Source of the DNA: Minisyncoccota bacterium
GTDB taxonomy: Bacteria; Patescibacteriota; Minisyncoccia; UBA6257; 2-01-FULL-56-20
Length of the DNA stretch: 64,000 nucleotides
Direction: 5' to 3'
Assembly: GCA_025449695.1 (NCBI GenBank)
Contig: JANWIW010000030.1
Location: 1,990-65,989 of the forward strand
Shown: positions 1 through 64,000 of the stretch, piece by piece
Numbering within the stretch: position 1 is the stretch's first letter
How the letters are laid out: every line of letters begins with the position of its first letter
The notes under the pieces: model-generated
The model's input: only the letters and a program-made list of their open reading frames with translations
What the model was told of the DNA's origin: nothing
Database searches by the model: none
Made by a program: the position numbers and the translations under genes

Positions 1-257
1 GGTGGTATTGCGGATCATAGACCGGCGTCGCGAATTCGGGCGGATACATGGCGACGATCATCTCGTCGTGGCCCGGCGCATCGCACTTGCGTTTGTAAAG
101 GTTCCTTTCGTTCCGCCAGGTCAGGCGTCTCTGTAGGCGGCAAGACGGACAGAAGGTGGGAGGCGGGACCCGAAGTTTGGCATAAAAGTCGAAATCGGCC
201 GGTTCAACGGTGAACGCTTGTTTGCAGTTCTGGCAGTTTTTCGTTTGAGAGCTCATT
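1..257 (-). CDS. Cys-rich multi-zinc-ribbon protein paralog, N-terminal fragment (gene runs off the window start)
   Basis: Minus-strand ATG at 257-255 translates to MSSQTKNCQNCKQAFTVEPADFDFYAKLRVPPPTFCPSCRLQRRLTWRNERNLYKRKCDAPGHDE... It shares the CxNCxxxFTxEPADxxFY...VPPPxxCxxCRxxRR...RNERxLYKRKC motif with the 392..2197 and 61253..63088 proteins. It is absent from the ORF track because no stop codon lies inside the window. Confidence 0.6.
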
Positions 258-269
258 GCTTCATATTAT

Positions 270-385
270 CTGTCATCCTGAGCCCCCCGCGAGCATACGC
301 GGGGCAGGCTCTGCAGCGGGCGAAGGGCCTTGCGCCACCGCTGAAGCTAAGGCGGCACGCGGTCGGGGTACTTCAGGATGACAGA
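270..385. repeat. MITE/REP-like palindromic repeat copy A (termini CTGTCATCCTGAG ... CTTCAGGATGACAG)
   Basis: Inverted termini are visible directly; the interior is GC-rich hairpin-forming sequence. It sits between the two tandem Cys-rich paralog genes. Confidence 0.7.
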
Positions 386-391
386 TAGGCT

Positions 392-2197
392 TCATGCCAC
401 TTCGCTTTGATAGCAGGTTTCGCAGTAGATTATCTCGGGGCGCTCGGAAGCGTACGTCGTCTGGAAGGCACTCGGGCAGGGTCCGGCATCGTGGAAATGG
501 GCGCTGTTGTTCTTATAGCCGCCGCGCTCGGACCCACTGCCGGCGCATTGGCACTGCCGGGACCAAAGGCGCAGGGGGTTCCGCTGGACCAGCCGCTGGT
601 AATGGCGACAGCTGGGGCAGAGCCGCGGCACGGGAATATTCATACTCCGGTAGAACTGGAGTTCCGAGGATATGAGCCGGAAGGCCTTGGTGCATTGCTC
701 CGCGCAGGAGCCCTTGTGCGCGCATTCGATTGTGGCCTGCAAGATAGAATCGTCCGTTTCCGTGATGGTATCCGGTATCTCTTCCTGGAGCATCGTGACG
801 GCATAGTTTTTGCCTGCCGGGTCCTTCCACACATAACCTTTCACCCTGGCCTCGTCTGGGGTCAGGGTGGCGATCTCTTGGGCTATGGTTTCGTTGTACG
901 CGAATGGAGATAGCTCGGATGGGAAGAACTCGCCGTAGGGGTAGGATTTACCCTGCTTATCCATATAAGGCATTGCGTTCATGTGCTCGATGATCTTCGG
1001 GACCAGGGTCTCGTACTCCTCTTTTGAGTACTGCTTGTTCAGGATGCAGTATTGCTTGTTGCGCAGGCCGACGCAGCCGAACAAATAAGAAGACCCGTGT
1101 GAGTTGTAAGAATAATAGATATCATGCGAATCCAGGGTAAAGCGCGAATAGAATACCCTGCTGCCCGGATAGATGGTCGAGGAATCCACGGCCAGCTCCG
1201 TGTTCAACCCCACCCGGTCGCAGTCGTAGAGATCCTTGATATTGGAATACGCGAGCCAGGTGCGGGTGCAGTCCTCTCCCCCGCCGAAGATATCGAAGCA
1301 ATGCCTGCAGTTTTTGGCATTCTCCAGGTTGTCGCCCGTGGAATTCACCGAGTGGATGATGTGAGCGTAGCGGCGCGGATACCGCATCGCATGCTCCTCG
1401 AACCTTTTCTTGATTCCTTCCAGGGCCATGGAGCTGCCGGCGTTCAGCTTGGCGAGTTCCGCTTCGTATTCTTCCTTGGAATACTGGACGTTGAATATTT
1501 GGTAGGCGCCGTTCACCAGATTGGTGCAGCCGAAGCAGTCATGGCAGTTCCGGCAGTTGAAAAGAAAGGCGCTGTTGTAGCAACTTTCGCAGTACCGGCT
1601 CCATGAGAGCCGGGAGCAGGAAATGCAGTCCACCGTCTCGTAGGCATGCTCACTCTTCGATACCCAGTAGTTGTCCAGGCACTCCTTGGAATTGAAGATG
1701 TAGGTGGAGTAGGCAGTGTTCTCGTTAAAGTCGCCACCGAAGACCAGGTAGCAGTTCTTGTTGCCCTCGGTGATACTGCAATAATCGCTGTTCACCGGGT
1801 TGATGTTCAAGAGAGCGACATCCGGGACCTGCGTCCAAAGATCTTTCACCTGCCGGAGGAAAGGCCGCGCGAAATCCATCCCCATGCCATATTCCAAGGG
1901 GTCCCAGCTATCACTCCACCAGGTGGAGTGATCGAACACCCTTTGAGGATTATCCTCGGAAAAGATGGATATCAGCTCTTCACTGTGTCCGGGAGCGCCA
2001 CACTTTCGCTTATAGAGCGTCCGCTCGTTCCTAAAGCTCATCCGCCGCACGATGCGGCAGTCGAAGCACCAGCCCGGCGGCGGAACTTTCACCCGTTCAT
2101 AAAACGCGAAGTCTGCGGGTTCTAAAGTGAACTGGGCACCGCAGTTCGCGCACGCCCGGACTTGCCCTGAACCGGTCGAAGAGATTTCCGGCTGCAT
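392..2197 (-). CDS. Cys-rich multi-zinc-ribbon protein (unknown function; contains internal duplication)
   Basis: ORF 392..2233 (-). The probable start is the internal Met MQPEISSTGSGQVRACANCG at 2197, by alignment with the paralog start MTETGTRTCANCG. The protein has about 45 Cys in CxxC and CxxCxxCxxC clusters (CRNCHDCFGC, CVGLRNKQYC). Internal repeats ...NVQYSKEEYE and ...LNKQYSKEEYE are present. N- and C-terminal ribbons share the motif F(T/R)IxPxExxFYxxxxxPxPxxCPxCR. Confidence 0.7.
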   Translation of the reverse strand: MQPEISSTGSGQVRACANCGAQFTLEPADFAFYERVKVPPPGWCFDCRIVRRMSFRNERTLYKRKCGAPGHSEELISIFSEDNPQRVFDHSTWWSDSWDPLEYGMGMDFARPFLRQVKDLWTQVPDVALLNINPVNSDYCSITEGNKNCYLVFGGDFNENTAYSTYIFNSKECLDNYWVSKSEHAYETVDCISCSRLSWSRYCESCYNSAFLFNCRNCHDCFGCTNLVNGAYQIFNVQYSKEEYEAELAKLNAGSSMALEGIKKRFEEHAMRYPRRYAHIIHSVNSTGDNLENAKNCRHCFDIFGGGEDCTRTWLAYSNIKDLYDCDRVGLNTELAVDSSTIYPGSRVFYSRFTLDSHDIYYSYNSHGSSYLFGCVGLRNKQYCILNKQYSKEEYETLVPKIIEHMNAMPYMDKQGKSYPYGEFFPSELSPFAYNETIAQEIATLTPDEARVKGYVWKDPAGKNYAVTMLQEEIPDTITETDDSILQATIECAHKGSCAEQCTKAFRLISSELQFYRSMNIPVPRLCPSCRHYQRLVQRNPLRLWSRQCQCAGSGSERGGYKNNSAHFHDAGPCPSAFQTTYASERPEIIYCETCYQSEVA

Positions 2198-2240
2198 GAT
2201 TCTCATTAAACCTAAAAGCTTGCCTTGCAGCAAGCTTCCT

Positions 2241-2320
2241 TGTCATTCCGGGAGCCAGGCGGGGCTTGTCCGGAATCCAGTACGTGCATTCCTGGATCCC
2301 GGCTCGGGGCCGGGATGATA
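2241..2320. repeat. MITE/REP-like palindromic repeat copy B (TTGTCATTCCGGGAG ... GGCCGGGATGATA)
   Basis: Same terminal motif family as copy A. It contains the CCTGGATCCCGG core seen in copies D, G and H. Confidence 0.6.
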
Positions 2321-2333
2321 TAACGACTTTGTA

Positions 2334-3803
2334 TTAATATTTTTCCAGCAAATGCACCAGCAGGTTCACGGGAGTGCCGGCCGCGCCCTTGGCCAGGAAC
2401 TCGCTGTCGCTCGGGGTCATGCGCGGGGCGATGTCCAGGTGAACCCAGGGAAAGGGCTTGATGAACTGCCAGAGAAAGACGGCGGCGATGATCGCGCCTG
2501 CCTCGCGGCGGCTCTTGCCCACGTTCGCCCAGTCACCGAAGGTCGCCTTCACCTCGTCCTCGTACTCCTCCCAGAGCGGTAGAGGCCAGACGAAGTCAAA
2601 AGCGCGTTCTCCCGCCTCGCGGAAGAGCTTCTCCAGGTTGAGGTCGGTCGCGAAAAGCGCGGAGGCCTTCTTGCCGAGGGCAACCTCCGCCGCGCCGGTC
2701 AGCGTGGCGATGTCCACCACAAGGCGCGGATCGTACTTCTTGGCATATTCAAGCGCGTCGGCGAGCACTACCCTGCCTTCCGCATCGGTATCCATGATCT
2801 CGATGGTCTTGCCGTTCAACGTCTTTACTACGTCGCCGGGGCGGTAGCTGGAACCGGAAGGCATGTTCTCCGCGGCGGCGATGAGGCCGACGACGTTCTT
2901 CTTTGCCTTCAGCCGGGCAAGGGCGGCCAGAATATGAATGACCGCGGCGCCTCCGGACATGTCGAGGTGCATCTCATAGATGTTCTGGGAAGGCTTGAGG
3001 TTTAGGCCGCCGGAATCGAAGGTGATTCCTTTACCCACAAGGACCACGGGCTTTTCCTTCTTTGAGCCTTTCATGTACTCCATCATGATGAAGCGGGGCG
3101 GGTTGATCGAACCCTTGCCGACGGCGGTGAGACCGCCCATGCCCAGTTCGCGGATCTTTTTTTCGTCCATGACGCTCACCTTGATGCCGCAGCGCTTGCC
3201 GGTCGAGACCGCCGCTTCGGCCAGGGTCTGCGGGGCCATGTCGCCACCCGGCGTATTGGCAAGCTCGCGAGTGCGATTGATCTCCTCGCCGATGACCTGG
3301 CCGCGCGCCAGGGCTTTTTGCACCCGCTTCTCCCCGCCGAAGACCACGATCTTCTCCACCCGGTTCCATCCTTCCTTGGGCGGCGTCTTATAGTGGGTAT
3401 ACTCGAAATTGGCCACCTCCGATTGGAGCGCCAGCGTCTCCGCGAGATATTCCAGGTCCGAAGCGCCTTTCGCCGCGAAGTCCGCCAGATCCACAAGAAG
3501 AATCTTGATTTTTTCTCTTTTGGCCGTGGCCGTGAGCCTGCGTATCGCGAGCACCGCCTTGCGGGCCGTAAACTTCGCTGGGTCGCCGATGCCGAAAAGG
3601 ACCACCTGAATGCCGGAAGGCAGGAACACTATATGCGAGCCCGGCTCCGCGACCGGCGTCTTCTCGAGAAAGCGGTTCAGAAGGAGCTTGTCCTCGTCGG
3701 AAAGATTCTTATAGAAAGGATGGCCGATGATCTTCTTGCCGCCCTTCACGACGATCACGGATACGGCCTGCGGCTCGAATTTCTTGCTCGCGATTATCTG
3801 CAT
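2334..3803 (-). CDS. pepA: leucyl aminopeptidase (M17 family)
   Basis: 489 aa with the M17 signatures GKGITFDSGG and DTDAEGRVVLADAL. Confidence 0.9.
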   Translation of the reverse strand: MQIIASKKFEPQAVSVIVVKGGKKIIGHPFYKNLSDEDKLLLNRFLEKTPVAEPGSHIVFLPSGIQVVLFGIGDPAKFTARKAVLAIRRLTATAKREKIKILLVDLADFAAKGASDLEYLAETLALQSEVANFEYTHYKTPPKEGWNRVEKIVVFGGEKRVQKALARGQVIGEEINRTRELANTPGGDMAPQTLAEAAVSTGKRCGIKVSVMDEKKIRELGMGGLTAVGKGSINPPRFIMMEYMKGSKKEKPVVLVGKGITFDSGGLNLKPSQNIYEMHLDMSGGAAVIHILAALARLKAKKNVVGLIAAAENMPSGSSYRPGDVVKTLNGKTIEIMDTDAEGRVVLADALEYAKKYDPRLVVDIATLTGAAEVALGKKASALFATDLNLEKLFREAGERAFDFVWPLPLWEEYEDEVKATFGDWANVGKSRREAGAIIAAVFLWQFIKPFPWVHLDIAPRMTPSDSEFLAKGAAGTPVNLLVHLLEKY

Positions 3804-3829
3804 GGGAATGGTTGTGGTATCCGGCGGGC

Positions 3830-4360
3830 CTATTGCGCGTTCCTGTCGCTGCGTACCGCCTGCTTCAGCGTCTCGATTTCGGTGATTAACTTTCGCACGC
3901 TCTCCTCGATACTGTCAATGGCGACGCGGGTCTTGAGGTCGCTCTGCGCTTCCTGTTCGTCTTCCTCCTGGATGCGGTCTATATCCTCGGAAAGCTCTTC
4001 CACGTCCTCGCCGATGTCCTCTACCTCCTCACCCATCCGGTCGATATCTTGGGACAACTCGCCGATGTCTTCGCCCAGATCCTCTACCTCCTCACCCAGA
4101 TCTTCAATGTTTTCCTCGACATCGGCCAAGCTCTTTGTAGCGCGGTTTACGGTCATTTGGATGAAAATGGCGAGATAGATGGCTTCCAGGGAGACCGCAG
4201 TAGTCAGGATGAGCAGGATCTGCTCGGTCGCAAGGCCGGCAAAACGCAGGGCGAAGATGCCCACGAAAAAAAGCGTGTGCAGGACGATAGATGCCGGCGA
4301 TCCGATCCATAAAGTGAGGCGCTCGGAAATATGCTCCAAAGAGGTATCGGGTCGTTCCAT
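3830..4360 (-). CDS. DUF1003-family membrane protein with acidic coiled-coil tail
   Basis: ORF 3830..4468; the likely start is MERPDTS at 4360. It has two TM segments and the motif AVSLEAIYLAIFIQ, shared with the 36550..37083 paralog (VSLEAIILAIIVLLSQNR). The C-terminus has acidic EEVEDLGEDIGEL repeats. Confidence 0.6.
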   Translation of the reverse strand: MERPDTSLEHISERLTLWIGSPASIVLHTLFFVGIFALRFAGLATEQILLILTTAVSLEAIYLAIFIQMTVNRATKSLADVEENIEDLGEEVEDLGEDIGELSQDIDRMGEEVEDIGEDVEELSEDIDRIQEEDEQEAQSDLKTRVAIDSIEESVRKLITEIETLKQAVRSDRNAQ

Positions 4361-4367
4361 AGCGGAT

Positions 4368-5444
4368 CTACCTGGCGTCCGGTTTGTCCCCTGACGGATA
4401 CTGCCGGGTAATAGTGTATACGTCGAACAGGGTGAAGAGGAGGCTAAAGACCAAGGGGCCGATGACAAAACCCAACGGGCCGAAGAAGCGCAGTCCGCCG
4501 ATCACCCCGAGGAATATCACCAAGGGATGGATGCGCGCCCATTTACCGCTCAGCTTGGGGCCGAGGACGTTGTCGATCATCCCTATCGCCAGCGCTCCCC
4601 AAATGGCCATTCCCACGCCATCCAGGACGCCGTTTGCGAGGAAGGTATAGATGACGATCGGGAATACCACGAGCGCCGTGCCCACGCCCGGGATCAGGGC
4701 GGAAACGGCAGCGGCGCTGCCCCATAAAGCGGGGTTCGGCACGCCGAACAGGGCGAAGCCGATGCCCGCGAGCAGGCCTTGGCAGAGCGCCATGACTAAG
4801 GTAACGCGGAAGACCGAACTGACGGTGAGGCCTAGCCGGTCCAGTATCTGTTTATCGTATTTGTCCGGCAGCGGGCTCAGCATAATCGCCCGGTCCCGGA
4901 TGCGGTCGCCGTCCTTAAGGAAAAAGAACAGCGACAGGATGCAAATGAAAATGTTTAGGGCAATAAGGAGCAGGTTGGAGAAAACGAAGCCTATACTATT
5001 AATGAGCCAGGTCAGGCCCTTTTGCCCGAGGTCCTGGTAATTGATTTCCAGTCCCTCCGGCAGGCGGCTCAAGATCTGCTGAACGAAGCCGTTCCCGGCC
5101 AGGCCCTGCAGGCTCCATCCGGACAGCGAACCATACGCGCCTTGCGCCTCATGGAAGACGCGTAAGCCGATCAGGGTCAGGGGCACGAACACGATCAGCG
5201 CGACAAGCAGGATGGTGGCGAGTGCGCCCAGGTTGGGGCTCCGCAGCCAGTGGGACAAATGTTCATAGACTGGCCGGAAGGTGACCGCGAGGGCCGCAGT
5301 GAAAAGGAGCGTCGGCACGTACGGCGAGACGATAAGGAAGCAGACTATGGCGATCACCCCCAAAAGACCAAAGAAAAAATACCCTTCTGCCTTTTCGAAC
5401 ATATGCTCTAGCTTAGAACGTGCGGCCGCGTTCGGCAAGCGCAT
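4368..5444 (-). CDS. AI-2E family transporter (PerM/UPF0118)
   Basis: 358 aa polytopic membrane protein with a typical AI-2E N-terminal region and GxxxG-rich C-terminus. Confidence 0.85.
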   Translation of the reverse strand: MRLPNAAARSKLEHMFEKAEGYFFFGLLGVIAIVCFLIVSPYVPTLLFTAALAVTFRPVYEHLSHWLRSPNLGALATILLVALIVFVPLTLIGLRVFHEAQGAYGSLSGWSLQGLAGNGFVQQILSRLPEGLEINYQDLGQKGLTWLINSIGFVFSNLLLIALNIFICILSLFFFLKDGDRIRDRAIMLSPLPDKYDKQILDRLGLTVSSVFRVTLVMALCQGLLAGIGFALFGVPNPALWGSAAAVSALIPGVGTALVVFPIVIYTFLANGVLDGVGMAIWGALAIGMIDNVLGPKLSGKWARIHPLVIFLGVIGGLRFFGPLGFVIGPLVFSLLFTLFDVYTITRQYPSGDKPDAR

Positions 5445-5531
5445 TGACGTGCTTCGAAAGCCGATGTTATAACCTACCCAGTAAAAAGCGCATAATCAGA
5501 CGACGGCGCGAACGGGGAATGGAGATGATCT

Positions 5532-6080
5532 ATGCAAGTCGAGAAAGTATTAATGGACGCGAGAGGTATGAACGCCACCATAGACGCCATGGCTGGGACC
5601 GCCTGGAGACTTCTCGAGGAAATGAAGGCGCACCCGCGCGACCTGGTCGTGTATGGTCTGGAAACGCGCGGCGTTCCGGTGGGCCGCCGGATTGCGGAAG
5701 ACGTAGAAGGACGGGCTGGGATCAAGATTCCCTTCATCCGCCAGCGCATCCGCTATTATGGGGATGATCTGGGTATGGAAACGCAGGAACCGGTGGTCGC
5801 GCGGCCCGCGCCCATAGACCTAAGCGACAAGGTCGTTCTCATCGCCGACGATGTGTTCTGGTCGGCGAGCACGATGGTCGCCGCCCTGGCCCTGGTCATG
5901 TCTCTCGGCCGGCCGAGGCGGGTGATAAACGCCCAACTCGTGGACCGCGGCCATAGGATCTATCCGGTCACGACGGACATCGTGGGCTGCACCGTGCAGA
6001 CGGAGGAGCATCACGTCGTGAAGGTCCAGTTCACCGAGACCGGCGACCTCATAGACCAGGTGCTCTTGATGCGCAGGTGA
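5532..6080 (+). CDS. pyrR: bifunctional pyrimidine operon regulator / uracil phosphoribosyltransferase PyrR
   Basis: 182 aa with the PRTase fold motif VVLIADDV...T and the PyrR-like N-terminal helix (LMDARGMNATIDAMA). Confidence 0.8.
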   Translation: MQVEKVLMDARGMNATIDAMAGTAWRLLEEMKAHPRDLVVYGLETRGVPVGRRIAEDVEGRAGIKIPFIRQRIRYYGDDLGMETQEPVVARPAPIDLSDKVVLIADDVFWSASTMVAALALVMSLGRPRRVINAQLVDRGHRIYPVTTDIVGCTVQTEEHHVVKVQFTETGDLIDQVLLMRR

Positions 6081-6138
6081 AAGCGCGCGGCGGCAGTATG
6101 AGCGTGCCCCCGGCACGACGTCCGGGGGCACGCTCTTT

Positions 6139-7527
6139 TTAATCCGCTTCGAGCGACCGGACCGCGTCCGCGAATTGCTTGCCGCGGTCCTTGTAATTTT
6201 GGAACATGCCGAAGCTCGCGCAGGCGGGCGAAAGGATGACCGAGTCCCCTGGTTCGGCCAGGCCGGATGCGGCTTCTATTATCTCCGTCATAGAGGTGGA
6301 ACCTTCGTGCAGCCGGACCTTGTCTAGCGGGATGCCGTGATCGGCCATGGCGGCCTTTATGCGCGGCCATTCTTCGCCAACGCCGACAATGCCCCGTATC
6401 GAGGCGGACCGGCCGATCGCCGCCGCCAGGCCGGTGAAATCGGCGCCCTTGGTGGCGCCGCCGAGGATGAGAACCTTGGGCTCGTCGAACGACTCGATCG
6501 CGGCCATGGCGGTGTCCGGAGTGGTGCCGAAGGAATCATCCCAATACCGTACACCGCGCACCTCCCGGATGAACTGCAATCGATGCTCCAATCCTTTAAA
6601 GGTGCGCAGGGTACCGCGGATGGCGTCGAGGGGCACTTCGAGCAAGAACGCTGTCATGGCGGCCGCGCAGGCATTCTCGATATTGTGGTGTCCTGGCAGG
6701 GCGACTTCCCTGCGCGAAAGGATCTCCCGAATATCGCCGTTCTCCGCGATCACGATATTCTCGCCCTGCAGGAACGAGCCGCGCTGGAGGGGTTTGCGCC
6801 GGCTCACCCAGAACTTGCGCCCTAGGGACGACTCGGCGATATCCCGGGAAGCGGAGTAATCGATATTGGCCACGACCGCATCTGTCGGGGCCTGGTACCT
6901 GACAATATTCCGTTTCGCGTTCACGTACTCCTCCGCGCTGCCATGAAGGTCGAGATGGTCTTGAGTGACCATGAGCACCACGGCGATCCTGGGGCTGCGG
7001 GTCACTTCGAGGAGCTGGAAACTCGATATCTCATACACTACGATGACATTTTTCGTGATGCGATCCAGGATGGAAAGGGCGGGTATGCCGATATTGCCGA
7101 TAAGCTCGGCCTTCTGTCCGGCGGCCTGCAGCATATGATAGATCAGGGATGCAGTCGTTCCTTTGCCCTTGGTTCCCGTGATACCCACGATCGGCGCTGG
7201 GCAAAGCTCGAAGAATATCGCCGTGCTCGAGGTAACGGGGATGTTGCCGGTCCGGGCCGCCACGATGAGCGGATGGCGGATGGGCACTCCGGGCGACCGG
7301 AGTACAAAGTCGAACCCATCCAGGGCTTGTCCTTCGCCAATCCGGATTTCCACTCCCTGGCGTTCCAAGGCCTTTAAGGCCTCGGCATCCTCCTCGGAAA
7401 ACTTATATTCGGGCTTGTCATCGAAGAGGGCCAAGCGAGCCCCTCGTGCCAGGAGAAATTCGGCGGCGGAGCGTCCTTCCATCCCGAACCCTATAATGGC
7501 GATGCGCTTGTTTTTGAATTCGTACAT
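6139..7527 (-). CDS. murD: UDP-N-acetylmuramoyl-L-alanine--D-glutamate ligase
   Basis: 462 aa with N-terminal IAIIGFGMEGRS Rossmann fold and the Mur ligase P-loop GITGTKGKGTTA. Confidence 0.9.
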   Translation of the reverse strand: MYEFKNKRIAIIGFGMEGRSAAEFLLARGARLALFDDKPEYKFSEEDAEALKALERQGVEIRIGEGQALDGFDFVLRSPGVPIRHPLIVAARTGNIPVTSSTAIFFELCPAPIVGITGTKGKGTTASLIYHMLQAAGQKAELIGNIGIPALSILDRITKNVIVVYEISSFQLLEVTRSPRIAVVLMVTQDHLDLHGSAEEYVNAKRNIVRYQAPTDAVVANIDYSASRDIAESSLGRKFWVSRRKPLQRGSFLQGENIVIAENGDIREILSRREVALPGHHNIENACAAAMTAFLLEVPLDAIRGTLRTFKGLEHRLQFIREVRGVRYWDDSFGTTPDTAMAAIESFDEPKVLILGGATKGADFTGLAAAIGRSASIRGIVGVGEEWPRIKAAMADHGIPLDKVRLHEGSTSMTEIIEAASGLAEPGDSVILSPACASFGMFQNYKDRGKQFADAVRSLEAD

Positions 7528-7535
7528 GGCGCAGG

Positions 7536-7958
7536 TTACGTTTTCGATATTCGTGCGGCGCGCTCCTTCCGGCCGATCAGGGAAGAATGATAGCGATCCG
7601 GCCCGTACGCGCCAAGCCGTATGAGCTTGAATTGGGGCAAGGTTCCGGATCGTCTCTTCCTGCGCAGATCGGCGGCGAGCGCATGCTGATCATAACCCAA
7701 GGCGATCAGGTGCGGACGATGCTTTCGTATCACCTCATAGGTCCCGGGGAGCCTGTCGCCCAGGACCACCTTATCGGCCGCTCTCAGGTCCCGAAGCCGC
7801 GTCGTCCGTTCCTTCTGGGCGTTGCGGGGAGTACGTCCTTTGAGTTCTTTTACGCTGGCATCCCGCGCCAGAACGATAATGAGGATGTCGCCGCGCGCCC
7901 GCGCTGACCCTAGAAAATGGATATGGCCGGGATGGAGTTCATCGAAGACCCCGAAGAC
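7536..7958 (-). CDS. cytidylyltransferase-like nucleotidyltransferase (TagD/RibL/PPAT-type HxGH fold)
   Basis: Motif FGVFDELHPGH. The ORF track extends to 8075, but the start was chosen at MVFGVFD by analogy with the family. Confidence 0.6.
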   Translation of the reverse strand, partial: VFGVFDELHPGHIHFLGSARARGDILIIVLARDASVKELKGRTPRNAQKERTTRLRDLRAADKVVLGDRLPGTYEVIRKHRPHLIALGYDQHALAADLRRKRRSGTLPQFKLIRLGAYGPDRYHSSLIGRKERAARISKT

Positions 7959-8058
7959 CATGACACATGTGCGCGCGCGAACGCGAGAGCGCGTAGTTCG
8001 CAGTTGATCGTTGGTAGATTTTCGGGCCATTATTGTTGATTTTATCAGCTTTCCGAGC

Positions 8059-8086
8059 TTGACACTACTCACCATAAGCTACAAAC
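8059..8086 (+). promoter_or_regulatory. candidate sigma70-like promoter for the RR/HK operon (TTGACA -35; weak -10)
   Basis: TTGACA at 8059-8064, about 70 nt upstream of the RR ATG. The -10 (TACAAA/TAAGCT) is poor, so the support is weak. Confidence 0.3.
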
Positions 8087-8135
8087 TACTCACTAATTCA
8101 TGAACTCTTCATCTTCATGAAGCTACGCTTTCTCC

Positions 8136-8810
8136 ATGAGAATACTAATCGTCGAAGACCAAGAGAAACTCGCGAAGTCGATCCAGAAGGGGTTGGAGCA
8201 GGAAGGATACGCAGCCGATTACGTGCTGGATGGGGAGACTGCCTTGCGGAGGGTGGAGATCGGGCATAAGGACTATGACCTTATCGTCCTCGACCTCATG
8301 CTGCCGAAAAAAGACGGCTTCGAGGTCTGCAACACGATCCGCGCCCACGGCATTCTTACGCCGATCATCGTTCTCACCGCTCGCGGGGCCATCGACGATA
8401 AGATCAGCGCCCTGAACGGCGGAGCGGACGATTACCTGGTCAAGCCTTTCCTTTTCAGCGAGCTGCTTGCGCGCATCAACGCCATCCTGCGCCGTCCCGA
8501 TACCTACATCCCAAGCGAGTTGAAGATCCAGGACCTAGTCCTAAACACGGCCACCCGGGAGGTATTCCGGGCCGGGAAGAAGGTCCAGCTTACCCTCAAG
8601 GAGTTCAGTGTGCTGGAATATCTGATGCGCAACATGAACCGGGTCGTGAACCGCGAAGAGCTTGTGGATCACGTGTGGGACTTCAATTATGACGGTTTCT
8701 CCAATGTAGTGGACGTGCATATCAAGAACCTCCGCAACAAGATAGACACCGACGCTCATGAAAAGATACTGGAGACGGTCAGGGGGGTGGGCTACCGCGT
8801 CAAAGGATAG
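8136..8810 (+). CDS. OmpR-family two-component response regulator
   Basis: 224 aa with a REC domain (LDLMLPKKDGFEVC) and a winged-helix C-terminus. Confidence 0.9.
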   Translation: MRILIVEDQEKLAKSIQKGLEQEGYAADYVLDGETALRRVEIGHKDYDLIVLDLMLPKKDGFEVCNTIRAHGILTPIIVLTARGAIDDKISALNGGADDYLVKPFLFSELLARINAILRRPDTYIPSELKIQDLVLNTATREVFRAGKKVQLTLKEFSVLEYLMRNMNRVVNREELVDHVWDFNYDGFSNVVDVHIKNLRNKIDTDAHEKILETVRGVGYRVKG

Positions 8811-9795
8811 CCCCCTTCGCAGCGCCCGCCTGCGCTTCACCGCGCTTTACGTCGTCCATACGATCGTCATTCTCGCCATGTTCGTGGCGGTCCTGAGCCG
8901 CGTGCGCGCGCATTACCTGCAGGCCAACCTGCAGGGACAGTTCCGGGATACGGCGCAGGAACAGCAGGTCATCGGCAAGCTGCAGTCTGATCTGGAAGAG
9001 GCAACCGCGCTGCTCCTTATCGTGGTCCTGCTCGGAATGGCGTTCGTGAGCTATTTCGCGGTCCAGTTGATCCTGCGTCCCATCCGCAGGTTTCTGGAGA
9101 GTCACCGCCGGTTTATCGCCGACGCATCCCACGAGTTACGTACCCCGCTCGCTATTATGCGGACCGAGATCGAGGTAGCCCTTCTGGATCCAGAAGACCT
9201 CTCTAAACAGGAAGCCGTGAATATTTTGCGCAGCAACGCGGAGGAGATCGAGCGCATGTCCCGTATCCTCACAAACCTGCTGAATCTGGCCAGCTTCCAC
9301 GATGCATCCGGCGAACCGCCCATGATACCCACGCCGATGCAGGAGGTGATCGAGCGCGTCGTAGAACGCTTGAAGAAGAGCGTGACGGCCAAGCGGATCG
9401 AGTTGCGTACGGATGAAGTGAATCCAGTCACGATCCGGGGCAATGCCGTCGCCCTTGAAGAAATCGTCTCCAATCTCCTCAAGAACGCGATCAACTACAC
9501 GCCGCCGGGCGGCACGGTGAGCATGTCCCTGCGGGCCATGGATGATGCTCATGCGGAGCTTACCGTTCGGGATACCGGCGTAGGCATCCCCCCCGAGGAA
9601 CTCCCGCACATTTTCGAACCCTTCTACCGCAGCGAACGCTCGTTCCATATGCATAAGACCGGCTCCGGGCTTGGCCTGCCGATAGTCAAGGAGATGATCA
9701 AGCGCCACCGAGGGTCCATCCGCGTTGAAAGCACTCCCGATCAAGGAACTTCGGTCATCATCCATTTACCGCTCGTGCGAGTTAGTAAAAAGTAA
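8758..9795 (+). CDS. two-component sensor histidine kinase
   Basis: H-box ASHELRTPL, HATPase N/G boxes and two N-terminal TM segments. It overlaps the RR stop by 53 nt; the alternative start is a later Met at about 8878. Confidence 0.85.
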   Translation: MKRYWRRSGGWATASKDSPLRSARLRFTALYVVHTIVILAMFVAVLSRVRAHYLQANLQGQFRDTAQEQQVIGKLQSDLEEATALLLIVVLLGMAFVSYFAVQLILRPIRRFLESHRRFIADASHELRTPLAIMRTEIEVALLDPEDLSKQEAVNILRSNAEEIERMSRILTNLLNLASFHDASGEPPMIPTPMQEVIERVVERLKKSVTAKRIELRTDEVNPVTIRGNAVALEEIVSNLLKNAINYTPPGGTVSMSLRAMDDAHAELTVRDTGVGIPPEELPHIFEPFYRSERSFHMHKTGSGLGLPIVKEMIKRHRGSIRVESTPDQGTSVIIHLPLVRVSKK

Positions 9796-9853
9796 CTGGC
9801 TGCCAGTAATTCTGTGGTTTCCCTTCTAAATTGCAATTACTAATTCCTAGTTG

Positions 9854-11596
9854 CTAGCTCTCTCCCGCCTGTTCCCGCCACATGGCGGCGTAGAGGCCTC
9901 TTTCTCCGAGGAGTTCGGCGTGACTCCCGGACTCCACGACCCTGCCCTGTTCGAGGACATAGATTCGCCGCGCATGCTGGACCGTGGAGAGCCGGTGTGC
10001 CACGAGAATGGTGATGAGTTGCGGCCTGATCCGGGAAACCTCCCGAATAGTCGCAGTGATCTCCCGTTCCGTCAGGGAATCCAGGCTGGAGGTCGCCTCA
10101 TCGAAGATGAGGAGCTCGGGGGCGCGCAAGAGCGCCCGGGCGATCGCCAGGCGCTGGCGTTCCCCGCCGGAGACCTTAATGCCGCCTTCGCCGATCTTAG
10201 TACCGAGCCCTTCCCGCCCCCGCTCCAGGATCGGGAGCGCAGCCGCCTGGCGAAGCACGTTCAGGCACTCTTCGTCGCTCGCGTCCGGCCGGACGAAAAG
10301 GAGATTTTCCCGGATGGTGCCTGCGAAAAGCTGCGTCTCCTGCGCCACCATCCCGATTTTTTTCCTTACCTCGGAGGGATCGATTTCCCTGGCATCGATG
10401 CCATTCAGCAGAAGCTGTCCATTGGTCGGCTGATAGAGGCCTGCAATAAGTTTCAATGCCGTGGTCTTGCCGGAACCAGATGGCCCGACGAACGCGACCT
10501 CTTCGCCCGCCTCGATGCGCAGGGAGACATCGCGCAGCGCAGCTTCATCCCGCGACGCGTACGCGAAAGAAATATTGTCGAATTCAATGGACCGCAGCTG
10601 GCCAAGGAGCTTCGGTAAGTCGGGCCTCTTCTCCGCCGGCATGGTCAGGATTGCTTCAATAGCCTCACCCGACGCTTGTGCCTCCTGGAACTGCGAGGCG
10701 ACGGTACCTAACTCGGTCAGCGGTCCGAATACGAAGAACGAATAGATGAACAGGCTGAAGAACTCCCCCAGCGTGATGGCGCCGCGGAATATGAGCCATA
10801 GCATGAGGAGTAATAGGATTGATCGCATCGTATTGACCAGGCTGCCCTGGATGAAGGACAGTATTCGGACTAGTTTTATCTTCTTCAGTTCCAGGCCGAG
10901 TATCTTCTCATTTGAGGCGTTCAGCCGGCCGATCTCCTGTTCCTCCAGGCCAAGGCTTTTAACGAGCTCGACATTGCGGATCGTCTCCGTAGTGGAGCCG
11001 GCCAGATCGGCGGTTTCTTCCACGATGCTTTTCTGGGCGGCCTTGATCCCCCGGCTGATGTAGAACATGGAAAGGCCGATGATCGGGATCATCGCAAAAT
11101 AGAGCAGCCCTAAGAGCCAGTGCACGGTTATGGCGTACACGACGACGAAAAGTATGCCGACGACCGCCAGGAACACTCCGTTCACCGCGCTTGCGATGAA
11201 GATCTGGAAGTCGGTACGGGCTTTCTGGAGCTTAAGGAGGAGCTCGCCGGAACGCTGGTCCTCGAATACGGCATAGGGCAGAGAGAGGGAATGACCGATG
11301 CTCGTCGCGTAGATCCTCGCGCCGACCCGCTGGGTCACCACGTTCACGTAATAATCCTGGAAATTCTTGGCGATGCGCGAGACGAGGGCTACGCCCATGG
11401 AAGCGAGCACGAGGAGCAGCACGCCATGCAGGAAGGGACCGAAGGCAAGGCTTCCGGCGTGGCTCGCGTAGCGATCCACGATGAGGCGGAATATCTGCGG
11501 ATCGAGCAGGGAAAAGACCTGGTTCACGGACGCGAGGGCGAGCGCTAGGAAAAGGGTCTGTTTGTATTCGCGGATATAAGACCAGATGAGATGCAT
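9854..11596 (-). CDS. ABC transporter, fused permease/ATP-binding (MsbA-like exporter)
   Basis: 580 aa with six TM helices, Walker A GPSGSGKTT and signature VSGGERQRLAIARAL. Confidence 0.9.
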   Translation of the reverse strand: MHLIWSYIREYKQTLFLALALASVNQVFSLLDPQIFRLIVDRYASHAGSLAFGPFLHGVLLLVLASMGVALVSRIAKNFQDYYVNVVTQRVGARIYATSIGHSLSLPYAVFEDQRSGELLLKLQKARTDFQIFIASAVNGVFLAVVGILFVVVYAITVHWLLGLLYFAMIPIIGLSMFYISRGIKAAQKSIVEETADLAGSTTETIRNVELVKSLGLEEQEIGRLNASNEKILGLELKKIKLVRILSFIQGSLVNTMRSILLLLMLWLIFRGAITLGEFFSLFIYSFFVFGPLTELGTVASQFQEAQASGEAIEAILTMPAEKRPDLPKLLGQLRSIEFDNISFAYASRDEAALRDVSLRIEAGEEVAFVGPSGSGKTTALKLIAGLYQPTNGQLLLNGIDAREIDPSEVRKKIGMVAQETQLFAGTIRENLLFVRPDASDEECLNVLRQAAALPILERGREGLGTKIGEGGIKVSGGERQRLAIARALLRAPELLIFDEATSSLDSLTEREITATIREVSRIRPQLITILVAHRLSTVQHARRIYVLEQGRVVESGSHAELLGERGLYAAMWREQAGES

Positions 11597-11613
11597 AGAA
11601 AAGTTTCTAGTTC

Positions 11614-12198
11614 CTAGTTTCTAGTTTCTAGATGATACGGGTCGCGCTTTTTATAGAGAATGAGGCTATAAACGCCTGTCGTTACAATCGCGCCATAGAT
11701 ATTCAGCATCTCGTCGTCCACCGTGTCCGGCCCATCGCCGAGCTGTTTTTGGTAGTGGAGGTAATGGACATCGGTCATATATTCCTGAAACTCGTACAAC
11801 ACGCCTGCGAAGGCAGCCATAAGGACGGCAAGAGCGAATATTCCGAGAGTGACTTTTTTGAACGCAAGCCAATCCTTCCGTACCAAGTCGTGCACGACCC
11901 GCGCGGCCACGAGCCCGGCCACTGCGCCTCCTAAGAAATGGAGCAGCCGGTCCCAGTTGTCGAAGCGCGAGTAGAGATGGAACATATCCGAACTGGCGTC
12001 GAGAAGCACCATGCCGAACACTATCAACTTGAGCCACCAGGGCAGGCGCAGAAGCTCGATGATAAGCCATATCCCGCCCACCGTGAGCATGAGCCCCAGC
12101 CAGCTGTAATCAGGAGTGATCTCAAAGATCACTCCATACCGCGCCAGGATCTCCATCACGAGAAGTCCTAGAAATAATATGCGGATAATCCAACGCAT
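11614..12198 (-). CDS. hypothetical multi-pass membrane protein
   Basis: 194 aa with 4-5 predicted TM helices. It lies 17 nt downstream of the ABC gene on the same strand. Confidence 0.5.
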   Translation of the reverse strand: MRWIIRILFLGLLVMEILARYGVIFEITPDYSWLGLMLTVGGIWLIIELLRLPWWLKLIVFGMVLLDASSDMFHLYSRFDNWDRLLHFLGGAVAGLVAARVVHDLVRKDWLAFKKVTLGIFALAVLMAAFAGVLYEFQEYMTDVHYLHYQKQLGDGPDTVDDEMLNIYGAIVTTGVYSLILYKKRDPYHLETRN

Positions 12199-12228
12199 GG
12201 GATCAGGATGAAGGAATGATCATGAAAA

Positions 12229-12720
12229 TCAGTGAAGCTCGGCCATCTCCCGGATCGAATAATCAAGTACCTTATCCCCCTCCCCGAACCTGAAACTGCC
12301 CTCGAAGCGCTTGCCTTCAAAAAACAACGGCAACCAGTAACGGTCATCGGGCCACATCTCATCGTAAGGCACATCGGTACGGGCAAACCATTGCGGGCGC
12401 ATCTCCTCCGTCTCTTCCGGTTCTCCGGAAAACTCTGTCACGCGGAAGACGTGGACTTCCATATGGAACTTCTCCGGCGAATCGAAGTCCAGGACGCCAA
12501 CCTTATGCATTGTGACGGCATTGAGCCCCGATTCCTCTTTAAATTCCCGACGAGCGGTCGCCTCGATATTTTCTCCTTCCAAGACTTTCCCGCCGAAGCC
12601 ATTCCAACGGCCAGCCCCAAAGCTGCGCTTCTTGAAGCCCAGAAGAATCTTATCGCCGCGTTCCGCTAGGCAAAGAGTAGCGACCGTTTTCTCCATATCC
12701 TTCAGTGTAGCATTTACCAT
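12229..12720 (-). CDS. NUDIX hydrolase
   Basis: Nudix box GGKVLEGENIEATARREFKEESGL. Confidence 0.8.
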   Translation of the reverse strand: MVNATLKDMEKTVATLCLAERGDKILLGFKKRSFGAGRWNGFGGKVLEGENIEATARREFKEESGLNAVTMHKVGVLDFDSPEKFHMEVHVFRVTEFSGEPEETEEMRPQWFARTDVPYDEMWPDDRYWLPLFFEGKRFEGSFRFGEGDKVLDYSIREMAELH

Positions 12721-12755
12721 GACTATATTAATTTAAGTCCGGCATGACATAGATC

Positions 12756-12846
12756 AGAATAAATGCGCGGACATGCCATTCCCGCGAAGGCGGGAATTGA
12801 TTAGAGCGATGCTGGAGTGGATTCCCGCCTTCGCGGGAATGGCAAG
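12756..12846. repeat. pair of mirror hairpins (ATTCCCGCGAAGGCGGGAAT ... ATTCCCGCCTTCGCGGGAAT)
   Basis: Two 8-bp-stem hairpins with GAAG/CTTC loops in opposite orientation, between the nudix and exonuclease genes. The same TTCCCGC/GCGGGAA module occurs in repeat copy D. Confidence 0.6.
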
Positions 12847-12858
12847 GCTAAATCTACT

Positions 12859-13371
12859 TTAAGAAACCGGAAACATCTTCAGATAAACCTCGCGGAGCAG
12901 GCGGGCATCGTCCAGGGCGTGATGGCGCCTGTATTTGGCAGGTTCTATGCCGATCTCCTTACAGAAGCCGGCCTGCTCGTTGTGATAACTTCTCGGGTCC
13001 TTGCCGATCGCGAAGAGCATCGACGCGAAATCTATGGGCAGCCAGAGAAAAGGGTTCTCTTCCCCGACGAACAGCTTATAGAGATAGATCGCGTCGTATT
13101 GATTTACGTAAGAGATCATGAAGGGCTTGCGCTCGCCCACAAACTCCGCGATGCGGCGCCGGACCTCGCCTCGCGCAAGCTTCGGCTGATCGAGGGTGGC
13201 AAGAATGTTCTCCCGCACCCAGTCGCTCACCTCCCCGGCATGCTCCAGTTCCAAATAGAGCTCTTGCCCGTCCGCCTTCACCATTCCGACGGAAAGCAGC
13301 TCGCCTTTATAGGGGTCGAGATCGGAGAATTCAGTATCGACGAAAACAACATTACCGGAGGCTACCTTCAT
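12859..13371 (-). CDS. DEDDh-type 3'-5' exonuclease domain protein
   Basis: Motif VFVDTEFSDLD (Exo I) and HHALDDA (Exo III); 170 aa. Confidence 0.7.
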   Translation of the reverse strand: MKVASGNVVFVDTEFSDLDPYKGELLSVGMVKADGQELYLELEHAGEVSDWVRENILATLDQPKLARGEVRRRIAEFVGERKPFMISYVNQYDAIYLYKLFVGEENPFLWLPIDFASMLFAIGKDPRSYHNEQAGFCKEIGIEPAKYRRHHALDDARLLREVYLKMFPVS

Positions 13372-13416
13372 GATGCTGTATCTTACCCTTGTGTCATAGG
13401 ACGTTTTCCATCGACC

Positions 13417-16020
13417 CTATTTCCTCATGAGCTTCTGGTGTTCTTCGGTATTGAGCATCCCGCACTTCTTCCACTTTTTGCCCGAGCCGCAGGGGCAAGG
13501 ATCGTTCCGCCCGATCCCCGCAGGAGCTCCACCTGAAGGAATCGCGGGAGCCATGGTGATGACGTTGCCTTGGGGCGCTCCCGCGGGCGCCGCATTGGCA
13601 AGCTTAAATATGTTCGAAAAAGTCCATTCATCGAAGTTCCGCCACAGCGCATCGAAAAGCTTCCGGGATTCCTCGCGATACGCGACCAGTGGATCATGTT
13701 GAGCGTAGGCCCGGAGGCCGATGGATTCCTGGAGCGCTTCCAGGTCATCCAAATGGTTCATCCAGAGAAGATCGAGGAGCTGCAGCAGCCGCCCCGTCGT
13801 CTGGGGGTCCACCGCCGCTTCCACGCTGCGCTTCACGAGCGCATCCCGGAAATCCTCCCCGGCCTCCCAATCGGCGCTTATCTCTAAAGGAATAATACTC
13901 GCCTCGGCCGCCAGTTGCCGGGCGGTCTTAGGGGGCTCTTCGCCCTCGGTCTCCGGCTGGTCCACCGGCCCGGCGATGGATTGGAGATGGGAGTACGCCG
14001 CGTCGAAGATGATCTGTCCGAGCGTCTCAGGATTCATCGCGGTCAGGATGTTTTGCCGACGGCGATAAGCGGCTCCGCGCTGCTTGTTCAGTACGTCATC
14101 GTAATCCAGGAGGTGTTTGCGCATGTCGAAGTTCGCGCCTTCCACCTTGGCCTGGGCCTGGGCTACGGTGCCGGAGATCATCCGGTTCTGGATGGGCTGG
14201 TCCTCGGGGATGTCCAGGCGGTCCATGACTCCCTTTAGGCGTTCTCCTCCGAAGATCCGCATCAGGTCATCCTCAAGAGAGAGGAAGAACTGTGAAAAAC
14301 CGGAGTCGCCCTGGCGTCCCGCGCGGCCGCGCAGCTGGTTGTCGATGCGGCGCGCCTCGTGGCGCTCGGTGCCGATCACGCAAAGGCCTCCCGCCTCCCG
14401 GACCTTGGCCGCCTCGTCAGGATCGGCAGGATTGCCGCCGAGGATGATGTCCACGCCGCGGCCGGCGATGTTCGTCGCGACCGTCACTCTGCCCGGCCGG
14501 CCGGCCTGGGCGATGAGCGCGCCTTCCTCTTCATTCTTTTTCGCGTTCAGGAGATTGTGCGGGACATGCGCGCGGTGGAGCATTTCCGAGAGGGCCTCGT
14601 TTTTCGAAATTGAGGTTGTGCCGACCAGGACCGGCTGGCCCTTCTCGTGCCGCGCTTTGATCTCCTGGACAACCGCCTGCCATTTGCCGTTCGCGGTCTT
14701 ATAGATGAGGTCTTGAGCGTCCACCCGCGCAGTAGGGCGGTTCGGCGGTATGGTCGCAACTTCCAGCTTGTACACCTTATGGAACTCTTCGGCAGAGGTC
14801 TGGGCAGTACCGGTCATGCCCGCAATCTTCTTGTACATCCGGAAGTAGTTCTGGATGGATATCTTGCCGTAGGTGCGGGATTCGTCCTGAACCTTGACCC
14901 CCTCCTTGGCTTCGATGGCCTGGTGCAGACCGCCATTATAGCGGCGGCCGTGGAGCATCCGTCCCGTGAACTCGTCCACAATGATCACCTCGCCGTTCCG
15001 CACCACGTAGTCGCGGTCGAGCTTGAAGAGCGCCTTAGCCTTGAGGCACTCCTCCAAGTAATGGACCAGACGCAGATTTTCCGGAGCGTAGATATTCGGG
15101 ATGCCGGCCATCCGTTCCACCTTCTCGATGCCGGAGGCGGTGATGAGCACGGACTTCCGTTTCTCGTCCAGCTCGTAATCCTCATCCTGCACGAGACCCG
15201 CCACGAGCCGGGTAAAGGTTTTATAGTGATCACTCGACTCGGTGTCCGGGGCGGAGATGATGAGCGGAGTACGGGCCTCGTCGATCAGGATCGAGTCCAC
15301 CTCGTCTATAATGGCGTAAACATGGCCGCGCTGGACCTGCTGAGTAAGGCCGTAGGCAAGGTTATCGCGAAGATAATCGAAGCCGAACTCGTGATTCGTG
15401 CCGTAGGTGATGTCCGCGAGATAAGCCTCGCGGCGGGAAATGGGCCGCAGGAACTCCTGTTGGACCCGGAAGCTCCCGGTCTGGTCGCGTTCCGTGTCCG
15501 CCAGAACTTCTCCTTCCGGAGGGATCTTCCAATCCGGATCATAAAGGAAGGCCGCGTTCGGCACGAGACAGGCCACGGAGAGCCCCAGGGCGCGGTAGAT
15601 CTGTCCCATCCACACGGCGTCGCGGCGGGCCAGATATTCGTTTACGGTCACCACATGGACCCCTTCCCCTCCCAGGGCATTCAAGTACGCGGGAGCGACG
15701 CCGGCAAGGGTCTTACCTTCGCCGGTACCCATTTCTGCCACGCCGCCGCGATGGATGATGAGCCCGCCCATGAGCTGCACGTCGTAGGGACGCTGCCCCA
15801 GCGTCCGCTTTGCGGCCTCCCGGCCCAGCGCGAACGCGTGCGGCAGGATATCATCCAGGGACTCGCCCCCTTTTAAGCGCTCTTTAAGCCTGGAACTCTC
15901 TCCGGCAAGGTTGGCACTTGACAAATTTGAAACCTCGCCCTCAAGAGCGTTCACTTCGGCAACCACGCCCTCCAGCCGGCCCAAGGCGCGGCGGCGGAAT
16001 AAATCATCGAAAATCGCCAT
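13417..16020 (-). CDS. secA: preprotein translocase ATPase SecA
   Basis: 867 aa with DEAD-like motor motifs and the C-terminal zinc-binding tail CPCGSGKKWKKC. Confidence 0.95.
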   Translation of the reverse strand: MAIFDDLFRRRALGRLEGVVAEVNALEGEVSNLSSANLAGESSRLKERLKGGESLDDILPHAFALGREAAKRTLGQRPYDVQLMGGLIIHRGGVAEMGTGEGKTLAGVAPAYLNALGGEGVHVVTVNEYLARRDAVWMGQIYRALGLSVACLVPNAAFLYDPDWKIPPEGEVLADTERDQTGSFRVQQEFLRPISRREAYLADITYGTNHEFGFDYLRDNLAYGLTQQVQRGHVYAIIDEVDSILIDEARTPLIISAPDTESSDHYKTFTRLVAGLVQDEDYELDEKRKSVLITASGIEKVERMAGIPNIYAPENLRLVHYLEECLKAKALFKLDRDYVVRNGEVIIVDEFTGRMLHGRRYNGGLHQAIEAKEGVKVQDESRTYGKISIQNYFRMYKKIAGMTGTAQTSAEEFHKVYKLEVATIPPNRPTARVDAQDLIYKTANGKWQAVVQEIKARHEKGQPVLVGTTSISKNEALSEMLHRAHVPHNLLNAKKNEEEGALIAQAGRPGRVTVATNIAGRGVDIILGGNPADPDEAAKVREAGGLCVIGTERHEARRIDNQLRGRAGRQGDSGFSQFFLSLEDDLMRIFGGERLKGVMDRLDIPEDQPIQNRMISGTVAQAQAKVEGANFDMRKHLLDYDDVLNKQRGAAYRRRQNILTAMNPETLGQIIFDAAYSHLQSIAGPVDQPETEGEEPPKTARQLAAEASIIPLEISADWEAGEDFRDALVKRSVEAAVDPQTTGRLLQLLDLLWMNHLDDLEALQESIGLRAYAQHDPLVAYREESRKLFDALWRNFDEWTFSNIFKLANAAPAGAPQGNVITMAPAIPSGGAPAGIGRNDPCPCGSGKKWKKCGMLNTEEHQKLMRK

Positions 16021-16331
16021 CAGTGCTCGGTACGGTATTTCTCGATCTCGTGATGCAGCTTGTCCCGGACCGCATCTATGGCGGCATGGGCGTCCTCGTG
16101 CGTCTCCTCCGCATGCAGGTTTTTCTTGGGAAGGATGAGATCGGCAGCGGCCCGAAAAACCTCTCCTTTATGATGATGCGCGGTAGCACGCTCGATCGTG
16201 GCCTTTAGCTCCAGGGCGCCCAGTTCTTCGTAGCGCTCTATGAATTTATCAAGGGATCCGAGCTTTTGCCGGATATAAGTGTCCAAACTGCCCGTTAAAT
16301 CAAGGTTTTTCGCGGTTATATCGATATGCAT
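16020..16331 (-). CDS. hpf: ribosome hibernation promoting factor / RaiA
   Basis: Begins MHIDITAKNLDLT...DKLHHEIEKYR. The track ORF extends to 16421, but the start was chosen at MHIDIT. Its stop overlaps the secA ATG by 4 nt (ATGA). Confidence 0.85.
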   Translation of the reverse strand: MHIDITAKNLDLTGSLDTYIRQKLGSLDKFIERYEELGALELKATIERATAHHHKGEVFRAAADLILPKKNLHAEETHEDAHAAIDAVRDKLHHEIEKYRTEH

Positions 16332-16713
16332 GATCCGAATAGTATACCTTTTTCCCAAGAAAAAATGAAATTGCCGGAGGGCAATTTCATCTCGAGGCAG
16401 CAATCGAAAGCTCTCTTCCAAAGACCAACCCCCTTTCGGGGGTTGGAGAGAAGCTAGATCCGCTTCTTCGAAGACTTCTTGGCAGTCTTCTTCTTCGCAG
16501 CCTTTTTCTTTGCCATTGTTTTATTTTCGTTTTTTATTTTACATTGGGTTGCCGACCACCCCAATGCGTATCAGATGCGCGAAAATAATTATTTAAAAAA
16601 TTTTTCGCGCCTCTTACCACTTCTTACCTCTAAATTATATCACGTTTCGCACGAAAAATGCCCCAGGCTGTGGATAATTCGCCGTGATGCGTAAATAGAG
16701 ACGCATAGCGGCG

Positions 16714-17673
16714 TTACGATTCCTCCCAATGTAAAAGCTCTACCTCTTCGGTTAGGCGTATCGAAAATTTCTTTCGCACCTCATGCTTCACGAGCGACAT
16801 GAGCGCGACAACATCCTTCGCGCTCGCTTCGCAGACGTTCACAATGAAGTTGGGATGCTTCACTGAGATCATTGCCCCGCCAAAGGACACTCCGCGAAGC
16901 CCCGCCTGGCTCACGAGGCGCGCCGTGGGGATGACGGGAATGGGGTCAGTCTTCACGTTGCGCACGAGCTCTTTCCTGCGGGATCTCGGGATCTCGTCTA
17001 CGGGAACATTCTTGAAAATGCTGCCGATATTCGGGTATTCCAGGGGGTGGCGGGAATGCCGGTACTCCACTTTTTCCCGGATGCCGGCCCGGATCGCTTT
17101 GCGTTCGCCGGGCTTCAGTGAGAAGACCGCCTCGACGATCACCTCTTTTCCATTCCTTTCCTTAAAGATGCTCGACCGGTAATTGAAGCGGCACGCATTT
17201 TTTTTACGAACGGCTATTTTACCCGTACGGACATCTATACTCTTCACCCGGACGATCGAGTCCTTGGTCTCGCCGCCGAACGCTCCCGCATTGCCGCGGA
17301 TCGCTCCGCCGAGCGTTCCGGGCAATCCGCCGGCCCACTCCAACCCGGAGAGAGCCTCTTTCGCGGTGAATTCGAGAAGGTCGGATATGGACACGCCCGC
17401 TCCGGCGGTGACTATATTGCCCCGCCGCGTGAGCGTCATGACATCCGGCTTGAGGACGAAACCGCCGAAACCCTTGTCGGGGATCAATAAGTTCGTACCG
17501 CCTCCGAGAATAAAAAGCGGCGCCTTCAATCGCTTCGCCTCCTTCAGTCCCCTGCGGATGTCGCTCGTGGTCTTGGCACGCCAAAAGAAGCGGGCCGGAC
17601 CCCCGATCTTATAACTCGCATAGGCGCTTAAGGAAACATTCTCTTGCAGCATAATCAACAAGTCTGTCTTCAA
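16714..17673 (-). CDS. murB: UDP-N-acetylenolpyruvoylglucosamine reductase
   Basis: FAD-binding N-terminus YKIGGPARFFW and LFILGGGTNLL, with a MurB C-terminal domain. Confidence 0.85.
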   Translation of the reverse strand: MKTDLLIMLQENVSLSAYASYKIGGPARFFWRAKTTSDIRRGLKEAKRLKAPLFILGGGTNLLIPDKGFGGFVLKPDVMTLTRRGNIVTAGAGVSISDLLEFTAKEALSGLEWAGGLPGTLGGAIRGNAGAFGGETKDSIVRVKSIDVRTGKIAVRKKNACRFNYRSSIFKERNGKEVIVEAVFSLKPGERKAIRAGIREKVEYRHSRHPLEYPNIGSIFKNVPVDEIPRSRRKELVRNVKTDPIPVIPTARLVSQAGLRGVSFGGAMISVKHPNFIVNVCEASAKDVVALMSLVKHEVRKKFSIRLTEEVELLHWEES

Positions 17674-18088
17674 AAGAACAGGCTCCCCGGCAAGCTGCGG
17701 ATTTCGCCCGCGGGCGTGCTGTAAATAACGGTCTCTCCCGGCGCAGGCCGGATCCTGTGGATTTTTCGCCTCAGCGGGTCGCAGACAGCAGCCTCTTCAG
17801 CAGTATAGCCGTACGGCTGTAGTGTGGAGACTTTGTTTCTCGGCGGGCTGCAAATGGTGACCTCCTTTGTTTGTTGGTAAATGAGTGCTCTCTTCGCAGC
17901 CCGTCCAGAAACCAAGTGAAGGCCTTGCCCGCAATCCGCCGGGTCGCGATGTTCCGCGACCCGCTGAAGCGAAAATTGTAAATGAAAAGGATGCACGCCC
18001 TATCCCAACCCACGGAAGATCCGTACCGGCTCATCTTACCACACCTCGGGCAATACAAGACCCGCCGGGCGCGCAAGCGTGGCATCCA

Positions 18089-18219
18089 AGAAACCAAAAT
18101 CCCCCGTGAGGGGGATCCGGCCAAACAAAAGGATAGGATTTTCCTTAACCGTATGACCGCCTAAGGACGATCCACACTCATTCGCAGCCATTGTAGCACA
18201 GAAGGCCTTACAAAGTCAA
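18089..18219 (-). ncRNA. candidate small RNA (about 95 nt) with its own sigma70-like promoter and intrinsic terminator
   Basis: Minus-strand TTGACT (18219-18214), an 18-nt spacer, then TGcTACAAT (18198-18190). About 90 nt downstream is the hairpin ATCCCCCTCACGGGGGAT plus a U-tract (18116-18091). The region has no convincing ORF. Confidence 0.35.
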
Positions 18220-18360
18220 CTCCCTTCAGAAAGCCGCTTCTTTCCTCTCTGTCTGCCACTCCGGAAGCCAGCAGGCTATCCGGAATGGCAGGTCCGAGTA
18301 AAGCCCCCGATCTGCAAGGAAAAGAAAGTGTGACTCTTACCTCTTATCCCTCCAGCACCT

Positions 18361-18999
18361 TCATAACCTCGCCACATCGGGCTTTGGACGGAACACAAAA
18401 TACTTATAACCCAGAAAGTTCCACAGGAAGGACACGCCGATGCCTATGAGCACCCCCAGGTTCGCCCAGAGATTTTCGCCAATCGTGTCCGGTCGCGGCA
18501 GGAAATTCACGAAGCTCCCCGCAGCGGCTACATTCAAGGCCCAGCCAATGCCCGCGATGACATAGAAGCTGAACGCCGCCTCCGCACTGGTCTTATTGTG
18601 AGAATCAAAGGTCCAGAGCTTGTTCCAGAAAAAGCTGTTCGTTGTCGCCCCAAAGAAGGATATAGCCTTGAAGAGCACGTAAGCCGATCCCGCGGCTATG
18701 CCGGTGAACGCGATAAGGAGGTTTACGATGCCGATATCGATCATGCTATTCAGGGTCCCTACCGCGGCGAACTTCGCGAACTGGTAAAGCACGGACCACA
18801 GTTTGCCGAGAAGGTGCGCGATGAAGAGCGCGAGCGGAGCAAGGATCAGGAAGAAAAAAAAGAGGCCAATGCGGACCATAGGGGTCACCGCGAGGCCCGC
18901 CTGGACGATGGTCGTCTCGAGTGTCGAAAGGAGCGGCTGCACCAAAAGTCCTACCAGGGCGCCGATGAGTATAATAAGTCCCAGATCTTTTTTGCTCAT
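18361..18999 (-). CDS. GtrA-family membrane protein
   Basis: Motif FAKFAAVGTLNSMIDIGIVNLL...FFWNKLWTF and 4-5 TM helices. Confidence 0.7.
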   Translation of the reverse strand: MSKKDLGLIILIGALVGLLVQPLLSTLETTIVQAGLAVTPMVRIGLFFFFLILAPLALFIAHLLGKLWSVLYQFAKFAAVGTLNSMIDIGIVNLLIAFTGIAAGSAYVLFKAISFFGATTNSFFWNKLWTFDSHNKTSAEAAFSFYVIAGIGWALNVAAAGSFVNFLPRPDTIGENLWANLGVLIGIGVSFLWNFLGYKYFVFRPKPDVARL

Positions 19000-19252
19000 G
19001 ACATATATTGTACCAAAGGCGAAACGCGTCCTTTGGGAACGCGTTTCATATGGACGGCATGACAGGTCTCGCGAAAAGGGCGGGTGCGAAACCAGGTCCG
19101 ATCGGGCAAGAAGGATTCAAGAAAACGGAGTGTTCGGGCTTATAGCGCCCGAATAATCTTCCAAAACGGTCTAGCACTCAAGGAAGGCACCTCGGACATC
19201 GAACCCTTGCCACGCCGTCGTGGATCTACAGTACGTCTTTTAAATAAGTTAG

Positions 19253-19444
19253 TCAATCATGCTCTGGCGCGCACTTCCGAATGATGATCGGTATGGTGTT
19301 CGTCTCGCGGCTCGCGAGATATCCTAAGGCGAAACTGAACGTGGCGATAAGAAAGAAGAATCCTCCCAGGATAATGGCCTTTCGATGAGCGGCGTAGTAT
19401 TCGCGGACTCCGGATAACGCGCGTTTTATTGACATAGAAGCCAT
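19253..19444 (-). CDS. small hypothetical membrane protein (63 aa)
   Basis: One hydrophobic segment (AIILGGFFFLIATFSFALGYLA). No homology cue. Confidence 0.3.
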   Translation of the reverse strand: MASMSIKRALSGVREYYAAHRKAIILGGFFFLIATFSFALGYLASRETNTIPIIIRKCAPEHD

Positions 19445-19584
19445 TCCCGCTTACAATGATGCGGTCGGATAAAGAAACCTTAAAGAGAGTTCATCTAAAG
19501 GAATGGCGACCCTCCTTCGCTCCTGTGGAGCTTCGGAAGGGTGCTCATTTTTCTAGATAAATTCTTGGAAGAATTTAAAGAAAA

Positions 19585-19860
19585 ATGGCACATACAAAAG
19601 CCCTTGGCTCCACTAAGAACGGCCGCGACTCTCGATCCAAGCGTTTGGGCGTGAAGCTTCAGGATGGCCAGCCCGTCGGCGCCGGCCAGATCATCATCCG
19701 CCAGAGGGGCACCCGCTATCTCCCCGGAGATAACGTGGGCCGGGGCGGAGATGATACCCTCTACGCCCTGAAGGCCGGCACCATCGCCTTCTCTACTAGG
19801 ATCAAGACGCGTTTCGACGGCAATCGCCGTACCGCGACCGTGGTCACAGTGGAAACATAG
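19585..19860 (+). CDS. rpmA: 50S ribosomal protein L27
   Basis: [24 protein letters not shown]... is the classic bL27 N-terminus. Confidence 0.95.
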
Positions 19861-19861
19861 C

Positions 19862-19990
19862 TGTCATCTTGAGCGACCGAAGGAAGTCCCTTTAGGGGCG
19901 ACCGCAGGAAGTCCCCGTGGGAGTATTCCGAAGGACCCCGGTGTTACATCGGGGTCCTTCCCCCGCATCAAGTGCGGGGTCAGGATGACA
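19862..19990. repeat. MITE/REP-like palindromic repeat copy C (TGTCATCTTGAGCG ... GGGGTCAGGATGACA)
   Basis: Inverted termini and an internal imperfect direct repeat (GACCGAAGGAAGTCCC / GACCGCAGGAAGTCCCC), between rpmA and rplI. Confidence 0.7.
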
Positions 19991-19991
19991 A

Positions 19992-20441
19992 CTATATTTC
20001 CCTGCTCACGCGCACGTTCAGAGTCGCTTCGATACCCTTGTGGAAATTCACCTTTACCTTGTGATCGCCGAATGCTTTGAGAGGATGTTCCAAAGCGATC
20101 TCCACCCGGTCATGAGTGGCGAGTCCTTGTTCGCGCAAAGCCTTTAATATCTGGTCCTTATTGATCGAGCCGAACACGGAACCCTGGTCATCCCCTTTTA
20201 GCGTGAATACAAGGGTCGCAGCCTCCAGGTTGCGGCCGAGCTCGGTCAGTCGCTTCACCGTGGCGCTATCCTCCGTCTCATGGGCCTGCCGTTCCGCCTC
20301 TAGCCTGCGCAGCCGCTCGGCGGTCGCGGGCGCCGCGAAGCCTTGCGGGATCAGGAAATTGCGCGCGTAGCCGTCCGCGATATCCTTAACCTGGTCCTTT
20401 TCGCCTTTGCCGGGAACGCGCTTCAGGAATACGATTTTCAT
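19992..20441 (-). CDS. rplI: 50S ribosomal protein L9
   Basis: MKIVFLKRVPGKGEKDQVKDIADGYARNFLIPQGFA matches the bL9 N-domain. Confidence 0.9.
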   Translation of the reverse strand: MKIVFLKRVPGKGEKDQVKDIADGYARNFLIPQGFAAPATAERLRRLEAERQAHETEDSATVKRLTELGRNLEAATLVFTLKGDDQGSVFGSINKDQILKALREQGLATHDRVEIALEHPLKAFGDHKVKVNFHKGIEATLNVRVSREI

Positions 20442-20470
20442 AAGTAATAGTTAAGAGTGAGAAGGGTATT

Positions 20471-20546
20471 TGTCATTCCCGCCTCCGGGCGGGAATCCAC
20501 TCTTGCGCTGGATCCCGGGTAGCCTGACTGGGCTTCCGGGATGACA
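20471..20546. repeat. MITE/REP-like palindromic repeat copy D (TGTCATTCCCGCC ... CTTCCGGGATGACA)
   Basis: Termini plus the internal hairpin ATTCCCGCCTCCGGGCGGGAAT. Its 3' half is nearly identical to the 3' halves of copies G and H. Confidence 0.7.
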
Positions 20547-20558
20547 ATATCTTTCTGG

Positions 20559-21788
20559 CTAATTTTCATTGGCTATTTCCTCTTTCACGACCTGAATTGC
20601 CTTGTCGAGCTGGGGATCGCGTTCGTTTTTAAGGTCTTCCTCGCTGATCTCTATCTCATGATCAGGCTTCAATCCGGAATCTTCCAATATAGTGCCGGAC
20701 GGCAGGACCCAATGCGCGATGGTGAGCTTGATGACGGAACCGCCACTCAGGTCCATAAACTCCTGCACGGTTCCCTTGCCGAAACTTGTCTGACCGATGA
20801 GCTTCACCTGACGGTTATCCCGCAGGGTGCCCGCCAGGATTTCCGCTGCGGACGCCGAACCTTCGTCGATCAGCACCGCGACCGGGATCTTGGCCAGGGC
20901 TTCATTCCCGCTCGCGCGCAGCGTGTCGAGTACGCCCTCGCGGCCCACCTCCTTCACCACTACCGTGCCGCGCGGCAGAAACCATCCCGCCAGGTTGACC
21001 GCCACCTCCAGGTATCCGCCGGGATTGCCGCGCAGGTCCAGGACCAGCCCTTCAGTGCCCGCATCCGCGGCCTTCCGCATCGCGTTCCAGAACAGCGTCT
21101 CCGCATTGGCGTTGAAGCTGTACAGCTGGACGTAGGCAATGCGGTCCGGCAGCATCTTGAAGTCCAGGGTCGGAGCCTGGATGTTCTCGCGGACGATGCT
21201 GAAGTCCTTGGGTCTCTCCCAGCCATCGCGGAAGATGCTCAACTTGACGGTTGTGCCAAGCACGCCGCGGATAAAGCTCACCGCCTGATCCACCGCCATA
21301 TTATCGGTAGAGGTAGCATCGATCATGAATATCTGGTCGTTCGGTTTGAGGCCCGCGCGTTCCGCGGGGGTGCCCTTAAGCGGCGCGACGATCACGAGCT
21401 GGTCGCGGCGGATGCCGATCTCCGCCCCTATGCCGCTGAAATTGCCGTCCACATCCTCCTCAAAGCTCTTGGCCGCGGCCGGCGTGAAGAACTGCGAATA
21501 GGGATCGCCGAGCGATCGCACCAGGCCGCTCACTGCGCCGTTCACCCTCGCATCAGCGGACACATCCGCGGCACTCAGGTGTTTTTCGTCAATCGTCCGC
21601 CAGGCCTCCCAAAAGATTCCGAAATCAGCGTCCGTGGTCGTGCTTTCAACCCCACTCACCCCTTGGACGGCGATCGTCGCAGGCATCCGCCGGCCGGCGG
21701 ACCAGCCCGCATAAAAGCCGGCGAAGACGAGTAGGAGCGCGGCGAGGACCGCGAGCATCGGCAATGCGTATCGGCGGCCGTTTTGCAT
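20559..21788 (-). CDS. ctpA: carboxyl-terminal processing protease (S41)
   Basis: PDZ domain plus S41 motifs (VVLDLRGNPGGYL, GTASAAEI-like), with an N-terminal signal anchor. Confidence 0.9.
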   Translation of the reverse strand: MQNGRRYALPMLAVLAALLLVFAGFYAGWSAGRRMPATIAVQGVSGVESTTTDADFGIFWEAWRTIDEKHLSAADVSADARVNGAVSGLVRSLGDPYSQFFTPAAAKSFEEDVDGNFSGIGAEIGIRRDQLVIVAPLKGTPAERAGLKPNDQIFMIDATSTDNMAVDQAVSFIRGVLGTTVKLSIFRDGWERPKDFSIVRENIQAPTLDFKMLPDRIAYVQLYSFNANAETLFWNAMRKAADAGTEGLVLDLRGNPGGYLEVAVNLAGWFLPRGTVVVKEVGREGVLDTLRASGNEALAKIPVAVLIDEGSASAAEILAGTLRDNRQVKLIGQTSFGKGTVQEFMDLSGGSVIKLTIAHWVLPSGTILEDSGLKPDHEIEISEEDLKNERDPQLDKAIQVVKEEIANEN

Positions 21789-21891
21789 GTAGGGAGATTT
21801 TACCAGACCGCCGCGGAATTGAGAACGTCCCGGACCGCCGGCGCGCGAGGCGCCGCTTGGTGATTCGCTCGTTTGAAGCTATCATTTCCTC

Positions 21892-22257
21892 ATGGCGGTC
21901 GGGCTCTCCGGAGACAGTGAGAAGTACATCGCCGAGCTTAAGAAACGCTCCAAAGAGTCGCACGTCCACCGGCAGTTCCAGCTGACGGGACTCGAGATCG
22001 CCGATCTCCTCGGCGACCGGGCCCACAAGTCTCTTTACATCAAGCTGGCCAAGGAACGCAGCGCCCACGAGCTTCTGCGGATTGCGAAGGAGGTCGCGGG
22101 AAAGCAGGATGTGCGGAGGAAGGGGGCTTATTTCATGGCTATCGTCACCGGAACCGCGAAACCGGCCGGCCAGAAGGAAATCTTCCGATCCAAGCCGGCG
22201 AGATCCCTTCTTCGTACTAAAAGAAATGGCGGCAAATCCCGAAAGAACCCATCCTGA
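21892..22257 (+). CDS. hypothetical protein (possible first gene of the def-fmt operon)
   Basis: 121 aa with helical-looking composition. It overlaps the chosen def start by 32 nt. The antisense ORF 21646..22332 looks like GC-driven noise. Confidence 0.35.
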   Translation: MAVGLSGDSEKYIAELKKRSKESHVHRQFQLTGLEIADLLGDRAHKSLYIKLAKERSAHELLRIAKEVAGKQDVRRKGAYFMAIVTGTAKPAGQKEIFRSKPARSLLRTKRNGGKSRKNPS

Positions 22258-22777
22258 GATCTGGATCGAGGGGCTCGCAGCCGAGAGGAAGCGGCTGCGC
22301 TCGGTCGCGAAGCCTTTCGATTTTTCCTCCATGCCCTATAAAGAGTTGGCGGCGCTCATTCGGCGCATGCGCAAGATTATGCGCGAGGCGAACGGCGTCG
22401 GCCTCGCCGCGAACCAGATCGGGCTGCCCCACCGTCTTTTCGTGGCGGAAGTGCCCGTGAACGACGGCACTAAGTTCTACTCGGTGATAAATCCAGCCAT
22501 AGAGAAGATGAGTACCGAGAAGGCCACTATTGAGGAAGGGTGCCTTAGCGTGCCCGGCATATGGGGTGATGCTCCGCGCGCCGAGAGAGTGACCCTCGTG
22601 GGACAGGATCTGCGCGGTAAGTCTCTTAAAATCAAAGCTTGGGGCCTTCTCGCCCGCGTCTTCCAGCACGAGACCGATCATCTGGACGGAAAGCTCTTCA
22701 TAGACAAGGCCAAGAACCTGCATCGCGCGGAAAAAGACAATTCTGAGCCGGTACAGGATGCCAAAAATAATCAGTAA
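22226..22777 (+). CDS. def: peptide deformylase
   Basis: Motifs GVGLAANQIG, EGCLSVPG and HETDHLDG. The start was set at MAANPERT; the track ORF begins earlier at 22082. Confidence 0.9.
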   Translation: MAANPERTHPEIWIEGLAAERKRLRSVAKPFDFSSMPYKELAALIRRMRKIMREANGVGLAANQIGLPHRLFVAEVPVNDGTKFYSVINPAIEKMSTEKATIEEGCLSVPGIWGDAPRAERVTLVGQDLRGKSLKIKAWGLLARVFQHETDHLDGKLFIDKAKNLHRAEKDNSEPVQDAKNNQ

Positions 22778-22846
22778 ACAGTCATTGGTAATCAAGAAGG
22801 CACCCATGGGTCCTGTTTGCTCATTACTAACTTCCAGTTACTCCCT

Positions 22847-23707
22847 ATGAAATTCGTCTTTTTCGGCTCGCCTGCGTTCGCCGCGCTCACTCTCCAGGGT
22901 ATCCTGGACCGGGGCTTGGTGCCGGACATACTAGTCTCGAACCCCGACCGGCCGGTTGGCAGAAAGCAGGTGGTGACTCCACCGCCAACCAAAGAAGCTA
23001 TTGCGGCGAGAAACCTGACCGGTCAAGTCAAAGTGTTCCAACCGGAAGATCTGAGATCAGTAAGCTCGCAGCTCACCGCCCTCTCGCCGGACCTCTTTGT
23101 GGTCGCTGCATATGCGAATATCATCCCTCAGGCGGTGTTGGATATCCCCCGCCTGGGCACGCTGGGGGTCCATCCCTCTCTGCTTCCGAAATACCGGGGC
23201 GCGTCCCCCATCCAATCGGCCATATTGAACGGCGAACAGGAGACCGGAGTGAGTATTTACCTCCTCCAAAAAGGCGTGGATGACGGCCCCGTCCTTGCCA
23301 AAGAGCGCCTTGCGATCGGCCCGGACGAGACCTTTTCCGAGCTCTTGCCCCGTCTCGCGGAACTTGGCGGCAGGATGCTTGCCGGGCTTATACCCGCGTT
23401 CCTCTCCGGAACCGCGGTACCGGTACCTCAGGACCATGCCCAGGCGACGCTCACGAAGAAGTTCACCGGGGCGGACGGGTTCGTGCCCTTGCCCGAGCTT
23501 CAGGCAGCCATAAAGGGCGGTGCCGCCTTCGCCCGTCCCATCTACAACAAGATACGCGCGCTGGCCTCCGAGCCGGGCGTGTGGACCGACCGCGGGGGAA
23601 AACGCATCAAAGTTCTCGAAGCGCGGCTCGAGGATGGAAAGCTCGTACCTCTCCGCATCCAGCGCGAAGGCAAACTGCAGGAACCGTTCCGTCCGGGCGT
23701 GCTTTGA
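22847..23707 (+). CDS. fmt: methionyl-tRNA formyltransferase
   Basis: MKFVFFGSP..., the formyltransferase core HPSLLPKYRGASPIQ and a C-terminal Fmt domain. Confidence 0.9.
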   Translation: MKFVFFGSPAFAALTLQGILDRGLVPDILVSNPDRPVGRKQVVTPPPTKEAIAARNLTGQVKVFQPEDLRSVSSQLTALSPDLFVVAAYANIIPQAVLDIPRLGTLGVHPSLLPKYRGASPIQSAILNGEQETGVSIYLLQKGVDDGPVLAKERLAIGPDETFSELLPRLAELGGRMLAGLIPAFLSGTAVPVPQDHAQATLTKKFTGADGFVPLPELQAAIKGGAAFARPIYNKIRALASEPGVWTDRGGKRIKVLEARLEDGKLVPLRIQREGKLQEPFRPGVL

Positions 23708-23724
23708 TATACCGTTGGAGCCCT

Positions 23725-23823
23725 TTATATAAAAAGGGACGTCCCGATCATTCCTATGAGGAGCGCGAGGACCACGATCGCCACGAAGATGCTCTTCCAA
23801 GCGGAGGTTTTATTCTTGGCCAT
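23725..23823 (-). CDS. candidate 32-aa hydrophobic micro-protein
   Basis: Minus strand: MAKNKTSAWKSIFVAIVVLALLIGMIGTSLFI, a single TM segment, between fmt and the tRNA. Too short for statistical support. Confidence 0.25.
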   Translation of the reverse strand: MAKNKTSAWKSIFVAIVVLALLIGMIGTSLFI

Positions 23824-23962
23824 GCCGGTCATTATACGGAAATCGGCGGGCCTCCTCAAGGAGGCTGAGGAATGATACCCTTTTGTCATCCTGCTGTGCC
23901 CTCCGTAGCTTTAGCGAAGGAGGGAGTCTGCAGGAGCGGGCAAAGGAGCTTGTCCGCTCACT

Positions 23963-24033
23963 TGGGGGATCGTCTAACGGTAGGACAGCGGCCTTTGGAG
24001 CCGTGAATCGGGGTTCGAATCCCTGTCCCCCAG
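23963..24033 (+). tRNA. tRNA-Gln (anticodon UUG)
   Basis: Folded by hand: acceptor UGGGGGA/UCCCCCA, D-arm GUCU-AACGGUA-GGAC, anticodon arm GCGGC-CUUUGGA-GCCGU (anticodon UUG), T-arm CGGGG-UUCGAAU-CCCUG, discriminator G. No encoded CCA. Confidence 0.8.
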
Positions 24034-24184
24034 CATTAGCTGTTGGCTTAGCGAGTACCCGAGCTTAGCAACCCTTATGCCCCGCCGAAGCTCGTCGGAG
24101 CGAAGGAGGGCCACCTTGAGCATAGTTCTGGGCGTCCGAGGAGGGTTGAAAGGTCCGATGTAATATATAATTAAGTTACTAGCT

Positions 24185-24562
24185 ATGGGAACATTTATCG
24201 AAACGAACGACACTCTGCAAATTACAAAAGAGCAAGGGTTCCCTGCCGAACTCGATTTGGATACTCACCTTAAAAATCCTTTCACGGTAAAAGATTTTGA
24301 AGGGAAAATCTTCGCTTTCAAAGACAAGCCCAATATAAGAGTTTATCAGCAACCGCCGGTCAGAAACTTTTTAGTAGAAAATAGAAATGACAAGTGGATA
24401 TATTGGGGCTTGATTCACATGTTGGAAGTTAACCATGACTATGGGGAAAAGGTGACTAGCGGCAAGTTTCGCATAATTTATATAAATACCCCAGAGGAAA
24501 TGAAAGTGGCGCATAGAATCACCGATCGACGTCCTGAAGCAGATTTCTTTGGGCATGACTAA
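24185..24562 (+). CDS. hypothetical protein (island)
   Basis: 125 aa in low-GC (about 40%) sequence immediately downstream of the tRNA. Confidence 0.55.
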   Translation: MGTFIETNDTLQITKEQGFPAELDLDTHLKNPFTVKDFEGKIFAFKDKPNIRVYQQPPVRNFLVENRNDKWIYWGLIHMLEVNHDYGEKVTSGKFRIIYINTPEEMKVAHRITDRRPEADFFGHD

Positions 24563-24580
24563 AGAGAAAAATGATCTGTT

Positions 24581-25255
24581 ATGCCAACAAACTTTTACGA
24601 TAGCGATGACTTTAAAAATATCGACTTCAAACCCTTAAATCCGTTGTATTATCCGACGGAGTACCAGCGCTACATCAAAGAAGAGACCGACCTCATTAAG
24701 CAACACATCAACGGCAAAACAGCACTTGAGGCTGGGGTCGGTATCGGCAGATTGATTCCCGATCTTGCCCCTATCGCAAAAGAGTTCGTCGGCATAGACA
24801 ACGCCGATCTCATGCTCCAGAATTCTAAAGAGCGAGCGGAAGGCTTCTCAAACGTCCGCCTTGTGAAAGGCGATCTTGAGAATCTTTCACACTTATTCCC
24901 GTCTAAATATTTCGATGTCAGCCTCTGTGTCTGGAATACTCTCGGCAACGTGAAAGATGAAGTCGTTGTGCTATCCGAACTCGCCAAAGTTACCAAGGAA
25001 AGAATTCTGGTTTCGGTACATCTAAAAGGCGCCTTAGAACAGAGGAAGAATTGGTATAAAACAGTTGGCCTTTCCATGGATGGAGTGGATGAGAAAAACG
25101 AGATTTTCTACAACACTAAGTCGGGACTCCGGTCGAAGGCGTATAGCCTTGAGGAGATCGAAGCTATTTCTAAAAACGCAGGGCTGGTCGTTGCAGATCA
25201 CAAGATCTTGGCTGGCGTTGTTCTTTGGGTTGAAATTGAAAGCTTGCCCAAGTGA
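24581..25255 (+). CDS. class I SAM-dependent methyltransferase
   Basis: Motif I LEAGVGIGRL and motif post-I/II; 224 aa. Confidence 0.75.
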   Translation: MPTNFYDSDDFKNIDFKPLNPLYYPTEYQRYIKEETDLIKQHINGKTALEAGVGIGRLIPDLAPIAKEFVGIDNADLMLQNSKERAEGFSNVRLVKGDLENLSHLFPSKYFDVSLCVWNTLGNVKDEVVVLSELAKVTKERILVSVHLKGALEQRKNWYKTVGLSMDGVDEKNEIFYNTKSGLRSKAYSLEEIEAISKNAGLVVADHKILAGVVLWVEIESLPK

Positions 25256-25328
25256 AACATGAGAACGAGCTATACTTATCCTATGAAGAAAAGAGTAAAA
25301 ACCCTCCGGCGACTCACTAAAATGACCC

Positions 25329-25399
25329 GTCCGAGGAGCCTCTTTCTGGTAAGATGAACTAACCCTCTGGGAGCCTTGCGGGGTAAGGGTTTTCAGAAG
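25329..25399 (+). promoter_or_regulatory. conserved 5' leader element, copy 1 (upstream of the SDR gene)
   Basis: GTCCGAGGAGCCTCTTTCTGGTAAG...CTCTGGGAGCCTTGCGGGGTAAGGGTTTTCAGAAG. A 70-nt paralogous element lies upstream of the AKR gene at 26949..27019 and shows covariation in a small hairpin (CTCTGGGAG vs CTTCGGGAG). Confidence 0.4.
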
Positions 25400-25448
25400 T
25401 ACGAGACCGGGAAGGCCAGCAGCAGCGAGATGGAGTAGAATCATATAT

Positions 25449-26135
25449 ATGAACTTGGAAAACAAGGTTGTTGTTATAACGGGAGGCAGCGAGGGTTTCG
25501 GTAAATCTCTCGCGAGAATGTTTTCCCACGAAAAATCCCGCCTAATAATTGCGGGCCATGAGCAGGCTAAGCTGGAGGATGCAGCAAAAGAGTTGGGAGC
25601 AGATTATCTACTGATTGACGTTACCCGTCCACAAGAGCTCAATAATTTGGCGGCATACGTTTCTGAAAAATATGGAACGATAGATATTTGGATAAACAAT
25701 GCCGGGATTCAGATTGCGCCCAGCATGGTGGAAAACGTAGATATTGAAAAACTACACCACTTATTCGAGGTTAATTTTTTCGGCTATTTTTACGGCTGTC
25801 AAAGCGCAATTCGGTGCATGAAAAAGCAGTCTCACGGATTAATAGTCAACGTGAACTCCACCGCAGGACTTGATGGCAAATCTGGACTTTCCGCTTATTC
25901 TTCTTCGAAATTCGCAACTAAGGGATTGACCGAATCTCTGCGGAAAGAGGTCGTCGATACACACATTCAAGTCTTTGCTGTATATCCCGGAGGAATGCAG
26001 ACGAACATCTACAAAGAAAAGTATCCGGACGACCTGAAAAACTATATGCTAACGGATGATGTTGCGAAAAAGGTGGTAGATAATCTCAAGATAGATCATC
26101 CCGAAAAGGACCTTATCCTTAAGCGGTCGGCGTGA
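25449..26135 (+). CDS. SDR-family oxidoreductase
   Basis: TGGSEGFGKSLA Rossmann motif and the YxxxK catalytic site (YSSSKFATKGL). Confidence 0.85.
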   Translation: MNLENKVVVITGGSEGFGKSLARMFSHEKSRLIIAGHEQAKLEDAAKELGADYLLIDVTRPQELNNLAAYVSEKYGTIDIWINNAGIQIAPSMVENVDIEKLHHLFEVNFFGYFYGCQSAIRCMKKQSHGLIVNVNSTAGLDGKSGLSAYSSSKFATKGLTESLRKEVVDTHIQVFAVYPGGMQTNIYKEKYPDDLKNYMLTDDVAKKVVDNLKIDHPEKDLILKRSA

Positions 26136-26165
26136 ATAAGGTTGGGCTAGATCCAAGAATCGTTC

Positions 26166-26300
26166 CGGTCACGTCCCACCTGCCCAGTCGATTACAGAAT
26201 CTAACCCGCTTTGCGGGTAGGATTCTGTTGAGTCCTGCGCTGCGCCCTTCGAAGCTTTACGATACCCCGCGAAGCTCGAAGAGCAAAGTGGGGCTACCTT
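26166..26300. repeat. island intergenic repeat, family X, copy 1 (contains the TCCCACCTGCCCAG motif and a strong hairpin at 26194..26228)
   Basis: About 85% identical over about 100 nt to 27920..28030. The hairpin is ACAGAATCTAACCCGC-TTTG-GCGGGTAGGATTCTGT. It sits between convergent genes, so it likely acts as a terminator. Confidence 0.6.
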
Positions 26301-26340
26301 GTGCATAGTATCGAGTGACCGAGACGCGTCAGTTCTCCCC

Positions 26341-26832
26341 TCAGCCCCGCCGCGCCGCCTCAATAGCAGCAACGTCGATTTTTGTCATTGTCATCATCGC
26401 TTCAAAGGCACGCTTTGCTTCTGCGCCGCCAACCGCAAGTGCGTCGATCAGCGTACGCGGCGTGATCTGCCATGATACTCCCCAGCGGTCTTTGCACCAG
26501 CCACATTGGCTTTCCTGACCTCCATTCCCGACGATCGCGTTCCAATAGCGATCTGTTTCTTCCTGATTGTCCGTCGCGATCTGAAAGGAAAATGCCTCAC
26601 TTTGTTTGAACGCTGGTCCACCGTTCAGACCAATACAAGGGATTCCAAAGACCGTGAACTCTACCGTGAGCACGTCGCCTTCCTTGCCATCCGGAAAATC
26701 ACTGGGCGCATGATTAACAGCCGTTACTTTACTATCGGGAAAAGTAGCGGCGTAAAAGTTTGCTGCGTTTTCTGCATCCTTGTCGAACCAGAGGCAAATT
26801 GTATTTTTTGGTTGCATGTTATTTTGTATCAT
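26341..26832 (-). CDS. VOC-family protein (PhnB/YjdN-like glyoxalase fold)
   Basis: N-terminal ICLWFDKDAENAANFYAATFPDSKV is typical of PhnB-like VOC proteins. Confidence 0.75.
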   Translation of the reverse strand: MIQNNMQPKNTICLWFDKDAENAANFYAATFPDSKVTAVNHAPSDFPDGKEGDVLTVEFTVFGIPCIGLNGGPAFKQSEAFSFQIATDNQEETDRYWNAIVGNGGQESQCGWCKDRWGVSWQITPRTLIDALAVGGAEAKRAFEAMMTMTKIDVAAIEAARRG

Positions 26833-26948
26833 TATTTTACCGCGCTTCGGGAGATTTGCAAACTAAGTAAAAGTATCTCATTGATCCCCGGCCGGGACGG
26901 GTCAACTCTCCCCTGCCGGTAGCGAGAGTATACCGCCATTTAGCATCC

Positions 26949-27019
26949 GTCCGAGGAACCTAGTTCTGGTAAACTTACAGAATCCTTCGGGAGACTTACG
27001 GGGTAATGATTTTACAAAA
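26949..27019 (+). promoter_or_regulatory. conserved 5' leader element, copy 2 (upstream of the aldo/keto reductase gene)
   Basis: GTCCGAGGAACCTAGTTCTGGTAAAC...CTTCGGGAGACTTACGGGGTAATGATTTTACAAAA. See copy 1. Confidence 0.4.
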
Positions 27020-27049
27020 TCCGCGATCGAGAAAGCCACCACTATAACC

Positions 27050-27913
27050 ATGAACCAGAAGATTCTAAAAAGCGGATTCTATCTTCCTGAAATTGGCTTA
27101 GGAACCGGAGGTGATCCCTCAAAAGCTGTCGGTTATGAAGAGCGGAAAAAAGCGCTTCAGATCGCACTTGATATGGGATACCGGCATATTGATTGCGCAG
27201 CGACATACTCCAATGGAGGGGTAGAAAAGTTCGTTGGGGAGGCCATTAAGCGCATTGATCGTTCGGAATTAATCCTTTCAACAAAAGTTTCTCCGCTCAA
27301 TCTTGCTTATGATGACCTAATTGAATCAGTGCAATTAAGCTTGGGTCGTTTAGGAGCAAGTTACGTCGATTTGTTGTACATCCATGCTCCTAATATGGAT
27401 ATTCCCTTATCCGAAACCATGCGAGCTATGGATACCGTGATAGATAATGGGATGGCAAAGCACCTGGCCGTGAGTAATTTCAACGTCGACCTTCTCATCA
27501 AAGCACAGTCGTTTACCAAGAATAAAATTGTCGCGAATCAGATCGAGTATAATCTTGCGACTCGTGAAAAAAGTCATTGCGAGGGGTGTGACAGTATGGA
27601 ATCGAAAATAATTCCATTCTGCCAGGAAAATGACATTCTCGTGGTCGCGTATCGACCCGTTGATCGAGGCTCTATCCTTGAACCCAACCAATTACTCGAT
27701 ACCTTGTCAAAAAAGTATGGGAAAACGAGAGCACAAATCGCCTTGAATTGGCTGATTTCACAAGACAACATCGTTACCATTCCACGCTCGGATGCATTCG
27801 CCCATCTTAGGGAAAACCTTGACGCAAGTGGTTGGTATTTAGACAAAGCAGACGTCGAACTCCTTAGAAGGGAGTATCCGCTTAGAGAGATTAAGTCCTA
27901 CCGTTATTATTAA
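27050..27913 (+). CDS. aldo/keto reductase
   Basis: 287 aa with the AKR signatures (DCAATYSNGG..., LYIHAPN) in a TIM-barrel. Confidence 0.85.
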   Translation: MNQKILKSGFYLPEIGLGTGGDPSKAVGYEERKKALQIALDMGYRHIDCAATYSNGGVEKFVGEAIKRIDRSELILSTKVSPLNLAYDDLIESVQLSLGRLGASYVDLLYIHAPNMDIPLSETMRAMDTVIDNGMAKHLAVSNFNVDLLIKAQSFTKNKIVANQIEYNLATREKSHCEGCDSMESKIIPFCQENDILVVAYRPVDRGSILEPNQLLDTLSKKYGKTRAQIALNWLISQDNIVTIPRSDAFAHLRENLDASGWYLDKADVELLRREYPLREIKSYRYY

Positions 27914-27919
27914 GCTCAC

Positions 27920-28060
27920 GAATCGCGTCCCACCTGCTCAGCCGATTACAGAATCTTACCCGCACAGCGGATTAGATTCTGTTGAGTCCTGCGCTGCGCC
28001 CTTCGAAGCTTTACGGCGTCCAGCGTAGCTTGAGCGGAATTGAAGCGAAGAAGGGAAGCC
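27920..28060. repeat. island intergenic repeat, family X, copy 2
   Basis: GCGTCCCACCTGCTCAGCCGATTACAGAATCTTACCCGC...GATTCTGTTGAGTCCTGCGCTGCGCCCTTCGAAGCTTTACG, nearly identical to copy 1. Confidence 0.6.
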
Positions 28061-28086
28061 TTGGCGAAGTGGGTCAGCAAAGAGAA

Positions 28087-28674
28087 TTAGCTGATCCCAA
28101 CGAGATAATATCTCCTTGTTCCCTCATTGGTCACCTGAACAGTAAATCCCTGTTCTGAAAATAGTCTCGATAAATTATCTGGGGAATAAAATACACTTCC
28201 CATTTTTAGGAACTTTTCCATGCGGACTATCACCCTCCCTCCAAAAGTTAAAGGGTTAAATTCCTCTACAATTACTGCACCTCCATACTTCAGAACCCTC
28301 TTGATTTCCTGAGCACATTGAACTTGATTCGGCAAATGATGGAACACATCTACCATAATAATTTTATCTATTGAGTTGTCGGCAAAAGGTAACTTTTCGG
28401 CAGTTCCGATCAGGCAGGCAATTCCATTGTGCTTGCGGCATTGCTCGATCATTTTCTCTGATGGATCGACCACCGTAACTTTCTTTACCTTCCCTGTTAA
28501 AAACTTGGCTACTCTGCCCGTACCGCCTCCTACATCAACAACTTCATCTTCAACGCTAAACTCTACGACAGAAGTAAGTTTCCTAAAAGTAGCTTTTGCT
28601 CCGATATGAACCTTCTCATATATCGGCGCAAGAACGTCAAAATAGTTGGGCACACCCCTAATGATATACTTCAA
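28087..28674 (-). CDS. class I SAM-dependent methyltransferase
   Basis: Motif I VVDVGGGTGRVAKFL and Methyltransf_11-like DVFHHL. Confidence 0.75.
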   Translation of the reverse strand: MKYIIRGVPNYFDVLAPIYEKVHIGAKATFRKLTSVVEFSVEDEVVDVGGGTGRVAKFLTGKVKKVTVVDPSEKMIEQCRKHNGIACLIGTAEKLPFADNSIDKIIMVDVFHHLPNQVQCAQEIKRVLKYGGAVIVEEFNPLTFGGRVIVRMEKFLKMGSVFYSPDNLSRLFSEQGFTVQVTNEGTRRYYLVGIS

Positions 28675-28843
28675 CGATCACGGTTCCAATCGCATCCCAC
28701 CTGCCCGGCATTAGTGAAAGTAAGTCGGGTTTCCGTTCTTTTGCGGGCTCCGCAAGCAAGGATTTGAATAATAATCCTCCCCTTACGAACAGGAAGGACC
28801 TCGACCGAAGTCGAGGCCCCACATGCTTTGCCGCTGTGGATTG

Positions 28844-29929
28844 TCATGCTGCGATGAGCGCGGACGGGTTCGGGGCGGGAAGCTCCTTGCCCGTGATGAT
28901 CGCGATCTCTCCCAGCACCCTCTGGAGGTAGCCGGTTGGCAGAACGGTTTGCGCGGCGGAACCGTCCACGAGAGAGAGGCTTGTCGCGAGCAACAAGTCG
29001 CCTTGGCGCACGCCATTCAGCTTGAACGAACGTCGGCCGCCGACACTCGGGTTCTGCAGGTCAACCACGACTTCATTGAGAGCCGGCGTCGGCCGCGGCG
29101 CGTCGGCCGTGAATCGGTAGCTCGCGATAGCTCTCTCCACGTGGGTGTAGGGCTCGCGGTAACCGTACTGGTCGTGGCCGAACCACTTCTCGACTGCGTC
29201 CGCCACGAACCGCCGGACCTGCCCCTGGTTCGAGATGACGACGCGCAGCATCTCTCCGGTCTCTTTGCTTCGGAACCAGATGAGACCGCCGACCTGGGTG
29301 AAGTCCGAGGCCGAGAAGCTTCGCCTTCCATACTCGTCGTAGTCAGTACGGGTGCTGTAGACGAAATCTTTTTCGACGGGGACCCAGCCGCCGTCCGCCA
29401 CAGGTTCCGCGACGCCTTGCTCGATAGAGAAGGGGTCCTCAACAGAAAAGACGCCATTTATGAGCCGCTCCATCCAGTCCCAGTCCTGGGAGTTGTCCGC
29501 GAGGCACTTGTTGCGGCGAGCGATGAAGCTGGCAACGCCGAGCGGCGTGAAAGAGAAGATCGCCCAGAACAGGCAAAGTTCAATGGCGAAAAAGACGCGC
29601 TCCGGAGCAGGGACCCACGCCCCGCCCTCACGTTCGCCATAGCCGCGATCGCCGTAAACATAACTGCCGTTGTGAGCGAGGAAGTGAGCTTCATCGATAC
29701 CCACGAGATCGCCCCGGACACCGCGATTGGGATCGGCCAAATTGGCACGAGCTGTTTCCGCCGTGGGGTACGAAATCGGATACAGCCTCTCGTACAACAC
29801 GTCGTCGAGGCGGTAGTGAAGGATGCTCGCGCCGAGAATGCAGAGGAAAACGAGCAGGGCGAGCAGGGCGCCGTTTTGGAACATCTCACTGGCAGCCTTG
29901 GGGGAAAGAGGGATTTTGGCTTGTTTCAT
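28844..29929 (-). CDS. hypothetical membrane-anchored protein
   Basis: 361 aa with an N-terminal TM (ALLALLVFLCILGASIL) and a large extracytoplasmic domain. The antisense ORF 28823..30004 is rejected as R/D-rich GC noise. Confidence 0.6.
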   Translation of the reverse strand: MKQAKIPLSPKAASEMFQNGALLALLVFLCILGASILHYRLDDVLYERLYPISYPTAETARANLADPNRGVRGDLVGIDEAHFLAHNGSYVYGDRGYGEREGGAWVPAPERVFFAIELCLFWAIFSFTPLGVASFIARRNKCLADNSQDWDWMERLINGVFSVEDPFSIEQGVAEPVADGGWVPVEKDFVYSTRTDYDEYGRRSFSASDFTQVGGLIWFRSKETGEMLRVVISNQGQVRRFVADAVEKWFGHDQYGYREPYTHVERAIASYRFTADAPRPTPALNEVVVDLQNPSVGGRRSFKLNGVRQGDLLLATSLSLVDGSAAQTVLPTGYLQRVLGEIAIITGKELPAPNPSALIAA

Positions 29930-30205
29930 CAGTCACTCCTTTCGATTTTTGCAGCTCAGAAACCACTGGTTGAGGGAAATGGATTGTCGGAGATCTCGTG
30001 CTAATTTAACAAGTTTCCATAAAATTGTCAATGGCACGGACATTAAAATCCCCGGCGGCGCAGAGATGTTGGCTTTAGAAAGTCAATCAAGTTTGCAAAT
30101 TATTGAATCGAGGATCCTGATCGGAGTTATAGGACTGAATTTCAGAAAGCATCTCCAATAGCATCCCACCTGCCCAGCAAGTGGTTTCCGTGCCATAATT
30201 GAGTA

Positions 30206-30766
30206 ATGAAAAAATTAGCGCCTGCAATAATAACAGTAATCGTAATTGCTGCAGGAGTTTACTACCTCAACTCAACTCCTCACCAGGAATCTGCATCGCA
30301 AGCTCCGCCGGCAAACCAGAGATCTTTCGACGGAAGGAATGCTACCTTCTCGATAAATGACAATGCGATCACGCTTGTCGATGGAGCAGCGGAAAGCCCT
30401 GCCGCTCCCGGTTCCGCGTCGAAAGTCGTCACCCGTTATTTCGGCAATGAGGCGACCGGAGATCTGAATGGCGACGGCTCGCAGGATGTGGCGTTTCTCG
30501 TGACTCAGGACGGCGGAGGCAGCGGGCTCTTCTATTATGCCGTAGTCGCCCTTAAGACAGCGGATGGATACAGAACCACGAACGCCTTCTTCATCGGCGA
30601 CAGGATCTCCCCGCAGTCAACTTACATCCCGATGAATTCCATGGAGCTCCACGTGAACTATGCGGAACGCAAGCCGGGCGAGCCGATGACCGCGCAGCCT
30701 TCTGTCGGAGCGGTCAAGCTGCTTAAGGTCACCTCTCATGGAGTGTTGGAAGGCCTCATGAAATAA
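30206..30766 (+). CDS. hypothetical secreted/signal-anchored protein
   Basis: 186 aa with an N-terminal signal anchor and a DLNGDGSQD motif. Confidence 0.6.
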   Translation: MKKLAPAIITVIVIAAGVYYLNSTPHQESASQAPPANQRSFDGRNATFSINDNAITLVDGAAESPAAPGSASKVVTRYFGNEATGDLNGDGSQDVAFLVTQDGGGSGLFYYAVVALKTADGYRTTNAFFIGDRISPQSTYIPMNSMELHVNYAERKPGEPMTAQPSVGAVKLLKVTSHGVLEGLMK

Positions 30767-30988
30767 GTTCAGGCCCTGGCAACATCCCGGCCACCCCCAA
30801 TGCGCGAACGCGTAAAAGGCCTTATCGCTTTTGGGGCAAAACGGGCTCTTTCCGTTCAAGGCATTCAAATGATTCAAAAGCACATCACTTGTAGTGATGT
30901 GCTTTTGAAGGTGGGCAAGTTTGCTTGAGGTATTGCCCGTCTGACCTCTTGATATCAAGGTGATCTCGCCTGTTCCATCGGAACCTCC

Positions 30989-32059
30989 TTACGCCGCATC
31001 TTCGAACGCCGTGTCCTCAAAGCCGGGGAGTAACTCGTCGATGATGTTCGTGCTCAGAAACTGTTGGATGCGGCCCGGATCACGCGGATACATGCTGATC
31101 GCCATGCGGAACTTCGCGTCGGCCATGTCGGGAGTAAGACTCTCGAGGCTCAGCGCTCCCGCGTCCTTCGCGAGCTTGCCGAGCTCGTAGCGGTCGAGGA
31201 TCACACGCCCGTCCTCGAACGGTGAAAGGATCCCGACATGGATCCCGGCCTTGGTCGCAGCCCTGACGGCGTCGATCCAGGAATAGCTCCCGTTCTTGCC
31301 GTCCTTCCACTTCCGGTTCGGGATATTGCCCGCTCCCTTGCACTCGAGGATCACGCCGGCGAGGCGGCGAGCCCTCACGAGATCGAGGAGTATCCACGGC
31401 GGAGTGTCGGCGGAGACGCGGATCGTGCCGAGGTTCGGCTCGAAGACGGTGTCCATGCGAAGACCCTGCACCGCCAGCACGCCGTTGAACTTGCGCGTGC
31501 CTTCGAGAATCATGACGCGCGGCCACGCCTGGGCGACGGGAGGCCGTCCGGGCGTGTAGAACGCGGCGAAGTCGGAATCGCGCCGCTTGCGGATCCGGCT
31601 GCCATGGAGCACGTCGCCGATGCAGACCGAGTAGACGCCCACGATGCCGTTTTGCTTGAAGACGCTCGCTACCCGGAAAGTGTTCGCGATCTGCATGGGA
31701 ACATCGCTGCCCGACTCGTCCTTCGTCATCTGCGCGCCGATTACGAACACCGGCTTCTGCAGCGACAACTTGAAGACCATGCCGAGGACAGCGCAGGTCT
31801 CGGCCAGGCTGTCCGTGCCGTGCAGGATCACGAAAGCGTCGTGACCGTTGTAGGCCGCGCGGATCGCCCTCGCGAAACCGACCCGGTCCCTATGGTTGAT
31901 GTTCGTGGAATCTTGGCGTCTCGGATAATCCTCGAGGGTCAGCCGAAAGTTTTTCGACAGGCTGATCCCGGCGAGAAGCTCTTTGGCACTTTTGGCCGGC
32001 CGGAGAGGCTTCCCGACCATGCCGAGCGTGCCTCCGGTGTTCAACACGTGAATCTTCAC
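30989..32059 (-). CDS. ansA: L-asparaginase (type I)
   Basis: Motifs TGGTLGM and HGTDSLAET. GTG start at 32059 with RBS AGGAGGTGG; the track ORF reads through upstream noise to 32335. Confidence 0.8.
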   Translation of the reverse strand: MKIHVLNTGGTLGMVGKPLRPAKSAKELLAGISLSKNFRLTLEDYPRRQDSTNINHRDRVGFARAIRAAYNGHDAFVILHGTDSLAETCAVLGMVFKLSLQKPVFVIGAQMTKDESGSDVPMQIANTFRVASVFKQNGIVGVYSVCIGDVLHGSRIRKRRDSDFAAFYTPGRPPVAQAWPRVMILEGTRKFNGVLAVQGLRMDTVFEPNLGTIRVSADTPPWILLDLVRARRLAGVILECKGAGNIPNRKWKDGKNGSYSWIDAVRAATKAGIHVGILSPFEDGRVILDRYELGKLAKDAGALSLESLTPDMADAKFRMAISMYPRDPGRIQQFLSTNIIDELLPGFEDTAFEDAA

Positions 32060-32279
32060 TTGCCACCTCCTGTTCCTGGAATTCCGATTTTCTTTTTCAA
32101 ATGACAGCCCCTGCAGCCGCCATTTGAACCGTCTGGCAGTCCGTAGAAGTGATTTATAAAAACACAATATTGGGTGATTAGTCAATACCAGCACGCATAT
32201 CCCCCAACCGCGAGGTTGGTTCTGTAAGGACAAGTTCAGGAAATATGCCGCCTTCGAGGAGCGGGCGGGGCAATTCCGC

Positions 32280-33140
32280 TCACTGCAGGTCAGTGAACAC
32301 CACGAGCCTTTGGCTGTAGCTCTTCCGGACAGCATCCCAGACGCCTTCGCAGGTAATGAGGTTCAAGTGAGCGCCGTCGTCTTTGGCTATAAAAACATCG
32401 GCCGCCGCCGCCGCCGGATCGTAATAGCGGCTCTCGCGGACCACGAACCGGATGGCTTCCCCCTTGTCGTTCCGGACATATATCTCGTCTCCCGGCTGCA
32501 GTTCGCTGAGGCCGCTGAACACGCCCGGCTTCGTGATTATTCCTCCTCGTACCTGCGCCACATGCCCCATCACGATCGCGGTGCCCTTTTCCCCGGGCAG
32601 CGCGCTGCCCGTGAACCATCCCACATCAACGAGATTGTCAGGTATTTCGATGGTTCCGCCGGATTTTAGGCCGTTATACTGGAATCCTGCACTGACGTTC
32701 AGTTTCGGGATCTCGAAACGGGCCAGGGAACGGACCACACTATCTGCGACCGCCACGCTCGTCGTTCCGGCCGTGGTCTGCACCGGAACCGGTATGATCG
32801 GTGCCTGAGAGACAGGTGCGCTGATCTCCGCCCTCGAGACAGGGCCGAAGTAGCCGGTCGCGGGAGAAATGCCCGATCGTGCCTGCCATGCGGAAAGCGC
32901 GCTCTTGGTGAGCGGGCCGAAGTAGCCGGTCGGGACGGGGATCTTCAGAAAACCCCCGGCGATCAAAGATCGCTGCAACACGGATACGTCATCCCCGCTG
33001 ATTCCAATGGAAAGGTTGCGCGCGAATATGGGACCTGCCGTCAGGGGCAAGGGCAGGGCCCCTCCGGCTGCGCTTCTCCCCGGCATGGAAACGAAGAGCA
33101 ATAGCGCGCCGAGCCATAATAGTGCATTAGATATTTTCAT
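32280..33140 (-). CDS. sortase-family transpeptidase with N-terminal peptidoglycan-binding domain
   Basis: Signal peptide, PGBD1-like segment (DDVSVLQRSLIAGGF...GYFGPLTKSAL), and catalytic His (VMGHV), Cys (LNLITCEGVW) and Arg (RLVVFT). Confidence 0.7.
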   Translation of the reverse strand: MKISNALLWLGALLLFVSMPGRSAAGGALPLPLTAGPIFARNLSIGISGDDVSVLQRSLIAGGFLKIPVPTGYFGPLTKSALSAWQARSGISPATGYFGPVSRAEISAPVSQAPIIPVPVQTTAGTTSVAVADSVVRSLARFEIPKLNVSAGFQYNGLKSGGTIEIPDNLVDVGWFTGSALPGEKGTAIVMGHVAQVRGGIITKPGVFSGLSELQPGDEIYVRNDKGEAIRFVVRESRYYDPAAAAADVFIAKDDGAHLNLITCEGVWDAVRKSYSQRLVVFTDLQ

Positions 33141-33278
33141 CGCAGGATTATTATGCCATAGAGTTCTCCTGTCGGCGGCGCGGCGAATATGGCGGCGATC
33201 GCTGCTTTCATGCCATCTTATGACGCCCGGTACCGAAGTTCATTACAGACATAGGCTCTTATGCCATAATCAAAGCAT

Positions 33279-33836
33279 ATGGAGATTGACCTGGGATTAT
33301 TGCACTTCCTGCCTGCCATCGGGCACTCCGAACTCCTCGGGCCATCTGTGGCAAAGATGCTCTCCGGATTGCCAATGGCCGATAAGATCGGCGTCGCGGA
33401 GATCGATCCGGACCTGTCCGATACCGCCGCGTTCTGTGAAAAATATGGCATCGGGATGGACCAGGCCGCCAATTGCGTGGTGCTTGAGGCCAAACGCGCG
33501 GAAAAGAGCTGGCTCGCGGCATGCGTCGTCCTCGGCAGCACGCGCGCCGACGTGAATGGGCTGGCCCGCCGGACGCTGGATGCGCGCAGGGTTTCTTTCG
33601 CGCCCATAGAGCAGGCGGTTGCCCAGACTGGCATGGAGTACGGGGGGATCACTCCCCTCGGTCTCCCCGGCGATTGGACCATCCTTATAGATAAGGGCGT
33701 AGCGGAATCGGAATACGTGATCATCGGTAGCGGCCTCAGGAAGTCCAAGCTTGTGATCCCCGGCAGCGCGCTGGCCTCGTTGCCGAAGGCTCAGGTACTT
33801 GAGGGGTTGGGACAGATGAAGGAACCATCAACCTGA
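33279..33836 (+). CDS. YbaK/EbsC-family aminoacyl-tRNA deacylase
   Basis: 185 aa with a YbaK fold and a Gly-rich motif (ITPLGLPGDW...IGSG). Confidence 0.7.
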   Translation: MEIDLGLLHFLPAIGHSELLGPSVAKMLSGLPMADKIGVAEIDPDLSDTAAFCEKYGIGMDQAANCVVLEAKRAEKSWLAACVVLGSTRADVNGLARRTLDARRVSFAPIEQAVAQTGMEYGGITPLGLPGDWTILIDKGVAESEYVIIGSGLRKSKLVIPGSALASLPKAQVLEGLGQMKEPST

Positions 33837-33838
33837 CC

Positions 33839-34444
33839 ATGCCCTTCAAGCCCCCGTACGCCAGCAAGGAAAATTTTTTGGCGCAGCTGGAGCAGGCCGG
33901 TCTTTTGGCGCCCCGGATGCAAACGGCTCTGGAGTACGCAAGACGGGCCCATAAGGACCAGAAACGAGACCAGGGCAACCCTTATCTCGAGGAACACATC
34001 TATCCGATCGGCTCCGGCATCCTCAAAAGGCATGCAGCCGACCCAGAACTGGAGAATATGGTCATATTAGGCGTGTTGCATGATGTGGTCGAAGACGATC
34101 CCAATGTCTTGCTTCCGGATATTGAAAGAGATTTCGGAAGGGTTATGCTCGACAAACTGCTTCTTGTCACTAAGAAACCTAATGAGAATACCGACTTGCT
34201 TTCCGAGGAAGAAAAAAGGGTGGTGAACGCGAGAATGCTGCAGAACCTGGAACATGCCTCTCGCCTCGCGCAAATCGTCAAGCTCGAGGACCGGCTAAAC
34301 AACCTCGCAAGCATCGAGAGAGCGGACACGCCGAAGTACCTGCGCTACGTGGAGGAAACCCGAACCATGTTTATCCCTTTCGCCGAGCGTGTGGCCGCAT
34401 CCTATGTAGGTCTCTACTTGGAGCAGTTAGCGCGTCTTGCTTAA
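33839..34444 (+). CDS. HD-domain phosphohydrolase (RelA/SpoT-like small hydrolase)
   Basis: HD motif HD...VLHDVVEDD with surrounding helices matching the (p)ppGpp-hydrolase HD fold. Confidence 0.7.
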   Translation: MPFKPPYASKENFLAQLEQAGLLAPRMQTALEYARRAHKDQKRDQGNPYLEEHIYPIGSGILKRHAADPELENMVILGVLHDVVEDDPNVLLPDIERDFGRVMLDKLLLVTKKPNENTDLLSEEEKRVVNARMLQNLEHASRLAQIVKLEDRLNNLASIERADTPKYLRYVEETRTMFIPFAERVAASYVGLYLEQLARLA

Positions 34445-34462
34445 CGCTGTCTGATCATCCTT

Positions 34463-35737
34463 TTAGCGCTCCGGCCCGGCCTTCGCCGCGCTCGTCCCCG
34501 CCACGAAGCCGGTCGTCCAGCACAGCTGCAACCCGTACCCCCCGGACGGGCGGTCTATGTTCAGGACGTCCCCGGCAAAATAGAGGTTTTCCATTTTGCG
34601 GGAGCGCATGGTCCTGAAGTCCACCTCGGGCAGTACGACCCCTCCGGAGGTGACTACCGCCTTATCCACGCCAAGCAGGCCTTTGACCCGCATCGGCAAG
34701 TCTTTGAGGAGCGCCGCCAGCTGGCGGCGCTGCTCGCGGGTGACGCTATGGCCGGAAGTGGTGCCGGGAATGCCGGAAAGCTCCACGAGGACGGGACCGA
34801 GCGCGGACGGCATAAGCCCGGTCAATATGTTCTTGAATTGCTTGTTGCTTTTCTCTCCCAGGGCTCCTTGCAGCTTCTTGTCGAGGACCCCAGGGTCAAG
34901 CGAAGAGAAAAGGTCCAACGAGATCGTCACACTCCCATATTTCAAGAGCTCGCCGATATCCCGGCTCGCGTTCAAGACCATCGGCCCGCTGATGCCGAAG
35001 TGGGTAAAGAGCATCTTCCCCTTTCTCACATCCTGCTTCACGCCGTTCTGAAGGACGGTGAGCTTGACGTCAGGAAGGCTCACTCCCTGAAGGCGCTTGA
35101 CCCAAGCATCCTGGATCGCGACCGGCACCAGCGCCGCCCCCTGGTCCACGACCGTATGGCCGATCGCCGTAAGCCAGGCGAAACCCTCGCCGGTCGATCC
35201 GGTCTCCGGCCGTGACTTGCCGCCAGTCGCGAGGATAAAGGAATGCCCCCGGACCTCCCTGCCGCCTTTCAGGCGGACAGCCGCTATGGCGCTCCCCTTC
35301 TTCGTAAAGCCGCTGGCCGGCGCATTGCGGGAAACGACCACCCCGCCATCCCGCATGTACCCCACCAGGGCTTCCCAGACCGAGACCGCTTTATCGCTTT
35401 TCGGAAACACCCGCTTCTCCGCCTCCACTTTGGTCGGCATCTTCCTCGCATGGAAAAAATCCAGGGCCTCCTTGACCCCGTACTGGGCGAACGCGGAAAA
35501 GAGAAAACGGTCGTTCTTCCTGAACTTCGCGAGGAACGCCCTGGTATCGAACTCCGCGTTGGTCACGTTGCAACGCCCCCCGCCGGTGATGAGAAGCTTC
35601 TTCCCAAGCTGGGGGTTCTTTTCTATCAAAATGACTCTAGCTCCAAGTTCTGCGGCCCTCCCGGCAGCCATCATACCCGCGGGTCCGCCGCCGATCACGA
35701 CAACATCCCAAAGCTTATCCGCCATAGGGGCCATCAT
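34463..35737 (-). CDS. FAD-dependent oxidoreductase, HI0933/BaiN family
   Basis: DVVVIGGGPAGMMAAGRAA...LITGGGRCNVTN. Confidence 0.8.
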   Translation of the reverse strand: MMAPMADKLWDVVVIGGGPAGMMAAGRAAELGARVILIEKNPQLGKKLLITGGGRCNVTNAEFDTRAFLAKFRKNDRFLFSAFAQYGVKEALDFFHARKMPTKVEAEKRVFPKSDKAVSVWEALVGYMRDGGVVVSRNAPASGFTKKGSAIAAVRLKGGREVRGHSFILATGGKSRPETGSTGEGFAWLTAIGHTVVDQGAALVPVAIQDAWVKRLQGVSLPDVKLTVLQNGVKQDVRKGKMLFTHFGISGPMVLNASRDIGELLKYGSVTISLDLFSSLDPGVLDKKLQGALGEKSNKQFKNILTGLMPSALGPVLVELSGIPGTTSGHSVTREQRRQLAALLKDLPMRVKGLLGVDKAVVTSGGVVLPEVDFRTMRSRKMENLYFAGDVLNIDRPSGGYGLQLCWTTGFVAGTSAAKAGPER

Positions 35738-35777
35738 AGCACCTCGCCTTCTTTATGGCAGTGCTACAATAGAGGCA

Positions 35778-35962
35778 TGACCATATTCAAAACGGCATCT
35801 TATACGTGGTGGCAGATCGGCCTCTTTAAATTATCCCTGCTCTGTATCGGCATCGCGATCGGGGCCTATTGGCCGGCGGTGTTCCTTCCGTACCTGGGCA
35901 TCCTCCTTATAACCGGCATAGTGCTCGGCATCTATATCGGCGCTGTCTGGCTCAGGCAGTAA
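35778..35962 (+). CDS. small hypothetical membrane protein (61 aa, 2 TM)
   Basis: MTIFKTASYTWWQIGLFKLSLLCIGIAIGAYWPAVFLPYLGILLITGIVLGIYIGAVWLRQ with RBS-like GAGG upstream. It forms the tail of track ORF 35243..35962. Confidence 0.4.
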
Positions 35963-36037
35963 TCCCCGAACCCGCAGGACAATCCGCAGTCCTCTCGTTC
36001 ATTCAAATAACACTCCTTTATTTTGTATAATACGGTT

Positions 36038-36490
36038 ATGCAAAAGATATACCAATCGATATTCATCAACGCTCCCCGCGAGAAGGTATGGGATACCATG
36101 CTCTCCGATAGCACCTATCGCGAATGGACGACGGCTTTCAATCCCGGATCGTATTATAAGGGAGACTGGAGCGAGGGATCGAAAATACTCTTTCTCGGGC
36201 CGAATCCGGGCGGACCGGGCGAGGGCGGCATGGTGAGCCGCATCAAGGAGAACAGGCCTCACGAGTACATATCCATCGAGCACCTCGGCATCTTTAAGGA
36301 CGGTGTTGAAGACACAGCGAGCGAGGAAGCGAAGAAATGGGCGCCGGCCTACGAGAATTATACGTTCATCGAGAAGGACGGAGGTACCGAACTCCTGATC
36401 GAAATGGATATCGAGCCTGATCAGAAAACGACGTTCGAGGACATGTGGACAAAAGCGCTGCAGCGCCTCAAGGAACTGGCCGAAAAATAG
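36038..36490 (+). CDS. SRPBCC-superfamily protein (AHSA1/polyketide-cyclase-like)
   Basis: MQKIYQSIFINAPREKVWDTM... is a typical START/Bet-v1 N-terminus. Confidence 0.7.
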   Translation: MQKIYQSIFINAPREKVWDTMLSDSTYREWTTAFNPGSYYKGDWSEGSKILFLGPNPGGPGEGGMVSRIKENRPHEYISIEHLGIFKDGVEDTASEEAKKWAPAYENYTFIEKDGGTELLIEMDIEPDQKTTFEDMWTKALQRLKELAEK

Positions 36491-36549
36491 GACGGGTCAT
36501 CGTTTTACCCCCGGTCTTATCTGCTATACTGCAGATATAGCTTTCACGC

Positions 36550-37083
36550 ATGGATATTTCCCCGCAGAAAAACACGGCGCCGACTGAGGAAAGCAGGCAT
36601 ATCATCCGCAGCCTTAAGGCAAAAGCGGACAAGAACAGGTCACCGGGAGAAGTGATCGCCGATGATCTGACCCATGCGTTCGGCAGCGTGGGATTTTTAT
36701 CTCTGAACGCCGTCGTGTTCATCGCCTGGATCGCCATCAACACCGGCCTTGTTCCCGGGATCGCTGCCTTCGATCCCTTTCCTTTCAGCCTGCTTACGAC
36801 CATCGTATCCCTCGAAGCGATCATCCTTGCCATCATCGTGCTCTTGTCTCAGAATCGCGCCATAGAAACCGACGACCTGCGGGAGGAAATCGATCTTCAA
36901 GTGAATCTGATCACCGAGCGGGAACTGACCAAGCTCATGACTATACTCGTTCCATTGCTCGAGAAGAACGGCATCGACGTTTCAGAAGACGCGACGCTCC
37001 AGGAAATGCTGAAGCCGACCGATACCGGCAGAATCCAGAGGGTTCTCGAGAAACAGATCGCCCGCAAGAACGGCTTTCTGTAG
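36550..37083 (+). CDS. DUF1003-family membrane protein
   Basis: Two TM helices and the motif VSLEAIILAIIVLLSQNR. Paralog of 3830..4360. Confidence 0.7.
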   Translation: MDISPQKNTAPTEESRHIIRSLKAKADKNRSPGEVIADDLTHAFGSVGFLSLNAVVFIAWIAINTGLVPGIAAFDPFPFSLLTTIVSLEAIILAIIVLLSQNRAIETDDLREEIDLQVNLITERELTKLMTILVPLLEKNGIDVSEDATLQEMLKPTDTGRIQRVLEKQIARKNGFL

Positions 37084-37659
37084 ATGTTTATCGCCCTGAC
37101 CGGCACCATTGGATCGGGAAAGGACACAGTCGCGAAATATTTGGTTGAACACCACGGTTTCCACTTCGCTTCCGGGAGCGATCTCATCGCCGGGGAGGTC
37201 AGGAAGAGAGGCCTTGCCGCGAGCCGCGAGAACATGAGAAGTGTCGCAAATGAGCTTCGAAAGCGGGATGGCACGCGCCTGCTGGACATGATGATCAACG
37301 AAGCCGCCGGCAAGAGGGACGTAGTGATAGGATTCCTGAGGACGGAAAACGCGATACGGAGGCTAAGGGAGGTTGAGCCCGCAGCCATTCTTGCCGGCGT
37401 GGACGCGCCGATAGATACGCGTTACAAGCGTGCCGCCGCGCGGAACGAAGAGAAGGACCGGATGACGCTCGATGAATTCGTCGCCGCAGAGGCTTTGGAA
37501 ATGTCGTCCGAGGATCCTGACACCCAGAACATCGGCTACTGCATGAGCCATGCCGATATCATTGTAATGAACGACTCCTCCTTGGAGGACCTTCACAATA
37601 AGATCGAGGAAATGCTGGTCAAGATAACGCGGACTTCCCAGGAAAGAATGTTAGAATAA
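37084..37659 (+). CDS. P-loop nucleotide kinase (dephospho-CoA kinase / dNMP kinase-like)
   Basis: P-loop LTGTIGSGKDT. Its start overlaps the upstream stop (TAGATG). Confidence 0.55.
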   Translation: MFIALTGTIGSGKDTVAKYLVEHHGFHFASGSDLIAGEVRKRGLAASRENMRSVANELRKRDGTRLLDMMINEAAGKRDVVIGFLRTENAIRRLREVEPAAILAGVDAPIDTRYKRAAARNEEKDRMTLDEFVAAEALEMSSEDPDTQNIGYCMSHADIIVMNDSSLEDLHNKIEEMLVKITRTSQERMLE

Positions 37660-37663
37660 ACGC

Positions 37664-38389
37664 ATGAACGCGACCCGCGATCCCATTCTCCACGTCGACG
37701 AGCCGCACGTGATGGGCGCCGGCCGGAAGCTCAACTGGCTCCGGGCCGCGGTGCTTGGCGCGAACGACGGCATCGTTTCCACCGCTTCGCTCGTCGTCGG
37801 CGTCGCGGGAGCTTCGAATTCGTCCGGCTTTATCCTGACCGCAGGCGTGGCCGGTCTTTTGGCAGGCGCGCTTTCCATGGGCGTCGGGGAATATGTCTCG
37901 GTTAGCACCCAGCGCGATACCGAAAAAGCGCTTATTGAGAAGGAACGCCGGGAACTCATTGAAGAACCCGAGCTCGAACTCCAGGAGCTCGCCCAGATCT
38001 ACGCGAGGAAGGGCCTCTCCGGGGCGACGGCACAGAAAGTGGCGGAGGAACTCACCGCCCACGATGCCTTCGCCGCGCACCTGGACGCGGAGTTAGGCAT
38101 CGACCCGGACGACCTCACGAACCCGTGGCAGGCAGCTTATGCATCCGCCTTGGCCTTCTCCTGCGGAGCCATGATCCCCATCCTCATGATCACCCTTCCC
38201 CCCGAATCGATACGCATTCCGGTGACCTTCCTGGGAGTCCTCATTGCGCTTGCCGTGACGGGCACCCTGAGCGCCCACGCCGGCGGGGCGAGCAAGAGGA
38301 AGGCCGCACTGCGTATCATGGCCGGCGGCATGCTGGCTATGGCAGCGACTTTCGGCATCGGCAAGCTGTTCGGAGTGGCGGGAATATAA
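37664..38389 (+). CDS. VIT1/CCC1-family Fe/Mn transporter
   Basis: LNWLRAAVLGANDGIVSTASLVVGVAG plus a C-terminal TM bundle. Confidence 0.8.
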   Translation: MNATRDPILHVDEPHVMGAGRKLNWLRAAVLGANDGIVSTASLVVGVAGASNSSGFILTAGVAGLLAGALSMGVGEYVSVSTQRDTEKALIEKERRELIEEPELELQELAQIYARKGLSGATAQKVAEELTAHDAFAAHLDAELGIDPDDLTNPWQAAYASALAFSCGAMIPILMITLPPESIRIPVTFLGVLIALAVTGTLSAHAGGASKRKAALRIMAGGMLAMAATFGIGKLFGVAGI

Positions 38390-38475
38390 CATCCCTGATA
38401 GGAAAGAAACCCTGTCCTGCCATGATTCGAAAAAGAACCGCTTTGTTGGAATATAATTAAGATGAGCCAAACTCC

Positions 38476-38970
38476 ATGATCGCCTATATCCTTTCCGATT
38501 TCTCCCGCGTCATCCTCATGCCGAAGGATAGGAGCTATGCGGGCGAACTGAACGATCTTTACCGGACCAAGGTGCTGCAGGATGGCATGGGCTATTTCGA
38601 CGTCTTCGACCTGAACGAAGAGCTCCTGGCCTTCCTTGGATCCCTCGGAGAAAATTATCCCCTCGGCATCTTCACGAGCGAAATCGTCCAGAACGACCCG
38701 GCAGTGCGCCCTCGGCTCGAGCAGGCGTTCCGCGACGTAGTGAGCGCCCAGGACCTCGGCATCAGAAAAACGGAGAAGGAGGCTTATCTGACGGTGGCCA
38801 AGAGCCTTCAGCAGGAACCGGCGGCGGTCCTTTATATAGATGATAAAGAAGAGAACGTAGCTGCCGCCCGCGATGCCGGCCTGCATGCGATCCGCTATGT
38901 TTCAAACTCCCAGATCATGGCCGATATCCGTGCGGCATTGGCCGGTAAAAATGAGAAGGAGGCCCGCTGA
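38476..38970 (+). CDS. HAD-like hydrolase (short)
   Basis: 164 aa. Motif I is degenerate (ILSDFSRV); a motif IV-like LYIDDKEENV is present. Confidence 0.5.
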   Translation: MIAYILSDFSRVILMPKDRSYAGELNDLYRTKVLQDGMGYFDVFDLNEELLAFLGSLGENYPLGIFTSEIVQNDPAVRPRLEQAFRDVVSAQDLGIRKTEKEAYLTVAKSLQQEPAAVLYIDDKEENVAAARDAGLHAIRYVSNSQIMADIRAALAGKNEKEAR

Positions 38971-38984
38971 GGAGCCTCCAACTT

Positions 38985-40259
38985 TTAATTGATCGTCGTG
39001 CCCAGCATGATGGCATCCCTGCCGCCGTGCACGTGCTTGCCCTGCGTGGCCGTCACCGTCATATCCACCGCCCTCCTGGCCGCATAGTGGACGATCAGGC
39101 GGACGTTCCAGCCATCCTGTTCCGTCACGTCGCCGCTGTCGCCGAAGGTCGCGAAACGGTGCGATGTATTCCGGATCTCGCGCTGGCAGATGAAACCGCT
39201 GGAATTGGATGCGCGAAGCGCGCGCTCCCCTTCCGGGTCATCCGAAAACCACACGCCTCTCATGCTCCCGGCCAGGTACCTCTTCAGCACGAAAGGCTGG
39301 TCTCCGAAGCGGCTGCGGCCCTCGGCCTTTTTGGAGGTGAAATACGTCGCGGGGATGTATCGCCTCACGGTCGCGAGAGATTCGGGTGGTATCTGGGACC
39401 GCAGCACCACCTCCAGCGCCTCGTCGCCTTCCTCGTTCCGGAGCAAGGCAAGAAGCGCCTTAGACCCGAGAAAGGGTTTTGGCGGCACCAGGAACTCGAT
39501 CTCTTCGGCCTGGTAGAGCTCGGCCAGCCTGCGGCCAAGACAGTGGTTGTGCCGGAAAAACGGCAGGTCCATGAAGAGTCTCACTTCCCGCTCTTCGATC
39601 ACCGGCTTCCCTTCGCCGGCACTCACGCTCCGCTCGCCCGCCACCAGGAGTTCGATACCTTCTCCGGCCAGTTCCGCCTGAAGGATGCGAAATGCGGGAA
39701 GGTAAAAGTTGGCATGGGAGGGGTTCTCTGGTTCCGCATAGATCAGGGCCAGGCGCTGCTGGCCGCGCTTCCTCATGCACTCCGCGATGGCAACGGCAAC
39801 GCCGGGAAGCGTATCGGCTTCGGGCCGGAGCGCCGCACAGAGCTTCTGGGTCAGGACCGCATAGCCGTGGTTTTCGATGTTCTGGCCGTCGATCTCGATG
39901 AGATGCCAGCCGCCTTCCCCTACCAGAAGGTCCACCTTGTAGATGGCGGGAACCGCGCCCGGCCGGAGGAGCATGGCCTCCCGATAAAGAGATGGCACCT
40001 GAGCCCCCAGCGTGGCGGCGACCGTCCGCCAAGCCCTGCTCTGCCCGAGATCGGGATGGAGGGCGATGGCCGCGATGCGTCCGACGCCGGCCAGGCATTC
40101 GTGGAGCGCCCGGCCGAGAGCGTCCAGTTCCTCGCGCTGCGTTTCACTGATCTCATACACTTGCGGCGAGAGCCGAAAGCGGTGCGCGGGCTCCTTCCAG
40201 AGGCCCGACGCCGTGACGATGCGTTGTAATGTGTCGTACAAGAAACACCTCCTATTCAA
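38985..40259 (-). CDS. hypothetical protein, possible circularly permuted ATP-grasp-like ligase
   Basis: 424 aa. The LIEIDGQNIENHG segment resembles the ATP-grasp ExN Mg-site loop. The antisense 400-aa ORF is rejected as R/G/P-rich noise. Confidence 0.45.
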   Translation of the reverse strand: MNRRCFLYDTLQRIVTASGLWKEPAHRFRLSPQVYEISETQREELDALGRALHECLAGVGRIAAIALHPDLGQSRAWRTVAATLGAQVPSLYREAMLLRPGAVPAIYKVDLLVGEGGWHLIEIDGQNIENHGYAVLTQKLCAALRPEADTLPGVAVAIAECMRKRGQQRLALIYAEPENPSHANFYLPAFRILQAELAGEGIELLVAGERSVSAGEGKPVIEEREVRLFMDLPFFRHNHCLGRRLAELYQAEEIEFLVPPKPFLGSKALLALLRNEEGDEALEVVLRSQIPPESLATVRRYIPATYFTSKKAEGRSRFGDQPFVLKRYLAGSMRGVWFSDDPEGERALRASNSSGFICQREIRNTSHRFATFGDSGDVTEQDGWNVRLIVHYAARRAVDMTVTATQGKHVHGGRDAIMLGTTIN

Positions 40260-40350
40260 TTCGCAAGTTACACTGCCATTCGCGGCAGTATCGCTTCCGA
40301 TCGGAGCCCGGCCGGGAGCGATACTGCAACCAATGCCGATATCAATAAAA

Positions 40351-40384
40351 ACCAGCTTTCCGTCACCGGAAAGCTGGTTTTTAT
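40351..40384. terminator. bidirectional rho-independent terminator-like hairpin
   Basis: AAAAACCAGCTTTCC-GTCACC-GGAAAGCTGGTTTTTATT, with an A-tract before and a T-tract after. Confidence 0.6.
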
Positions 40385-40572
40385 TGCGGTTATGTCGTTA
40401 CCTACTGGACACAGACGTTCTCGGAGCCACGACACGCAAAGCCAACTTCCCGGAAAGAAAGCTGACAGCAGGAACAGATGCCTTGCTTCAGAACGGTCAT
40501 ATATATTCCAGAGTGCCAGAGCCGGATCTGCCTGTCAATGCCAGGCGGCATTGTGAGAAAAACCCGGTTTTC

Positions 40573-40737
40573 TCTTCCCGTTTGTCATCCCGGCTCCCTC
40601 CTTCGCTCCTTCTGCGCTTAGCCTTCGAAGGACACGCAAAAGCTCCAACTTCGCCATAGGCCTACGGCTGGACACGTCCTCCTTCGCTATAGGCTACGGC
40701 TGGACACGTACGGAAGGGCATCGCAAGGCCGGGATAA
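40573..40737. repeat. MITE/REP-like repeat copy F with an internal 33-bp tandem duplication
   Basis: Starts TTGTCATCCCGGC and ends GCCGGGATAACA (degenerate). Inside is CTTCGCCATAGGCCTACGGCTGGACACGTC repeated twice. Confidence 0.55.
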
Positions 40738-40833
40738 CAAAATAAACGGGGCTACAGCGCTAGAAAGACGGGTGGACCGCTGATCTCCGGCTGGCAAGTG
40801 CGCGGGAGGAGAGATTGGCTACACCGCAGCGGT

Positions 40834-41211
40834 TCAAGCACGCTCGGGAGCTGCGGCTTGCGCAGTCTCCGCATCCAGCATCTTGCACATCTTCGCGCAG
40901 AACGCCCGCAACAATTCTCGCTTCTTCCAGAGAGGATTGCTGTCGGAAACCTCGTTGCGGCGGATTTGCCGCAGATCCTGGATGATCATATAGCGGTCAT
41001 GGCCCAAGTCGCCTTCGGCCCGGACATTGGTATCCTCGATACCTTGGTATATCTGGCGCAGTTGTTGGTATTTTACGGGCCGGTCCATGGCCGCAAAGGC
41101 AGGGTGCAGCTCAATGTGCTCCACGAGATCATGGATAGCCACGTAAAAATCGAAGCCCGCCGGCGTATTCATCACTTTTTGAAGGCTTCTCACCAGGTCC
41201 ATTCGTTGCAT
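40834..41211 (-). CDS. hypothetical protein
   Basis: Protein-like composition (DFYVAIHDLVEHIELHP...LWKKRELLRAFCAKMCK). The competing plus-strand ORF 40798..41511 looks like noise. Confidence 0.4.
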   Translation of the reverse strand: MQRMDLVRSLQKVMNTPAGFDFYVAIHDLVEHIELHPAFAAMDRPVKYQQLRQIYQGIEDTNVRAEGDLGHDRYMIIQDLRQIRRNEVSDSNPLWKKRELLRAFCAKMCKMLDAETAQAAAPERA

Positions 41212-41398
41212 GTTGCGGGATGGCATGAGTACCACACTTTACCACATGTATCCGGAAATAGCGATGGCAGCTTTTATGCCCTTGTTCAGCGTCCTCTTCT
41301 CGCGCGCGAGCGCGCCGATCTTGCTTTACAGAATAATTTCTTTATGGTATTTTTGAACCGGAGATTTAGTCGGATTTCTAGCAACACACATCAACCAC

Positions 41399-41635
41399 AT
41401 GACTGGAACTATCAAGACGCTCACGGAAAAGGGGTATGGGTTCATCTCTCGCGAAGGCGAGACGAAGGATCTTTTCTTCCACTCCAAGGACTTGAACGGT
41501 ATCGCCTATGAAGACCTTAAGGTCGGAGATGCGGTCACCTTCGAGGTGACCCAGGGCGAGAAGGGCCCGGCCGCGACCAACGTGGCTCTCGCCTCCGCCA
41601 CGGGCGCAGCCGCCACGGACGAGGCAGCTGCCTAA
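41399..41635 (+). CDS. cspA: cold-shock protein (CspA family)
   Basis: GTIKTLTEKGYGFISRE...DLFFHS is the RNP1/RNP2-type cold-shock domain. Confidence 0.9.
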   Translation: MTGTIKTLTEKGYGFISREGETKDLFFHSKDLNGIAYEDLKVGDAVTFEVTQGEKGPAATNVALASATGAAATDEAAA

Positions 41636-41649
41636 GACAGGCTCCCTCA

Positions 41650-41685
41650 AAGACCGCCCCGTTCAACGGGGCGGTCTTTGTTTTG
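41650..41685 (+). terminator. rho-independent terminator of the csp gene
   Basis: AGACCGCCCC-GTTCAA-CGGGGCGGTCT followed by TTTGTTTT. Confidence 0.8.
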
Positions 41686-41824
41686 CCCGACGGCAAACAA
41701 AAAAGCATCATCTGAAAATGACGCTCTTTTGTTTGTGGGGACAGTAATGTTATTCGGGCCTGTCACCCACATCTCCCGAAAAGACGGTATTGATGCGATG
41801 CTGCTCGCCGCAATTCACAGATCA

Positions 41825-42034
41825 GCCGGCGAGCAGCCTTGCCAGCTCGTCGATCGCGGACTGGTCACGCCTGCCGCCGTCCTGTCCGGTGACCGGACAA
41901 CGGCTAATGCAACCCTGCGCTTCAATTGGAGCAGTGCCGCTGGCCAGTTGATTGGCGAGGCGCCAGCAGCACCCGGGGTAGCTGCTGTACCAGGACTTTG
42001 CGGCCGTGATCTGGTCATCTGTCAGTTGTGCCAT
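41825..42034 (-). CDS. candidate small Cys-containing protein (69 aa)
   Basis: MAQLTDDQITAAKSWYSSYPGCCWRLANQLASGTAPIEAQGCISRCPVTGQD...; an AGGAAGG RBS-like sequence lies 9 nt upstream. Speculative. Confidence 0.3.
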
Positions 42035-42095
42035 AGAATCCCCTTCCTTGAACGGTGCCCGATATTCTTTATGCAACGGATCAGACACTGATCCG

Positions 42096-42983
42096 CTAGC
42101 CGGCACGGCGAGGGCCTGAAATGGCCGCGCGGAAGACCCGATAACGTCCCTCGAGAAGGCCTCGAGCCTCGTCGATGTCGATTCCCCGCCGGGCGACGAT
42201 GGATGCAACCGCCACGTCATTGCCGCAAAGCCCGAGAAGCCGGCTGGCCTCGAGATCGTTCGTCCCGCCCGCTTCCATGACCATGGCGCGGGCGCGGTCC
42301 GTGAGCTTTGCATTGCTCGGGGGCATGAAGATCATGAGGTCGTCATACGTGCGGCCGAGACGGGCCATCACTCCGGTGCTCACGATATTCAGGACGCGTT
42401 TCGTGACGTCGCCCGAGACCATGCGCGTGGACCCACGGACGGGTTCCCGCCGCACGGGAGCGACGATCGGCAGATCCACCAGGCGTTCCATTCTGCTGCC
42501 TTCACTATTGACGAGAGCCACGGTGAGGGCTCCCATCCGTTTGGCCTCCGTGAGAGCCGCTACCGTGTACGGGGTATTGCCGGACGCGGCGACGCCAAAG
42601 ACGACATCCTTGTCGGTGGCGTTCTCACGAATCGCGGCTGTGCCTGCACCCTCATCATCCTCAGCACCCTCGACGCTTTGCCAGAAGGATATCTGGCCGC
42701 CGGCCGGGAATGTCTGGACGAGGTCGTGCGGGACGCCAAAGGTAGGCGGAAGCTCCGATGCGTCCACGGCAGCGAGGCGCGCGCTCGTCCCCGCACCGAC
42801 GTAATACCAGCTGCCGCCGGTCAGGATACGCGCGACGATTGCATCGATCACCCTTGCGATCTGCGGCAGGGTGGGCTCGATGATCGCATTCGCGGCGCAC
42901 TGGGCCTCATGGATATGTCGGGCGATGCGGATCCCCGACCAGAGATCTAAATGCGGGGCCTTTTTTTCCTTCTTCGTTGCCAT
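42096..42983 (-). CDS. murQ: N-acetylmuramic acid 6-phosphate etherase
   Basis: SIS domain with the MurQ signature GGSWYYVGAGTSARLAAVDASELPPTFG. The start was set at MATKKEKK. Confidence 0.85.
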   Translation of the reverse strand: MATKKEKKAPHLDLWSGIRIARHIHEAQCAANAIIEPTLPQIARVIDAIVARILTGGSWYYVGAGTSARLAAVDASELPPTFGVPHDLVQTFPAGGQISFWQSVEGAEDDEGAGTAAIRENATDKDVVFGVAASGNTPYTVAALTEAKRMGALTVALVNSEGSRMERLVDLPIVAPVRREPVRGSTRMVSGDVTKRVLNIVSTGVMARLGRTYDDLMIFMPPSNAKLTDRARAMVMEAGGTNDLEASRLLGLCGNDVAVASIVARRGIDIDEARGLLEGRYRVFRAAISGPRRAG

Positions 42984-43192
42984 GCTTTCCTCTCTTTCAT
43001 TGCGGAGTCCGATCTGATGCACTGCGCTTCCCAAGTTATCAAGTGACAACCTCCGCGGCTGACACTTCTGAAGGGGCAGCGCGAAAGTAACTCATTACAG
43101 CACATAGATTACATGTACGTCAATTCAGGCGAGCCCCCATCACATTGACTTAACTCAGTCGCAATGAGATATTAAAATCGTTCTTTTACGTT

Positions 43193-43234
43193 ATCGCAGC
43201 AGAGGAAAGGAAACATTCTTTCCTCTGCTGCGAT
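43193..43234. promoter_or_regulatory. perfect 17-bp inverted repeat (ATCGCAGCAGAGGAAAG-8nt-CTTTCCTCTGCTGCGAT) in the murQ / membrane-protein divergent region
   Basis: Seen directly. It ends about 30 nt upstream of the 43263 start, before an AAGGAGAG RBS. Confidence 0.5.
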
Positions 43235-43262
43235 CTCAATTGTCCGCACAAGGAGAGCCCTG

Positions 43263-43616
43263 ATGATAGTCAATGTTCTGCTCCGTTCCTGTTCGCTGCT
43301 CGTGGTCATCGCGGTACTGCACCAATGCCTGTGGTCAGCGGGTGGCAGCCGTCTTCATCGAAGGATTGGCTCGATCGCAATGGCACTGGGAGGCGCCATC
43401 GTGATACTGGTCACCATTCGTGGCATGCAACACGGAGGCGAGCTCAGCGGGATGTATGTGATGCATCTCGTGACAGGCGGGCCGTTCTTCGTGACTTATT
43501 TCGCCGCCGGCTGGGCGGCGTGGAAAAAGAAGACGTGGCACCCGCGCATGGGGCGAGTGAGCGCTGTCATGCTCGTTCTCACCCTTTTTGCCGGCGTCAT
43601 GAGTGCTCTGAAGTGA
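43263..43616 (+). CDS. hypothetical membrane protein (4 TM)
   Basis: 117 aa, hydrophobic, with good RBS spacing. Confidence 0.55.
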   Translation: MIVNVLLRSCSLLVVIAVLHQCLWSAGGSRLHRRIGSIAMALGGAIVILVTIRGMQHGGELSGMYVMHLVTGGPFFVTYFAAGWAAWKKKTWHPRMGRVSAVMLVLTLFAGVMSALK

Positions 43617-43787
43617 TGACGGATATTAAGCCGCACAGGAAGACCGCCTTCCCGTGCGGCTTCCTCGTTGGCCTGGAAAAGGCTTCTAAGAGAGATGAGG
43701 AGCTGGATATAAAAGCAGAATGACCAGGCCGAAGCCTGGTCATTCCTGATCCCGCCCGAAGGCGGTTTCTGCTTACTGCGTGAACCA

Positions 43788-45080
43788 TCAGACTCCGAAG
43801 CCGTTGTCCGAGCTGCCGCCGCCCAGAGTGACGGTCGGGAAGCCGAAGTTATTGGTGGCGGTGTCGCTCGAACGGCTGACCCCGCCCGTCCAGTCGCTTG
43901 TGCTCGCGGCATGCTCGTGCGCGTAGGCTGCGTTCGAGACGGAGGCTTCGACCGTCCGGAGCAGCTCGTAGAGCACGAGGTGATTCAGGAAGCGGCCCAT
44001 ACTGCTCCGCGCCTGCTCGGTCTTGAGCATGGCAGCGTCCGCGGCGTCGAGACAGCTCGCGACGCGCTGGGGCTGCTTGCTCACGGCCAGGTTCGCGCGG
44101 AGGTCGGCGATGCGGGCCGGCATGGTCTCAAGGAGAACCGGCACCTTCTCGCGGGCCTCCGCGGCGGTCTTGATCTCCTGCTCCATCTTCCGCACGGCGC
44201 TGCGCACTGTAAAGATGTCGAGGGTCATGGAGTGCTGGAGCCAGTCCACCTTCTTCGCCTCGCGGGTGAGCTTGGTGAGCGGCTTGAGCTTCTTCTCCAG
44301 GTCCCAAAAGGCCCGGGCGGTCTCTCGAAGCACATCGTCATGCTTCGCGAATCCGTTGCCTTCCTCCAGGAGTTTTTTCAGCTCCGGGATATGGCGGAGC
44401 AGCTCGTCCCGATAGGGATTTGACATGCTGAGCCAGAGAACGATGATCACGATGAAGAAAAGCGAGAAAGCGCCGTACGCCATGAGATTCACCGTGAAGT
44501 CGTCGTACTTGGACGGATCGGGCTGCGGCACGGGGATGGGCCCGTTGTACCGGGGACGGGAGGCGGCAGCGCCCGCGTTCGGAGCGCTTGCCGCCGCGTT
44601 CGCCACCGGCTGGACGCCGAAGAGGTCCATGATGCCGTGTACCGCCCCGACGACGGCGCTCTCCGCGCTGCCGTTCTTCATGCGGTCAATGGCGGCGTCG
44701 CGGATCTCGATGGCGCGGTTGCGGGTCAGCGTGCCCTTCACGCCCTCACCGACGTACATGGAGCACTTCTGTTCGCTCGGGACGAGGAGAAGGACGATAC
44801 CGTTGTTCGTCTCCTTCTTGCCCACGCCCCACGCGCCCATGATGCCCTTGGCGTACTCCGGGCCGCTCCGTCCGTCCAGCGACTTCACCGTGACGACCAC
44901 GAGCTCGACGCTCGTTGTCTTCTCCAGGTTGGCGATGTCGGCGGTGAGCGTCTGGCCCGTCCTCATGGAAACGACGTCGGCGTTGTCGTTCACCCAGGTG
45001 TTGTTGAAGGCGGGATAGTCGGCGTAGGCGGTGAAGCAGGCGATGAGGATGACTGCGAGGGTAGCGATCTTCTGTCTCAT
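43788..45080 (-). CDS. TPM-domain (TLP18.3/Psb32/MOLO-1) protein with TM helix and long C-terminal helical region
   Basis: Signal peptide; TPM motifs ADIANLEKTTSVELVVVTVKSLDG and NGIVLLLVPSEQKCSMYVGEGVKG. Confidence 0.75.
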   Translation of the reverse strand: MRQKIATLAVILIACFTAYADYPAFNNTWVNDNADVVSMRTGQTLTADIANLEKTTSVELVVVTVKSLDGRSGPEYAKGIMGAWGVGKKETNNGIVLLLVPSEQKCSMYVGEGVKGTLTRNRAIEIRDAAIDRMKNGSAESAVVGAVHGIMDLFGVQPVANAAASAPNAGAAASRPRYNGPIPVPQPDPSKYDDFTVNLMAYGAFSLFFIVIIVLWLSMSNPYRDELLRHIPELKKLLEEGNGFAKHDDVLRETARAFWDLEKKLKPLTKLTREAKKVDWLQHSMTLDIFTVRSAVRKMEQEIKTAAEAREKVPVLLETMPARIADLRANLAVSKQPQRVASCLDAADAAMLKTEQARSSMGRFLNHLVLYELLRTVEASVSNAAYAHEHAASTSDWTGGVSRSSDTATNNFGFPTVTLGGGSSDNGFGV

Positions 45081-45265
45081 GACTTTCGATTCCTTTCATT
45101 CCTCTCAAATTTCACACAGAGTTGATGGTTCGATGCTGGTCGATCAGGCGACCCCAAAAACACCCAAGACGTCCTTGGGGTCGCCATCGACCGTTCTTAA
45201 TGTGCTCTTATATTATATCACTTAATAGGATTTAAGTCAATATAAGCTTTCCCTAGGGGAAGGCT

Positions 45266-45802
45266 CTAGGCGCCCCGGGGCCTACCGAGCCGTCCCAGTA
45301 TCTTTTGGGCCTCGTCCTTGGCAATGCTTCGCCGCTGGCGCGCGTTCTTGTCGTTCAACGCGTCATCGGCCATTTGCAGGAGATCGAGCACGCGGCGCTT
45401 GGAAAAGTTGCCCGGCGCCATATACGCGATCCGTGGCCGTAATACTGCAGGCACCGCATCCGCCATTTCCTCAAATCCTTGCTGCGGCGCGAAAAGGAGG
45501 ACCTTTTCCACGGAATGCTTCCCGATAAGCTCGGCTAGGCGGTGCCCCAGATCATCGAGAAACTCCTTGTGGGTCTTCTCCTCTTGCCTATCCTCGCGGA
45601 CCGCTCCTGCGCCGAGCACCTTTCCTTTACCCTTCCGGACAAAAAGGCCTTCCCTATCGGAGTAGGCCGGCTTCTCCTTCCGCACTTCATGGTGTTCCGC
45701 CACAGCTCCGTTCTGGACCACATATATCCTCGCGTCCAGGATGCCGGCCGCAATCACCAGTGTCGCATTGCTCCAGCGCGAAAGATTGTCAGGGATCTTC
45801 AT
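45266..45802 (-). CDS. hypothetical protein
   Basis: 178 aa with no confident family call. Confidence 0.5.
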   Translation of the reverse strand: MKIPDNLSRWSNATLVIAAGILDARIYVVQNGAVAEHHEVRKEKPAYSDREGLFVRKGKGKVLGAGAVREDRQEEKTHKEFLDDLGHRLAELIGKHSVEKVLLFAPQQGFEEMADAVPAVLRPRIAYMAPGNFSKRRVLDLLQMADDALNDKNARQRRSIAKDEAQKILGRLGRPRGA

Positions 45803-45887
45803 ATCCCTAATGATGCACCACCGGCGTGAACGGAGCGTTAAGCCGGTTTGCCGGCTTTCCCCAAAAAAGGTGCTATAATCCCAGTAT

Positions 45888-46160
45888 ATGGATCGTCAAG
45901 AATGGATGCAGAAGCTGGAACGGGAGGGCTTCAAGGATATCCAGGTGTCCGCGCATGCGCCGGACGCGGACTTTCCGGAGCATCGTCATGACCTCGCCAC
46001 CGCTCACGTGGTCCTGGAGGGCGAACTAACCATCACTGACGCGACCGGTACCCGCACCGTCCATCCGGGAGAGCGTTTCGACGTATCGGCAGGCACAGTG
46101 CATGCGGCGAGATGCGGGCCGGGAGGCTGCACCTTCCTCATGGGAGTCAAAGACGCGTGA
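45888..46160 (+). CDS. cupin-domain protein
   Basis: 90 aa with cupin motifs HRHDLATAHVVLEGEL and PGERFDVSAGTVHA. Confidence 0.7.
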   Translation: MDRQEWMQKLEREGFKDIQVSAHAPDADFPEHRHDLATAHVVLEGELTITDATGTRTVHPGERFDVSAGTVHAARCGPGGCTFLMGVKDA

Positions 46161-46182
46161 GCGCGGCGACAGGGGCCAACGA

Positions 46183-47433
46183 CTATGCCACGCGCCGGAT
46201 GGAATTGCGCAAGGCCCCGCCGATCAGTTCGCCCGTATAATCCCTGGCCTTCTTCGCGAGGCTCTTCACGGTCATCTTTCGCTTCGGGTCGTACAGATTT
46301 TTCCAGGGGTCGGGGCGGCCGAGGACCCAGTTCCGGGCCATGAGAGCGGTGATGCCCGCATAGGTCATACCATTGCCCGAAAAGGCCGTAGCGGTGAACT
46401 GCCGCGGCGCGGTCTCCCCTATGAGGGCCAATCCGTCCGAAGGCTCGAGAATCGGGCCCGTCCACCTGCGCACCATGCGGGGGTGTATGCCCGGCAGGAT
46501 GGCGGCAAGATGCTCCTTCAATCCTGCATAGTTCTTCCGCTCGTCCATATGTATTTCCTCACGATGGTCGGCGCCGCCAAGGATCAGCCGGTCGGTCCTG
46601 CCGGCAGGATCTATACGAAAATAATGGTAGGGGTTCGCCAAGTCGAAGTAGATGCCTTCCGGCACAAGCCCCTTCGGGAGAAGGGCCTCGATCGCGCAGC
46701 TCACGTACATCCCTTTCTTGAGGAAAGTGGCCCTGGGCTTCTGAAAAGGATAGTACGTTGCAATCACGACGCGGTCAGCCCTGATGCGCTTGCCGTGCTT
46801 CAGCCGGACGACGGGACGAACGTCACCGGTCATATCTATAGCCTCGGTACTCTCGTGGACGCGGACGCCGAGCCGGGATAGCTTTTCTGCCAAGCCGAAG
46901 ACGAACTTCAACGGATGAAATTTGGCTTGTCCCGGCACCTCCCAGACGCCTTCGTTCCGGAAGCCGAAGCTGTTCGCCCGGCGGACGCGTCCGGGAAAGC
47001 CAAGCTCCACGGCAAGATCGTTCTCGCGCCGCAGATCGCGAAGATCGCGGGCGCGGTTCGCGTATACCCGCGCCGGCACGCGCAGGAACTCACAGGCTAT
47101 CTTTTCTTCGCGGATAATGTCCGCGATAAGCTCCATGCCATGTGCATGCGATTCCCATACGCCCCGTGCGGCGGGGACTCCGAGCATGGAAATCAGGCCG
47201 GCGAGCGAGGTATCTACAACCTGGGTGATAAACGCGGTGGTAAAGGCGGTGGTATCCATTCCGATCCGCTTCTTCTCGATCAGGGTCACCGCGAGCCCTT
47301 CCTTGGCGAGGAGGTATGCGGTCATGACGCCGGTCAATCCGCCGCCGATTACCGCAACCTCGGTCGCATGATCTCTCTCGAGGGCGGGGTAGGCTCGGGG
47401 TGCTTTGGCGCTCTTGGTCCAGGCGGTCTGCAT
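46183..47433 (-). CDS. FAD-dependent oxidoreductase (DAO family)
   Basis: VAVIGGGLTGVMTAYLLAKEGLAVTLIEK dinucleotide-binding motif. Confidence 0.8.
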   Translation of the reverse strand: MQTAWTKSAKAPRAYPALERDHATEVAVIGGGLTGVMTAYLLAKEGLAVTLIEKKRIGMDTTAFTTAFITQVVDTSLAGLISMLGVPAARGVWESHAHGMELIADIIREEKIACEFLRVPARVYANRARDLRDLRRENDLAVELGFPGRVRRANSFGFRNEGVWEVPGQAKFHPLKFVFGLAEKLSRLGVRVHESTEAIDMTGDVRPVVRLKHGKRIRADRVVIATYYPFQKPRATFLKKGMYVSCAIEALLPKGLVPEGIYFDLANPYHYFRIDPAGRTDRLILGGADHREEIHMDERKNYAGLKEHLAAILPGIHPRMVRRWTGPILEPSDGLALIGETAPRQFTATAFSGNGMTYAGITALMARNWVLGRPDPWKNLYDPKRKMTVKSLAKKARDYTGELIGGALRNSIRRVA

Positions 47434-47512
47434 TGCCCATCCATTCTTCCATGCCCGCCTTTAAATTAAGTGAAAGCCGGGACGGCCTTTGTTATTATTA
47501 GCATATATGGAC

Positions 47513-47938
47513 CAGAGCATCCTGGATTACCTCAAAACCCAGCGAGTGTGCGTCCTATCGGTGGAGATGATAGATGGCGCACCCCACGCGGCCACGGTGC
47601 ATTTCGCGCACGCCGAATCTCCCCTCGTTTTCTTTTTCGAGACCAACCGCGATTATCGTAAGGCGGAGCCGCTGCTCACGCGGCCGTCCGTCCGGGCATC
47701 GGTCGTGATCGGCTCGAACGAGGGCGATATGCGCACCCTCCAGATGGACGGTGCCGCCAGGATGGTGACGCCCGCAGAGCAGGATATATTCCGGGATATT
47801 TATCTGGGGAAATTTCCGGCAAAGGAAAAGAATTCCACTGACCCGAGAGTCATCCCCTTCATGTTCACCCCGGCCTGGTGGCGGTTCACTGATTGGACCA
47901 GGCCGGAAGGCAAAAGGATATTCAGCTCTGGTAACTGA
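47513..47938 (+). CDS. pyridoxamine 5'-phosphate oxidase-like FMN-binding protein
   Basis: Split-barrel PNPOx-like N-terminus (CVLSVEMIDGAPHAATVHF). The start was set at MDQSILDYL. Confidence 0.65.
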   Translation, partial: QSILDYLKTQRVCVLSVEMIDGAPHAATVHFAHAESPLVFFFETNRDYRKAEPLLTRPSVRASVVIGSNEGDMRTLQMDGAARMVTPAEQDIFRDIYLGKFPAKEKNSTDPRVIPFMFTPAWWRFTDWTRPEGKRIFSSGN

Positions 47939-48562
47939 TCAGGAACCCCGCGGGCGCCATTCGGTGAGCTTGCCGGCGCCGATCTCTATCGGATCAGCGG
48001 CGCGAAGCTCGCGGACATCGCTCCCGGGCAACACCTGGAAATGAGGCGAATGATCCAGGGCCCGCGGGATCTCCCAGAGGTCCTCTTGGGCGGTGAGCCA
48101 TCTCGTACCGAATCGCAGGAGCGAATACGGCGCCGACCAGCTGCGCATGGTCTTTCGCCCGCTGTCCAAAAAATATTCGTTGAAGTAAGAAAGCGCGAGC
48201 TCCCGTACGGTGCGATAGACGGGATCGCGAAACCGCAGCACGGCATGATTGGTCTTGCTTATCGCCCCCCAATGCCCTTTTCGCTTGAAGAGCGCCACCA
48301 CATGATCGTCGTCGCCATGGGCGGTTCTGAGGTCCAGGAGGAGCGGCGGCTCGCCATGGCGCCACAGGGCGGCGGCGGCGAGCATCGCCCCTTCCATGCA
48401 ATGGGCTTCCTTGTGGGCCATCACTTGAAGGGGCGAACGGCATGTCTCTCCATCACTCTCGAAATTGATGCGCAGGCCGTTCAGAAAATCCTGGATCGCC
48501 GCGGGGCCGCGCAGTTTGGCGAGAAACCCCAGACCGGCGTCGTCTTTGGGGAACGCGCGCAT
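47939..48562 (-). CDS. hypothetical protein (possible Cys-His hydrolase/transglutaminase-like fold)
   Basis: HCMEGAMLAAAAL...HGDDDHVVA suggests a catalytic Cys/His arrangement, but the call is uncertain. Confidence 0.45.
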   Translation of the reverse strand: MRAFPKDDAGLGFLAKLRGPAAIQDFLNGLRINFESDGETCRSPLQVMAHKEAHCMEGAMLAAAALWRHGEPPLLLDLRTAHGDDDHVVALFKRKGHWGAISKTNHAVLRFRDPVYRTVRELALSYFNEYFLDSGRKTMRSWSAPYSLLRFGTRWLTAQEDLWEIPRALDHSPHFQVLPGSDVRELRAADPIEIGAGKLTEWRPRGS

Positions 48563-48566
48563 GGGA

Positions 48567-49286
48567 CTAGAACGGGGCGAACCGGACGGCGGCGAAGAGC
48601 ACGGCCACCCCAAGCACAGTCATGAAAGTCGTCCACATGGTCGGATGCCTGTGATGGCTCTCCGGGATCAGGTCGGATGCGCCGATATAAAGGAAGAACC
48701 CGCAAAAGAGGGCCAGAATGGGGCCGAGATACTGCTCCGGGACCTGGAAGAAAAGCGTGGCGAATGCCCCCAAGGCAGGCGCCAACGCGCCCACCAGGAG
48801 CCAGTGGAACGCACGGCGGCTCTCTCCTTTATTCTTCAGCACCATGTTCACCATGTTAATGCCGTCCGAAAAGTGATGCACCAGCACGGCGGTTGCGACC
48901 ACCGCGCCCACGGCGGCGGACACCTGGAAGGCCAGGCCTATGGCCAATCCGTCCAGGAACCTATGCAAGGAAATGCTGCTGGCGCCGATGGTGCCCCGGT
49001 GGTGATGCGAGCTTTCGTCTTCATCGTCATGAAAATGGAGGGTAATGTAGCGATCCACCATAAGATAAATAAGGAAACCTAACGCCATAATGGAAGTTAT
49101 CGTCGCCGGCTCGAAGAACGCACTGCCGAGTTCTATGGCCTCGGGCAGTAAGTCGAAGAAGGCAACGCCGATAACGACTCCGGCGCTGAATCCCATGATA
49201 AGGTGCAGCTTGTCCTTGAAGCGCAGGGCAAGAAGGCCACCAAGCAGGGTGAAGACGACCGTGGCAATGCCAATGATCACTACCAT
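48567..49286 (-). CDS. zupT: ZIP-family zinc transporter
   Basis: 8 TM helices with metal-binding motifs HHFSDGINMV and HNxxEG-like. Confidence 0.85.
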   Translation of the reverse strand: MVVIIGIATVVFTLLGGLLALRFKDKLHLIMGFSAGVVIGVAFFDLLPEAIELGSAFFEPATITSIMALGFLIYLMVDRYITLHFHDDEDESSHHHRGTIGASSISLHRFLDGLAIGLAFQVSAAVGAVVATAVLVHHFSDGINMVNMVLKNKGESRRAFHWLLVGALAPALGAFATLFFQVPEQYLGPILALFCGFFLYIGASDLIPESHHRHPTMWTTFMTVLGVAVLFAAVRFAPF

Positions 49287-49377
49287 GTCCCTTTATTCTA
49301 CCAGATGGCGGCAGGATGCGCAGATGAACTTTCCATGAGGCCGGCATCCTTGTCTTCCTCTTTTTGACGGGACTATA

Positions 49378-51141
49378 ATGAAGGCCTTTATGGAAAGACT
49401 TGTTTCACGCGCCGCCGGGCAAGGTTCTCTCGGCAAGGCGGCGGAACTCGCCAAGATACAAAAGGAAAAGGAGGTCCTGGAGGAACACCTGGAACGGCTG
49501 CAGCTCCTCGCGAACGCCACCAAGGTGCTGATCAGCGACGAGCTGGATTATGAGAAGCGCCTCAAGGACCTGGGCGAGGTAGTGGTGCCCGCTTTCGCGG
49601 ACTGGTGCGCCATCAACATCGTGCATGGCCGCCCTTCATACACGCTCGTGACCAGCGCCTCTCCGGAGAAACGGGCCATCGCGGAAGAGATCCAGCGCAA
49701 ATACCCTCCCCGCCCCGAGTCCACCTACGGCATCTCCGATGTCATCCGCCAAGCTGAGCCCCGGCTCTACGCCGCTCTTCCGGAGGACCTCATGCGCCAG
49801 ACGACCCAGAGCGAGGAGCATTATCAGCTCCTGAGGCAGCTGGGCATCGTCTCGGTCATCCTGGCGCCGCTCGTCGCCCGGGACCAGATCCTCGGCGGCA
49901 TCACTTTCGTCACCTCCGATTCCGGCCGCGTCTACACCGAAGCCGATCTGGATACGGCCGCCCAGTTGGCCAATAGCGCCGCCATATCGCTCGAGAACGC
50001 GCTTCTGCACCAGGAGCTCATGGAGGCCAACCGCGCCAAGGAAAAGTTCCTGGCAATGCTTGCCCACGAGCTCCGCAACCCGCTGACCCCCATTCGCAAC
50101 AGCCTGCCCATCCTGGCCGCGAAAGGCGACGACGACTACGAGGTGAAAGATATCGTGGACATCATGGACCGGCAGATCCGCACCATGAGCCGCCTCCTGG
50201 ATGATCTGTTCGACGTATCCCGCATCACCGAAGGCAAGATCCAATTCCAAATGGAAGGGATCGATCTCCTGGCCCTTGTCCAAAGCATCATCCAAAGCCG
50301 GCGGGCAGAGCTCGAAAAGAAGGGCTTCAAGTTCTCTGTCTACCTGGGCGAAGGGCCGCTCGTGATCATGGCCGATCGCGTCCGCGTCGAGCAAGTCATC
50401 GTGAACCTGTTGAACAACGCCGCCAAATATACCCCCTCCGGAGGGCACATCGCCCTCGAGTGCGGACGCGAGGGCGGCCAGGCGGTGATCCGGGTGCGCG
50501 ACACCGGCAAAGGCATCCCGCCGCACATGCTGAAGAAGATATTCCAGCTGTTCATCCAGGTGGACCAGTCCATCGACCGGCCAGAGGGCGGGCTCGGCCT
50601 GGGACTCACCCTTGTGCAGATACTCGTGGAGCACCATGGCGGAACCGTTCTCGCCCGGAGCGAAGGCGTGGGCAAAGGCAGCGAGTTCGTGGTCAGCCTG
50701 CCACTCGCCGTCTCTCCTCTCCCGAAGACCGCTGACCAGCATCCGAACCGGCTGGTGCAGGACTCCCCCCGGCGCATCCTTATCGTGGATGACAACGAGG
50801 ACGCGGCGAATTCCATCGGCAAGCTCCTGCGCAAATTCGGCCACGAGGTGCAGATCGCATACGACGGCATCGCTGCCCTCGAAGAGGCCAAGGCGTTCGC
50901 TCCGGAGGTGGTGCTCCTCGACCTGGGATTGCCCATCCTGGACGGCTACGAGACGGCCCGCAGGCTGCGGAGCGCGGTGCCGGACCGGAATAAGCTGCTT
51001 CTCATCGCCCTGTCCGGGTATGGGCAGGAAGAGGATCGCCGGCGCGCCATGGAGGCGGGGTTCGACCATCATCTGGTCAAGCCCTTCGACACGCACGAGC
51101 TGCGCGCGCTCCTGAACGCGTGGACCCCGGATCGCTCCTGA
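49378..51141 (+). CDS. hybrid sensor histidine kinase / response regulator (GAF-HisKA-HATPase-REC)
   Basis: H-box AHELRNPLTPI, HATPase G boxes and a C-terminal REC domain (ILIVDDNEDA...VVLLDLGLPILDG). Confidence 0.85.
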   Translation: MKAFMERLVSRAAGQGSLGKAAELAKIQKEKEVLEEHLERLQLLANATKVLISDELDYEKRLKDLGEVVVPAFADWCAINIVHGRPSYTLVTSASPEKRAIAEEIQRKYPPRPESTYGISDVIRQAEPRLYAALPEDLMRQTTQSEEHYQLLRQLGIVSVILAPLVARDQILGGITFVTSDSGRVYTEADLDTAAQLANSAAISLENALLHQELMEANRAKEKFLAMLAHELRNPLTPIRNSLPILAAKGDDDYEVKDIVDIMDRQIRTMSRLLDDLFDVSRITEGKIQFQMEGIDLLALVQSIIQSRRAELEKKGFKFSVYLGEGPLVIMADRVRVEQVIVNLLNNAAKYTPSGGHIALECGREGGQAVIRVRDTGKGIPPHMLKKIFQLFIQVDQSIDRPEGGLGLGLTLVQILVEHHGGTVLARSEGVGKGSEFVVSLPLAVSPLPKTADQHPNRLVQDSPRRILIVDDNEDAANSIGKLLRKFGHEVQIAYDGIAALEEAKAFAPEVVLLDLGLPILDGYETARRLRSAVPDRNKLLLIALSGYGQEEDRRRAMEAGFDHHLVKPFDTHELRALLNAWTPDRS

Positions 51142-51172
51142 TTGCGGCCGGGAACGGTTCCCAGTATCATAG

Positions 51173-52219
51173 ATGACTATGTATTCCGACCTTAAAGTCG
51201 CGGGCCCGAAGCGTGGCGAGATAGAGATAACCGGCCAGATACCTCCGGCTGACCTGGAAGGCTACTATACTCAGGTCCTGGAGGAAATGCGCAAGGATTT
51301 CTCGATGCCGGGGTTCCGCAAAGGCAATGTGCCGATGGAAACCTTCCAGCCCCACGCGAACCAGGGCCATGCCCTGGAGGAGGCGGCAGAGCTTGCCCTC
51401 GCGGACGCATATCCCGCGATCATAGAAGAGCGCGCCCTGGAGACGCTCGGACGGCCGGAAGTAACGATCACCAAGCTCGCCCTCGGCAATCCGATGGAAT
51501 TCAAGATAGTCGTCGGCGCAAGGCCGGTGATAAAGCTGCCGAACTATAAGAAGATCGCCGGCGAAGTCCGCGCTGCCCGGAAGCCCATGGAGGTGACCGA
51601 TGCCGACGTGGAAGAGGTCGTCACTTCGCTCCGCAAGCTGCGTGCGGCGCCTTCCGTGTCCCAAGATGCCAAGAAGGATGGTGCCCCCACGCCGGAAGAG
51701 CTGCCGGAGCTGACCGACGAATTCGTGCGTACCTTGGGAAGCTTCGAGACTATATTGGATTTCAAGGTCAAGCTGCGCGAGAACCTGAAGCTCGAGAAGG
51801 AAACCGAATCGAAGCGCGTCCTCAGAGAAGCGATTGCCGCCAAGCTCGCGGAGAGCGTAAAGATGGAGCTGCCGGAACGCTTCGTGGAAGGAGAAGCGGA
51901 GGCCATGTTCGAGCAGCTGCGGCACGATCTTGAGCACGCGAACCTCTCCCTGGAGGATTATCTGAAGCGTTCCAATACCACGGAAGAAACCGTCCGCAAG
52001 AGCCAGCGGGAATACGCCGAGCGGCAGATCAGGACGCGCCTGATCCTGGAGGAGGTCGCCAAGGCGGAATCCATCGAGCCGAACGCCGATGAGGTGCGGA
52101 TGGAGTCGGAACTCCTGCGCGAACGGAACCCGGAACTGGAACCGGAGCGCATCGCGCGATACGTCACGAACCTCCTGCGGAACGAGAAAGTGCTGGAATT
52201 TTTGGAAAAAGCAGAATAG
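51173..52219 (+). CDS. tig: trigger factor lacking the PPIase (FKBP) domain
   Basis: The N-terminal ribosome-binding domain carries the signature PGFRKGNVP. EVTDADVEEVVTSLRKLRA matches the linker, and the C-terminal arm domain is present. At 348 aa it has no room for an FKBP domain. Confidence 0.75.
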   Translation: MTMYSDLKVAGPKRGEIEITGQIPPADLEGYYTQVLEEMRKDFSMPGFRKGNVPMETFQPHANQGHALEEAAELALADAYPAIIEERALETLGRPEVTITKLALGNPMEFKIVVGARPVIKLPNYKKIAGEVRAARKPMEVTDADVEEVVTSLRKLRAAPSVSQDAKKDGAPTPEELPELTDEFVRTLGSFETILDFKVKLRENLKLEKETESKRVLREAIAAKLAESVKMELPERFVEGEAEAMFEQLRHDLEHANLSLEDYLKRSNTTEETVRKSQREYAERQIRTRLILEEVAKAESIEPNADEVRMESELLRERNPELEPERIARYVTNLLRNEKVLEFLEKAE

Positions 52220-52232
52220 GGAGATCGTGCCT

Positions 52233-52416
52233 GTCATCCCGGCCTTGCCGCCTTTTGGCACGGCTTCGCCAAGGGCGAGGCTTCCGTGAGAGGCGAGGCT
52301 CGCTTGAAGCAGCGCCTCCGGCGGGATACGAGACCCAAGCTTGTCATTCCGGCCTTGAGCCGGGATCCAGTATTTTCCTGGATCCCGGATAGCCCCGCTG
52401 GGCTTCCGGGATGACA
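52233..52416. repeat. MITE/REP-like repeat copy G (tandem composite of two elements)
   Basis: CTGTCATCCCGGCC...CAAGCT then TGTCATTCCGGCC...GGGCTTCCGGGATGACA. It is about 95% identical over 184 bp to copy H, which lies about 960 bp downstream. Confidence 0.85.
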
Positions 52417-52553
52417 AGGCCATTTCCAATCACGATTCAGTCATTAAGTATCTCATGGAAATTTCCTTGAAAGCGAGGAACGGGAATCCAGAGGCTCTCA
52501 AATCAAACTGCCCGACGCGAAGGCCGGGCAGCTGACTAATGCGTGGTTCGAAG

Positions 52554-53027
52554 TTACGACGGCCACGAGACGTCGGCGGCGGCGAGATAGTGGTCCAGAT
52601 CCTTCTGCGGGACCAGGCTCATCACGCCCTCGCGAAGGACATGAAGCTCTTCCCACACGGCCTGCACATTTCTGGGACCGAAATTCATCCGCTTCAACTT
52701 GGTCGAATACACTACGGTCCGGTTGCCATCCGTGCCATAGAATTGGCACTCTATCTCAATCCTCGATGCGGAATCGCTCCGAAACACGATCCACACGCAC
52801 TTCCGTCCCTCAAATTCGAAGCGATACCCTCCCGAGAGGCGGCTGTTCTGGACGAGATTGCCCTCACACGCGGTGACGTTGATGGCTTGAGACAGCTCGT
52901 CATGCAACAGATCGAACATCAGGGTCACCATGATGTTCACCTCGTTTCTCATCCTGTCGATCGCATATGCACCCCTGACGAGCTTGAGTGTGATCTCTCT
53001 ACTGTTGTTTCCGATCGCGACTTTCAT
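52554..53027 (-). CDS. hypothetical protein flanked by repeat copies G and H
   Basis: ORF 52554..53108; the likely start is MKVAIGNNSREITLKL. No family cue. Confidence 0.5.
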   Translation of the reverse strand: MKVAIGNNSREITLKLVRGAYAIDRMRNEVNIMVTLMFDLLHDELSQAINVTACEGNLVQNSRLSGGYRFEFEGRKCVWIVFRSDSASRIEIECQFYGTDGNRTVVYSTKLKRMNFGPRNVQAVWEELHVLREGVMSLVPQKDLDHYLAAADVSWPS

Positions 53028-53192
53028 TTCTGCCTCCAGAATGCCCCCTCGGGCTTTTAAGTCGTGATTGCTTTTTCTACCAAGCACACGCTTGGCTTCT
53101 CTTTGCATTATACAAATTTAGACTATATTTGTCAAACTTTAGCCTACCCTCCCGGCTTTGGCGCGCTACTTGCGTTGTAATCTGAAAGCATT

Positions 53193-53376
53193 GTCATCCC
53201 GGCCTTACCGCCTTTTGGCACGGCTTCGCCAAGGGCGAGGCTTCCGTGAGAGGCAAGGCTCTCTAGAAGCAGCGCCTCCGGCGGGATACGAGACCCAAGC
53301 TTGTCATTCAGGACTTGAGCCGGGATCCAGTATTTTCCTGGATCCCGGATAGCCCCGCTGGGCTTCCGGGATGACA
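53193..53376. repeat. MITE/REP-like repeat copy H
   Basis: Near-identical direct repeat of copy G. Confidence 0.85.
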
Positions 53377-53411
53377 AGGCTATCTCCGATCACCGTTACC
53401 TAGTTATTCTC

Positions 53412-53750
53412 TCATCGCGCAAACCGCTGCAGTTCCCGTACTATCTCTGCGGGTAAAGGATCTCCGGGCTTGGTCACCCCCGGGTATCGCCATGCGGACA
53501 CGACCCGGCGCTCGCCCGGACGCTCGGAGATCATGACCCATATCTCCTGCGTCCACTCGGCGGCCTTGCCGGCCACCGTTCGTCTCACCGAAGCAGGCTG
53601 CATCATCGCTACCGTGTCCTCGGCTATTCCCTCCTCGACGCGCTGGGGCGAATGGATGACCCGCCGCACCCGGGCCTCAGAAAGGCGGTATTGCCTCATT
53701 TTGGCCTGGCTATGCGCGGTCCAGACGAGCTTCTTCGAGGTGAACTTCAT
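53412..53750 (-). CDS. DUF4258-like small protein
   Basis: 112 aa. LVWTAHSQAKMRQYRLSEARVRRVI resembles the DUF4258 HAxxRMxxR core. Family assignment is from memory only. Confidence 0.45.
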   Translation of the reverse strand: MKFTSKKLVWTAHSQAKMRQYRLSEARVRRVIHSPQRVEEGIAEDTVAMMQPASVRRTVAGKAAEWTQEIWVMISERPGERRVVSAWRYPGVTKPGDPLPAEIVRELQRFAR

Positions 53751-53753
53751 CCC

Positions 53754-54581
53754 CTATACGCCGAGCCCCTGCGGCTCCTTGTCTGCTTTTGCATTTTTCA
53801 TTTTGGAAACCGGCCTAGCCTTTGCGCCTTCCTCTCTCGCTGCACGCGCTTCGAAATACGCGCAATGATCGCAATCCTTGCCCTTCGGCGGGATGATATC
53901 GGCGGCAAGCGCGGAGCGCAGCTTCAGGAGCACGCTCTCCACCCAGGTGTCATTCCCCGTATACGGGATCACTTTGATATCGAACTCCAATCTGGCGTCG
54001 AAAGCCTCCTTGTCGGCATTACCGTTGCAATAAACGAAATAACCCGTACTCGAGACCCTGAACCCGTTCCTGCGGAAAAGCCATTGATATATCTCCATCT
54101 GACGCTTATAGCCGTCCTGCCATTCCGCATCCAGGCTGACCTCCTGGCTCTTGGAAGTGGCTTTGTAATCAACGATGTGCAATTCGCCGGAGGGAGCGAC
54201 CCAGACATCGTCGATCCCGCCGCGCACCAGGAGATTGGTGGGTTCATGGAAATATCGTATCCCCCGCTTCAATGAATCCCGCCATTCATCAAGCCTCTCA
54301 TCCGCGTAGGGCACCGCGTCTATGCCATAGGCCTTCATGAGCGGATGAGCGGAACCTCTCGCGCGATGGACATCGAACTCTTTCTTGAGAAGAGTGTCCA
54401 CGGCAGTGTTCAGGCTGAACGGAAAGCCCGGCGGGCGGCCCGTCCCCAGGCGCTTATCCAGGTAAAAACAACGGGGGCAGTCTACAAATAAATCTATGCC
54501 GCTCCTGCTCACTATGAAAGGCTCGTCCGACGAGGGGTCGAAGATACCTCTCGTCTTTACGGGATTATAATATTTGCTCAT
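53754..54581 (-). CDS. PD-(D/E)XK nuclease, Cas4/RecB-like with Cys cluster
   Basis: Motif II/III GGIDDVWV...ELHIVDYKATSK. Cys pairs are near both termini (VDCPRCFYL, KDCDHCAY), consistent with a Cas4/AddB-type Fe-S site. Confidence 0.7.
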   Translation of the reverse strand: MSKYYNPVKTRGIFDPSSDEPFIVSRSGIDLFVDCPRCFYLDKRLGTGRPPGFPFSLNTAVDTLLKKEFDVHRARGSAHPLMKAYGIDAVPYADERLDEWRDSLKRGIRYFHEPTNLLVRGGIDDVWVAPSGELHIVDYKATSKSQEVSLDAEWQDGYKRQMEIYQWLFRRNGFRVSSTGYFVYCNGNADKEAFDARLEFDIKVIPYTGNDTWVESVLLKLRSALAADIIPPKGKDCDHCAYFEARAAREEGAKARPVSKMKNAKADKEPQGLGV

Positions 54582-54721
54582 CTTCGTAACATTTTCCCGC
54601 GAAACCAACGCGATTGCAATCAGCGGCAAAACGACTTCGATTGACCGGTTACTTAAGCTATGGCATAAATAGACCGGTTCAGGATCGGGCCTTATCCCGA
54701 AATACGAGCGGGGAGACAGAT

Positions 54722-55096
54722 ATGGAAGCTCATGAGATCCTTTTTGTCCTCATGGAGAGGCTTGTCGAAATCGCCCGTCGTCCTCTCGGACAACGGGAGG
54801 TGCGCTATGTGGCCCACAGCATCTCGTTCGAGATGACCGCCCTGCAGCACGAAGGCTCCTCCTTCTATGTGGGCGTGCGGCGCATTTCGGGCAGCGACCG
54901 GTCGGAGCTCTTGCTCTGGCCCGGCGAGCCCGCGCATGGACAAGAGATCCTTCAACTCTTGGCCGACGCGGGCGACGTGAGGGTCGATATGGTGGGCGCA
55001 ATGAAGGCCGGCGACCCGGCCTTCGCCGTAGCGGCCGCCATACTGGGGCGCCTGGCGATGCTCCGGCGGCAGGAAGCCGCGGCGTTCAGGACGTGA
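54722..55096 (+). CDS. hypothetical protein
   Basis: About 125 aa from MEAHEILFVLMERL. It is followed by a strong terminator hairpin. Confidence 0.4.
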   Translation: MEAHEILFVLMERLVEIARRPLGQREVRYVAHSISFEMTALQHEGSSFYVGVRRISGSDRSELLLWPGEPAHGQEILQLLADAGDVRVDMVGAMKAGDPAFAVAAAILGRLAMLRRQEAAAFRT

Positions 55097-55108
55097 CGCC
55101 GGATCAAT

Positions 55109-55150
55109 CGAACGTGCAGACCCCCCGTCTGCACGTTCCGCGTTTTCATG
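55109..55150 (+). terminator. rho-independent terminator-like hairpin
   Basis: GAACGTGCAGAC-CCCCC-GTCTGCACGTTC followed by CGCGTTTTCATG. Confidence 0.6.
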
Positions 55151-55265
55151 TGTATTCTTGCGGCATGGTCTGGCATGCGCTGGCCGGAATCGCTGATTAC
55201 CTACGGGAAATGCCTTAATGCAATCCTTCCGGAAGCAAGGGGAGAATTAAGCCAGGAGGTTCTCG

Positions 55266-55955
55266 ATGAACAGTTTGATTCGATGTGTTGCAATGTGTAC
55301 CGCGCTGCTTCTTACGCACTGCGGCACGAACTCGGCAGCCGCAGCGGCCTGGCGGATCGAAGAAGTCATGCCAAACCGGGACGGATACCTGTTCCGCATC
55401 GGCTGGACGGAACAGGATCTGAGCCATCATTTCTTCACTACAATCCAGGTGTCGCCGGAAGACGCGCAAGTCCTCTCCCGCAGCATGGGTGCGGCCGGGC
55501 CCACCGGCCTGCCCGGACGCGTCTTCGGAGGAGACGACGAGCTCGCGGAAGAGGCGCTCGGCCGGAAGATCTTCTTCGCCAAGCATCCGGACTATCGCCC
55601 CGTGCCGCCGCAAGCCATCTATGATCAAGCCGCAGCGGCCCTGGCCCTGATGGAATGCCCGGACCTTTCGAACCATGACCCGCGCGTGGTCGACGAGGCC
55701 TTCCGGGACGGCTACCGCGCCGGGACCGCGTGGGTCGAAAGCTTCGACAGGAAGGTCCGCGACCTGAGCGCCGGCAAGGTCTCGCTGAAGATGGCAGAGA
55801 ACCCGTACGTGCGGCCCCTCTTCGGCGACGTGCTCGTGCTCCAGGCTTCAAGCAACGGGACCGCGCTCCACGTGAGCATAGATCCCTTTCCGGACGGCCG
55901 CGCTTTCGGTTGTCCCGCCCATCCACCGCTCCCCGCATGCAACTGCCCGCAATAA
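55266..55955 (+). CDS. hypothetical secreted protein / possible lipoprotein
   Basis: Signal peptide with LLTHCG (imperfect lipobox); 229 aa. Confidence 0.6.
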   Translation: MNSLIRCVAMCTALLLTHCGTNSAAAAAWRIEEVMPNRDGYLFRIGWTEQDLSHHFFTTIQVSPEDAQVLSRSMGAAGPTGLPGRVFGGDDELAEEALGRKIFFAKHPDYRPVPPQAIYDQAAAALALMECPDLSNHDPRVVDEAFRDGYRAGTAWVESFDRKVRDLSAGKVSLKMAENPYVRPLFGDVLVLQASSNGTALHVSIDPFPDGRAFGCPAHPPLPACNCPQ

Positions 55956-55962
55956 TGGCACG

Positions 55963-55995
55963 CCGCGCTTCTCGCGCGGCGTTTCCTCACTGTGA
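55963..55995 (+). terminator. rho-independent terminator
   Basis: ACGCCGCGC-TTCT-GCGCGGCGT then TTCCTC...TTTCATT. Confidence 0.6.
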
Positions 55996-56178
55996 TTTCA
56001 TTGGAGAAGCGCATCATCCATAGAATATTCTGACGAAAGGTCGATCACCTAATCGGAATCGAATCACATGCCACGCCAGAACAGAGGCCGCTCTTCCAAG
56101 GCTAGATATCGTGGGCGCTCCAGCTCCTCTTCCAGCCGCTCCTCCGGCGAGAGCTCGGAGGATTAACGAGCCTTCCTC

Positions 56179-56210
56179 AGCGCGAAACCGGCCGTACGGC
56201 CGGTTTCGCG
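56179..56210. promoter_or_regulatory. perfect 15-bp-stem palindrome GCGCGAAACCGGCCG-TA-CGGCCGGTTTCGCGC
   Basis: Seen directly. It lies 70 nt upstream of the small membrane ORF 56281. Confidence 0.5.
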
Positions 56211-56280
56211 CATCATTCTCCCTTCACCGGCCTGTCGTCATAGTGCATACAAAGGCCGAAACCAAAAGACTAACCATCCC

Positions 56281-56526
56281 ATGGCTACAGTGATTCATGA
56301 AGAACCCGACCGGGAGATCGTGCACGAAGTCCACGAGCATCACGATGGCGGCGGATATGGCGGCGTGGTAAGCATGATCGTCGCCCTCGTTGTCCTCGCG
56401 ATAGTCCTCTTCTACGGCTTGCCTTACTTGCGCCGGGCCCTGTCCCGCGAGCAGCCCGCCGCGCCCGATACCATAAACGTCAACTTGAACGCGAACGTGC
56501 CCGATATGAACGGCGCGAACCCCTGA
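56281..56526 (+). CDS. small hypothetical membrane protein (81 aa)
   Basis: His/Glu-rich N-terminus followed by one TM (VVSMIVALVVLAIVLFYGL). Confidence 0.45.
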   Translation: MATVIHEEPDREIVHEVHEHHDGGGYGGVVSMIVALVVLAIVLFYGLPYLRRALSREQPAAPDTINVNLNANVPDMNGANP

Positions 56527-56579
56527 GCGCGGCGGCCGGCGGAAGATGCCCGGCAACTCTTGAAAGGGGTTCATGTATA

Positions 56580-57014
56580 ATGAACGGTATCATGGCCGGG
56601 CAGCACAACAAACAAGGGTTCGTCCAGGAGTTCAAAGAGTTCGCGGTTCGGGGCAGCGTCATGGATCTCGCGGTTGGCGTGATCATCGGCGGCGCGTTCG
56701 GCAAGATCGTCTCCTCGCTCGTCGCTGACGTGATCATGCCGCCCATCGGCATCCTTCTCGGCGGCGTCAATTTCGCGCAGCTGAAACATACCTTTCACCG
56801 CTTGGGACCGAACGGAGACCCGCTCACCTGGAACTATGGCGTATTCATCCAGAACGTAGTGGATTTCCTGATCATCGCTCTGGTGGTCTTTTTCATGGTC
56901 AAGGCGGTGAACAGGATAAAACGAAAGCAGCCCGCACCGGCAAAGCCGGCGGAGCTCACCGCGGAAGCAAAACTGCTGAGCGAAATACGCGACCTGCTGC
57001 AGGGAAAAAGGTAA
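56580..57014 (+). CDS. mscL: large-conductance mechanosensitive channel
   Basis: EFKEFAVRGSVMDLAVGVIIGGAFGKIVSSLVADVIMPPIG is the MscL TM1 signature. Confidence 0.9.
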   Translation: MNGIMAGQHNKQGFVQEFKEFAVRGSVMDLAVGVIIGGAFGKIVSSLVADVIMPPIGILLGGVNFAQLKHTFHRLGPNGDPLTWNYGVFIQNVVDFLIIALVVFFMVKAVNRIKRKQPAPAKPAELTAEAKLLSEIRDLLQGKR

Positions 57015-57076
57015 CCGGTCATTAGGAGATAACGAGCCCTACCTCATTACTATTTACCAATTACTGATTCCTCTCT

Positions 57077-57823
57077 CTATTGCACGGTCAGGGTGCGGGT
57101 GATCAATATCGCCCCGCCCTGGGTCACGCGCAGGGTGTAGATACCGCTCTGTACCGTTACCGTCCAGGGGAACGAATTGCTCGCCGTCTGCCCGAGATAA
57201 GTGACGAGGCCATTTGCGCCGACAAGCTCTATGTTTGCACTACCCATACTGCTATTGAAGGGCGACCAAAGGATCGTGTAGAAGATGCCCCTCGTCACCA
57301 CGCTCACGTCCAGGTTGTTGCTATTCAAGACCTGGATCTGAGTGACCGGTTGGACCGGGTAAGCGCTGCCGCCGCAGTGGGAAGAGTACTGTCCGGAACC
57401 ATACTGGTTGTACGGGTACTGATTGGAGGGATACTGGTCATATTGATACTGGTTGTAACCGTACCCGTAGCAGCACTGATAGCTGTACTGCTGATAAGGA
57501 TATTGGTTGTATTGGTACTGGTTGTTGTACTGGTACTGGTTATACTGCGGGCAGTTGTTGTACTGGTAATTATTATTGTTTGTGTTCGAACACTGCCAAG
57601 ACTGCGTAGAGACGCCGTTCAGGTAACAGTAAGGGGCGCTCGTGGTTTGCTGTTGACCGGGAACGACCTGCTGCAGGTAGGCCGAGTTCTGGTTCACGTA
57701 TTGGATCGTCTGATTGGCGAGCGCGACCGCCTGGACCTGAGTAGGCCCCGGAATAGTGGGGTTATTGCTTACTGCGGCGAGCAGCGAATAAGCCAATTGG
57801 AGCAAAACGGCAGCGAAGGTCAT
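57077..57823 (-). CDS. secreted protein with Q/N/Y-rich low-complexity (prion-like) region and C-terminal beta domain
   Basis: Signal peptide, then repeats NNNNYQYNNCPQYNQYQYNNQYQYNQYPYQQYSYQCCYGYGYNQYQYDQYPSNQYPYNQY, then a roughly 100-aa C-terminal domain. The region has locally lower GC. Confidence 0.7.
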   Translation of the reverse strand: MTFAAVLLQLAYSLLAAVSNNPTIPGPTQVQAVALANQTIQYVNQNSAYLQQVVPGQQQTTSAPYCYLNGVSTQSWQCSNTNNNNYQYNNCPQYNQYQYNNQYQYNQYPYQQYSYQCCYGYGYNQYQYDQYPSNQYPYNQYGSGQYSSHCGGSAYPVQPVTQIQVLNSNNLDVSVVTRGIFYTILWSPFNSSMGSANIELVGANGLVTYLGQTASNSFPWTVTVQSGIYTLRVTQGGAILITRTLTVQ

Positions 57824-57858
57824 GAATACCTAGAGCCTGCCGCAATCTCCTCAGTTTG

Positions 57859-58341
57859 TCAATGAAGTTTAGATGAAGCTCCATTCTTTCCTGAAGGACG
57901 GGCCTTTTTCAGGCTTTGTCTCCATAGCAAGAAAAGACCGATGAAGTTGAGGCCGATAAGGAGAGCGAAAGGCGTGATGGAAAAACCGTCCAGGTCCAAT
58001 ACGCGGCCGCCTATCATGAAGGGCGCTTTGGAATAGAACCAGCCATAGCTGAGGGAGCCGAAGATACCGTACCCGATGAAGAGGATCCCCAGGCAGGTCA
58101 GTATAACCCCCGTCCAATCGAAGCGACGCAGCCTGAAGCCCCAACTCCTAAAGGAGCCGGATGGTCGCGCCTTCGCGACCGGCATGGCAAGCCGGACTAC
58201 AGGCGGAGGCGCGACAGCCTGGACAGGCGGCGAGACCGGCGCGGCGTCTCCCAAACGGTACGCATCGCGGGGCGGATGATTGTATCCGCCGCCAACGAGG
58301 AGGGGTTCCGAAGGCGCGGTTTTTGCGTGATTGCTATCCAT
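57859..58341 (-). CDS. hypothetical membrane protein with Pro-rich N-terminus
   Basis: ORF runs to 58410; the start was set at MDSNHAKT. 3 TM helices. Confidence 0.5.
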   Translation of the reverse strand: MDSNHAKTAPSEPLLVGGGYNHPPRDAYRLGDAAPVSPPVQAVAPPPVVRLAMPVAKARPSGSFRSWGFRLRRFDWTGVILTCLGILFIGYGIFGSLSYGWFYSKAPFMIGGRVLDLDGFSITPFALLIGLNFIGLFLLWRQSLKKARPSGKNGASSKLH

Positions 58342-58479
58342 GACAGTTCCAGCCGGGCCTCGCTTGCTCGCGGCTCCGGACGTCCAAGAACTTATCACGC
58401 CGAACTCCAAGTTGCAATAAAAAGTCCGCCCCGTTCCTCTTGATGGGAGGAGGGGGCGGACAAGGCGTACCGGAGCTCT

Positions 58480-58608
58480 CTATTGGGTCTTTTCTTCCGC
58501 CTGCGACGCATTATCTTTCGGCATGGTGTGGCCGCAGCCGTCGCATTTCATCATCTCCCCTTCTTGGCGCATGACATTGCCGCACTGGGGACATTTCACT
58601 TCGTCCAT
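58480..58608 (-). CDS. candidate 42-aa zinc-ribbon protein
   Basis: MDEVKCPQCGNVMRQEGEMMKCDGCGHTMPKDNASQAEEKTQ with two CxxC pairs. It lies 18 nt downstream of msrB on the same strand. Confidence 0.4.
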   Translation of the reverse strand: MDEVKCPQCGNVMRQEGEMMKCDGCGHTMPKDNASQAEEKTQ

Positions 58609-58626
58609 AGTGTTCCAAGTTGATTA

Positions 58627-59034
58627 TTAGCTCGACCTTTCTCCGGTTTCCGTTTTTTCGAGATCGAGGCAGACGGAGTTGATGCAATACCGCTTGCCGC
58701 CCTTGTCCTCTGGCCCGTCGTCGAAGACATGTCCCAGATGCGCCCCGCATCTCTTGCAGGCGACCTCCGTCCGGTGCATGCCATGATCGTCGTCCGGACG
58801 GAGCTCGACGTGTTCCAGATTGGCCGGCTCGGTAAAACTCGGCCAGCCCGTGCCGGAATCGAACTTTGTCCCGGATGAGAAAAGCTCCGCACCGCAGACC
58901 GCGCAGCGGTACATGCCCCGGGCATGTTCGTCCCAGTACTTGCCTGTAAACGGAGCCTCTGTCCCCTTCCGCCGCGCCACGCCGTAAAGTTCCGGCGAAA
59001 GTTCTTCGTTCTTCTTAATGGGTTGGCTGGTCAT
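58627..59034 (-). CDS. msrB: peptide-methionine (R)-S-oxide reductase
   Basis: CAVCGAELF...[10 protein letters not shown] zinc site and active-site motifs. The start was set at MTSQPIKK. Confidence 0.9.
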
Positions 59035-59127
59035 GGGGCGCTGTAGTTGTCGTAAATATTGTATCTGTTGTAATTGTTTGCGCATTGCAGTGAGAACATT
59101 ACAACAGCTACAACATTTACAACCTTG

Positions 59128-59700
59128 TTAGTTGTTATTTCTTAATAATCTTGCATACCTTTCTTTCAGCTTTTCCATCTTGGGATTAATGACCAGCTGG
59201 CAATATGGCGCGGAGGAGTTGTTGCGGTAGTAGTCGCGATGATAATCCTCGGCCGGGTAGAACTCGTTAAGAGGCGCGACTTCGGTCACGGCTTTCGGCC
59301 CACCGCCCTCCGGGCGAGCCTCGCCTATGGGCGGGTCTTCGTTCAGCTTAGCGATGAAGGCTTCCGCGGCCTTCCTTTGCGCTTCGTTCGTAAAGAGCAC
59401 CGTGGAGCGGTACTGGGTGCCCACATCCGCGCCCTGCCGGTTCAACTGAGTCGGATCGTGGCTCGCGAAAAAGACCGTGAGCAGGTCCTCATAAGAGATC
59501 TCATCCGGATCGTACTCGACCCGGATAACCTCGGCATGCCCCGTCGTACCCCCGGAAACCTGCTCATAGGTCGGGTTCGGAACCGATCCCCCGGCATAGC
59601 CCGGCATGACCGCTCGCACGCCCTTCAACTCGCTGAAGACCGCCTCGGTACACCAGAAGCAGCCTCCGCCGAACACCGCGATCTCCAGAGCCTGGGTCAT
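59128..59700 (-). CDS. msrA: peptide-methionine (S)-S-oxide reductase
   Basis: GGGCFWCTEAVF active site. The start was set at MTQALEIA to avoid overlap with the divergent methyltransferase gene. Confidence 0.85.
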   Translation of the reverse strand: MTQALEIAVFGGGCFWCTEAVFSELKGVRAVMPGYAGGSVPNPTYEQVSGGTTGHAEVIRVEYDPDEISYEDLLTVFFASHDPTQLNRQGADVGTQYRSTVLFTNEAQRKAAEAFIAKLNEDPPIGEARPEGGGPKAVTEVAPLNEFYPAEDYHRDYYRNNSSAPYCQLVINPKMEKLKERYARLLRNNN

Positions 59701-59797
59701 GGGAATATCGTTCCATGATACACCATGGCCCTGGTTGACGCATGAATACACGCGAACCAGACCGGCCCGCGTTCGCATTTCTGATATAATTTCCGTC

Positions 59798-60523
59798 ATG
59801 GTCAAGCTGCTGTTCCGCCGCCTCTTTCCTCGTTCCAAGACCGATTTCCCCATCGCCTACATAGCGAACAGGTTCTTTACGACCCGTGCCGGGAAAGGGC
59901 CTGTCCTCATCATAGGTGACCATTTAAACCGGGAATATGAGTCCTTTCGGGACAAATTCCCGGAGGTCTACTCCCTGGACATCGTGCCGAATAACGGCCG
60001 GGTCAAGGAAGGATATTACATCCAGCAGTCCATCGAAGACCCCTTGAAGTTCAAAGATGGGCACTTCGGGACGATAATCATGGGCGAGGTGATCGAGAAC
60101 CTGTGGAGGGATAGGGACGCGCTCATCGAGCTGAGACGGGTCCTCTCTGATGATGGGGTGTTCCTGTTAAGCCTTGAATTCTATGCCGATGAGCCCTTGC
60201 ACTATCACATCTACTCTCCTGGGTCCATTGAACTCCTTTTGCACTACAGCGGCTTCGAGATCGAGGAAATGCGCTACAGCGGCCTTATCCCTAAGATGAT
60301 AGGTACCAAGGTGACGGGATTGATGGCAGTCCTGCTGTATCCCTTTTTGGGTAAGAATGCCCTAAAAAAATTCACCGGCTTTACGGGTTTCCTGGACGGC
60401 TTGCTTAGCCAATCAAAGTCCCTGAACGGCATATTCGAGATGTCCGCGTATGTGAAAGCTCGCAAGGCAGCGATACCCTCTCCTCTCGAACCCCAGGTGG
60501 AATATTACGAGAAGGTCTTTTAG
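59798..60523 (+). CDS. class I SAM-dependent methyltransferase-like protein
   Basis: VLIIGDH...DGHFGTIIMGEVIENL...DGVFLLSLE resembles a Methyltransf_11 fold. The start is MVKLLFRR at 59798. Confidence 0.55.
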   Translation: MVKLLFRRLFPRSKTDFPIAYIANRFFTTRAGKGPVLIIGDHLNREYESFRDKFPEVYSLDIVPNNGRVKEGYYIQQSIEDPLKFKDGHFGTIIMGEVIENLWRDRDALIELRRVLSDDGVFLLSLEFYADEPLHYHIYSPGSIELLLHYSGFEIEEMRYSGLIPKMIGTKVTGLMAVLLYPFLGKNALKKFTGFTGFLDGLLSQSKSLNGIFEMSAYVKARKAAIPSPLEPQVEYYEKVF

Positions 60524-60533
60524 CCGGTACGCG

Positions 60534-61097
60534 TCAAGCCTTTTCCGTGAACACTACGATCCGCTCGCTGTAAACCTTCTTGTCCTTCAGCCAAACGCCG
60601 CCACAGGTGATGAGGTTCAGGCGGCTCGGCGTGTCCATCGCGAAGACTTCCTCCGCTCTGGCGTCGTAGGGGTATCTTTTCTTCTCGAAGACGCGGAAGG
60701 TGACCGTCTTTCCGTCCGTATCCCGGACCTGCACCTCGTCCCCCACCTGGAGCTTGTCCAGGTCGTAGAAGACCGCTTCGGGCGTCAGCTTGGTGTCCAG
60801 ATGCCCTGCCATGACCGCGCTGCCGGGCATGCCCGGCCGGGAACCCAGCTTGTACCAGGCCACGTCGAACTGGTTGCCGGGAACGCCCATATTGCCCTTC
60901 TGGTCCAGGCCGACCGGGACCACGGGCGCATCCACCCGGATGGCCGGGATGACTATCCGCGCCGGATCGGCGTACGGCGCGACTATCTGCATGCCCGCGG
61001 GGGGCGAGATGAACGTGACCTCGTTCACGGCCAAAAGCAATGCGCCTATGGCGAAAACTATTACCAGAACCAATGCCCATTTCCAGAATGTTCTCAC
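60534..61097 (-). CDS. sortase-family transpeptidase (membrane-anchored)
   Basis: N-terminal TM, His (MAGHLD), Cys (LNLITCGGVW) and Arg (RIVVFTE). Paralogous to the catalytic domain of 32280..33140. Confidence 0.7.
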   Translation of the reverse strand: MRTFWKWALVLVIVFAIGALLLAVNEVTFISPPAGMQIVAPYADPARIVIPAIRVDAPVVPVGLDQKGNMGVPGNQFDVAWYKLGSRPGMPGSAVMAGHLDTKLTPEAVFYDLDKLQVGDEVQVRDTDGKTVTFRVFEKKRYPYDARAEEVFAMDTPSRLNLITCGGVWLKDKKVYSERIVVFTEKA

Positions 61098-61252
61098 GCC
61101 TTAAGCCTAGGCCAAGGCGATGAATCCAAAATGAAGCGAACCGTAAGACGGTCACCCGCCCATGCGTCTAAAGAAAACTTTTAACCGGAACAGGGAGGCC
61201 CTGCCCGCTTTTTTCGCGATGATCCAATAGCCTTTAAGGCGCCAGAGAAAGG

Positions 61253-63088
61253 TCATAGGAACTCTTCTTTATAACATTGTTCGCAGTAAATGGCCTCCGG
61301 CGCCCCCGGCGGGTAGGTGGTCTCAAAACGGTTCGCGCACGGCGCATCCCCGTGAGAATGCGTAACAGTGTTCACGTAGGCATCTCCGCCGTTCTTTCCC
61401 CGGCACATGCAAGCTCGGGAATAGAGCCGGAACTCGTTTACCCATTGCAGCCGCTCGCGGTGCCGGCAGTTCGGGCAAAGCCGCGGCAGGGCGATGTGCA
61501 TGGTCCGGTAGAACTGCAGCTCTTCAGGGGTTATGCGGAAAGCGGTCGTGCATTCGTGGTCGCAGGTCCCTTTCCCCTTCGTCCCAACTTCGCTCAAACT
61601 GCGATGGGCACGCAAGGCCTCGGGAGACGCGGCGTGGGCGCAGCCGATCACCTGGTCCACGATGGAGTTCTCGACGTCCGCGATGTGGTCGGGCAGGTCT
61701 CCGGGATGCATGGAGATCTCATAAGCTCTATCCGGCGGATCGCGCCATGCCAGGCCTTCGGCGAGGACTTGTTCCCTTGTCTTCGGGTACCACTTAAGGG
61801 CGATAGTCTCGTTGTAGGCGTATGCGGATAGTTCCATAGGAAAGAACTCGCCGAACCCGTAGGTCCGGCCTTTCTTGTCCACGTACGGCATCTCGCCCAT
61901 GTGGGCCACGATCTTCTCCCGCAAGGCGTGGTACTCCTTCTCGGAATACTGCTTGTTCAGGATACAGTGCTTCTTGTTGCGAATGGTGATGCAACCGAAT
62001 AGGTTTACCGAGTTAGGGGAGAAATCGCAGTACATGATGTCCCTGGATCCCCGGCTGCCCGCCGTAAAAGCGCACCGCTGGGCCTGGGTGACCCCATAGA
62101 CCTCATAGAGCAGCTCGGAGGTGTCGCCGCCGCCTGTTACGTCATAACTGTCCTTAAGATTCAGTCCTCCAACATAGATGTACTTGCAGTTCTGCACGCC
62201 GTCCAGAGTGGAAAAGCACATCTGGCAGTCCTTGGTGGAGCGTATGACATCCCCTTTCACGTTCTGGCTGTTCAGGACATGGGCGTAGCGCCGGGGCGTG
62301 GCCAGGCAAAGGGAGCGGAACTTCTCCTTGGCCTCTTCCAGGCGCTTGTAGCTGCCCAAGTCCCAATAGGCCATCTCCTTGGCATACTCTTCTTTGGAGA
62401 GCTGTTCGTTGAACAGGCGGTATTTCTGTTTGCGCATGTTCACGCAACCGAAGCAATCCGAACACCCGACGCAATTGAAGAGGAACGACGAATCCAGACA
62501 GTCGTCCGAGAAATAGGCGTAACGCGTGCGGTATAGCCGGTCGGAGTGGACGGCCTCGTAGGCATGGTCGGAATTGTCGGTCACATAAGCGTCGAAGGAA
62601 TGCCGCGAGAAGAGCAGCGCGTCCGCGTATTGGGAGTCCTCCGAAAAGTAGCTCCAGAAGGTCAGGTAGCAGTTCTTGCAACTGCGGCATGCATGGGTGA
62701 ACTCGCTGTTCACGCAGTTGATACTCGTAAGGCCCGGCCGCGGCACCGCCTCCATGAGGTCGCGGTACTGCGCGAAAAAAGGACGGGAGAAATCGTAGTC
62801 CCGGCCGTAGTCCAGGGCATCCCACTTGTCCGACCACCAGCACTCGCGGCAATAGACCGTGAACGGCCCGCCTGGCGCGTGGATGCTGATCATGGACCGG
62901 CCGCACAGCCTGCAGGTGTCCCGGTAGAGGGTACGGTCCTCCCGCCAGGCCGAACGGCGCATGTCCCGGCAGGGCGGGCACCAGGTCGGGGCAGGCACGC
63001 CGATACTCTTATAGAACCCGATATCGGCGGGTTCGATCGTGAAGTCTTGCCCGCAGTTCGCGCATGTCCGCGTCCCGGTCTCCGTCAT
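61253..63088 (-). CDS. Cys-rich multi-zinc-ribbon protein paralog
   Basis: The start was set at MTETGTRTCANCGQDFTIEPADIGFYKSIGVPAPTWCPPCR. It has the same architecture and internal repeats (..NEQLSKEEYAKE / ..LNKQYSEKEYHAL, NCVGCSDCFGC) as 392..2197. Antisense ORFs 62154..62981 and 62546..63451 are rejected. Confidence 0.7.
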   Translation of the reverse strand: MTETGTRTCANCGQDFTIEPADIGFYKSIGVPAPTWCPPCRDMRRSAWREDRTLYRDTCRLCGRSMISIHAPGGPFTVYCRECWWSDKWDALDYGRDYDFSRPFFAQYRDLMEAVPRPGLTSINCVNSEFTHACRSCKNCYLTFWSYFSEDSQYADALLFSRHSFDAYVTDNSDHAYEAVHSDRLYRTRYAYFSDDCLDSSFLFNCVGCSDCFGCVNMRKQKYRLFNEQLSKEEYAKEMAYWDLGSYKRLEEAKEKFRSLCLATPRRYAHVLNSQNVKGDVIRSTKDCQMCFSTLDGVQNCKYIYVGGLNLKDSYDVTGGGDTSELLYEVYGVTQAQRCAFTAGSRGSRDIMYCDFSPNSVNLFGCITIRNKKHCILNKQYSEKEYHALREKIVAHMGEMPYVDKKGRTYGFGEFFPMELSAYAYNETIALKWYPKTREQVLAEGLAWRDPPDRAYEISMHPGDLPDHIADVENSIVDQVIGCAHAASPEALRAHRSLSEVGTKGKGTCDHECTTAFRITPEELQFYRTMHIALPRLCPNCRHRERLQWVNEFRLYSRACMCRGKNGGDAYVNTVTHSHGDAPCANRFETTYPPGAPEAIYCEQCYKEEFL

Positions 63089-63122
63089 GGTCTGATTGTA
63101 GCAAGTTGCTATACTTTGCCCT

Positions 63123-64000
63123 ATGAAGCCCATCCAGATCATCGTCCCGGGCGGCCTCAATACCGATTTTGTCGCGCAAGGCGTGAGAAAGCTCGCCGGC
63201 AAGGGCGAGCTCGTGACCGGCAAGGAGCTGAAGATAGGTCCCGGCGGCAAATCGAGGAACGTGGCCCAGATGATCGCCACGCTCACAGGACCGGGGAAAG
63301 TGGCTATGATCGGCAGGACGACCAAGGACCCCTTCGGTCTTTATCGGGTGCCTATGGACGCCCTGAAAGACGCCGGGGTAAACACCGCATACGTGGAGGT
63401 GCTCGAGTTCACCGGCACTTTCCCCGGCATCGCCCTCATCCCCGTGGATGAGGAGGGTAACAACCAGATCTATCTTTTACCGGGCGTGAACAGCGGATTT
63501 TCCCCTGCCGGCATCGATGCAGCGGAGAAGCTCTTCCAAGCGGCGGGGAGCTCGGGCATGCTGGCCCTTTCCCTGGAATTACCGATCGAGACGGCGCTCC
63601 GTGCTATGGACCAGGCTGTGAAACACGGCCTCCGGATCATCCTTGACCCGGGCGGCATCGAGCCCGGCGCGGATCATGGACGCCTCCTTAGCAAGGATAT
63701 CTTCCTCCTCAAACCGAACGAGTACGAAGCCGAAATATTGAGCGGCGTTACCGTTACGGATCTCAAAAGCGCTGGAAAGGCGGCTTCCCTTCTCATGCAA
63801 AAAGGCCCGCAAAACGTCCTGATCACGGCCGGGGTAGATGGCGCTTATCTTTTCACGCCGGAAGCGGGACAGCACATCCCGGTCCCGGACATCGCTTCCA
63901 GCTCGGGCGAAAAAGATGAGACTGGCTGTGGCGACCAGGCCATGGCCGCCATCTGCGCCATGATCGCGGAGGGCAAAGATGTCGCGGAGGCCGCGAGGCT
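63123..64000 (+). CDS. PfkB-family sugar kinase (ribokinase-like), 3'-truncated by the window end
   Basis: Hand translation MKPIQIIVPGGLNTDFV...GPGGKSRNVAQMIATL...DETGCGDQAMAAICAM shows the PfkB signatures. It is absent from the ORF track because no stop falls in the window. Confidence 0.8.
   Translation, partial: MKPIQIIVPGGLNTDFVAQGVRKLAGKGELVTGKELKIGPGGKSRNVAQMIATLTGPGKVAMIGRTTKDPFGLYRVPMDALKDAGVNTAYVEVLEFTGTFPGIALIPVDEEGNNQIYLLPGVNSGFSPAGIDAAEKLFQAAGSSGMLALSLELPIETALRAMDQAVKHGLRIILDPGGIEPGADHGRLLSKDIFLLKPNEYEAEILSGVTVTDLKSAGKAASLLMQKGPQNVLITAGVDGAYLFTPEAGQHIPVPDIASSSGEKDETGCGDQAMAAICAMIAEGKDVAEAAR

What the first reader, a model, noticed from the sequence alone, without database searches (positions are those of the whole stretch)
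25329..27019. Paralogous ~70-nt conserved leader elements upstream of two oxidoreductase genes (candidate cis-regulatory RNA)
Elements at 25329..25399 and 26949..27019 lie 30-50 nt upstream of the SDR and AKR start codons. They share GTCCGAGGA-CCT--TTCTGGTAA...GGGAG-CTTRCGGGGTAAKGRTTTTMCARAA. A small hairpin shows a compensatory change (CCC-TCTG-GGA vs TCC-TTCG-GGA). This fits a structured 5' UTR or a shared regulator site controlling both detox-type oxidoreductases. A partial copy (TTCTGGGCGTCCGAGGAGG) precedes gene 24185.
Basis: seen in the sequence. Interest (0 to 1): 0.55.

Follow-up and report, generated by a model that had tools for sequence, protein, structure and literature searches.

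The report
Repeated promoter-like spacer, not a riboswitch
The two similar ~95-base stretches upstream of the two oxidoreductase genes are real, but they look like copies of an ordinary repeated spacer carrying a promoter box, lying between horizontally acquired genes next to a tRNA gene, not like a folded regulatory RNA.

Summary
The repeat is real. Positions 25327-25421 and 26947-27041 are 73% identical over 95 nt without gaps, and a short third copy lies at 24133-24143.

The structured-RNA reading is not supported:
- No Rfam family matches.
- Neither copy folds better than shuffled sequence, and the aligned pair gives z = -0.55.
- Mismatches are spread evenly.
- The element is absent upstream of 79 SDR and 9 AKR homologue loci, and two metagenome pattern scans found nothing.

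The context explains the repeat better. The host is a 58-60% GC genome, most likely Patescibacteria, with a 45% GC island of six acquired genes directly after tRNA-Gln. The "leader" is the gene-proximal part of a repeated, higher-GC intergenic module. The distal part is a 111-nt, 85% identical "trailer" with a conserved hairpin, found after both oxidoreductase genes.

The most conserved leader block, TTCTGGTAA, is the best island match to this lineage's extended -10 promoter motif (12.0 and 12.7 bits, ranks 13 and 10 of 127,980 positions).

Best reading (about 0.5): a terminator-plus-promoter spacer copied between gene cassettes. Interest is low to moderate.

The parts
25327..25421 (+). Leader copy A (a weaker homologous extension starts at about 25300)
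   Evidence: Gap-free 95-nt repeat, 73% identical to copy B. GC 57%, against 44% for the SDR gene.
26947..27041 (+). Leader copy B (a weaker homologous extension starts at about 26905)
   Evidence: It ends 8 nt before the AKR ATG.
25345..25355 (+). Extended -10 promoter-like box in leader A (TCTGGTAAGAT); transcription start predicted near 25362
   Evidence: 12.0 bits with a matrix built from 18 leaderless promoters of this lineage; rank 13 of 127,980 window positions. The start position is inferred, not mapped.
26965..26975 (+). Extended -10 promoter-like box in leader B (TCTGGTAAACT); transcription start predicted near 26982
   Evidence: 12.7 bits, rank 10 of 127,980; best + strand hit in the island.
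24075..24146 (+). Third, truncated module copy after tRNA-Gln: distal trailer sequence running into the first 11 nt of the leader (CGTCCGAGGAG, 24133-24143)
   Evidence: nhmmer with the trailer profile, E = 2e-6; blastn 73% over 60 nt; exact 10-mer.
25436..25441 (+). Proximal -10 box of the SDR gene (TAGAAT, then 7 nt, then ATG), outside the conserved leader
   Evidence: Same layout as the host's leaderless promoters; 8.7 bits.
25449..26135 (+). SDR gene (228 aa), low-GC cassette
   Evidence: Pfam adh_short, E = 7e-51. The nearest relatives after the self-match are 60-68% identical, and most named ones are Patescibacteria MAGs.
26162..26340 (+). Trailer 1: TCCCACCTGCCCAG motif, imperfect 16-bp hairpin (26194-26228), REP-like segment
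   Evidence: 111 nt 85% identical to trailer 2, with a 41-nt perfect run (permutation P = 0.003). RNAalifold z = -2.6 and -3.4 on the two strands.
26341..26832 (-). PhnB/VOC-family gene inserted between trailer 1 and leader B, flanked by 27-nt direct repeats (26315-26341 and 26888-26914, 74% identical)
   Evidence: Pfam 3-dmu-9_3-mt. 73-75% DNA identity to VOC genes on Rhizobium, Azospirillum and Sinorhizobium plasmids. Flanking repeats.
27050..27913 (+). AKR gene (287 aa), low-GC cassette
   Evidence: Pfam Aldo_ket_red. Homologues are 65-76% identical. The TATAGT box seen upstream of the L082 and L083 homologues is replaced here by the end of the leader.
27916..28086 (+). Trailer 2 (hairpin at 27948-27982)
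23963..24034 (+). tRNA-Gln(UUG), left border of the low-GC island
   Evidence: The def-fmt-tRNA-Gln order is conserved in a relative (L088) that carries different genes downstream.

Best explanation
The two 'leaders' are paralogous copies of the gene-proximal part of one repeated intergenic module. The full module reads: TCCCACCTGCCCAG motif, hairpin, REP-like segment, then leader. It separates horizontally acquired, low-GC gene cassettes in an island downstream of tRNA-Gln, in a high-GC genome that is most likely Patescibacteria.

The copies are similar because the module was copied as the array grew, not because an RNA fold is under selection.

If the leader has a function, it acts on DNA as a promoter. 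Its best-conserved block, TTCTGGTAA-N3-T, is a lineage-typical extended -10 element. That would start transcription near 25362 and 26982, giving unstructured leaders of about 87 nt (SDR) and 68 nt (AKR). The hairpin part of the module would end or insulate transcription of the gene upstream.

Shown: the repeat, the module architecture, the GC mosaic, the promoter-motif match, and the lack of any fold signal. Inferred: promoter activity, the transcription start positions, and how the module was copied.
For: - The repeat is real and limited to the island.
- It belongs to a larger module. Both genes are also followed by a 111-nt, 85% identical trailer. The spacer after tRNA-Gln joins trailer sequence directly to the leader's first 11 nt.
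- GC mosaic: leader A is 57% and the trailers 55-57%, while the cassettes with their short flanks are 29-46%. The host runs at 58-60%.
- Host genes and relatives L086-L088 carry TGnTAnAAT 6-9 nt before the ATG. PMC6028130 describes this layout as leaderless transcription.
- A matrix built from 18 such sites puts its two best + strand island hits inside the leader's most conserved block (12.7 and 12.0 bits; ranks 10 and 13 of 127,980). Between the two copies T-12, A-11, T-7 and the TG are kept, while two of the middle positions differ.
- The AKR gene lacks the -10 box that its L082 and L083 homologues carry, so it needs an upstream promoter.
- Other AKR-containing gene arrays have their own repeated spacer modules. 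L089 has 5 copies of a hairpin, T-run and TGTATACT module. L090 has 3 copies of a 46-nt element.
- There is no fold signal in the leader, and its mismatches are evenly spread (P = 0.54).
Against: - There are only two full copies, so selection on the promoter box cannot be shown. Five key positions surviving at 73% identity has a chance probability of about 0.2.
- The box lies 93 and 74 nt upstream of the ATGs, whereas the clearest host promoters sit 6-9 nt upstream.
- No Shine-Dalgarno sequence is visible.
- The SDR gene has its own proximal -10 box, so the leader's promoter may be redundant or dead.
- Leader B is 47% GC, lower than leader A.
- The copying mechanism is unknown. No recombinase gene was found among the 30 reading frames scanned.
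Confidence: 0.5

Rival explanations
1. Neutral relic. The leader copies are decaying remnants of a duplicated intergenic stretch with no present function. The promoter-like box is either chance or the fossil of a former host promoter.
For: Mismatches are evenly spread (longest identical run 11, permutation P = 0.54). Leader identity (73%) is lower than trailer identity (85%; Fisher P = 0.04). There are only 2-3 copies, all in one island. The SDR gene has its own proximal -10 box. No homologue locus carries the element.
Against: The promoter-motif match ranks 10th and 13th of 127,980 positions and falls in the best-conserved block. The AKR gene has no other recognisable promoter.
Confidence: 0.25
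2. Recombination scaffold. The module, and in particular the leader's invariant 5' block (C)CGTCCGAGGA, is the target or crossover site of a cassette-insertion system that is not an integron.
For: - The two-gene cassette 24147-25299 lies between two exact copies of CGTCCGAGGAG.
- The PhnB/VOC cassette lies between 27-nt direct repeats whose start, G-N-CCG-R-G-R-N-G, resembles that block.
- This degenerate motif occurs 5 times in the island, all on the + strand and all in non-coding modules. The whole window has 38 matches against 20.5 expected.
- The island abuts a tRNA gene. One copy of the TCCCACCTGC motif resembles the tRNA-Gln 3' end plus its flank (p about 0.009).
Against: - The motif was defined after seeing the data, and several of its copies are paralogues of each other.
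- No recombinase was found.
- The repeats do not sit exactly at the GC junctions.
- No canonical attC core pairs are present.
- No related array was found elsewhere.
Confidence: 0.12
3. Structured cis-regulatory RNA (riboswitch or attenuator) in the 5' UTR of both oxidoreductase genes.
For: Position and orientation fit: the element is on the coding strand, directly upstream of two genes of related function. A small hairpin followed by TTTT (CCTTGC-GGG-GTAAGG-GTTTT in copy A) lies downstream of the predicted start (read).
Against: - No Rfam match at E <= 10.
- Fold z-scores are -0.84 and +0.98 for the single sequences, -0.55 and -0.24 for the aligned pair, and +1.95 for the predicted UTR of copy B.
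- The consensus structure is unstable to the choice of ends.
- The small hairpin keeps only 4 pairs in copy B.
- The claimed compensatory change is one-sided.
- The element is absent upstream of 79 SDR and 9 AKR homologue loci.
Confidence: 0.06
4. Shared operator. The invariant 11-mer CCGTCCGAGGA, at about -35 to -25 relative to the predicted transcription start, binds a transcription factor that co-regulates the SDR and AKR genes and gene 24185.
For: The 11-mer is the longest invariant run, and the 10-mer CGTCCGAGGA is exact in all three copies. It lies where an activator or repressor would contact a promoter that has no -35 match.
Against: A run of 11 is expected by chance at 73% identity (P = 0.54). 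There is no dyad symmetry or direct-repeat structure. No regulator gene lies in the island. In the third copy the spacing to the nearest -10 box differs (22 nt against 11 nt).
Confidence: 0.07

Closest known systems
Dispersed intergenic repeats that carry expression signals (Correia elements of Neisseria; REP/BIME and ERIC of enterobacteria; BOX and RUP of pneumococci). This comparison rests on my own knowledge and was not tested against those sequences.
   Same: These are non-coding, repeated spacers between unrelated genes. They contain hairpins, and some contribute promoters or terminators to neighbouring genes. The trailer's REP-like segment does recur elsewhere in the host genome (40584-40740, 61574-61635, 23889-23913).
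   Different: The leader itself has only 2-3 copies, all in one island. It has no terminal inverted repeats or target-site duplication and no stable hairpin, so it is not shown to be a mobile or dispersed element.
Integron cassette arrays (attC sites; clusters of attC sites lacking an integrase)
   Same: A row of unrelated, horizontally acquired accessory genes (methyltransferases, SDR, PhnB/VOC, AKR) separated by mutually similar non-coding elements. The gene content is typical of cassettes. Homologues sit in long rows of small genes in other genomes (L090).
   Different: No RYYYAAC...GTTRRRY core pairs on either strand. The repeated spacer is about 300 nt, not 55-140 nt. The leader does not fold, and the trailer hairpin is only 35 nt. 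No integrase was found. Genes lie in both orientations.
Extended -10 (TGn) sigma-70 promoters and leaderless transcription (GeneMarkS-2 'group C' genomes, PMC6028130)
   Same: TGGTAAGAT and TGGTAAACT match TGnTAnnnT, and they match the lineage's own boxes (TGGTAAAAT before the CtpA-like protease gene, TGGTAGAAT before gene 48567-49286).
   Different: The clearest host examples sit 6-9 nt from the ATG and so give leaderless mRNA. The leader boxes are 93 and 74 nt away, which would give leadered mRNA. Activity has not been tested.
tRNA-linked genomic islands built by successive integrations (tandem accretion, as in cis-mobilizable elements of streptococci). This comparison rests on my own knowledge.
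   Same: The island starts directly after a tRNA gene. A relative carries different cargo at the same tRNA, plus a 17-nt duplicate of the tRNA 3' end (L088). A repeated motif marks the segment borders.
   Different: There is no integrase. The resemblance of the repeated motif to the tRNA 3' end is weak, significant for only one of four copies.

Membership tests
Known cis-regulatory RNA / riboswitch families (Rfam 15) | Match to a curated covariance model | tested here: not met
   The only gathering-score match in the window is the tRNA. At E <= 10 over 23800-30400 nothing overlaps either leader.
Structured cis-regulatory RNA (any kind, including new) | Conserved secondary structure that is more stable than chance and supported by compensatory changes | tested here: not met
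   Single-sequence z = -0.84 and +0.98. RNAalifold against column shuffles: z = -0.55 (+ strand), +1.19 (- strand), -0.24 (UTR part). Only 1-2 double changes appear, and they fall in structures that differ with the chosen ends. Power is low with two sequences.
Structured cis-regulatory RNA (any kind, including new) | Recurs upstream of orthologous or functionally linked genes in other genomes | tested here: not met
   nhmmer and blastn found nothing in 79 SDR loci or in 9 AKR loci, L082-L085 and L089-L093. A metagenome pattern scan gave 0 hits. Two viral-collection hits were chance matches inside an RdRp gene.
Structured cis-regulatory RNA (any kind, including new) | Lies within the transcript, downstream of the transcription start | not testable with these tools
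   No transcript data are available. Sequence predicts one start inside the element (about 25362 and 26982) and, for the SDR gene, another downstream of it.
Integron attC site / cassette array | R'' (RYYYAAC) and R' (GTTRRRY) cores 47-167 nt apart (core start to core end) | tested here: not met
   There are 0 such pairs on either strand in 23900-30400. The only ATCTAAC/GTTGAGT pair is 28 nt apart, inside the trailer hairpin.
Integron attC site / cassette array | Integron integrase nearby | tested here: not met
   No Phage_integrase or recombinase domain in the 30 reading frames scanned, including all those flanking the island. Arrays without an integrase are known, so this alone does not decide the matter.
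REP / MITE-type dispersed repeat | Many dispersed copies; terminal inverted repeats or a stable palindrome | tested here: not met
   For the leader: 2 full copies and 1 fragment, all within 3 kb, and no stable fold. The trailer's REP-like segment does recur elsewhere in the window.
Extended -10 sigma-70 promoter | TGnTAnnnT motif matching the organism's own promoters | tested here: met
   Matrix scores of 12.0 and 12.7 bits, ranks 13 and 10 of 127,980 positions. Regex hits at 25347 and 26967.
Extended -10 sigma-70 promoter | Initiates transcription | not testable with these tools
   This needs 5'-end mapping or a reporter assay.
tRNA-targeted integrative island | Direct repeat of the tRNA 3' end at the island or segment borders | tested here: inconclusive
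   Copy 3 of the TCCCACCTGC motif aligns with the tRNA-Gln 3' end plus flank (TCGCATCCCACCTGCCCGGCATTAG against TCGAATCCCTGTCCCCCAGCATTAG; 17 of 2000 shuffles score as well). The other three copies are not significant.

The most novel reading that the evidence does not exclude
The roughly 300-nt trailer-leader modules are the recombination substrates of a cassette-capture system that is not an integron, working next to tRNA genes in Patescibacteria. Single genes from low-GC relatives, and even from Proteobacteria, would be inserted at a GTCCGAGGAG-like core. Each insertion would regenerate a module that supplies a terminator and a promoter to the captured gene.
Probability: 0.1. Interest if true: 0.65.

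Novelty: new member of a known kind. Interest (0 to 1): 0.28.

Why it matters
If the best reading holds, this removes a false riboswitch candidate. It also shows how a reduced-genome, probably leaderless-transcribing bacterium may express foreign genes: they sit between copies of a resident spacer that carries a host-type promoter box and a hairpin.

Rows of accessory genes separated by repeated spacers also appear in other AKR-containing loci (L089, L090). That hints at a common but undescribed way of organising acquired genes in these genomes. It would matter more if the modules proved to be recombination sites, but the present evidence for that is weak.

Tried and rejected
- **Rfam.** Searched at gathering score and at E <= 10. 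Only the tRNA matched.
- **Coding leader or N-terminal extension.** The two leaders are in the same register modulo 3, but the two genes are in different frames. All + strand frames carry stops across the element. The one frame that is open in both copies over 22 codons gives only 6 of 22 identical residues. Rejected.
- **Conserved element of the SDR or AKR gene family.** Absent from 79 and 9 homologue loci respectively.
- **Public collections.**
  - The leader pattern found 0 hits in metagenomes.
  - It found 2 chance hits inside a mitovirus-like RdRp gene in viral contigs.
  - Trailer patterns found 0 hits in viral contigs and metagenomes.
  - BLAST of the island against plasmids matched only the VOC gene, and against phages matched nothing.
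- **Source record.** Exact-protein look-ups could not retrieve it. The island proteins found in the collection are singletons at 90% identity, from a 70,240-bp NCBI contig.
- **Integron attC.** No core pairs. The short spacers of the related array L083 do not fold.
- **Inverted or tandem gene duplication as the source of the repeats.** The two methyltransferases are unrelated.
- **tRNA-like nature of the leader.** No tRNA-model or ARAGORN hit.
- **Comparable modules in the nearest relative's island (L088).** None found.
- **Sigma-54 reading of the TCCCACCTGC motif on the minus strand.** Two of the four copies would point antisense into gene ends, so this was dropped.
Full report
**1. The observation**

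The region was read directly. A repeat search gives a gap-free direct repeat, 25327-25421 against 26947-27041, 95 nt at 73% identity (family D7). A sensitive self-comparison of the island gives E = 7e-14. A two-sequence nhmmer profile finds only these two copies in the 64 kb.

Both copies lie on the + strand, upstream of an SDR gene (25449-26135) and an AKR gene (27050-27913) (Pfam). A weaker, gapped extension of about 25 nt lies 5' of it.

CCC-TCTG-GGA has a C.A outer pair, and the other copy changes only the 5' base.

The partial copy before gene 24185 exists (exact CGTCCGAGGA at 24133-24142).

**2. The RNA hypothesis**

- No Rfam family matches either element, at gathering score or at E <= 10.
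- Neither copy folds better than its shuffles (z = -0.84 and +0.98), and the two minimum-energy structures differ.
- RNAalifold gives about -12 kcal/mol. The structure changes with the ends chosen, and only one or two pairs change on both sides.
- Against 500-1000 column shuffles, the alignment energy is unremarkable: z = -0.55 (+ strand), +1.19 (- strand), and -0.24 for the part downstream of the predicted start.
- The predicted UTR of copy B is less structured than random (z = +1.95).
- The same test detects structure in the neighbouring trailer repeat (z = -2.6 and -3.4), so the method does work here.
- Mismatches between the two leaders are evenly spread (longest identical run 11; permutation P = 0.54).

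**3. Comparative evidence**

After the self-match, the nearest relatives of the SDR protein are 60-68% identical. Most of those that carry a name are from Patescibacteria MAGs. I fetched 79 homologue loci from species-representative genomes. Neither nhmmer nor short-word blastn finds the leader or the trailer in them.

AKR homologues at 65-76% identity were fetched with their flanks. None carries the leader.

- An exact-pattern scan for the leader's best block found nothing in metagenome contigs.
- The same block gave two chance matches inside an RdRp gene in viral contigs.
- Trailer patterns found nothing.

The element is therefore specific to this genome and is not a feature of the SDR or AKR families.

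**4. Context**

The window is 58-60% GC, but 24040 to about 28700 is roughly 45% GC. Six genes there have GC3 of 0.40-0.54, against 0.65-0.88 for most host genes. They are a 125-aa protein of unknown function, a methyltransferase, the SDR, a PhnB/VOC protein on the minus strand, the AKR, and a second, unrelated methyltransferase on the minus strand.

The island begins directly after tRNA-Gln(UUG) at 23963-24034.

The host's fmt protein is most similar (52-63%) to proteins that sources name as Paceibacterota or Minisyncoccia. The gene order GtrA-L27-L9-CtpA-def-fmt is kept in three relatives. One relative, L088, has the same tRNA-Gln (95% identical) followed by quite different genes and a 17-nt duplicate of the tRNA 3' end.

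So this is a variable, tRNA-linked island in a high-GC genome that is most likely Patescibacteria. The VOC gene is 73-75% identical at the DNA level to genes on Rhizobium, Azospirillum and Sinorhizobium plasmids. The cargo therefore has mixed origins.

**5. The leader is part of a larger repeated module**

- Both oxidoreductase genes are followed by a second repeat, 26169-26279 against 27923-28033: 111 nt, 85% identical, with a 41-nt perfect run (P = 0.003).
- This trailer starts with TCCCACCTGCYC. That motif occurs four times on the + strand between 26174 and 30175, against 0.76 expected.
- The trailer then contains a 16-bp imperfect hairpin and a REP-like segment that also occurs in ordinary host spacers.
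- The spacer after the tRNA (24075-24145) is homologous to the distal trailer and runs straight into the leader's first 11 nt. Trailer and leader are therefore neighbouring parts of one intergenic unit.
- The VOC gene sits between trailer 1 and leader B, flanked by 27-nt direct repeats (26315-26341 and 26888-26914, 74% identical).
- GC content alternates. Leader A is 57% and the trailers 55-57%. The cassettes with their short AT-rich flanks are 29-46%. Leader B is 47%.

**6. What the leader may do**

Host genes, and the same genes in relatives, carry TGnTAnAAT 6-9 nt before the ATG. Examples are TGGTAAAAT before the CtpA-like protease gene and TGGTAGAAT, TGCCATAAT and TGGTACAAT elsewhere. PMC6028130 describes this layout as leaderless transcription.

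A matrix built from 18 such sites places its two best + strand hits in the island inside the leader's most conserved block:
- TCTGGTAAACT at 26965-26975, 12.7 bits, rank 10 of 127,980 positions;
- TCTGGTAAGAT at 25345-25355, 12.0 bits, rank 13.

Between the two copies TG, T-12, A-11 and T-7 are kept, while two of the middle positions differ. That pattern is what a working -10 box would tolerate.

Transcription starts would fall near 25362 and 26982, giving unstructured 87-nt and 68-nt leaders.

The AKR gene has lost the TATAGT box that its L082 and L083 homologues carry; the leader's end replaces it. It therefore needs such an upstream promoter. The SDR gene keeps a proximal TAGAAT, then 7 nt, then ATG (8.7 bits), which lies downstream of the conserved element.

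**7. Parallels**

Two other AKR-containing rows of accessory genes have their own repeated spacers:
- L089 has five copies (67-89% identical) of a hairpin, T-run and TGTATACT module upstream of different genes.
- L090 has three copies of a 46-nt element.

Repeated spacers carrying expression signals therefore recur in such arrays, each with its own sequence.

**8. Rivals**

- **Neutral relic (0.25).** It fits the even decay and the redundancy at the SDR gene. It does not explain the quality and placement of the promoter match.
- **Recombination-site reading (0.12).** It rests on direct repeats flanking two cassettes and on a degenerate motif defined after the fact. No recombinase was found, and canonical attC cores are absent.
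- **Shared operator (0.07) and structured RNA (0.06).** Neither has positive evidence.

**9. Verdict**

The repeat is real. The riboswitch-type interpretation is not supported. The most likely identity is the promoter-bearing half of a repeated terminator-promoter spacer between acquired cassettes.

This is a new example of a known kind of thing, a repeated intergenic element carrying expression signals. Interest is low to moderate. The open question is how the module was copied.

Noticed in passing
26162-26340 and 27916-28086: A second repeat follows both oxidoreductase genes: 111 nt, 85% identical, with a 41-nt perfect run (P = 0.003). It has a conserved imperfect 16-bp hairpin (26194-26228 and 27948-27982). 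Each arm is closer to the reverse complement of the other copy's arm than to its own partner.
   Followed up: partly
26174, 27928, 28695, 30164 (+ strand): The 12-mer TCCCACCTGCYC occurs four times in 4 kb (0.76 expected), always at gene borders. Copy 3, with its flank, resembles the tRNA-Gln 3' end plus its downstream flank (p about 0.009). A related GGTTCCAAC-N-TCG-N-AC motif follows the stop codons of AKR and ABM genes in two unrelated low-GC contigs (L082 at 910-930; L083 at 1325-1345 and 1680-1700).
   Followed up: partly
26341-26832 (- strand): The PhnB/VOC-family gene is 73-75% identical at the DNA level to VOC genes on Rhizobium, Sinorhizobium, Ensifer and Azospirillum plasmids. That suggests transfer from Proteobacteria into a genome that is probably Patescibacteria. 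The gene is flanked by 27-nt direct repeats.
   Followed up: partly
23897-23925, 40584-40740, 61574-61635: A REP-like family of the form CCTCC-GTAGC-TTT-AGCGAAGG-AGGG lies in host spacers, clustered at 40.6 kb. Similar TTCGCTAAAGCTTCG units appear in other Patescibacteria loci (L028, L089).
   Followed up: partly
20470-20547, 52341-52417, 53319-53377, 2240-2321: Another palindromic spacer family (TTGTCATTCC...GGGATGACAA). A 202-nt repeat, 96% identical, joins 52232-52433 and 53192-53393.
   Followed up: no
whole window; L086-L088: Many host genes have TGnTAnAAT 6-9 nt before the ATG and no Shine-Dalgarno sequence. The box before the CtpA-like protease gene is conserved in three relatives. This lineage therefore probably relies heavily on leaderless transcription.
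   Followed up: partly
L017 2140-3045 (Methylomirabilota MAG contig): A low-GC SDR gene, 64% identical to the window's SDR, lies directly after a tRNA-like 3' fragment in a high-GC contig. The pair is bracketed by a roughly 22-nt imperfect direct repeat (TTAGCGCCGCCTTAACAACGCTCG and TAACGCTGCTTCACAACGCTCG). Five of the 79 SDR loci have a tRNA gene within 150 nt upstream on the same strand.
   Followed up: partly
L089 2062-8030; L090 3898-6600: Other AKR-containing gene rows have their own repeated spacer modules. L089 has 5 copies of a hairpin, T-run and TGTATACT module. L090 has 3 copies of CAGGTTCTAATCTCCTTCATCAGCCGGAGC.
   Followed up: partly
880-1081 vs 61798-61999; 590-664 vs 61448-61522: The large minus-strand genes at the two ends of the window (392-2233 and 61253-63325) share stretches that are 70-77% identical, so they are probably paralogues.
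   Followed up: no
28844-29929 (-) / 28823-30004 (+): A host-GC reading frame, open on both strands and with no Pfam match, lies between copies 3 and 4 of the TCCCACCTGC motif. Which strand codes is unresolved.
   Followed up: no
57386-57584: Irregular 15- and 18-nt periodic repeats (TACTGGTTGTA...) lie inside the reading frame 57080-57865. This is probably a low-complexity repeat protein.
   Followed up: no

Follow-up and report, generated by a model that had tools for sequence, protein, structure and literature searches.

The two near-identical repeats that lie just downstream of the trigger factor gene, tig, are composite elements that belong to a dispersed family of intergenic hairpin repeats bounded by TGTCAT…ATGACA, and the orphan gene between them was most likely placed there by repeat-mediated recombination. 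The window, i.e. the whole 64-kb stretch of DNA that was analyzed, belongs to the core chromosome of a bacterium of the Patescibacteria (CPR, class Paceibacteria) and is not an island, and only the 960-bp unit of repeat plus orphan gene looks accessory. The explanation taken as a whole, in which dispersed repeats of the SRM/NTS type, an orphan gene positioned by recombination and an independent nuclease operon share a core chromosome, is considered probable. The features on which it rests are listed in Table 1.

Table 1. Features of the repeat-bracketed cassette, its neighbors and the other members of the repeat family (positions are those of the window).
Feature	Position	Strand	Remarks
tig (trigger factor)	51173..52219	+	Pfam Trigger_N + Trigger_C; TIGR00115 1.1e-56
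Repeat copy A	52231..52417	.	187-nt composite hairpin element, ends TGTCATCCCGG + CCGGGATGACA
Possible decayed SRM remnant	52440..52491	+	GTCATT … GGGAATCCAG; read from sequence; low confidence
Terminator-like hairpin of orphan gene	52499..52531	-	CTGCCCGG…CGGGCAG, then TTTGATTTG (minus strand)
Orphan gene	52554..53027	-	157 aa; host-like codons, rare small-protein family
Shine-Dalgarno GGAGG	53033..53037	-	5 nt upstream of orphan ATG 53027
σ70 consensus promoter of orphan gene, TTGACA-17-TATAAT	53107..53135	-	perfect, predicted from sequence
Repeat copy B	53191..53377	.	187 nt, 6 differences vs copy A
Conserved Paceibacteria small protein	53412..53750	-	112 aa; second gene of the putative nuclease operon
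Stand-alone Cas4/RecB-like PD-(D/E)XK nuclease	53754..54581	-	275 aa; PDDEXK_1 4.2e-12
Divergent hypothetical ORF	54723..55096	+	124 aa from ATG 54723; mechanical ORF start 54614
Intrinsic-terminator-like hairpin	55110..55147	+	GAACGTGCAGAC-ccccc-GTCTGCACGTTC, then T-run; read from sequence
Family member E1	271..383	.	TGTCATCCTGAG … CTTCAGGATGACA; 8 nt past stop of ORF 392-2233
Family member E2	2240..2321	.	82 nt; 12 nt past stop of M17 aminopeptidase gene
Family member E3	12773..12841	.	NTS-like inverted pair GCCATTCCCGCGAAGGCGGGAAT … ATTCCCGCCTTCGCGGGAATGGC
Family member E4	20470..20547	.	78 nt; 11 nt past stop of S41 protease gene
Family member E5	40582..40740	.	159 nt; family termini, different interior

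The left border of the cassette is formed by tig, whose product of 348 residues has the N- and C-terminal domains only; its earlier identification from the sequence is upheld by the TIGR00115 match. Between the tig stop codon and copy A there are 11 nt. The direct repeat (52232-52433 and 53192-53393) aligns over 202 nt at 96% identity with a start-to-start distance of 960, so that the repeats which the sequence-only reading had placed on both sides of an orphan reading frame are real, and no other repeats of comparable identity are present in the 64-kb window. Within the element proper, 6 of the 186 positions compared are mismatched. The same two sequences that end copy A form inverted termini at both ends of each copy. 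Copy A consists of module 1 (52231-52340) and module 2 (52341-52417), the latter being an inverted pair of SRM/NTS-type hairpins. Comparison of folding with shuffled sequences gives z-scores of -5.5 and -3.9, and the copy A region scores -5.5.

To the left of the element, the two copies have unrelated flanks (5% identical). On the 3' side, the element is followed by a weakly homologous tail, in which first 13 of 16 and then 15 of 21 positions are identical and which in copy A reaches to about 52438. Divergence between the copies is thus 3.2% in the element body versus 29% in the adjoining tail (Fisher p = 3e-4), and the body may be kept near-identical by constraint or by gene conversion. Copy B lies past the stop codon of the small gene, at a distance of 34 nt, and is 55 nt beyond the promoter of the orphan gene. 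The possible SRM remnant sits between copy A and the terminator of the orphan gene.

Seven elements of the family, all intergenic, are found in the window, and six of them begin 8-34 nt past a stop codon. The basic unit runs from (C/T)GTCAT through a stem-loop to ATCCAG, and usually occurs in inverted pairs with the boundaries given above. The terminus motif has 13 matches in the window, where 1.7 are expected. The published SRM pattern, HGTCWYN(0-2)YYVSBRHN(0-5)WNVSBRGN(0-2)RNCYNB, is matched 4 times as opposed to 0.6 times in dinucleotide shuffles, and three of the four matches fall within copies A and B (52385-52416 on the minus strand, 53302-53330 on the plus strand and 53345-53376 on the minus strand); some units, such as that at 52343-52370, are one position short of the pattern. 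Element E4 is 81% identical to module 2 over 59 nt. Outside the window, two Wolfebacteria loci, L008 and L010, carry related elements, among them the classic TGTCATTCCCGCGAAGGCGGGAATCCAG form, and the right-half motif occurs on more than 120 metagenome contigs, which range from 38 to 72% in GC content and are up to 2.17 Mb long; no sequence in the metagenome collection matches a 25-nt probe taken from module 1. The scatter of such repeats over intergenic sites, seven in 64 kb and more in other genomes, largely deprives them of the role of marking one mobile module, in which the sequence-only reading had cast them.

Among 53 distinct metagenome variants, the first variable pair of the hairpin is Watson-Crick in 50, with four pair types represented, whereas shuffling gives a mean of 20.7 and a maximum of 29. 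This covariation shows that the predicted hairpin is under selection. Located just 3' of stop codons, the elements most likely represent 3'-end hairpins that would terminate transcription or stabilize transcripts, and they most likely serve also as dispersed homology for recombination. The terminator consensus scan finds no clear T-run in them, so that it is solely their position that points to termination.

Judged by their motifs, the repeats are elements of the same type as NTS and dRS3 of Neisseria and the wider group of Ssn-related motifs. The definitions of NTS, SRM and dRS3, the NTS-gene-NTS layout and a comparison of NTS with REP-type elements are found in PMC11893778, where SRMs are described as targeted by Ssn, a family of GIY-YIG ssDNA nucleases, and CPR bacteria are not mentioned. 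Common to both systems are the oriented (C/T)GTCAT leader, the semi-palindromic stem-loop, the ATCCAG end and the presence of the motif on both sides of a gene. The elements in the window are likewise extragenic, clustered and enriched over shuffles, and one metagenome copy (locus L146) lies 26 nt from a true GIY-YIG ORF. The stem, however, is ATCCCGG/CCGGGAT and not ATTCCCGC/GCGGGAAT, the host belongs to the CPR, the units are built into a two-module composite of 187 nt, and the bracketed gene is not ssnA. No Ssn gene is seen within the window, and a motif scan finds no GIY-YIG ORF either there or in the CPR loci.

The REP, BIME and REPIN elements are short extragenic palindromes located 3' of genes, which occur as inverted pairs and as mosaics of variable modules. 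The repeats in the window are also post-gene palindromes in inverted pairs able to form one long hairpin, and they too are mosaics of variable modules, but their motif has no relation to the REPs of enterobacteria or pseudomonads, and no RAYT (IS200/IS605-type Y1 transposase; Y1_Tnp) is present among the 38 window ORFs scanned. In the intergenic mosaic elements or 'minimal mobile elements' of Neisseria, accessory genes occupy repeat-bounded blocks between conserved genes, and transformation followed by homologous recombination is regarded as the route of their exchange. The cassette resembles these elements, as they are generally described, in that an accessory gene resides in an intergenic repeat-bounded block, and differs from them in that a single gene is involved, in a different phylum, and is known from sequence alone.

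The space between the two copies is occupied by a self-contained expression unit with a predicted σ70 promoter, a Shine-Dalgarno sequence, the 157-residue gene and a terminator. The promoter is the sole 12/12 σ70 match in the window, and a 12/12 promoter precedes one of the remote homologs (P0244) as well. A longer ORF extending to 53108 would start within the -10 box of the promoter that drives it, and the model starting at ATG 53027 is therefore better; with GGAGG upstream of this ATG, the reading frame called in the sequence-only reading on the minus strand holds. The terminator was spotted by eye, and the consensus scan did not report its hairpin. The GC3 value of 0.74 is host-like, and the codon score is positive in this frame only. 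No close homolog of the protein was found. There are four remote homologs; among 1.8 billion representatives only three, all of them small proteins, are found; P0243-P0245 are full-length and 29-32% identical. The family has an invariant IDRM..EV motif and two cysteines, and the protein has no match in Pfam, NCBIfam, PADLOC or PHROG. On the strength of its coding signals and family, the orphan is a genuine gene and a rare one. It is absent from every relative's locus compared, and this absence together with the lack of close homologs supports an accessory status of the repeat-bracketed gene.

The repeat-gene-repeat layout most likely arose through homologous recombination between the repeat copies. 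Recombination could have inserted or relocated the orphan gene, perhaps after DNA uptake; alternatively, its outcome may have been a duplication of the repeat around the gene. An empty site, in which tig, one repeat and the small gene would follow each other without the orphan, was not found; the closest genomes compared have 75-81% protein identity, and their gene order differs beyond the nuclease-small gene pair. It is possible, if unlikely, that SRM/NTS hairpin composites in CPR bacteria act more generally as portable recombination arms that pick up, duplicate and move individual genes equipped with a promoter, the orphan cassette being one such capture. Genes would then travel between intergenic sites or between cells, CPR bacteria taking up DNA via competence-like pili. 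The mechanism might be independent of Ssn, or might employ an unrecognized enzyme specific for hairpins, for which the orphan protein and the Cas4-like nuclease are possible candidates.

The orphan, small and nuclease genes are all encoded on the minus strand, and the putative nuclease operon therefore reads towards the repeats; the co-directional pair described in the sequence-only reading is retained with its direction corrected. The assignment of the second protein as a Cys-cluster PD-(D/E)XK nuclease is borne out. It matches PF12705 (PDDEXK_1) with 47 bits, the cut-off being 22, and has the D, D/ExK and QxxxY motifs. Invariant in 18 sequences are C35, C38, C237 and C240, which form a CxxC…CxxC pattern, the DD pair (D124/D125), the DYK triplet (D138-Y139-K140) and Q161…Y165. 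More than 8000 homologs exist, and the best 120, at 65-81% identity, are spread across Paceibacteria lineages. With the Cas4/RecB nucleases (PF12705, PF01930, TIGR00372) the protein has in common the D…D-x-K and Q…Y motifs as well as four invariant cysteines, but the scores stay below the Cas4 cut-offs (24.6 bits versus 65 for TIGR00372 and 15 versus 22.7 for PF01930), PADLOC reports sub-threshold Cas4 similarity only, the neighbors are not cas genes, and no CRISPR array was found in the window. The cysteines of Cas4 and AddB are arranged 1+3, and those of this protein 2+2. As judged from these comparisons, the gene is a conserved, class-wide, stand-alone core gene. Its product would probably process DNA ends or ssDNA in repair or in the handling of imported DNA.

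The small protein has 563 homologs and is represented in 319 species genomes, all from a single class. Its similarity to DUF4258 (PF14076) is weak (E=0.012; 16.3 bits versus a cut-off of 25), and sub-threshold DUF4258 matches were obtained for 12 of 22 family members, with a best E-value of 0.001. The AF2 model (pLDDT 87) has the predicted topology β-α-α-β-β-β-β-α, which resembles that of the RelE/ParE (BECR) toxins; its best structural matches, all weak, are HigB2, RelE, HP0894 and Cami1, and it also weakly matches a phage protein with the annotation Colicin D. The predicted fold may thus be RelE/HigB/DUF4258-like (BECR-type), and the name DUF4258-like given in the sequence-only reading is apt as far as weak matches and fold are concerned but falls short of the Pfam threshold. 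DUF4258 is listed as a toxin family of the RelE/ParE superfamily with the gene order antitoxin-toxin (PMC11980606). The small protein differs from that description in its sub-threshold score, its class-wide conservation, its housekeeping contexts and the lack of an antitoxin: no cognate antitoxin gene is seen adjoining it, the neighbors being nuclease, PMT, PEBP, PGI and similar genes.

The closest relatives have the small gene immediately behind the nuclease gene, and the pair is flanked by pilus genes (T2SSE/T2SSF/N_methyl) and Pur_DNA_glyco. In one locus (L001) a ComEC-type gene is located about 4 kb downstream, and in another (L034) an Exo_endo_phos gene separates a nuclease paralog from the small gene. 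Of 80 species loci, only about 25 have the small gene behind a nuclease, and in about 55 it stands beside varied housekeeping genes without one, so that joint action of the two proteins is not implied. Where they are paired, the putatively RelE-like protein would be a conserved partner co-transcribed with the nuclease, in an operon independent of the orphan cassette. Beyond this operon lies the divergent ORF, for which ATG 54723 is probably the start and which has no family match in Pfam, PADLOC, NCBIfam or PHROG; the terminator ascribed to it earlier is present as a GC-rich, 12-bp hairpin with a T-run. A compositional island is located at 24.0-28.7 kb of the window, and the region of the cassette and operon has no comparable anomaly.

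Some properties of the repeats are those of MITEs, namely terminal inverted repeats (here 11-12 nt), a length of 70-190 nt, dispersal with variable interiors and no coding capacity. As copies A and B are directly oriented around one gene, they might form a composite transposon, in which two non-autonomous copies mobilize the orphan gene by means of a transposase encoded elsewhere. Target-site duplications are, however, found neither at the borders of the seven elements nor around the composite, and a Pfam scan of 38 window ORFs (including all those of ≥250 aa) detects no transposase, integrase or reverse transcriptase. Furthermore, the termini are halves of covarying hairpin motifs, like those of REP and NTS and unlike transposase-binding ends, and the homologous tail extends outside the right terminus. 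A transposon is thus an unlikely source of the cassette. The lack of a reverse transcriptase also bears on the idea of a diversity-generating retroelement, with copy B as the template repeat and copy A as the variable repeat. Such retroelements are frequent in CPR bacteria, and five of the six differences between the copies have A in copy B and another base in copy A. Yet no more than 5 of 34 A positions are affected, and the changes look like decay, since five of the six are simply GC→AT and two of these disrupt a hairpin in copy B. Each copy is, in addition, a palindromic SRM composite, and copy A is outside any coding region, because tig ends at 52219. This idea is effectively refuted.

The layout of the cassette mirrors NTS-ssnA-NTS (PMC11893778), and the orphan protein, which belongs to no known family and has a very strong predicted promoter, might bind or cut the flanking hairpins and spread with the repeat as a non-GIY-YIG analog of that system. 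It is hard to reconcile this with the three remote homologs for which DNA is available, as they have no such hairpins nearby and sit among housekeeping genes; a nuclease motif is absent, and the orphan model is unreliable (pLDDT 46) and hence gives no fold support for a nuclease. Such a role is most improbable. A toxin-antitoxin or defense module, with the RelE-fold protein as toxin and the nuclease as partner or effector, is suggested by the resemblance of the fold to the RelE, HigB and YafQ toxins and to the Colicin D-annotated phage protein, by the DUF4258 matches and the toxin status of that family (PMC11980606), and by the weak Cas4 similarity of the nuclease. Both proteins are, nevertheless, highly conserved throughout the class, unlike the patchy and fast-evolving genes of such systems, the small gene usually has housekeeping neighbors, its product has no antitoxin-like partner and no PHROG match, and composition is normal. 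PADLOC finds no complete system; the four other proteins give nothing beyond the weak matches of the nuclease. A defense function of the pair is therefore very unlikely. The single mobile or defense module into which the sequence-only reading had joined the cassette with the DUF4258-like protein and the nuclease is accordingly not supported: the latter two are conserved, syntenic core genes in the relatives, and the placement outside the core genome applies to the repeat-bracketed orphan only.

A Cas4 homolog without CRISPR in a toxin-like neighborhood resembles a defense island, and the removal of this false lead leaves conserved core genome in its place. The NTS/dRS3/SRM repeats, recently tied to ssDNA nucleases and to the control of transformation in Neisseria, are extended here to the Patescibacteria, a group dependent on DNA uptake. 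The clean repeat-gene-repeat unit provides a possible test case for the movement of genes by repeats. Two uncharacterized families appear worth study: the strongly conserved stand-alone Cas4-like nuclease of Paceibacteria with its partner of putative RelE fold, and the rare small proteins of the orphan type with their perfect consensus promoters.

The direct repeat pair at 52232-52433 and 53192-53393 (202 nt, 96% identity, 960 nt apart) has the highest identity of any long repeat in the 64-kb window. The sequence-only reading had described two near-identical repeats around a hypothetical ORF, accompanied by tig, a DUF4258-like gene, a PD-(D/E)XK nuclease gene and a divergent ORF with a terminator-like hairpin, and all of these are indeed there. 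The orphan ORF, the small-protein gene and the nuclease gene are all carried on the minus strand. The trigger factor encoded by tig is only 348 aa long; its N- and C-terminal domains were found, and the PPIase domain between them was not detected.

Of the 186 positions compared in the bodies of the two repeat copies, A and B, 6 differ. Beyond the body runs a homologous tail that is identical at 13 of 16 and then at 15 of 21 positions, and the left flanks bear no relationship to each other. The divergence is 3.2% in the element body and 29% in the adjoining tail (p = 3e-4). This suggests that constraint or gene conversion keeps the body similar; neutral duplication, if very recent, would leave no such gap. 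The spacer was also considered as a decayed tandem duplication of the downstream genes; this was rejected because neither its flanks nor any other part of the window is homologous to it.

Features of the repeat-bearing locus, related elements in the window and promoters of the orphan family
Feature	Position	Size and strand	Remarks
Further element	271-383		terminus motif
Further element	2240-2321		terminus motif
NTS-like variant element	12773-12841		
Further element	20470-20547		terminus motif
Further element	40582-40740		terminus motif
tig	51173-52219		left neighbour of copy A
Repeat copy A	52231-52417	187 nt	inverted termini, TGTCATCCCGG and CCGGGATGACA
Orphan gene	52554-53027	157 aa, (-)	between copies A and B
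Repeat copy B	53191-53377	187 nt	inverted termini, TGTCATCCCGG and CCGGGATGACA
Small protein	53412-53750	112 aa, (-)	DUF4258 match sub-threshold, E = 0.012
Nuclease	53754-54581	275 aa, (-)	PDDEXK_1, 4.2e-12
Divergent ORF	beyond nuclease		followed by 12-bp GC-rich hairpin and T-run
Promoters of P0244 homologue	L088:151-179, L089:125-153, L090:127-155		perfect TTGACA-17-TATAAT

The tig-orphan locus is not alone in carrying the terminus motif: a search of the window tolerating one mismatch gave 13 occurrences, where 1.7 were expected. The repeat is made up of two modules. Module 2 (52341-52417 in copy A) consists of two inverted units, each with GTCAT followed by a stem-loop and ATCCAG, and matches the element at 20470-20547 with 81% identity across 59 nt. 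In six of the seven window elements a stop codon lies 8-34 nt before the element start, so that the elements are placed at gene 3' ends, matching the typical site of REP/BIME-like hairpins just past the stop codon. Wolfebacteria loci contain related elements, the classic TGTCATTCCCGCGAAGGCGGGAATCCAG form among them, and the right half (CTGGATCCCGG…CCGGGATGACA) turned up in over 120 metagenome contigs; the ones examined had 38-72% GC and were up to 2.17 Mb long. The first variable stem pair is Watson-Crick in 50 of the 53 distinct metagenome variants, with all four pair types represented; shuffling gave a mean of 20.7 and a maximum of 29. The hairpin is therefore under selection for pairing. 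The exact module-1 sequence had no match in the metagenome search, and the sole report of an Rfam scan for known RNA families was a tRNA-Gln.

A second repeat-gene-repeat layout is found at the window start, where elements 271-383 and 2240-2321 bracket a 613-aa ORF (392-2233, minus strand) with no Pfam match. Its 690-aa paralogue, with a weak treble-clef zinc-finger match, is at the opposite window end (61253-63325, minus strand), and the two share DNA segments at 70-77% identity. A third, zinc-ribbon-like ORF extends past the window start.

The GTCAT-stem-loop-ATCCAG architecture is that of the Neisseria NTS repeat (CGTCATTCCCGCGMAVGCGGGAATCYRG, with dRS3 inside), and wider Ssn-related motifs (SRMs) of the same architecture are the cleavage sites of small GIY-YIG ssDNA nucleases (PMC11893778). 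The published degenerate SRM pattern (PMC11893778) has three matches within copies A and B, and four in the whole window against 0.6 in dinucleotide shuffles. Matching the pattern, forming hairpins and being extragenic and multi-copy, the window repeats can be counted as new additions to the SRM/NTS/dRS3 class. They also behave like REP/BIME/REPIN mosaics, but no RAYT was seen in the window. A motif scan found no Ssn/GIY-YIG gene in the window; the same scan recovered a genuine one in L146, a metagenome contig. There, a canonical Ssn-type GIY-YIG ORF of 90 aa (367-636) lies 26 nt from an SRM hairpin (313-341) of the CTGGATCCCGG…CCGGGATGACA type, which agrees independently with the described association of SRMs with adjoining ssn genes (PMC11893778). 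SRM hairpins flank the small RelE-like gene in three other loci (L008, L010 and L068). Their density near this gene appeared 3-fold enriched in a raw comparison, but the intergenic-region test was not significant (4/124 vs 14/691, p = 0.29), and a specific tie was not upheld.

The bracketed gene is self-contained and rare. A word-indexed search of 5.8 billion proteins matched the orphan protein only to itself, and exhaustive HMMER over 1.8 billion representatives added just three homologues, all of them small and remote: P0243, P0244 and P0245. By BLASTP over nearly the full length, P0243 and P0245 are 32% and 29% identical to the orphan; all four proteins have an invariant IDRM..EV motif and two cysteines in common. 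Several sequence features make the gene look genuine and native. Codon usage resembles that of the host in this frame alone (GC3 0.74), a GGAGG Shine-Dalgarno sequence precedes the start at 53027, the longer mechanical ORF starts within the -10 box, and a hairpin and T-rich tract follow the stop codon. Its promoter, TTGACA-17-TATAAT at 53135-53107, is the sole 12/12 consensus match in the window, and the homologue in L088-L090 has a 12/12 promoter too. The perfect promoters of the window orphan (53107-53135) and of P0244, distant members of the family, both start TTGACAAATA, and each precedes a 5' leader of about 50-75 nt, which could be regulatory. The product is probably a small, highly expressed cytoplasmic protein.

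The orphan homologues lie in housekeeping contexts, one with enolase, tRNA-Ser, L31 and RF-1 and another upstream of an S41 protease. A phage or plasmid origin of the orphan was rejected: tblastn against 50,697 phage records gave nothing, the plasmid search a chance match only, and PHROGs no match. Family and defence searches were likewise empty. The single-sequence structure model (pLDDT 46) is unreliable and unusable. PDB profile searches with the orphan, nuclease and small-protein families gave nothing credible, the best match (A4, E = 0.0044) being to an unrelated terpene synthase chimera.

The adjacent operon is conserved: relatives of the nuclease number more than 8000, and the best 120 (65-81% identity) belong to Liptonbacteria, Wolfebacteria, Lloydbacteria and other Paceibacteria. 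C35, C38, C237, C240, D124/D125, D138-Y139-K140, Q161 and Y165 are invariant. It scores under the Cas4 cut-offs and is a PD-(D/E)XK family member outside Cas4 by curated thresholds and context; no relative of solved structure is detectable by sequence. The small protein has 563 homologues and no Pfam assignment, and occurs in 319 species-representative genomes, all 80 listed being Patescibacteria. Its structure model is confident (pLDDT 87) and most resembles, weakly, HigB2, RelE, HP0894, Cami1 and a phage protein annotated Colicin D. DUF4258 is listed within the RelE/ParE BECR superfamily (PMC11980606), and the modeled RelE-type likeness, one of fold only, would fit the sub-threshold DUF4258 matches.

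In the three closest relatives the nuclease gene is directly followed by the homologous small gene; on one side the pair is bordered by pilus genes and on the other by a 3-methyladenine glycosylase gene. In the loci L001 (1-12816) and L003 (1-9525) the genes directly before the pair are of type IV pilus type (T2SSE, T2SSF, N_methyl pilin-like), and L001 also has a ComEC-type gene about 4 kb further downstream, past the glycosylase gene. These neighbors hint at a link to the handling of taken-up DNA. About 25 of 80 species loci have a nuclease gene ahead of the small gene, either the orthologue (71-81%) or a paralogue-like one (37-49% identity to the window protein; L007-L085). This suggests two paralogous nuclease lineages, both prone to pair with the small gene. 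At the other loci its neighbors are a PMT glycosyltransferase, PEBP, PGI or ExoIII-family gene. The nuclease and the small protein thus behave as core genome.

Of four other explanations, all of low confidence, a composite MITE transposon ranks first, but target-site duplications are absent, the ORFs scanned include no transposase, and the termini covary as hairpins. Next comes a TA or defence pair, which is contradicted by conservation and context. PADLOC recognized no system, there is no CRISPR array, and the composition of the region is unremarkable. The small mobile or defence-type module proposed from sequence can be retained at most for the 960-bp repeat-plus-orphan unit, and fails for the conserved, core-like nuclease and small protein.

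It is less probable still that the orphan protein acts on its flanking hairpins, as no SRM hairpins are found near its homologues. Least probable is a DGR, a reading prompted by the A present in copy B at five of the six differences; it was rejected, since none of the 38 window ORFs scanned encodes a reverse transcriptase, copy A lies in non-coding sequence, and GC→AT decay would explain the changes.

A better island candidate than this region lies at 24000-28700. These 4.7 kb or so have 43-48% GC (53% in one 500-nt bin) in surroundings of about 59%, and look like a horizontally acquired island. The stretch starts directly after the tRNA-Gln gene (23963-24034), encodes methyltransferases, an SDR, an aldo/keto reductase and a 3-dmu-9_3-mt-family gene, and contains a 111-nt direct repeat (26169-26279 and 27923-28033, 85% identity). 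Elsewhere, a minus-strand ORF of 248 aa (57077-57823) is Q/N/Y-rich and of low complexity, with short tandem repeats at 57401-57541 and no Pfam match.

The locus belongs to a core part of the chromosome and is built as an intergenic mosaic of hairpin elements of the SRM/NTS type. These elements probably serve as 3'-end hairpins and as dispersed homology. Recombination between copies probably created the repeat-gene-repeat arrangement, either by inserting or relocating the gene unit or by duplicating the repeat around the gene. The nuclease probably works on DNA ends or ssDNA, as part of repair or to handle DNA that has been imported, and the small RelE-like protein would be its frequent, though not obligatory, partner. 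Repeat-armed gene capture connected with DNA uptake is unlikely. Taken as a whole, the locus is nothing out of the ordinary for a CPR chromosome that bears repeats, and it offers some useful leads. As Patescibacteria are unmentioned in the paper defining SRMs (PMC11893778), the finding is a modest extension of the class: CPR genomes carry SRMs, and a near-identical composite pair of them brackets a non-ssn gene.
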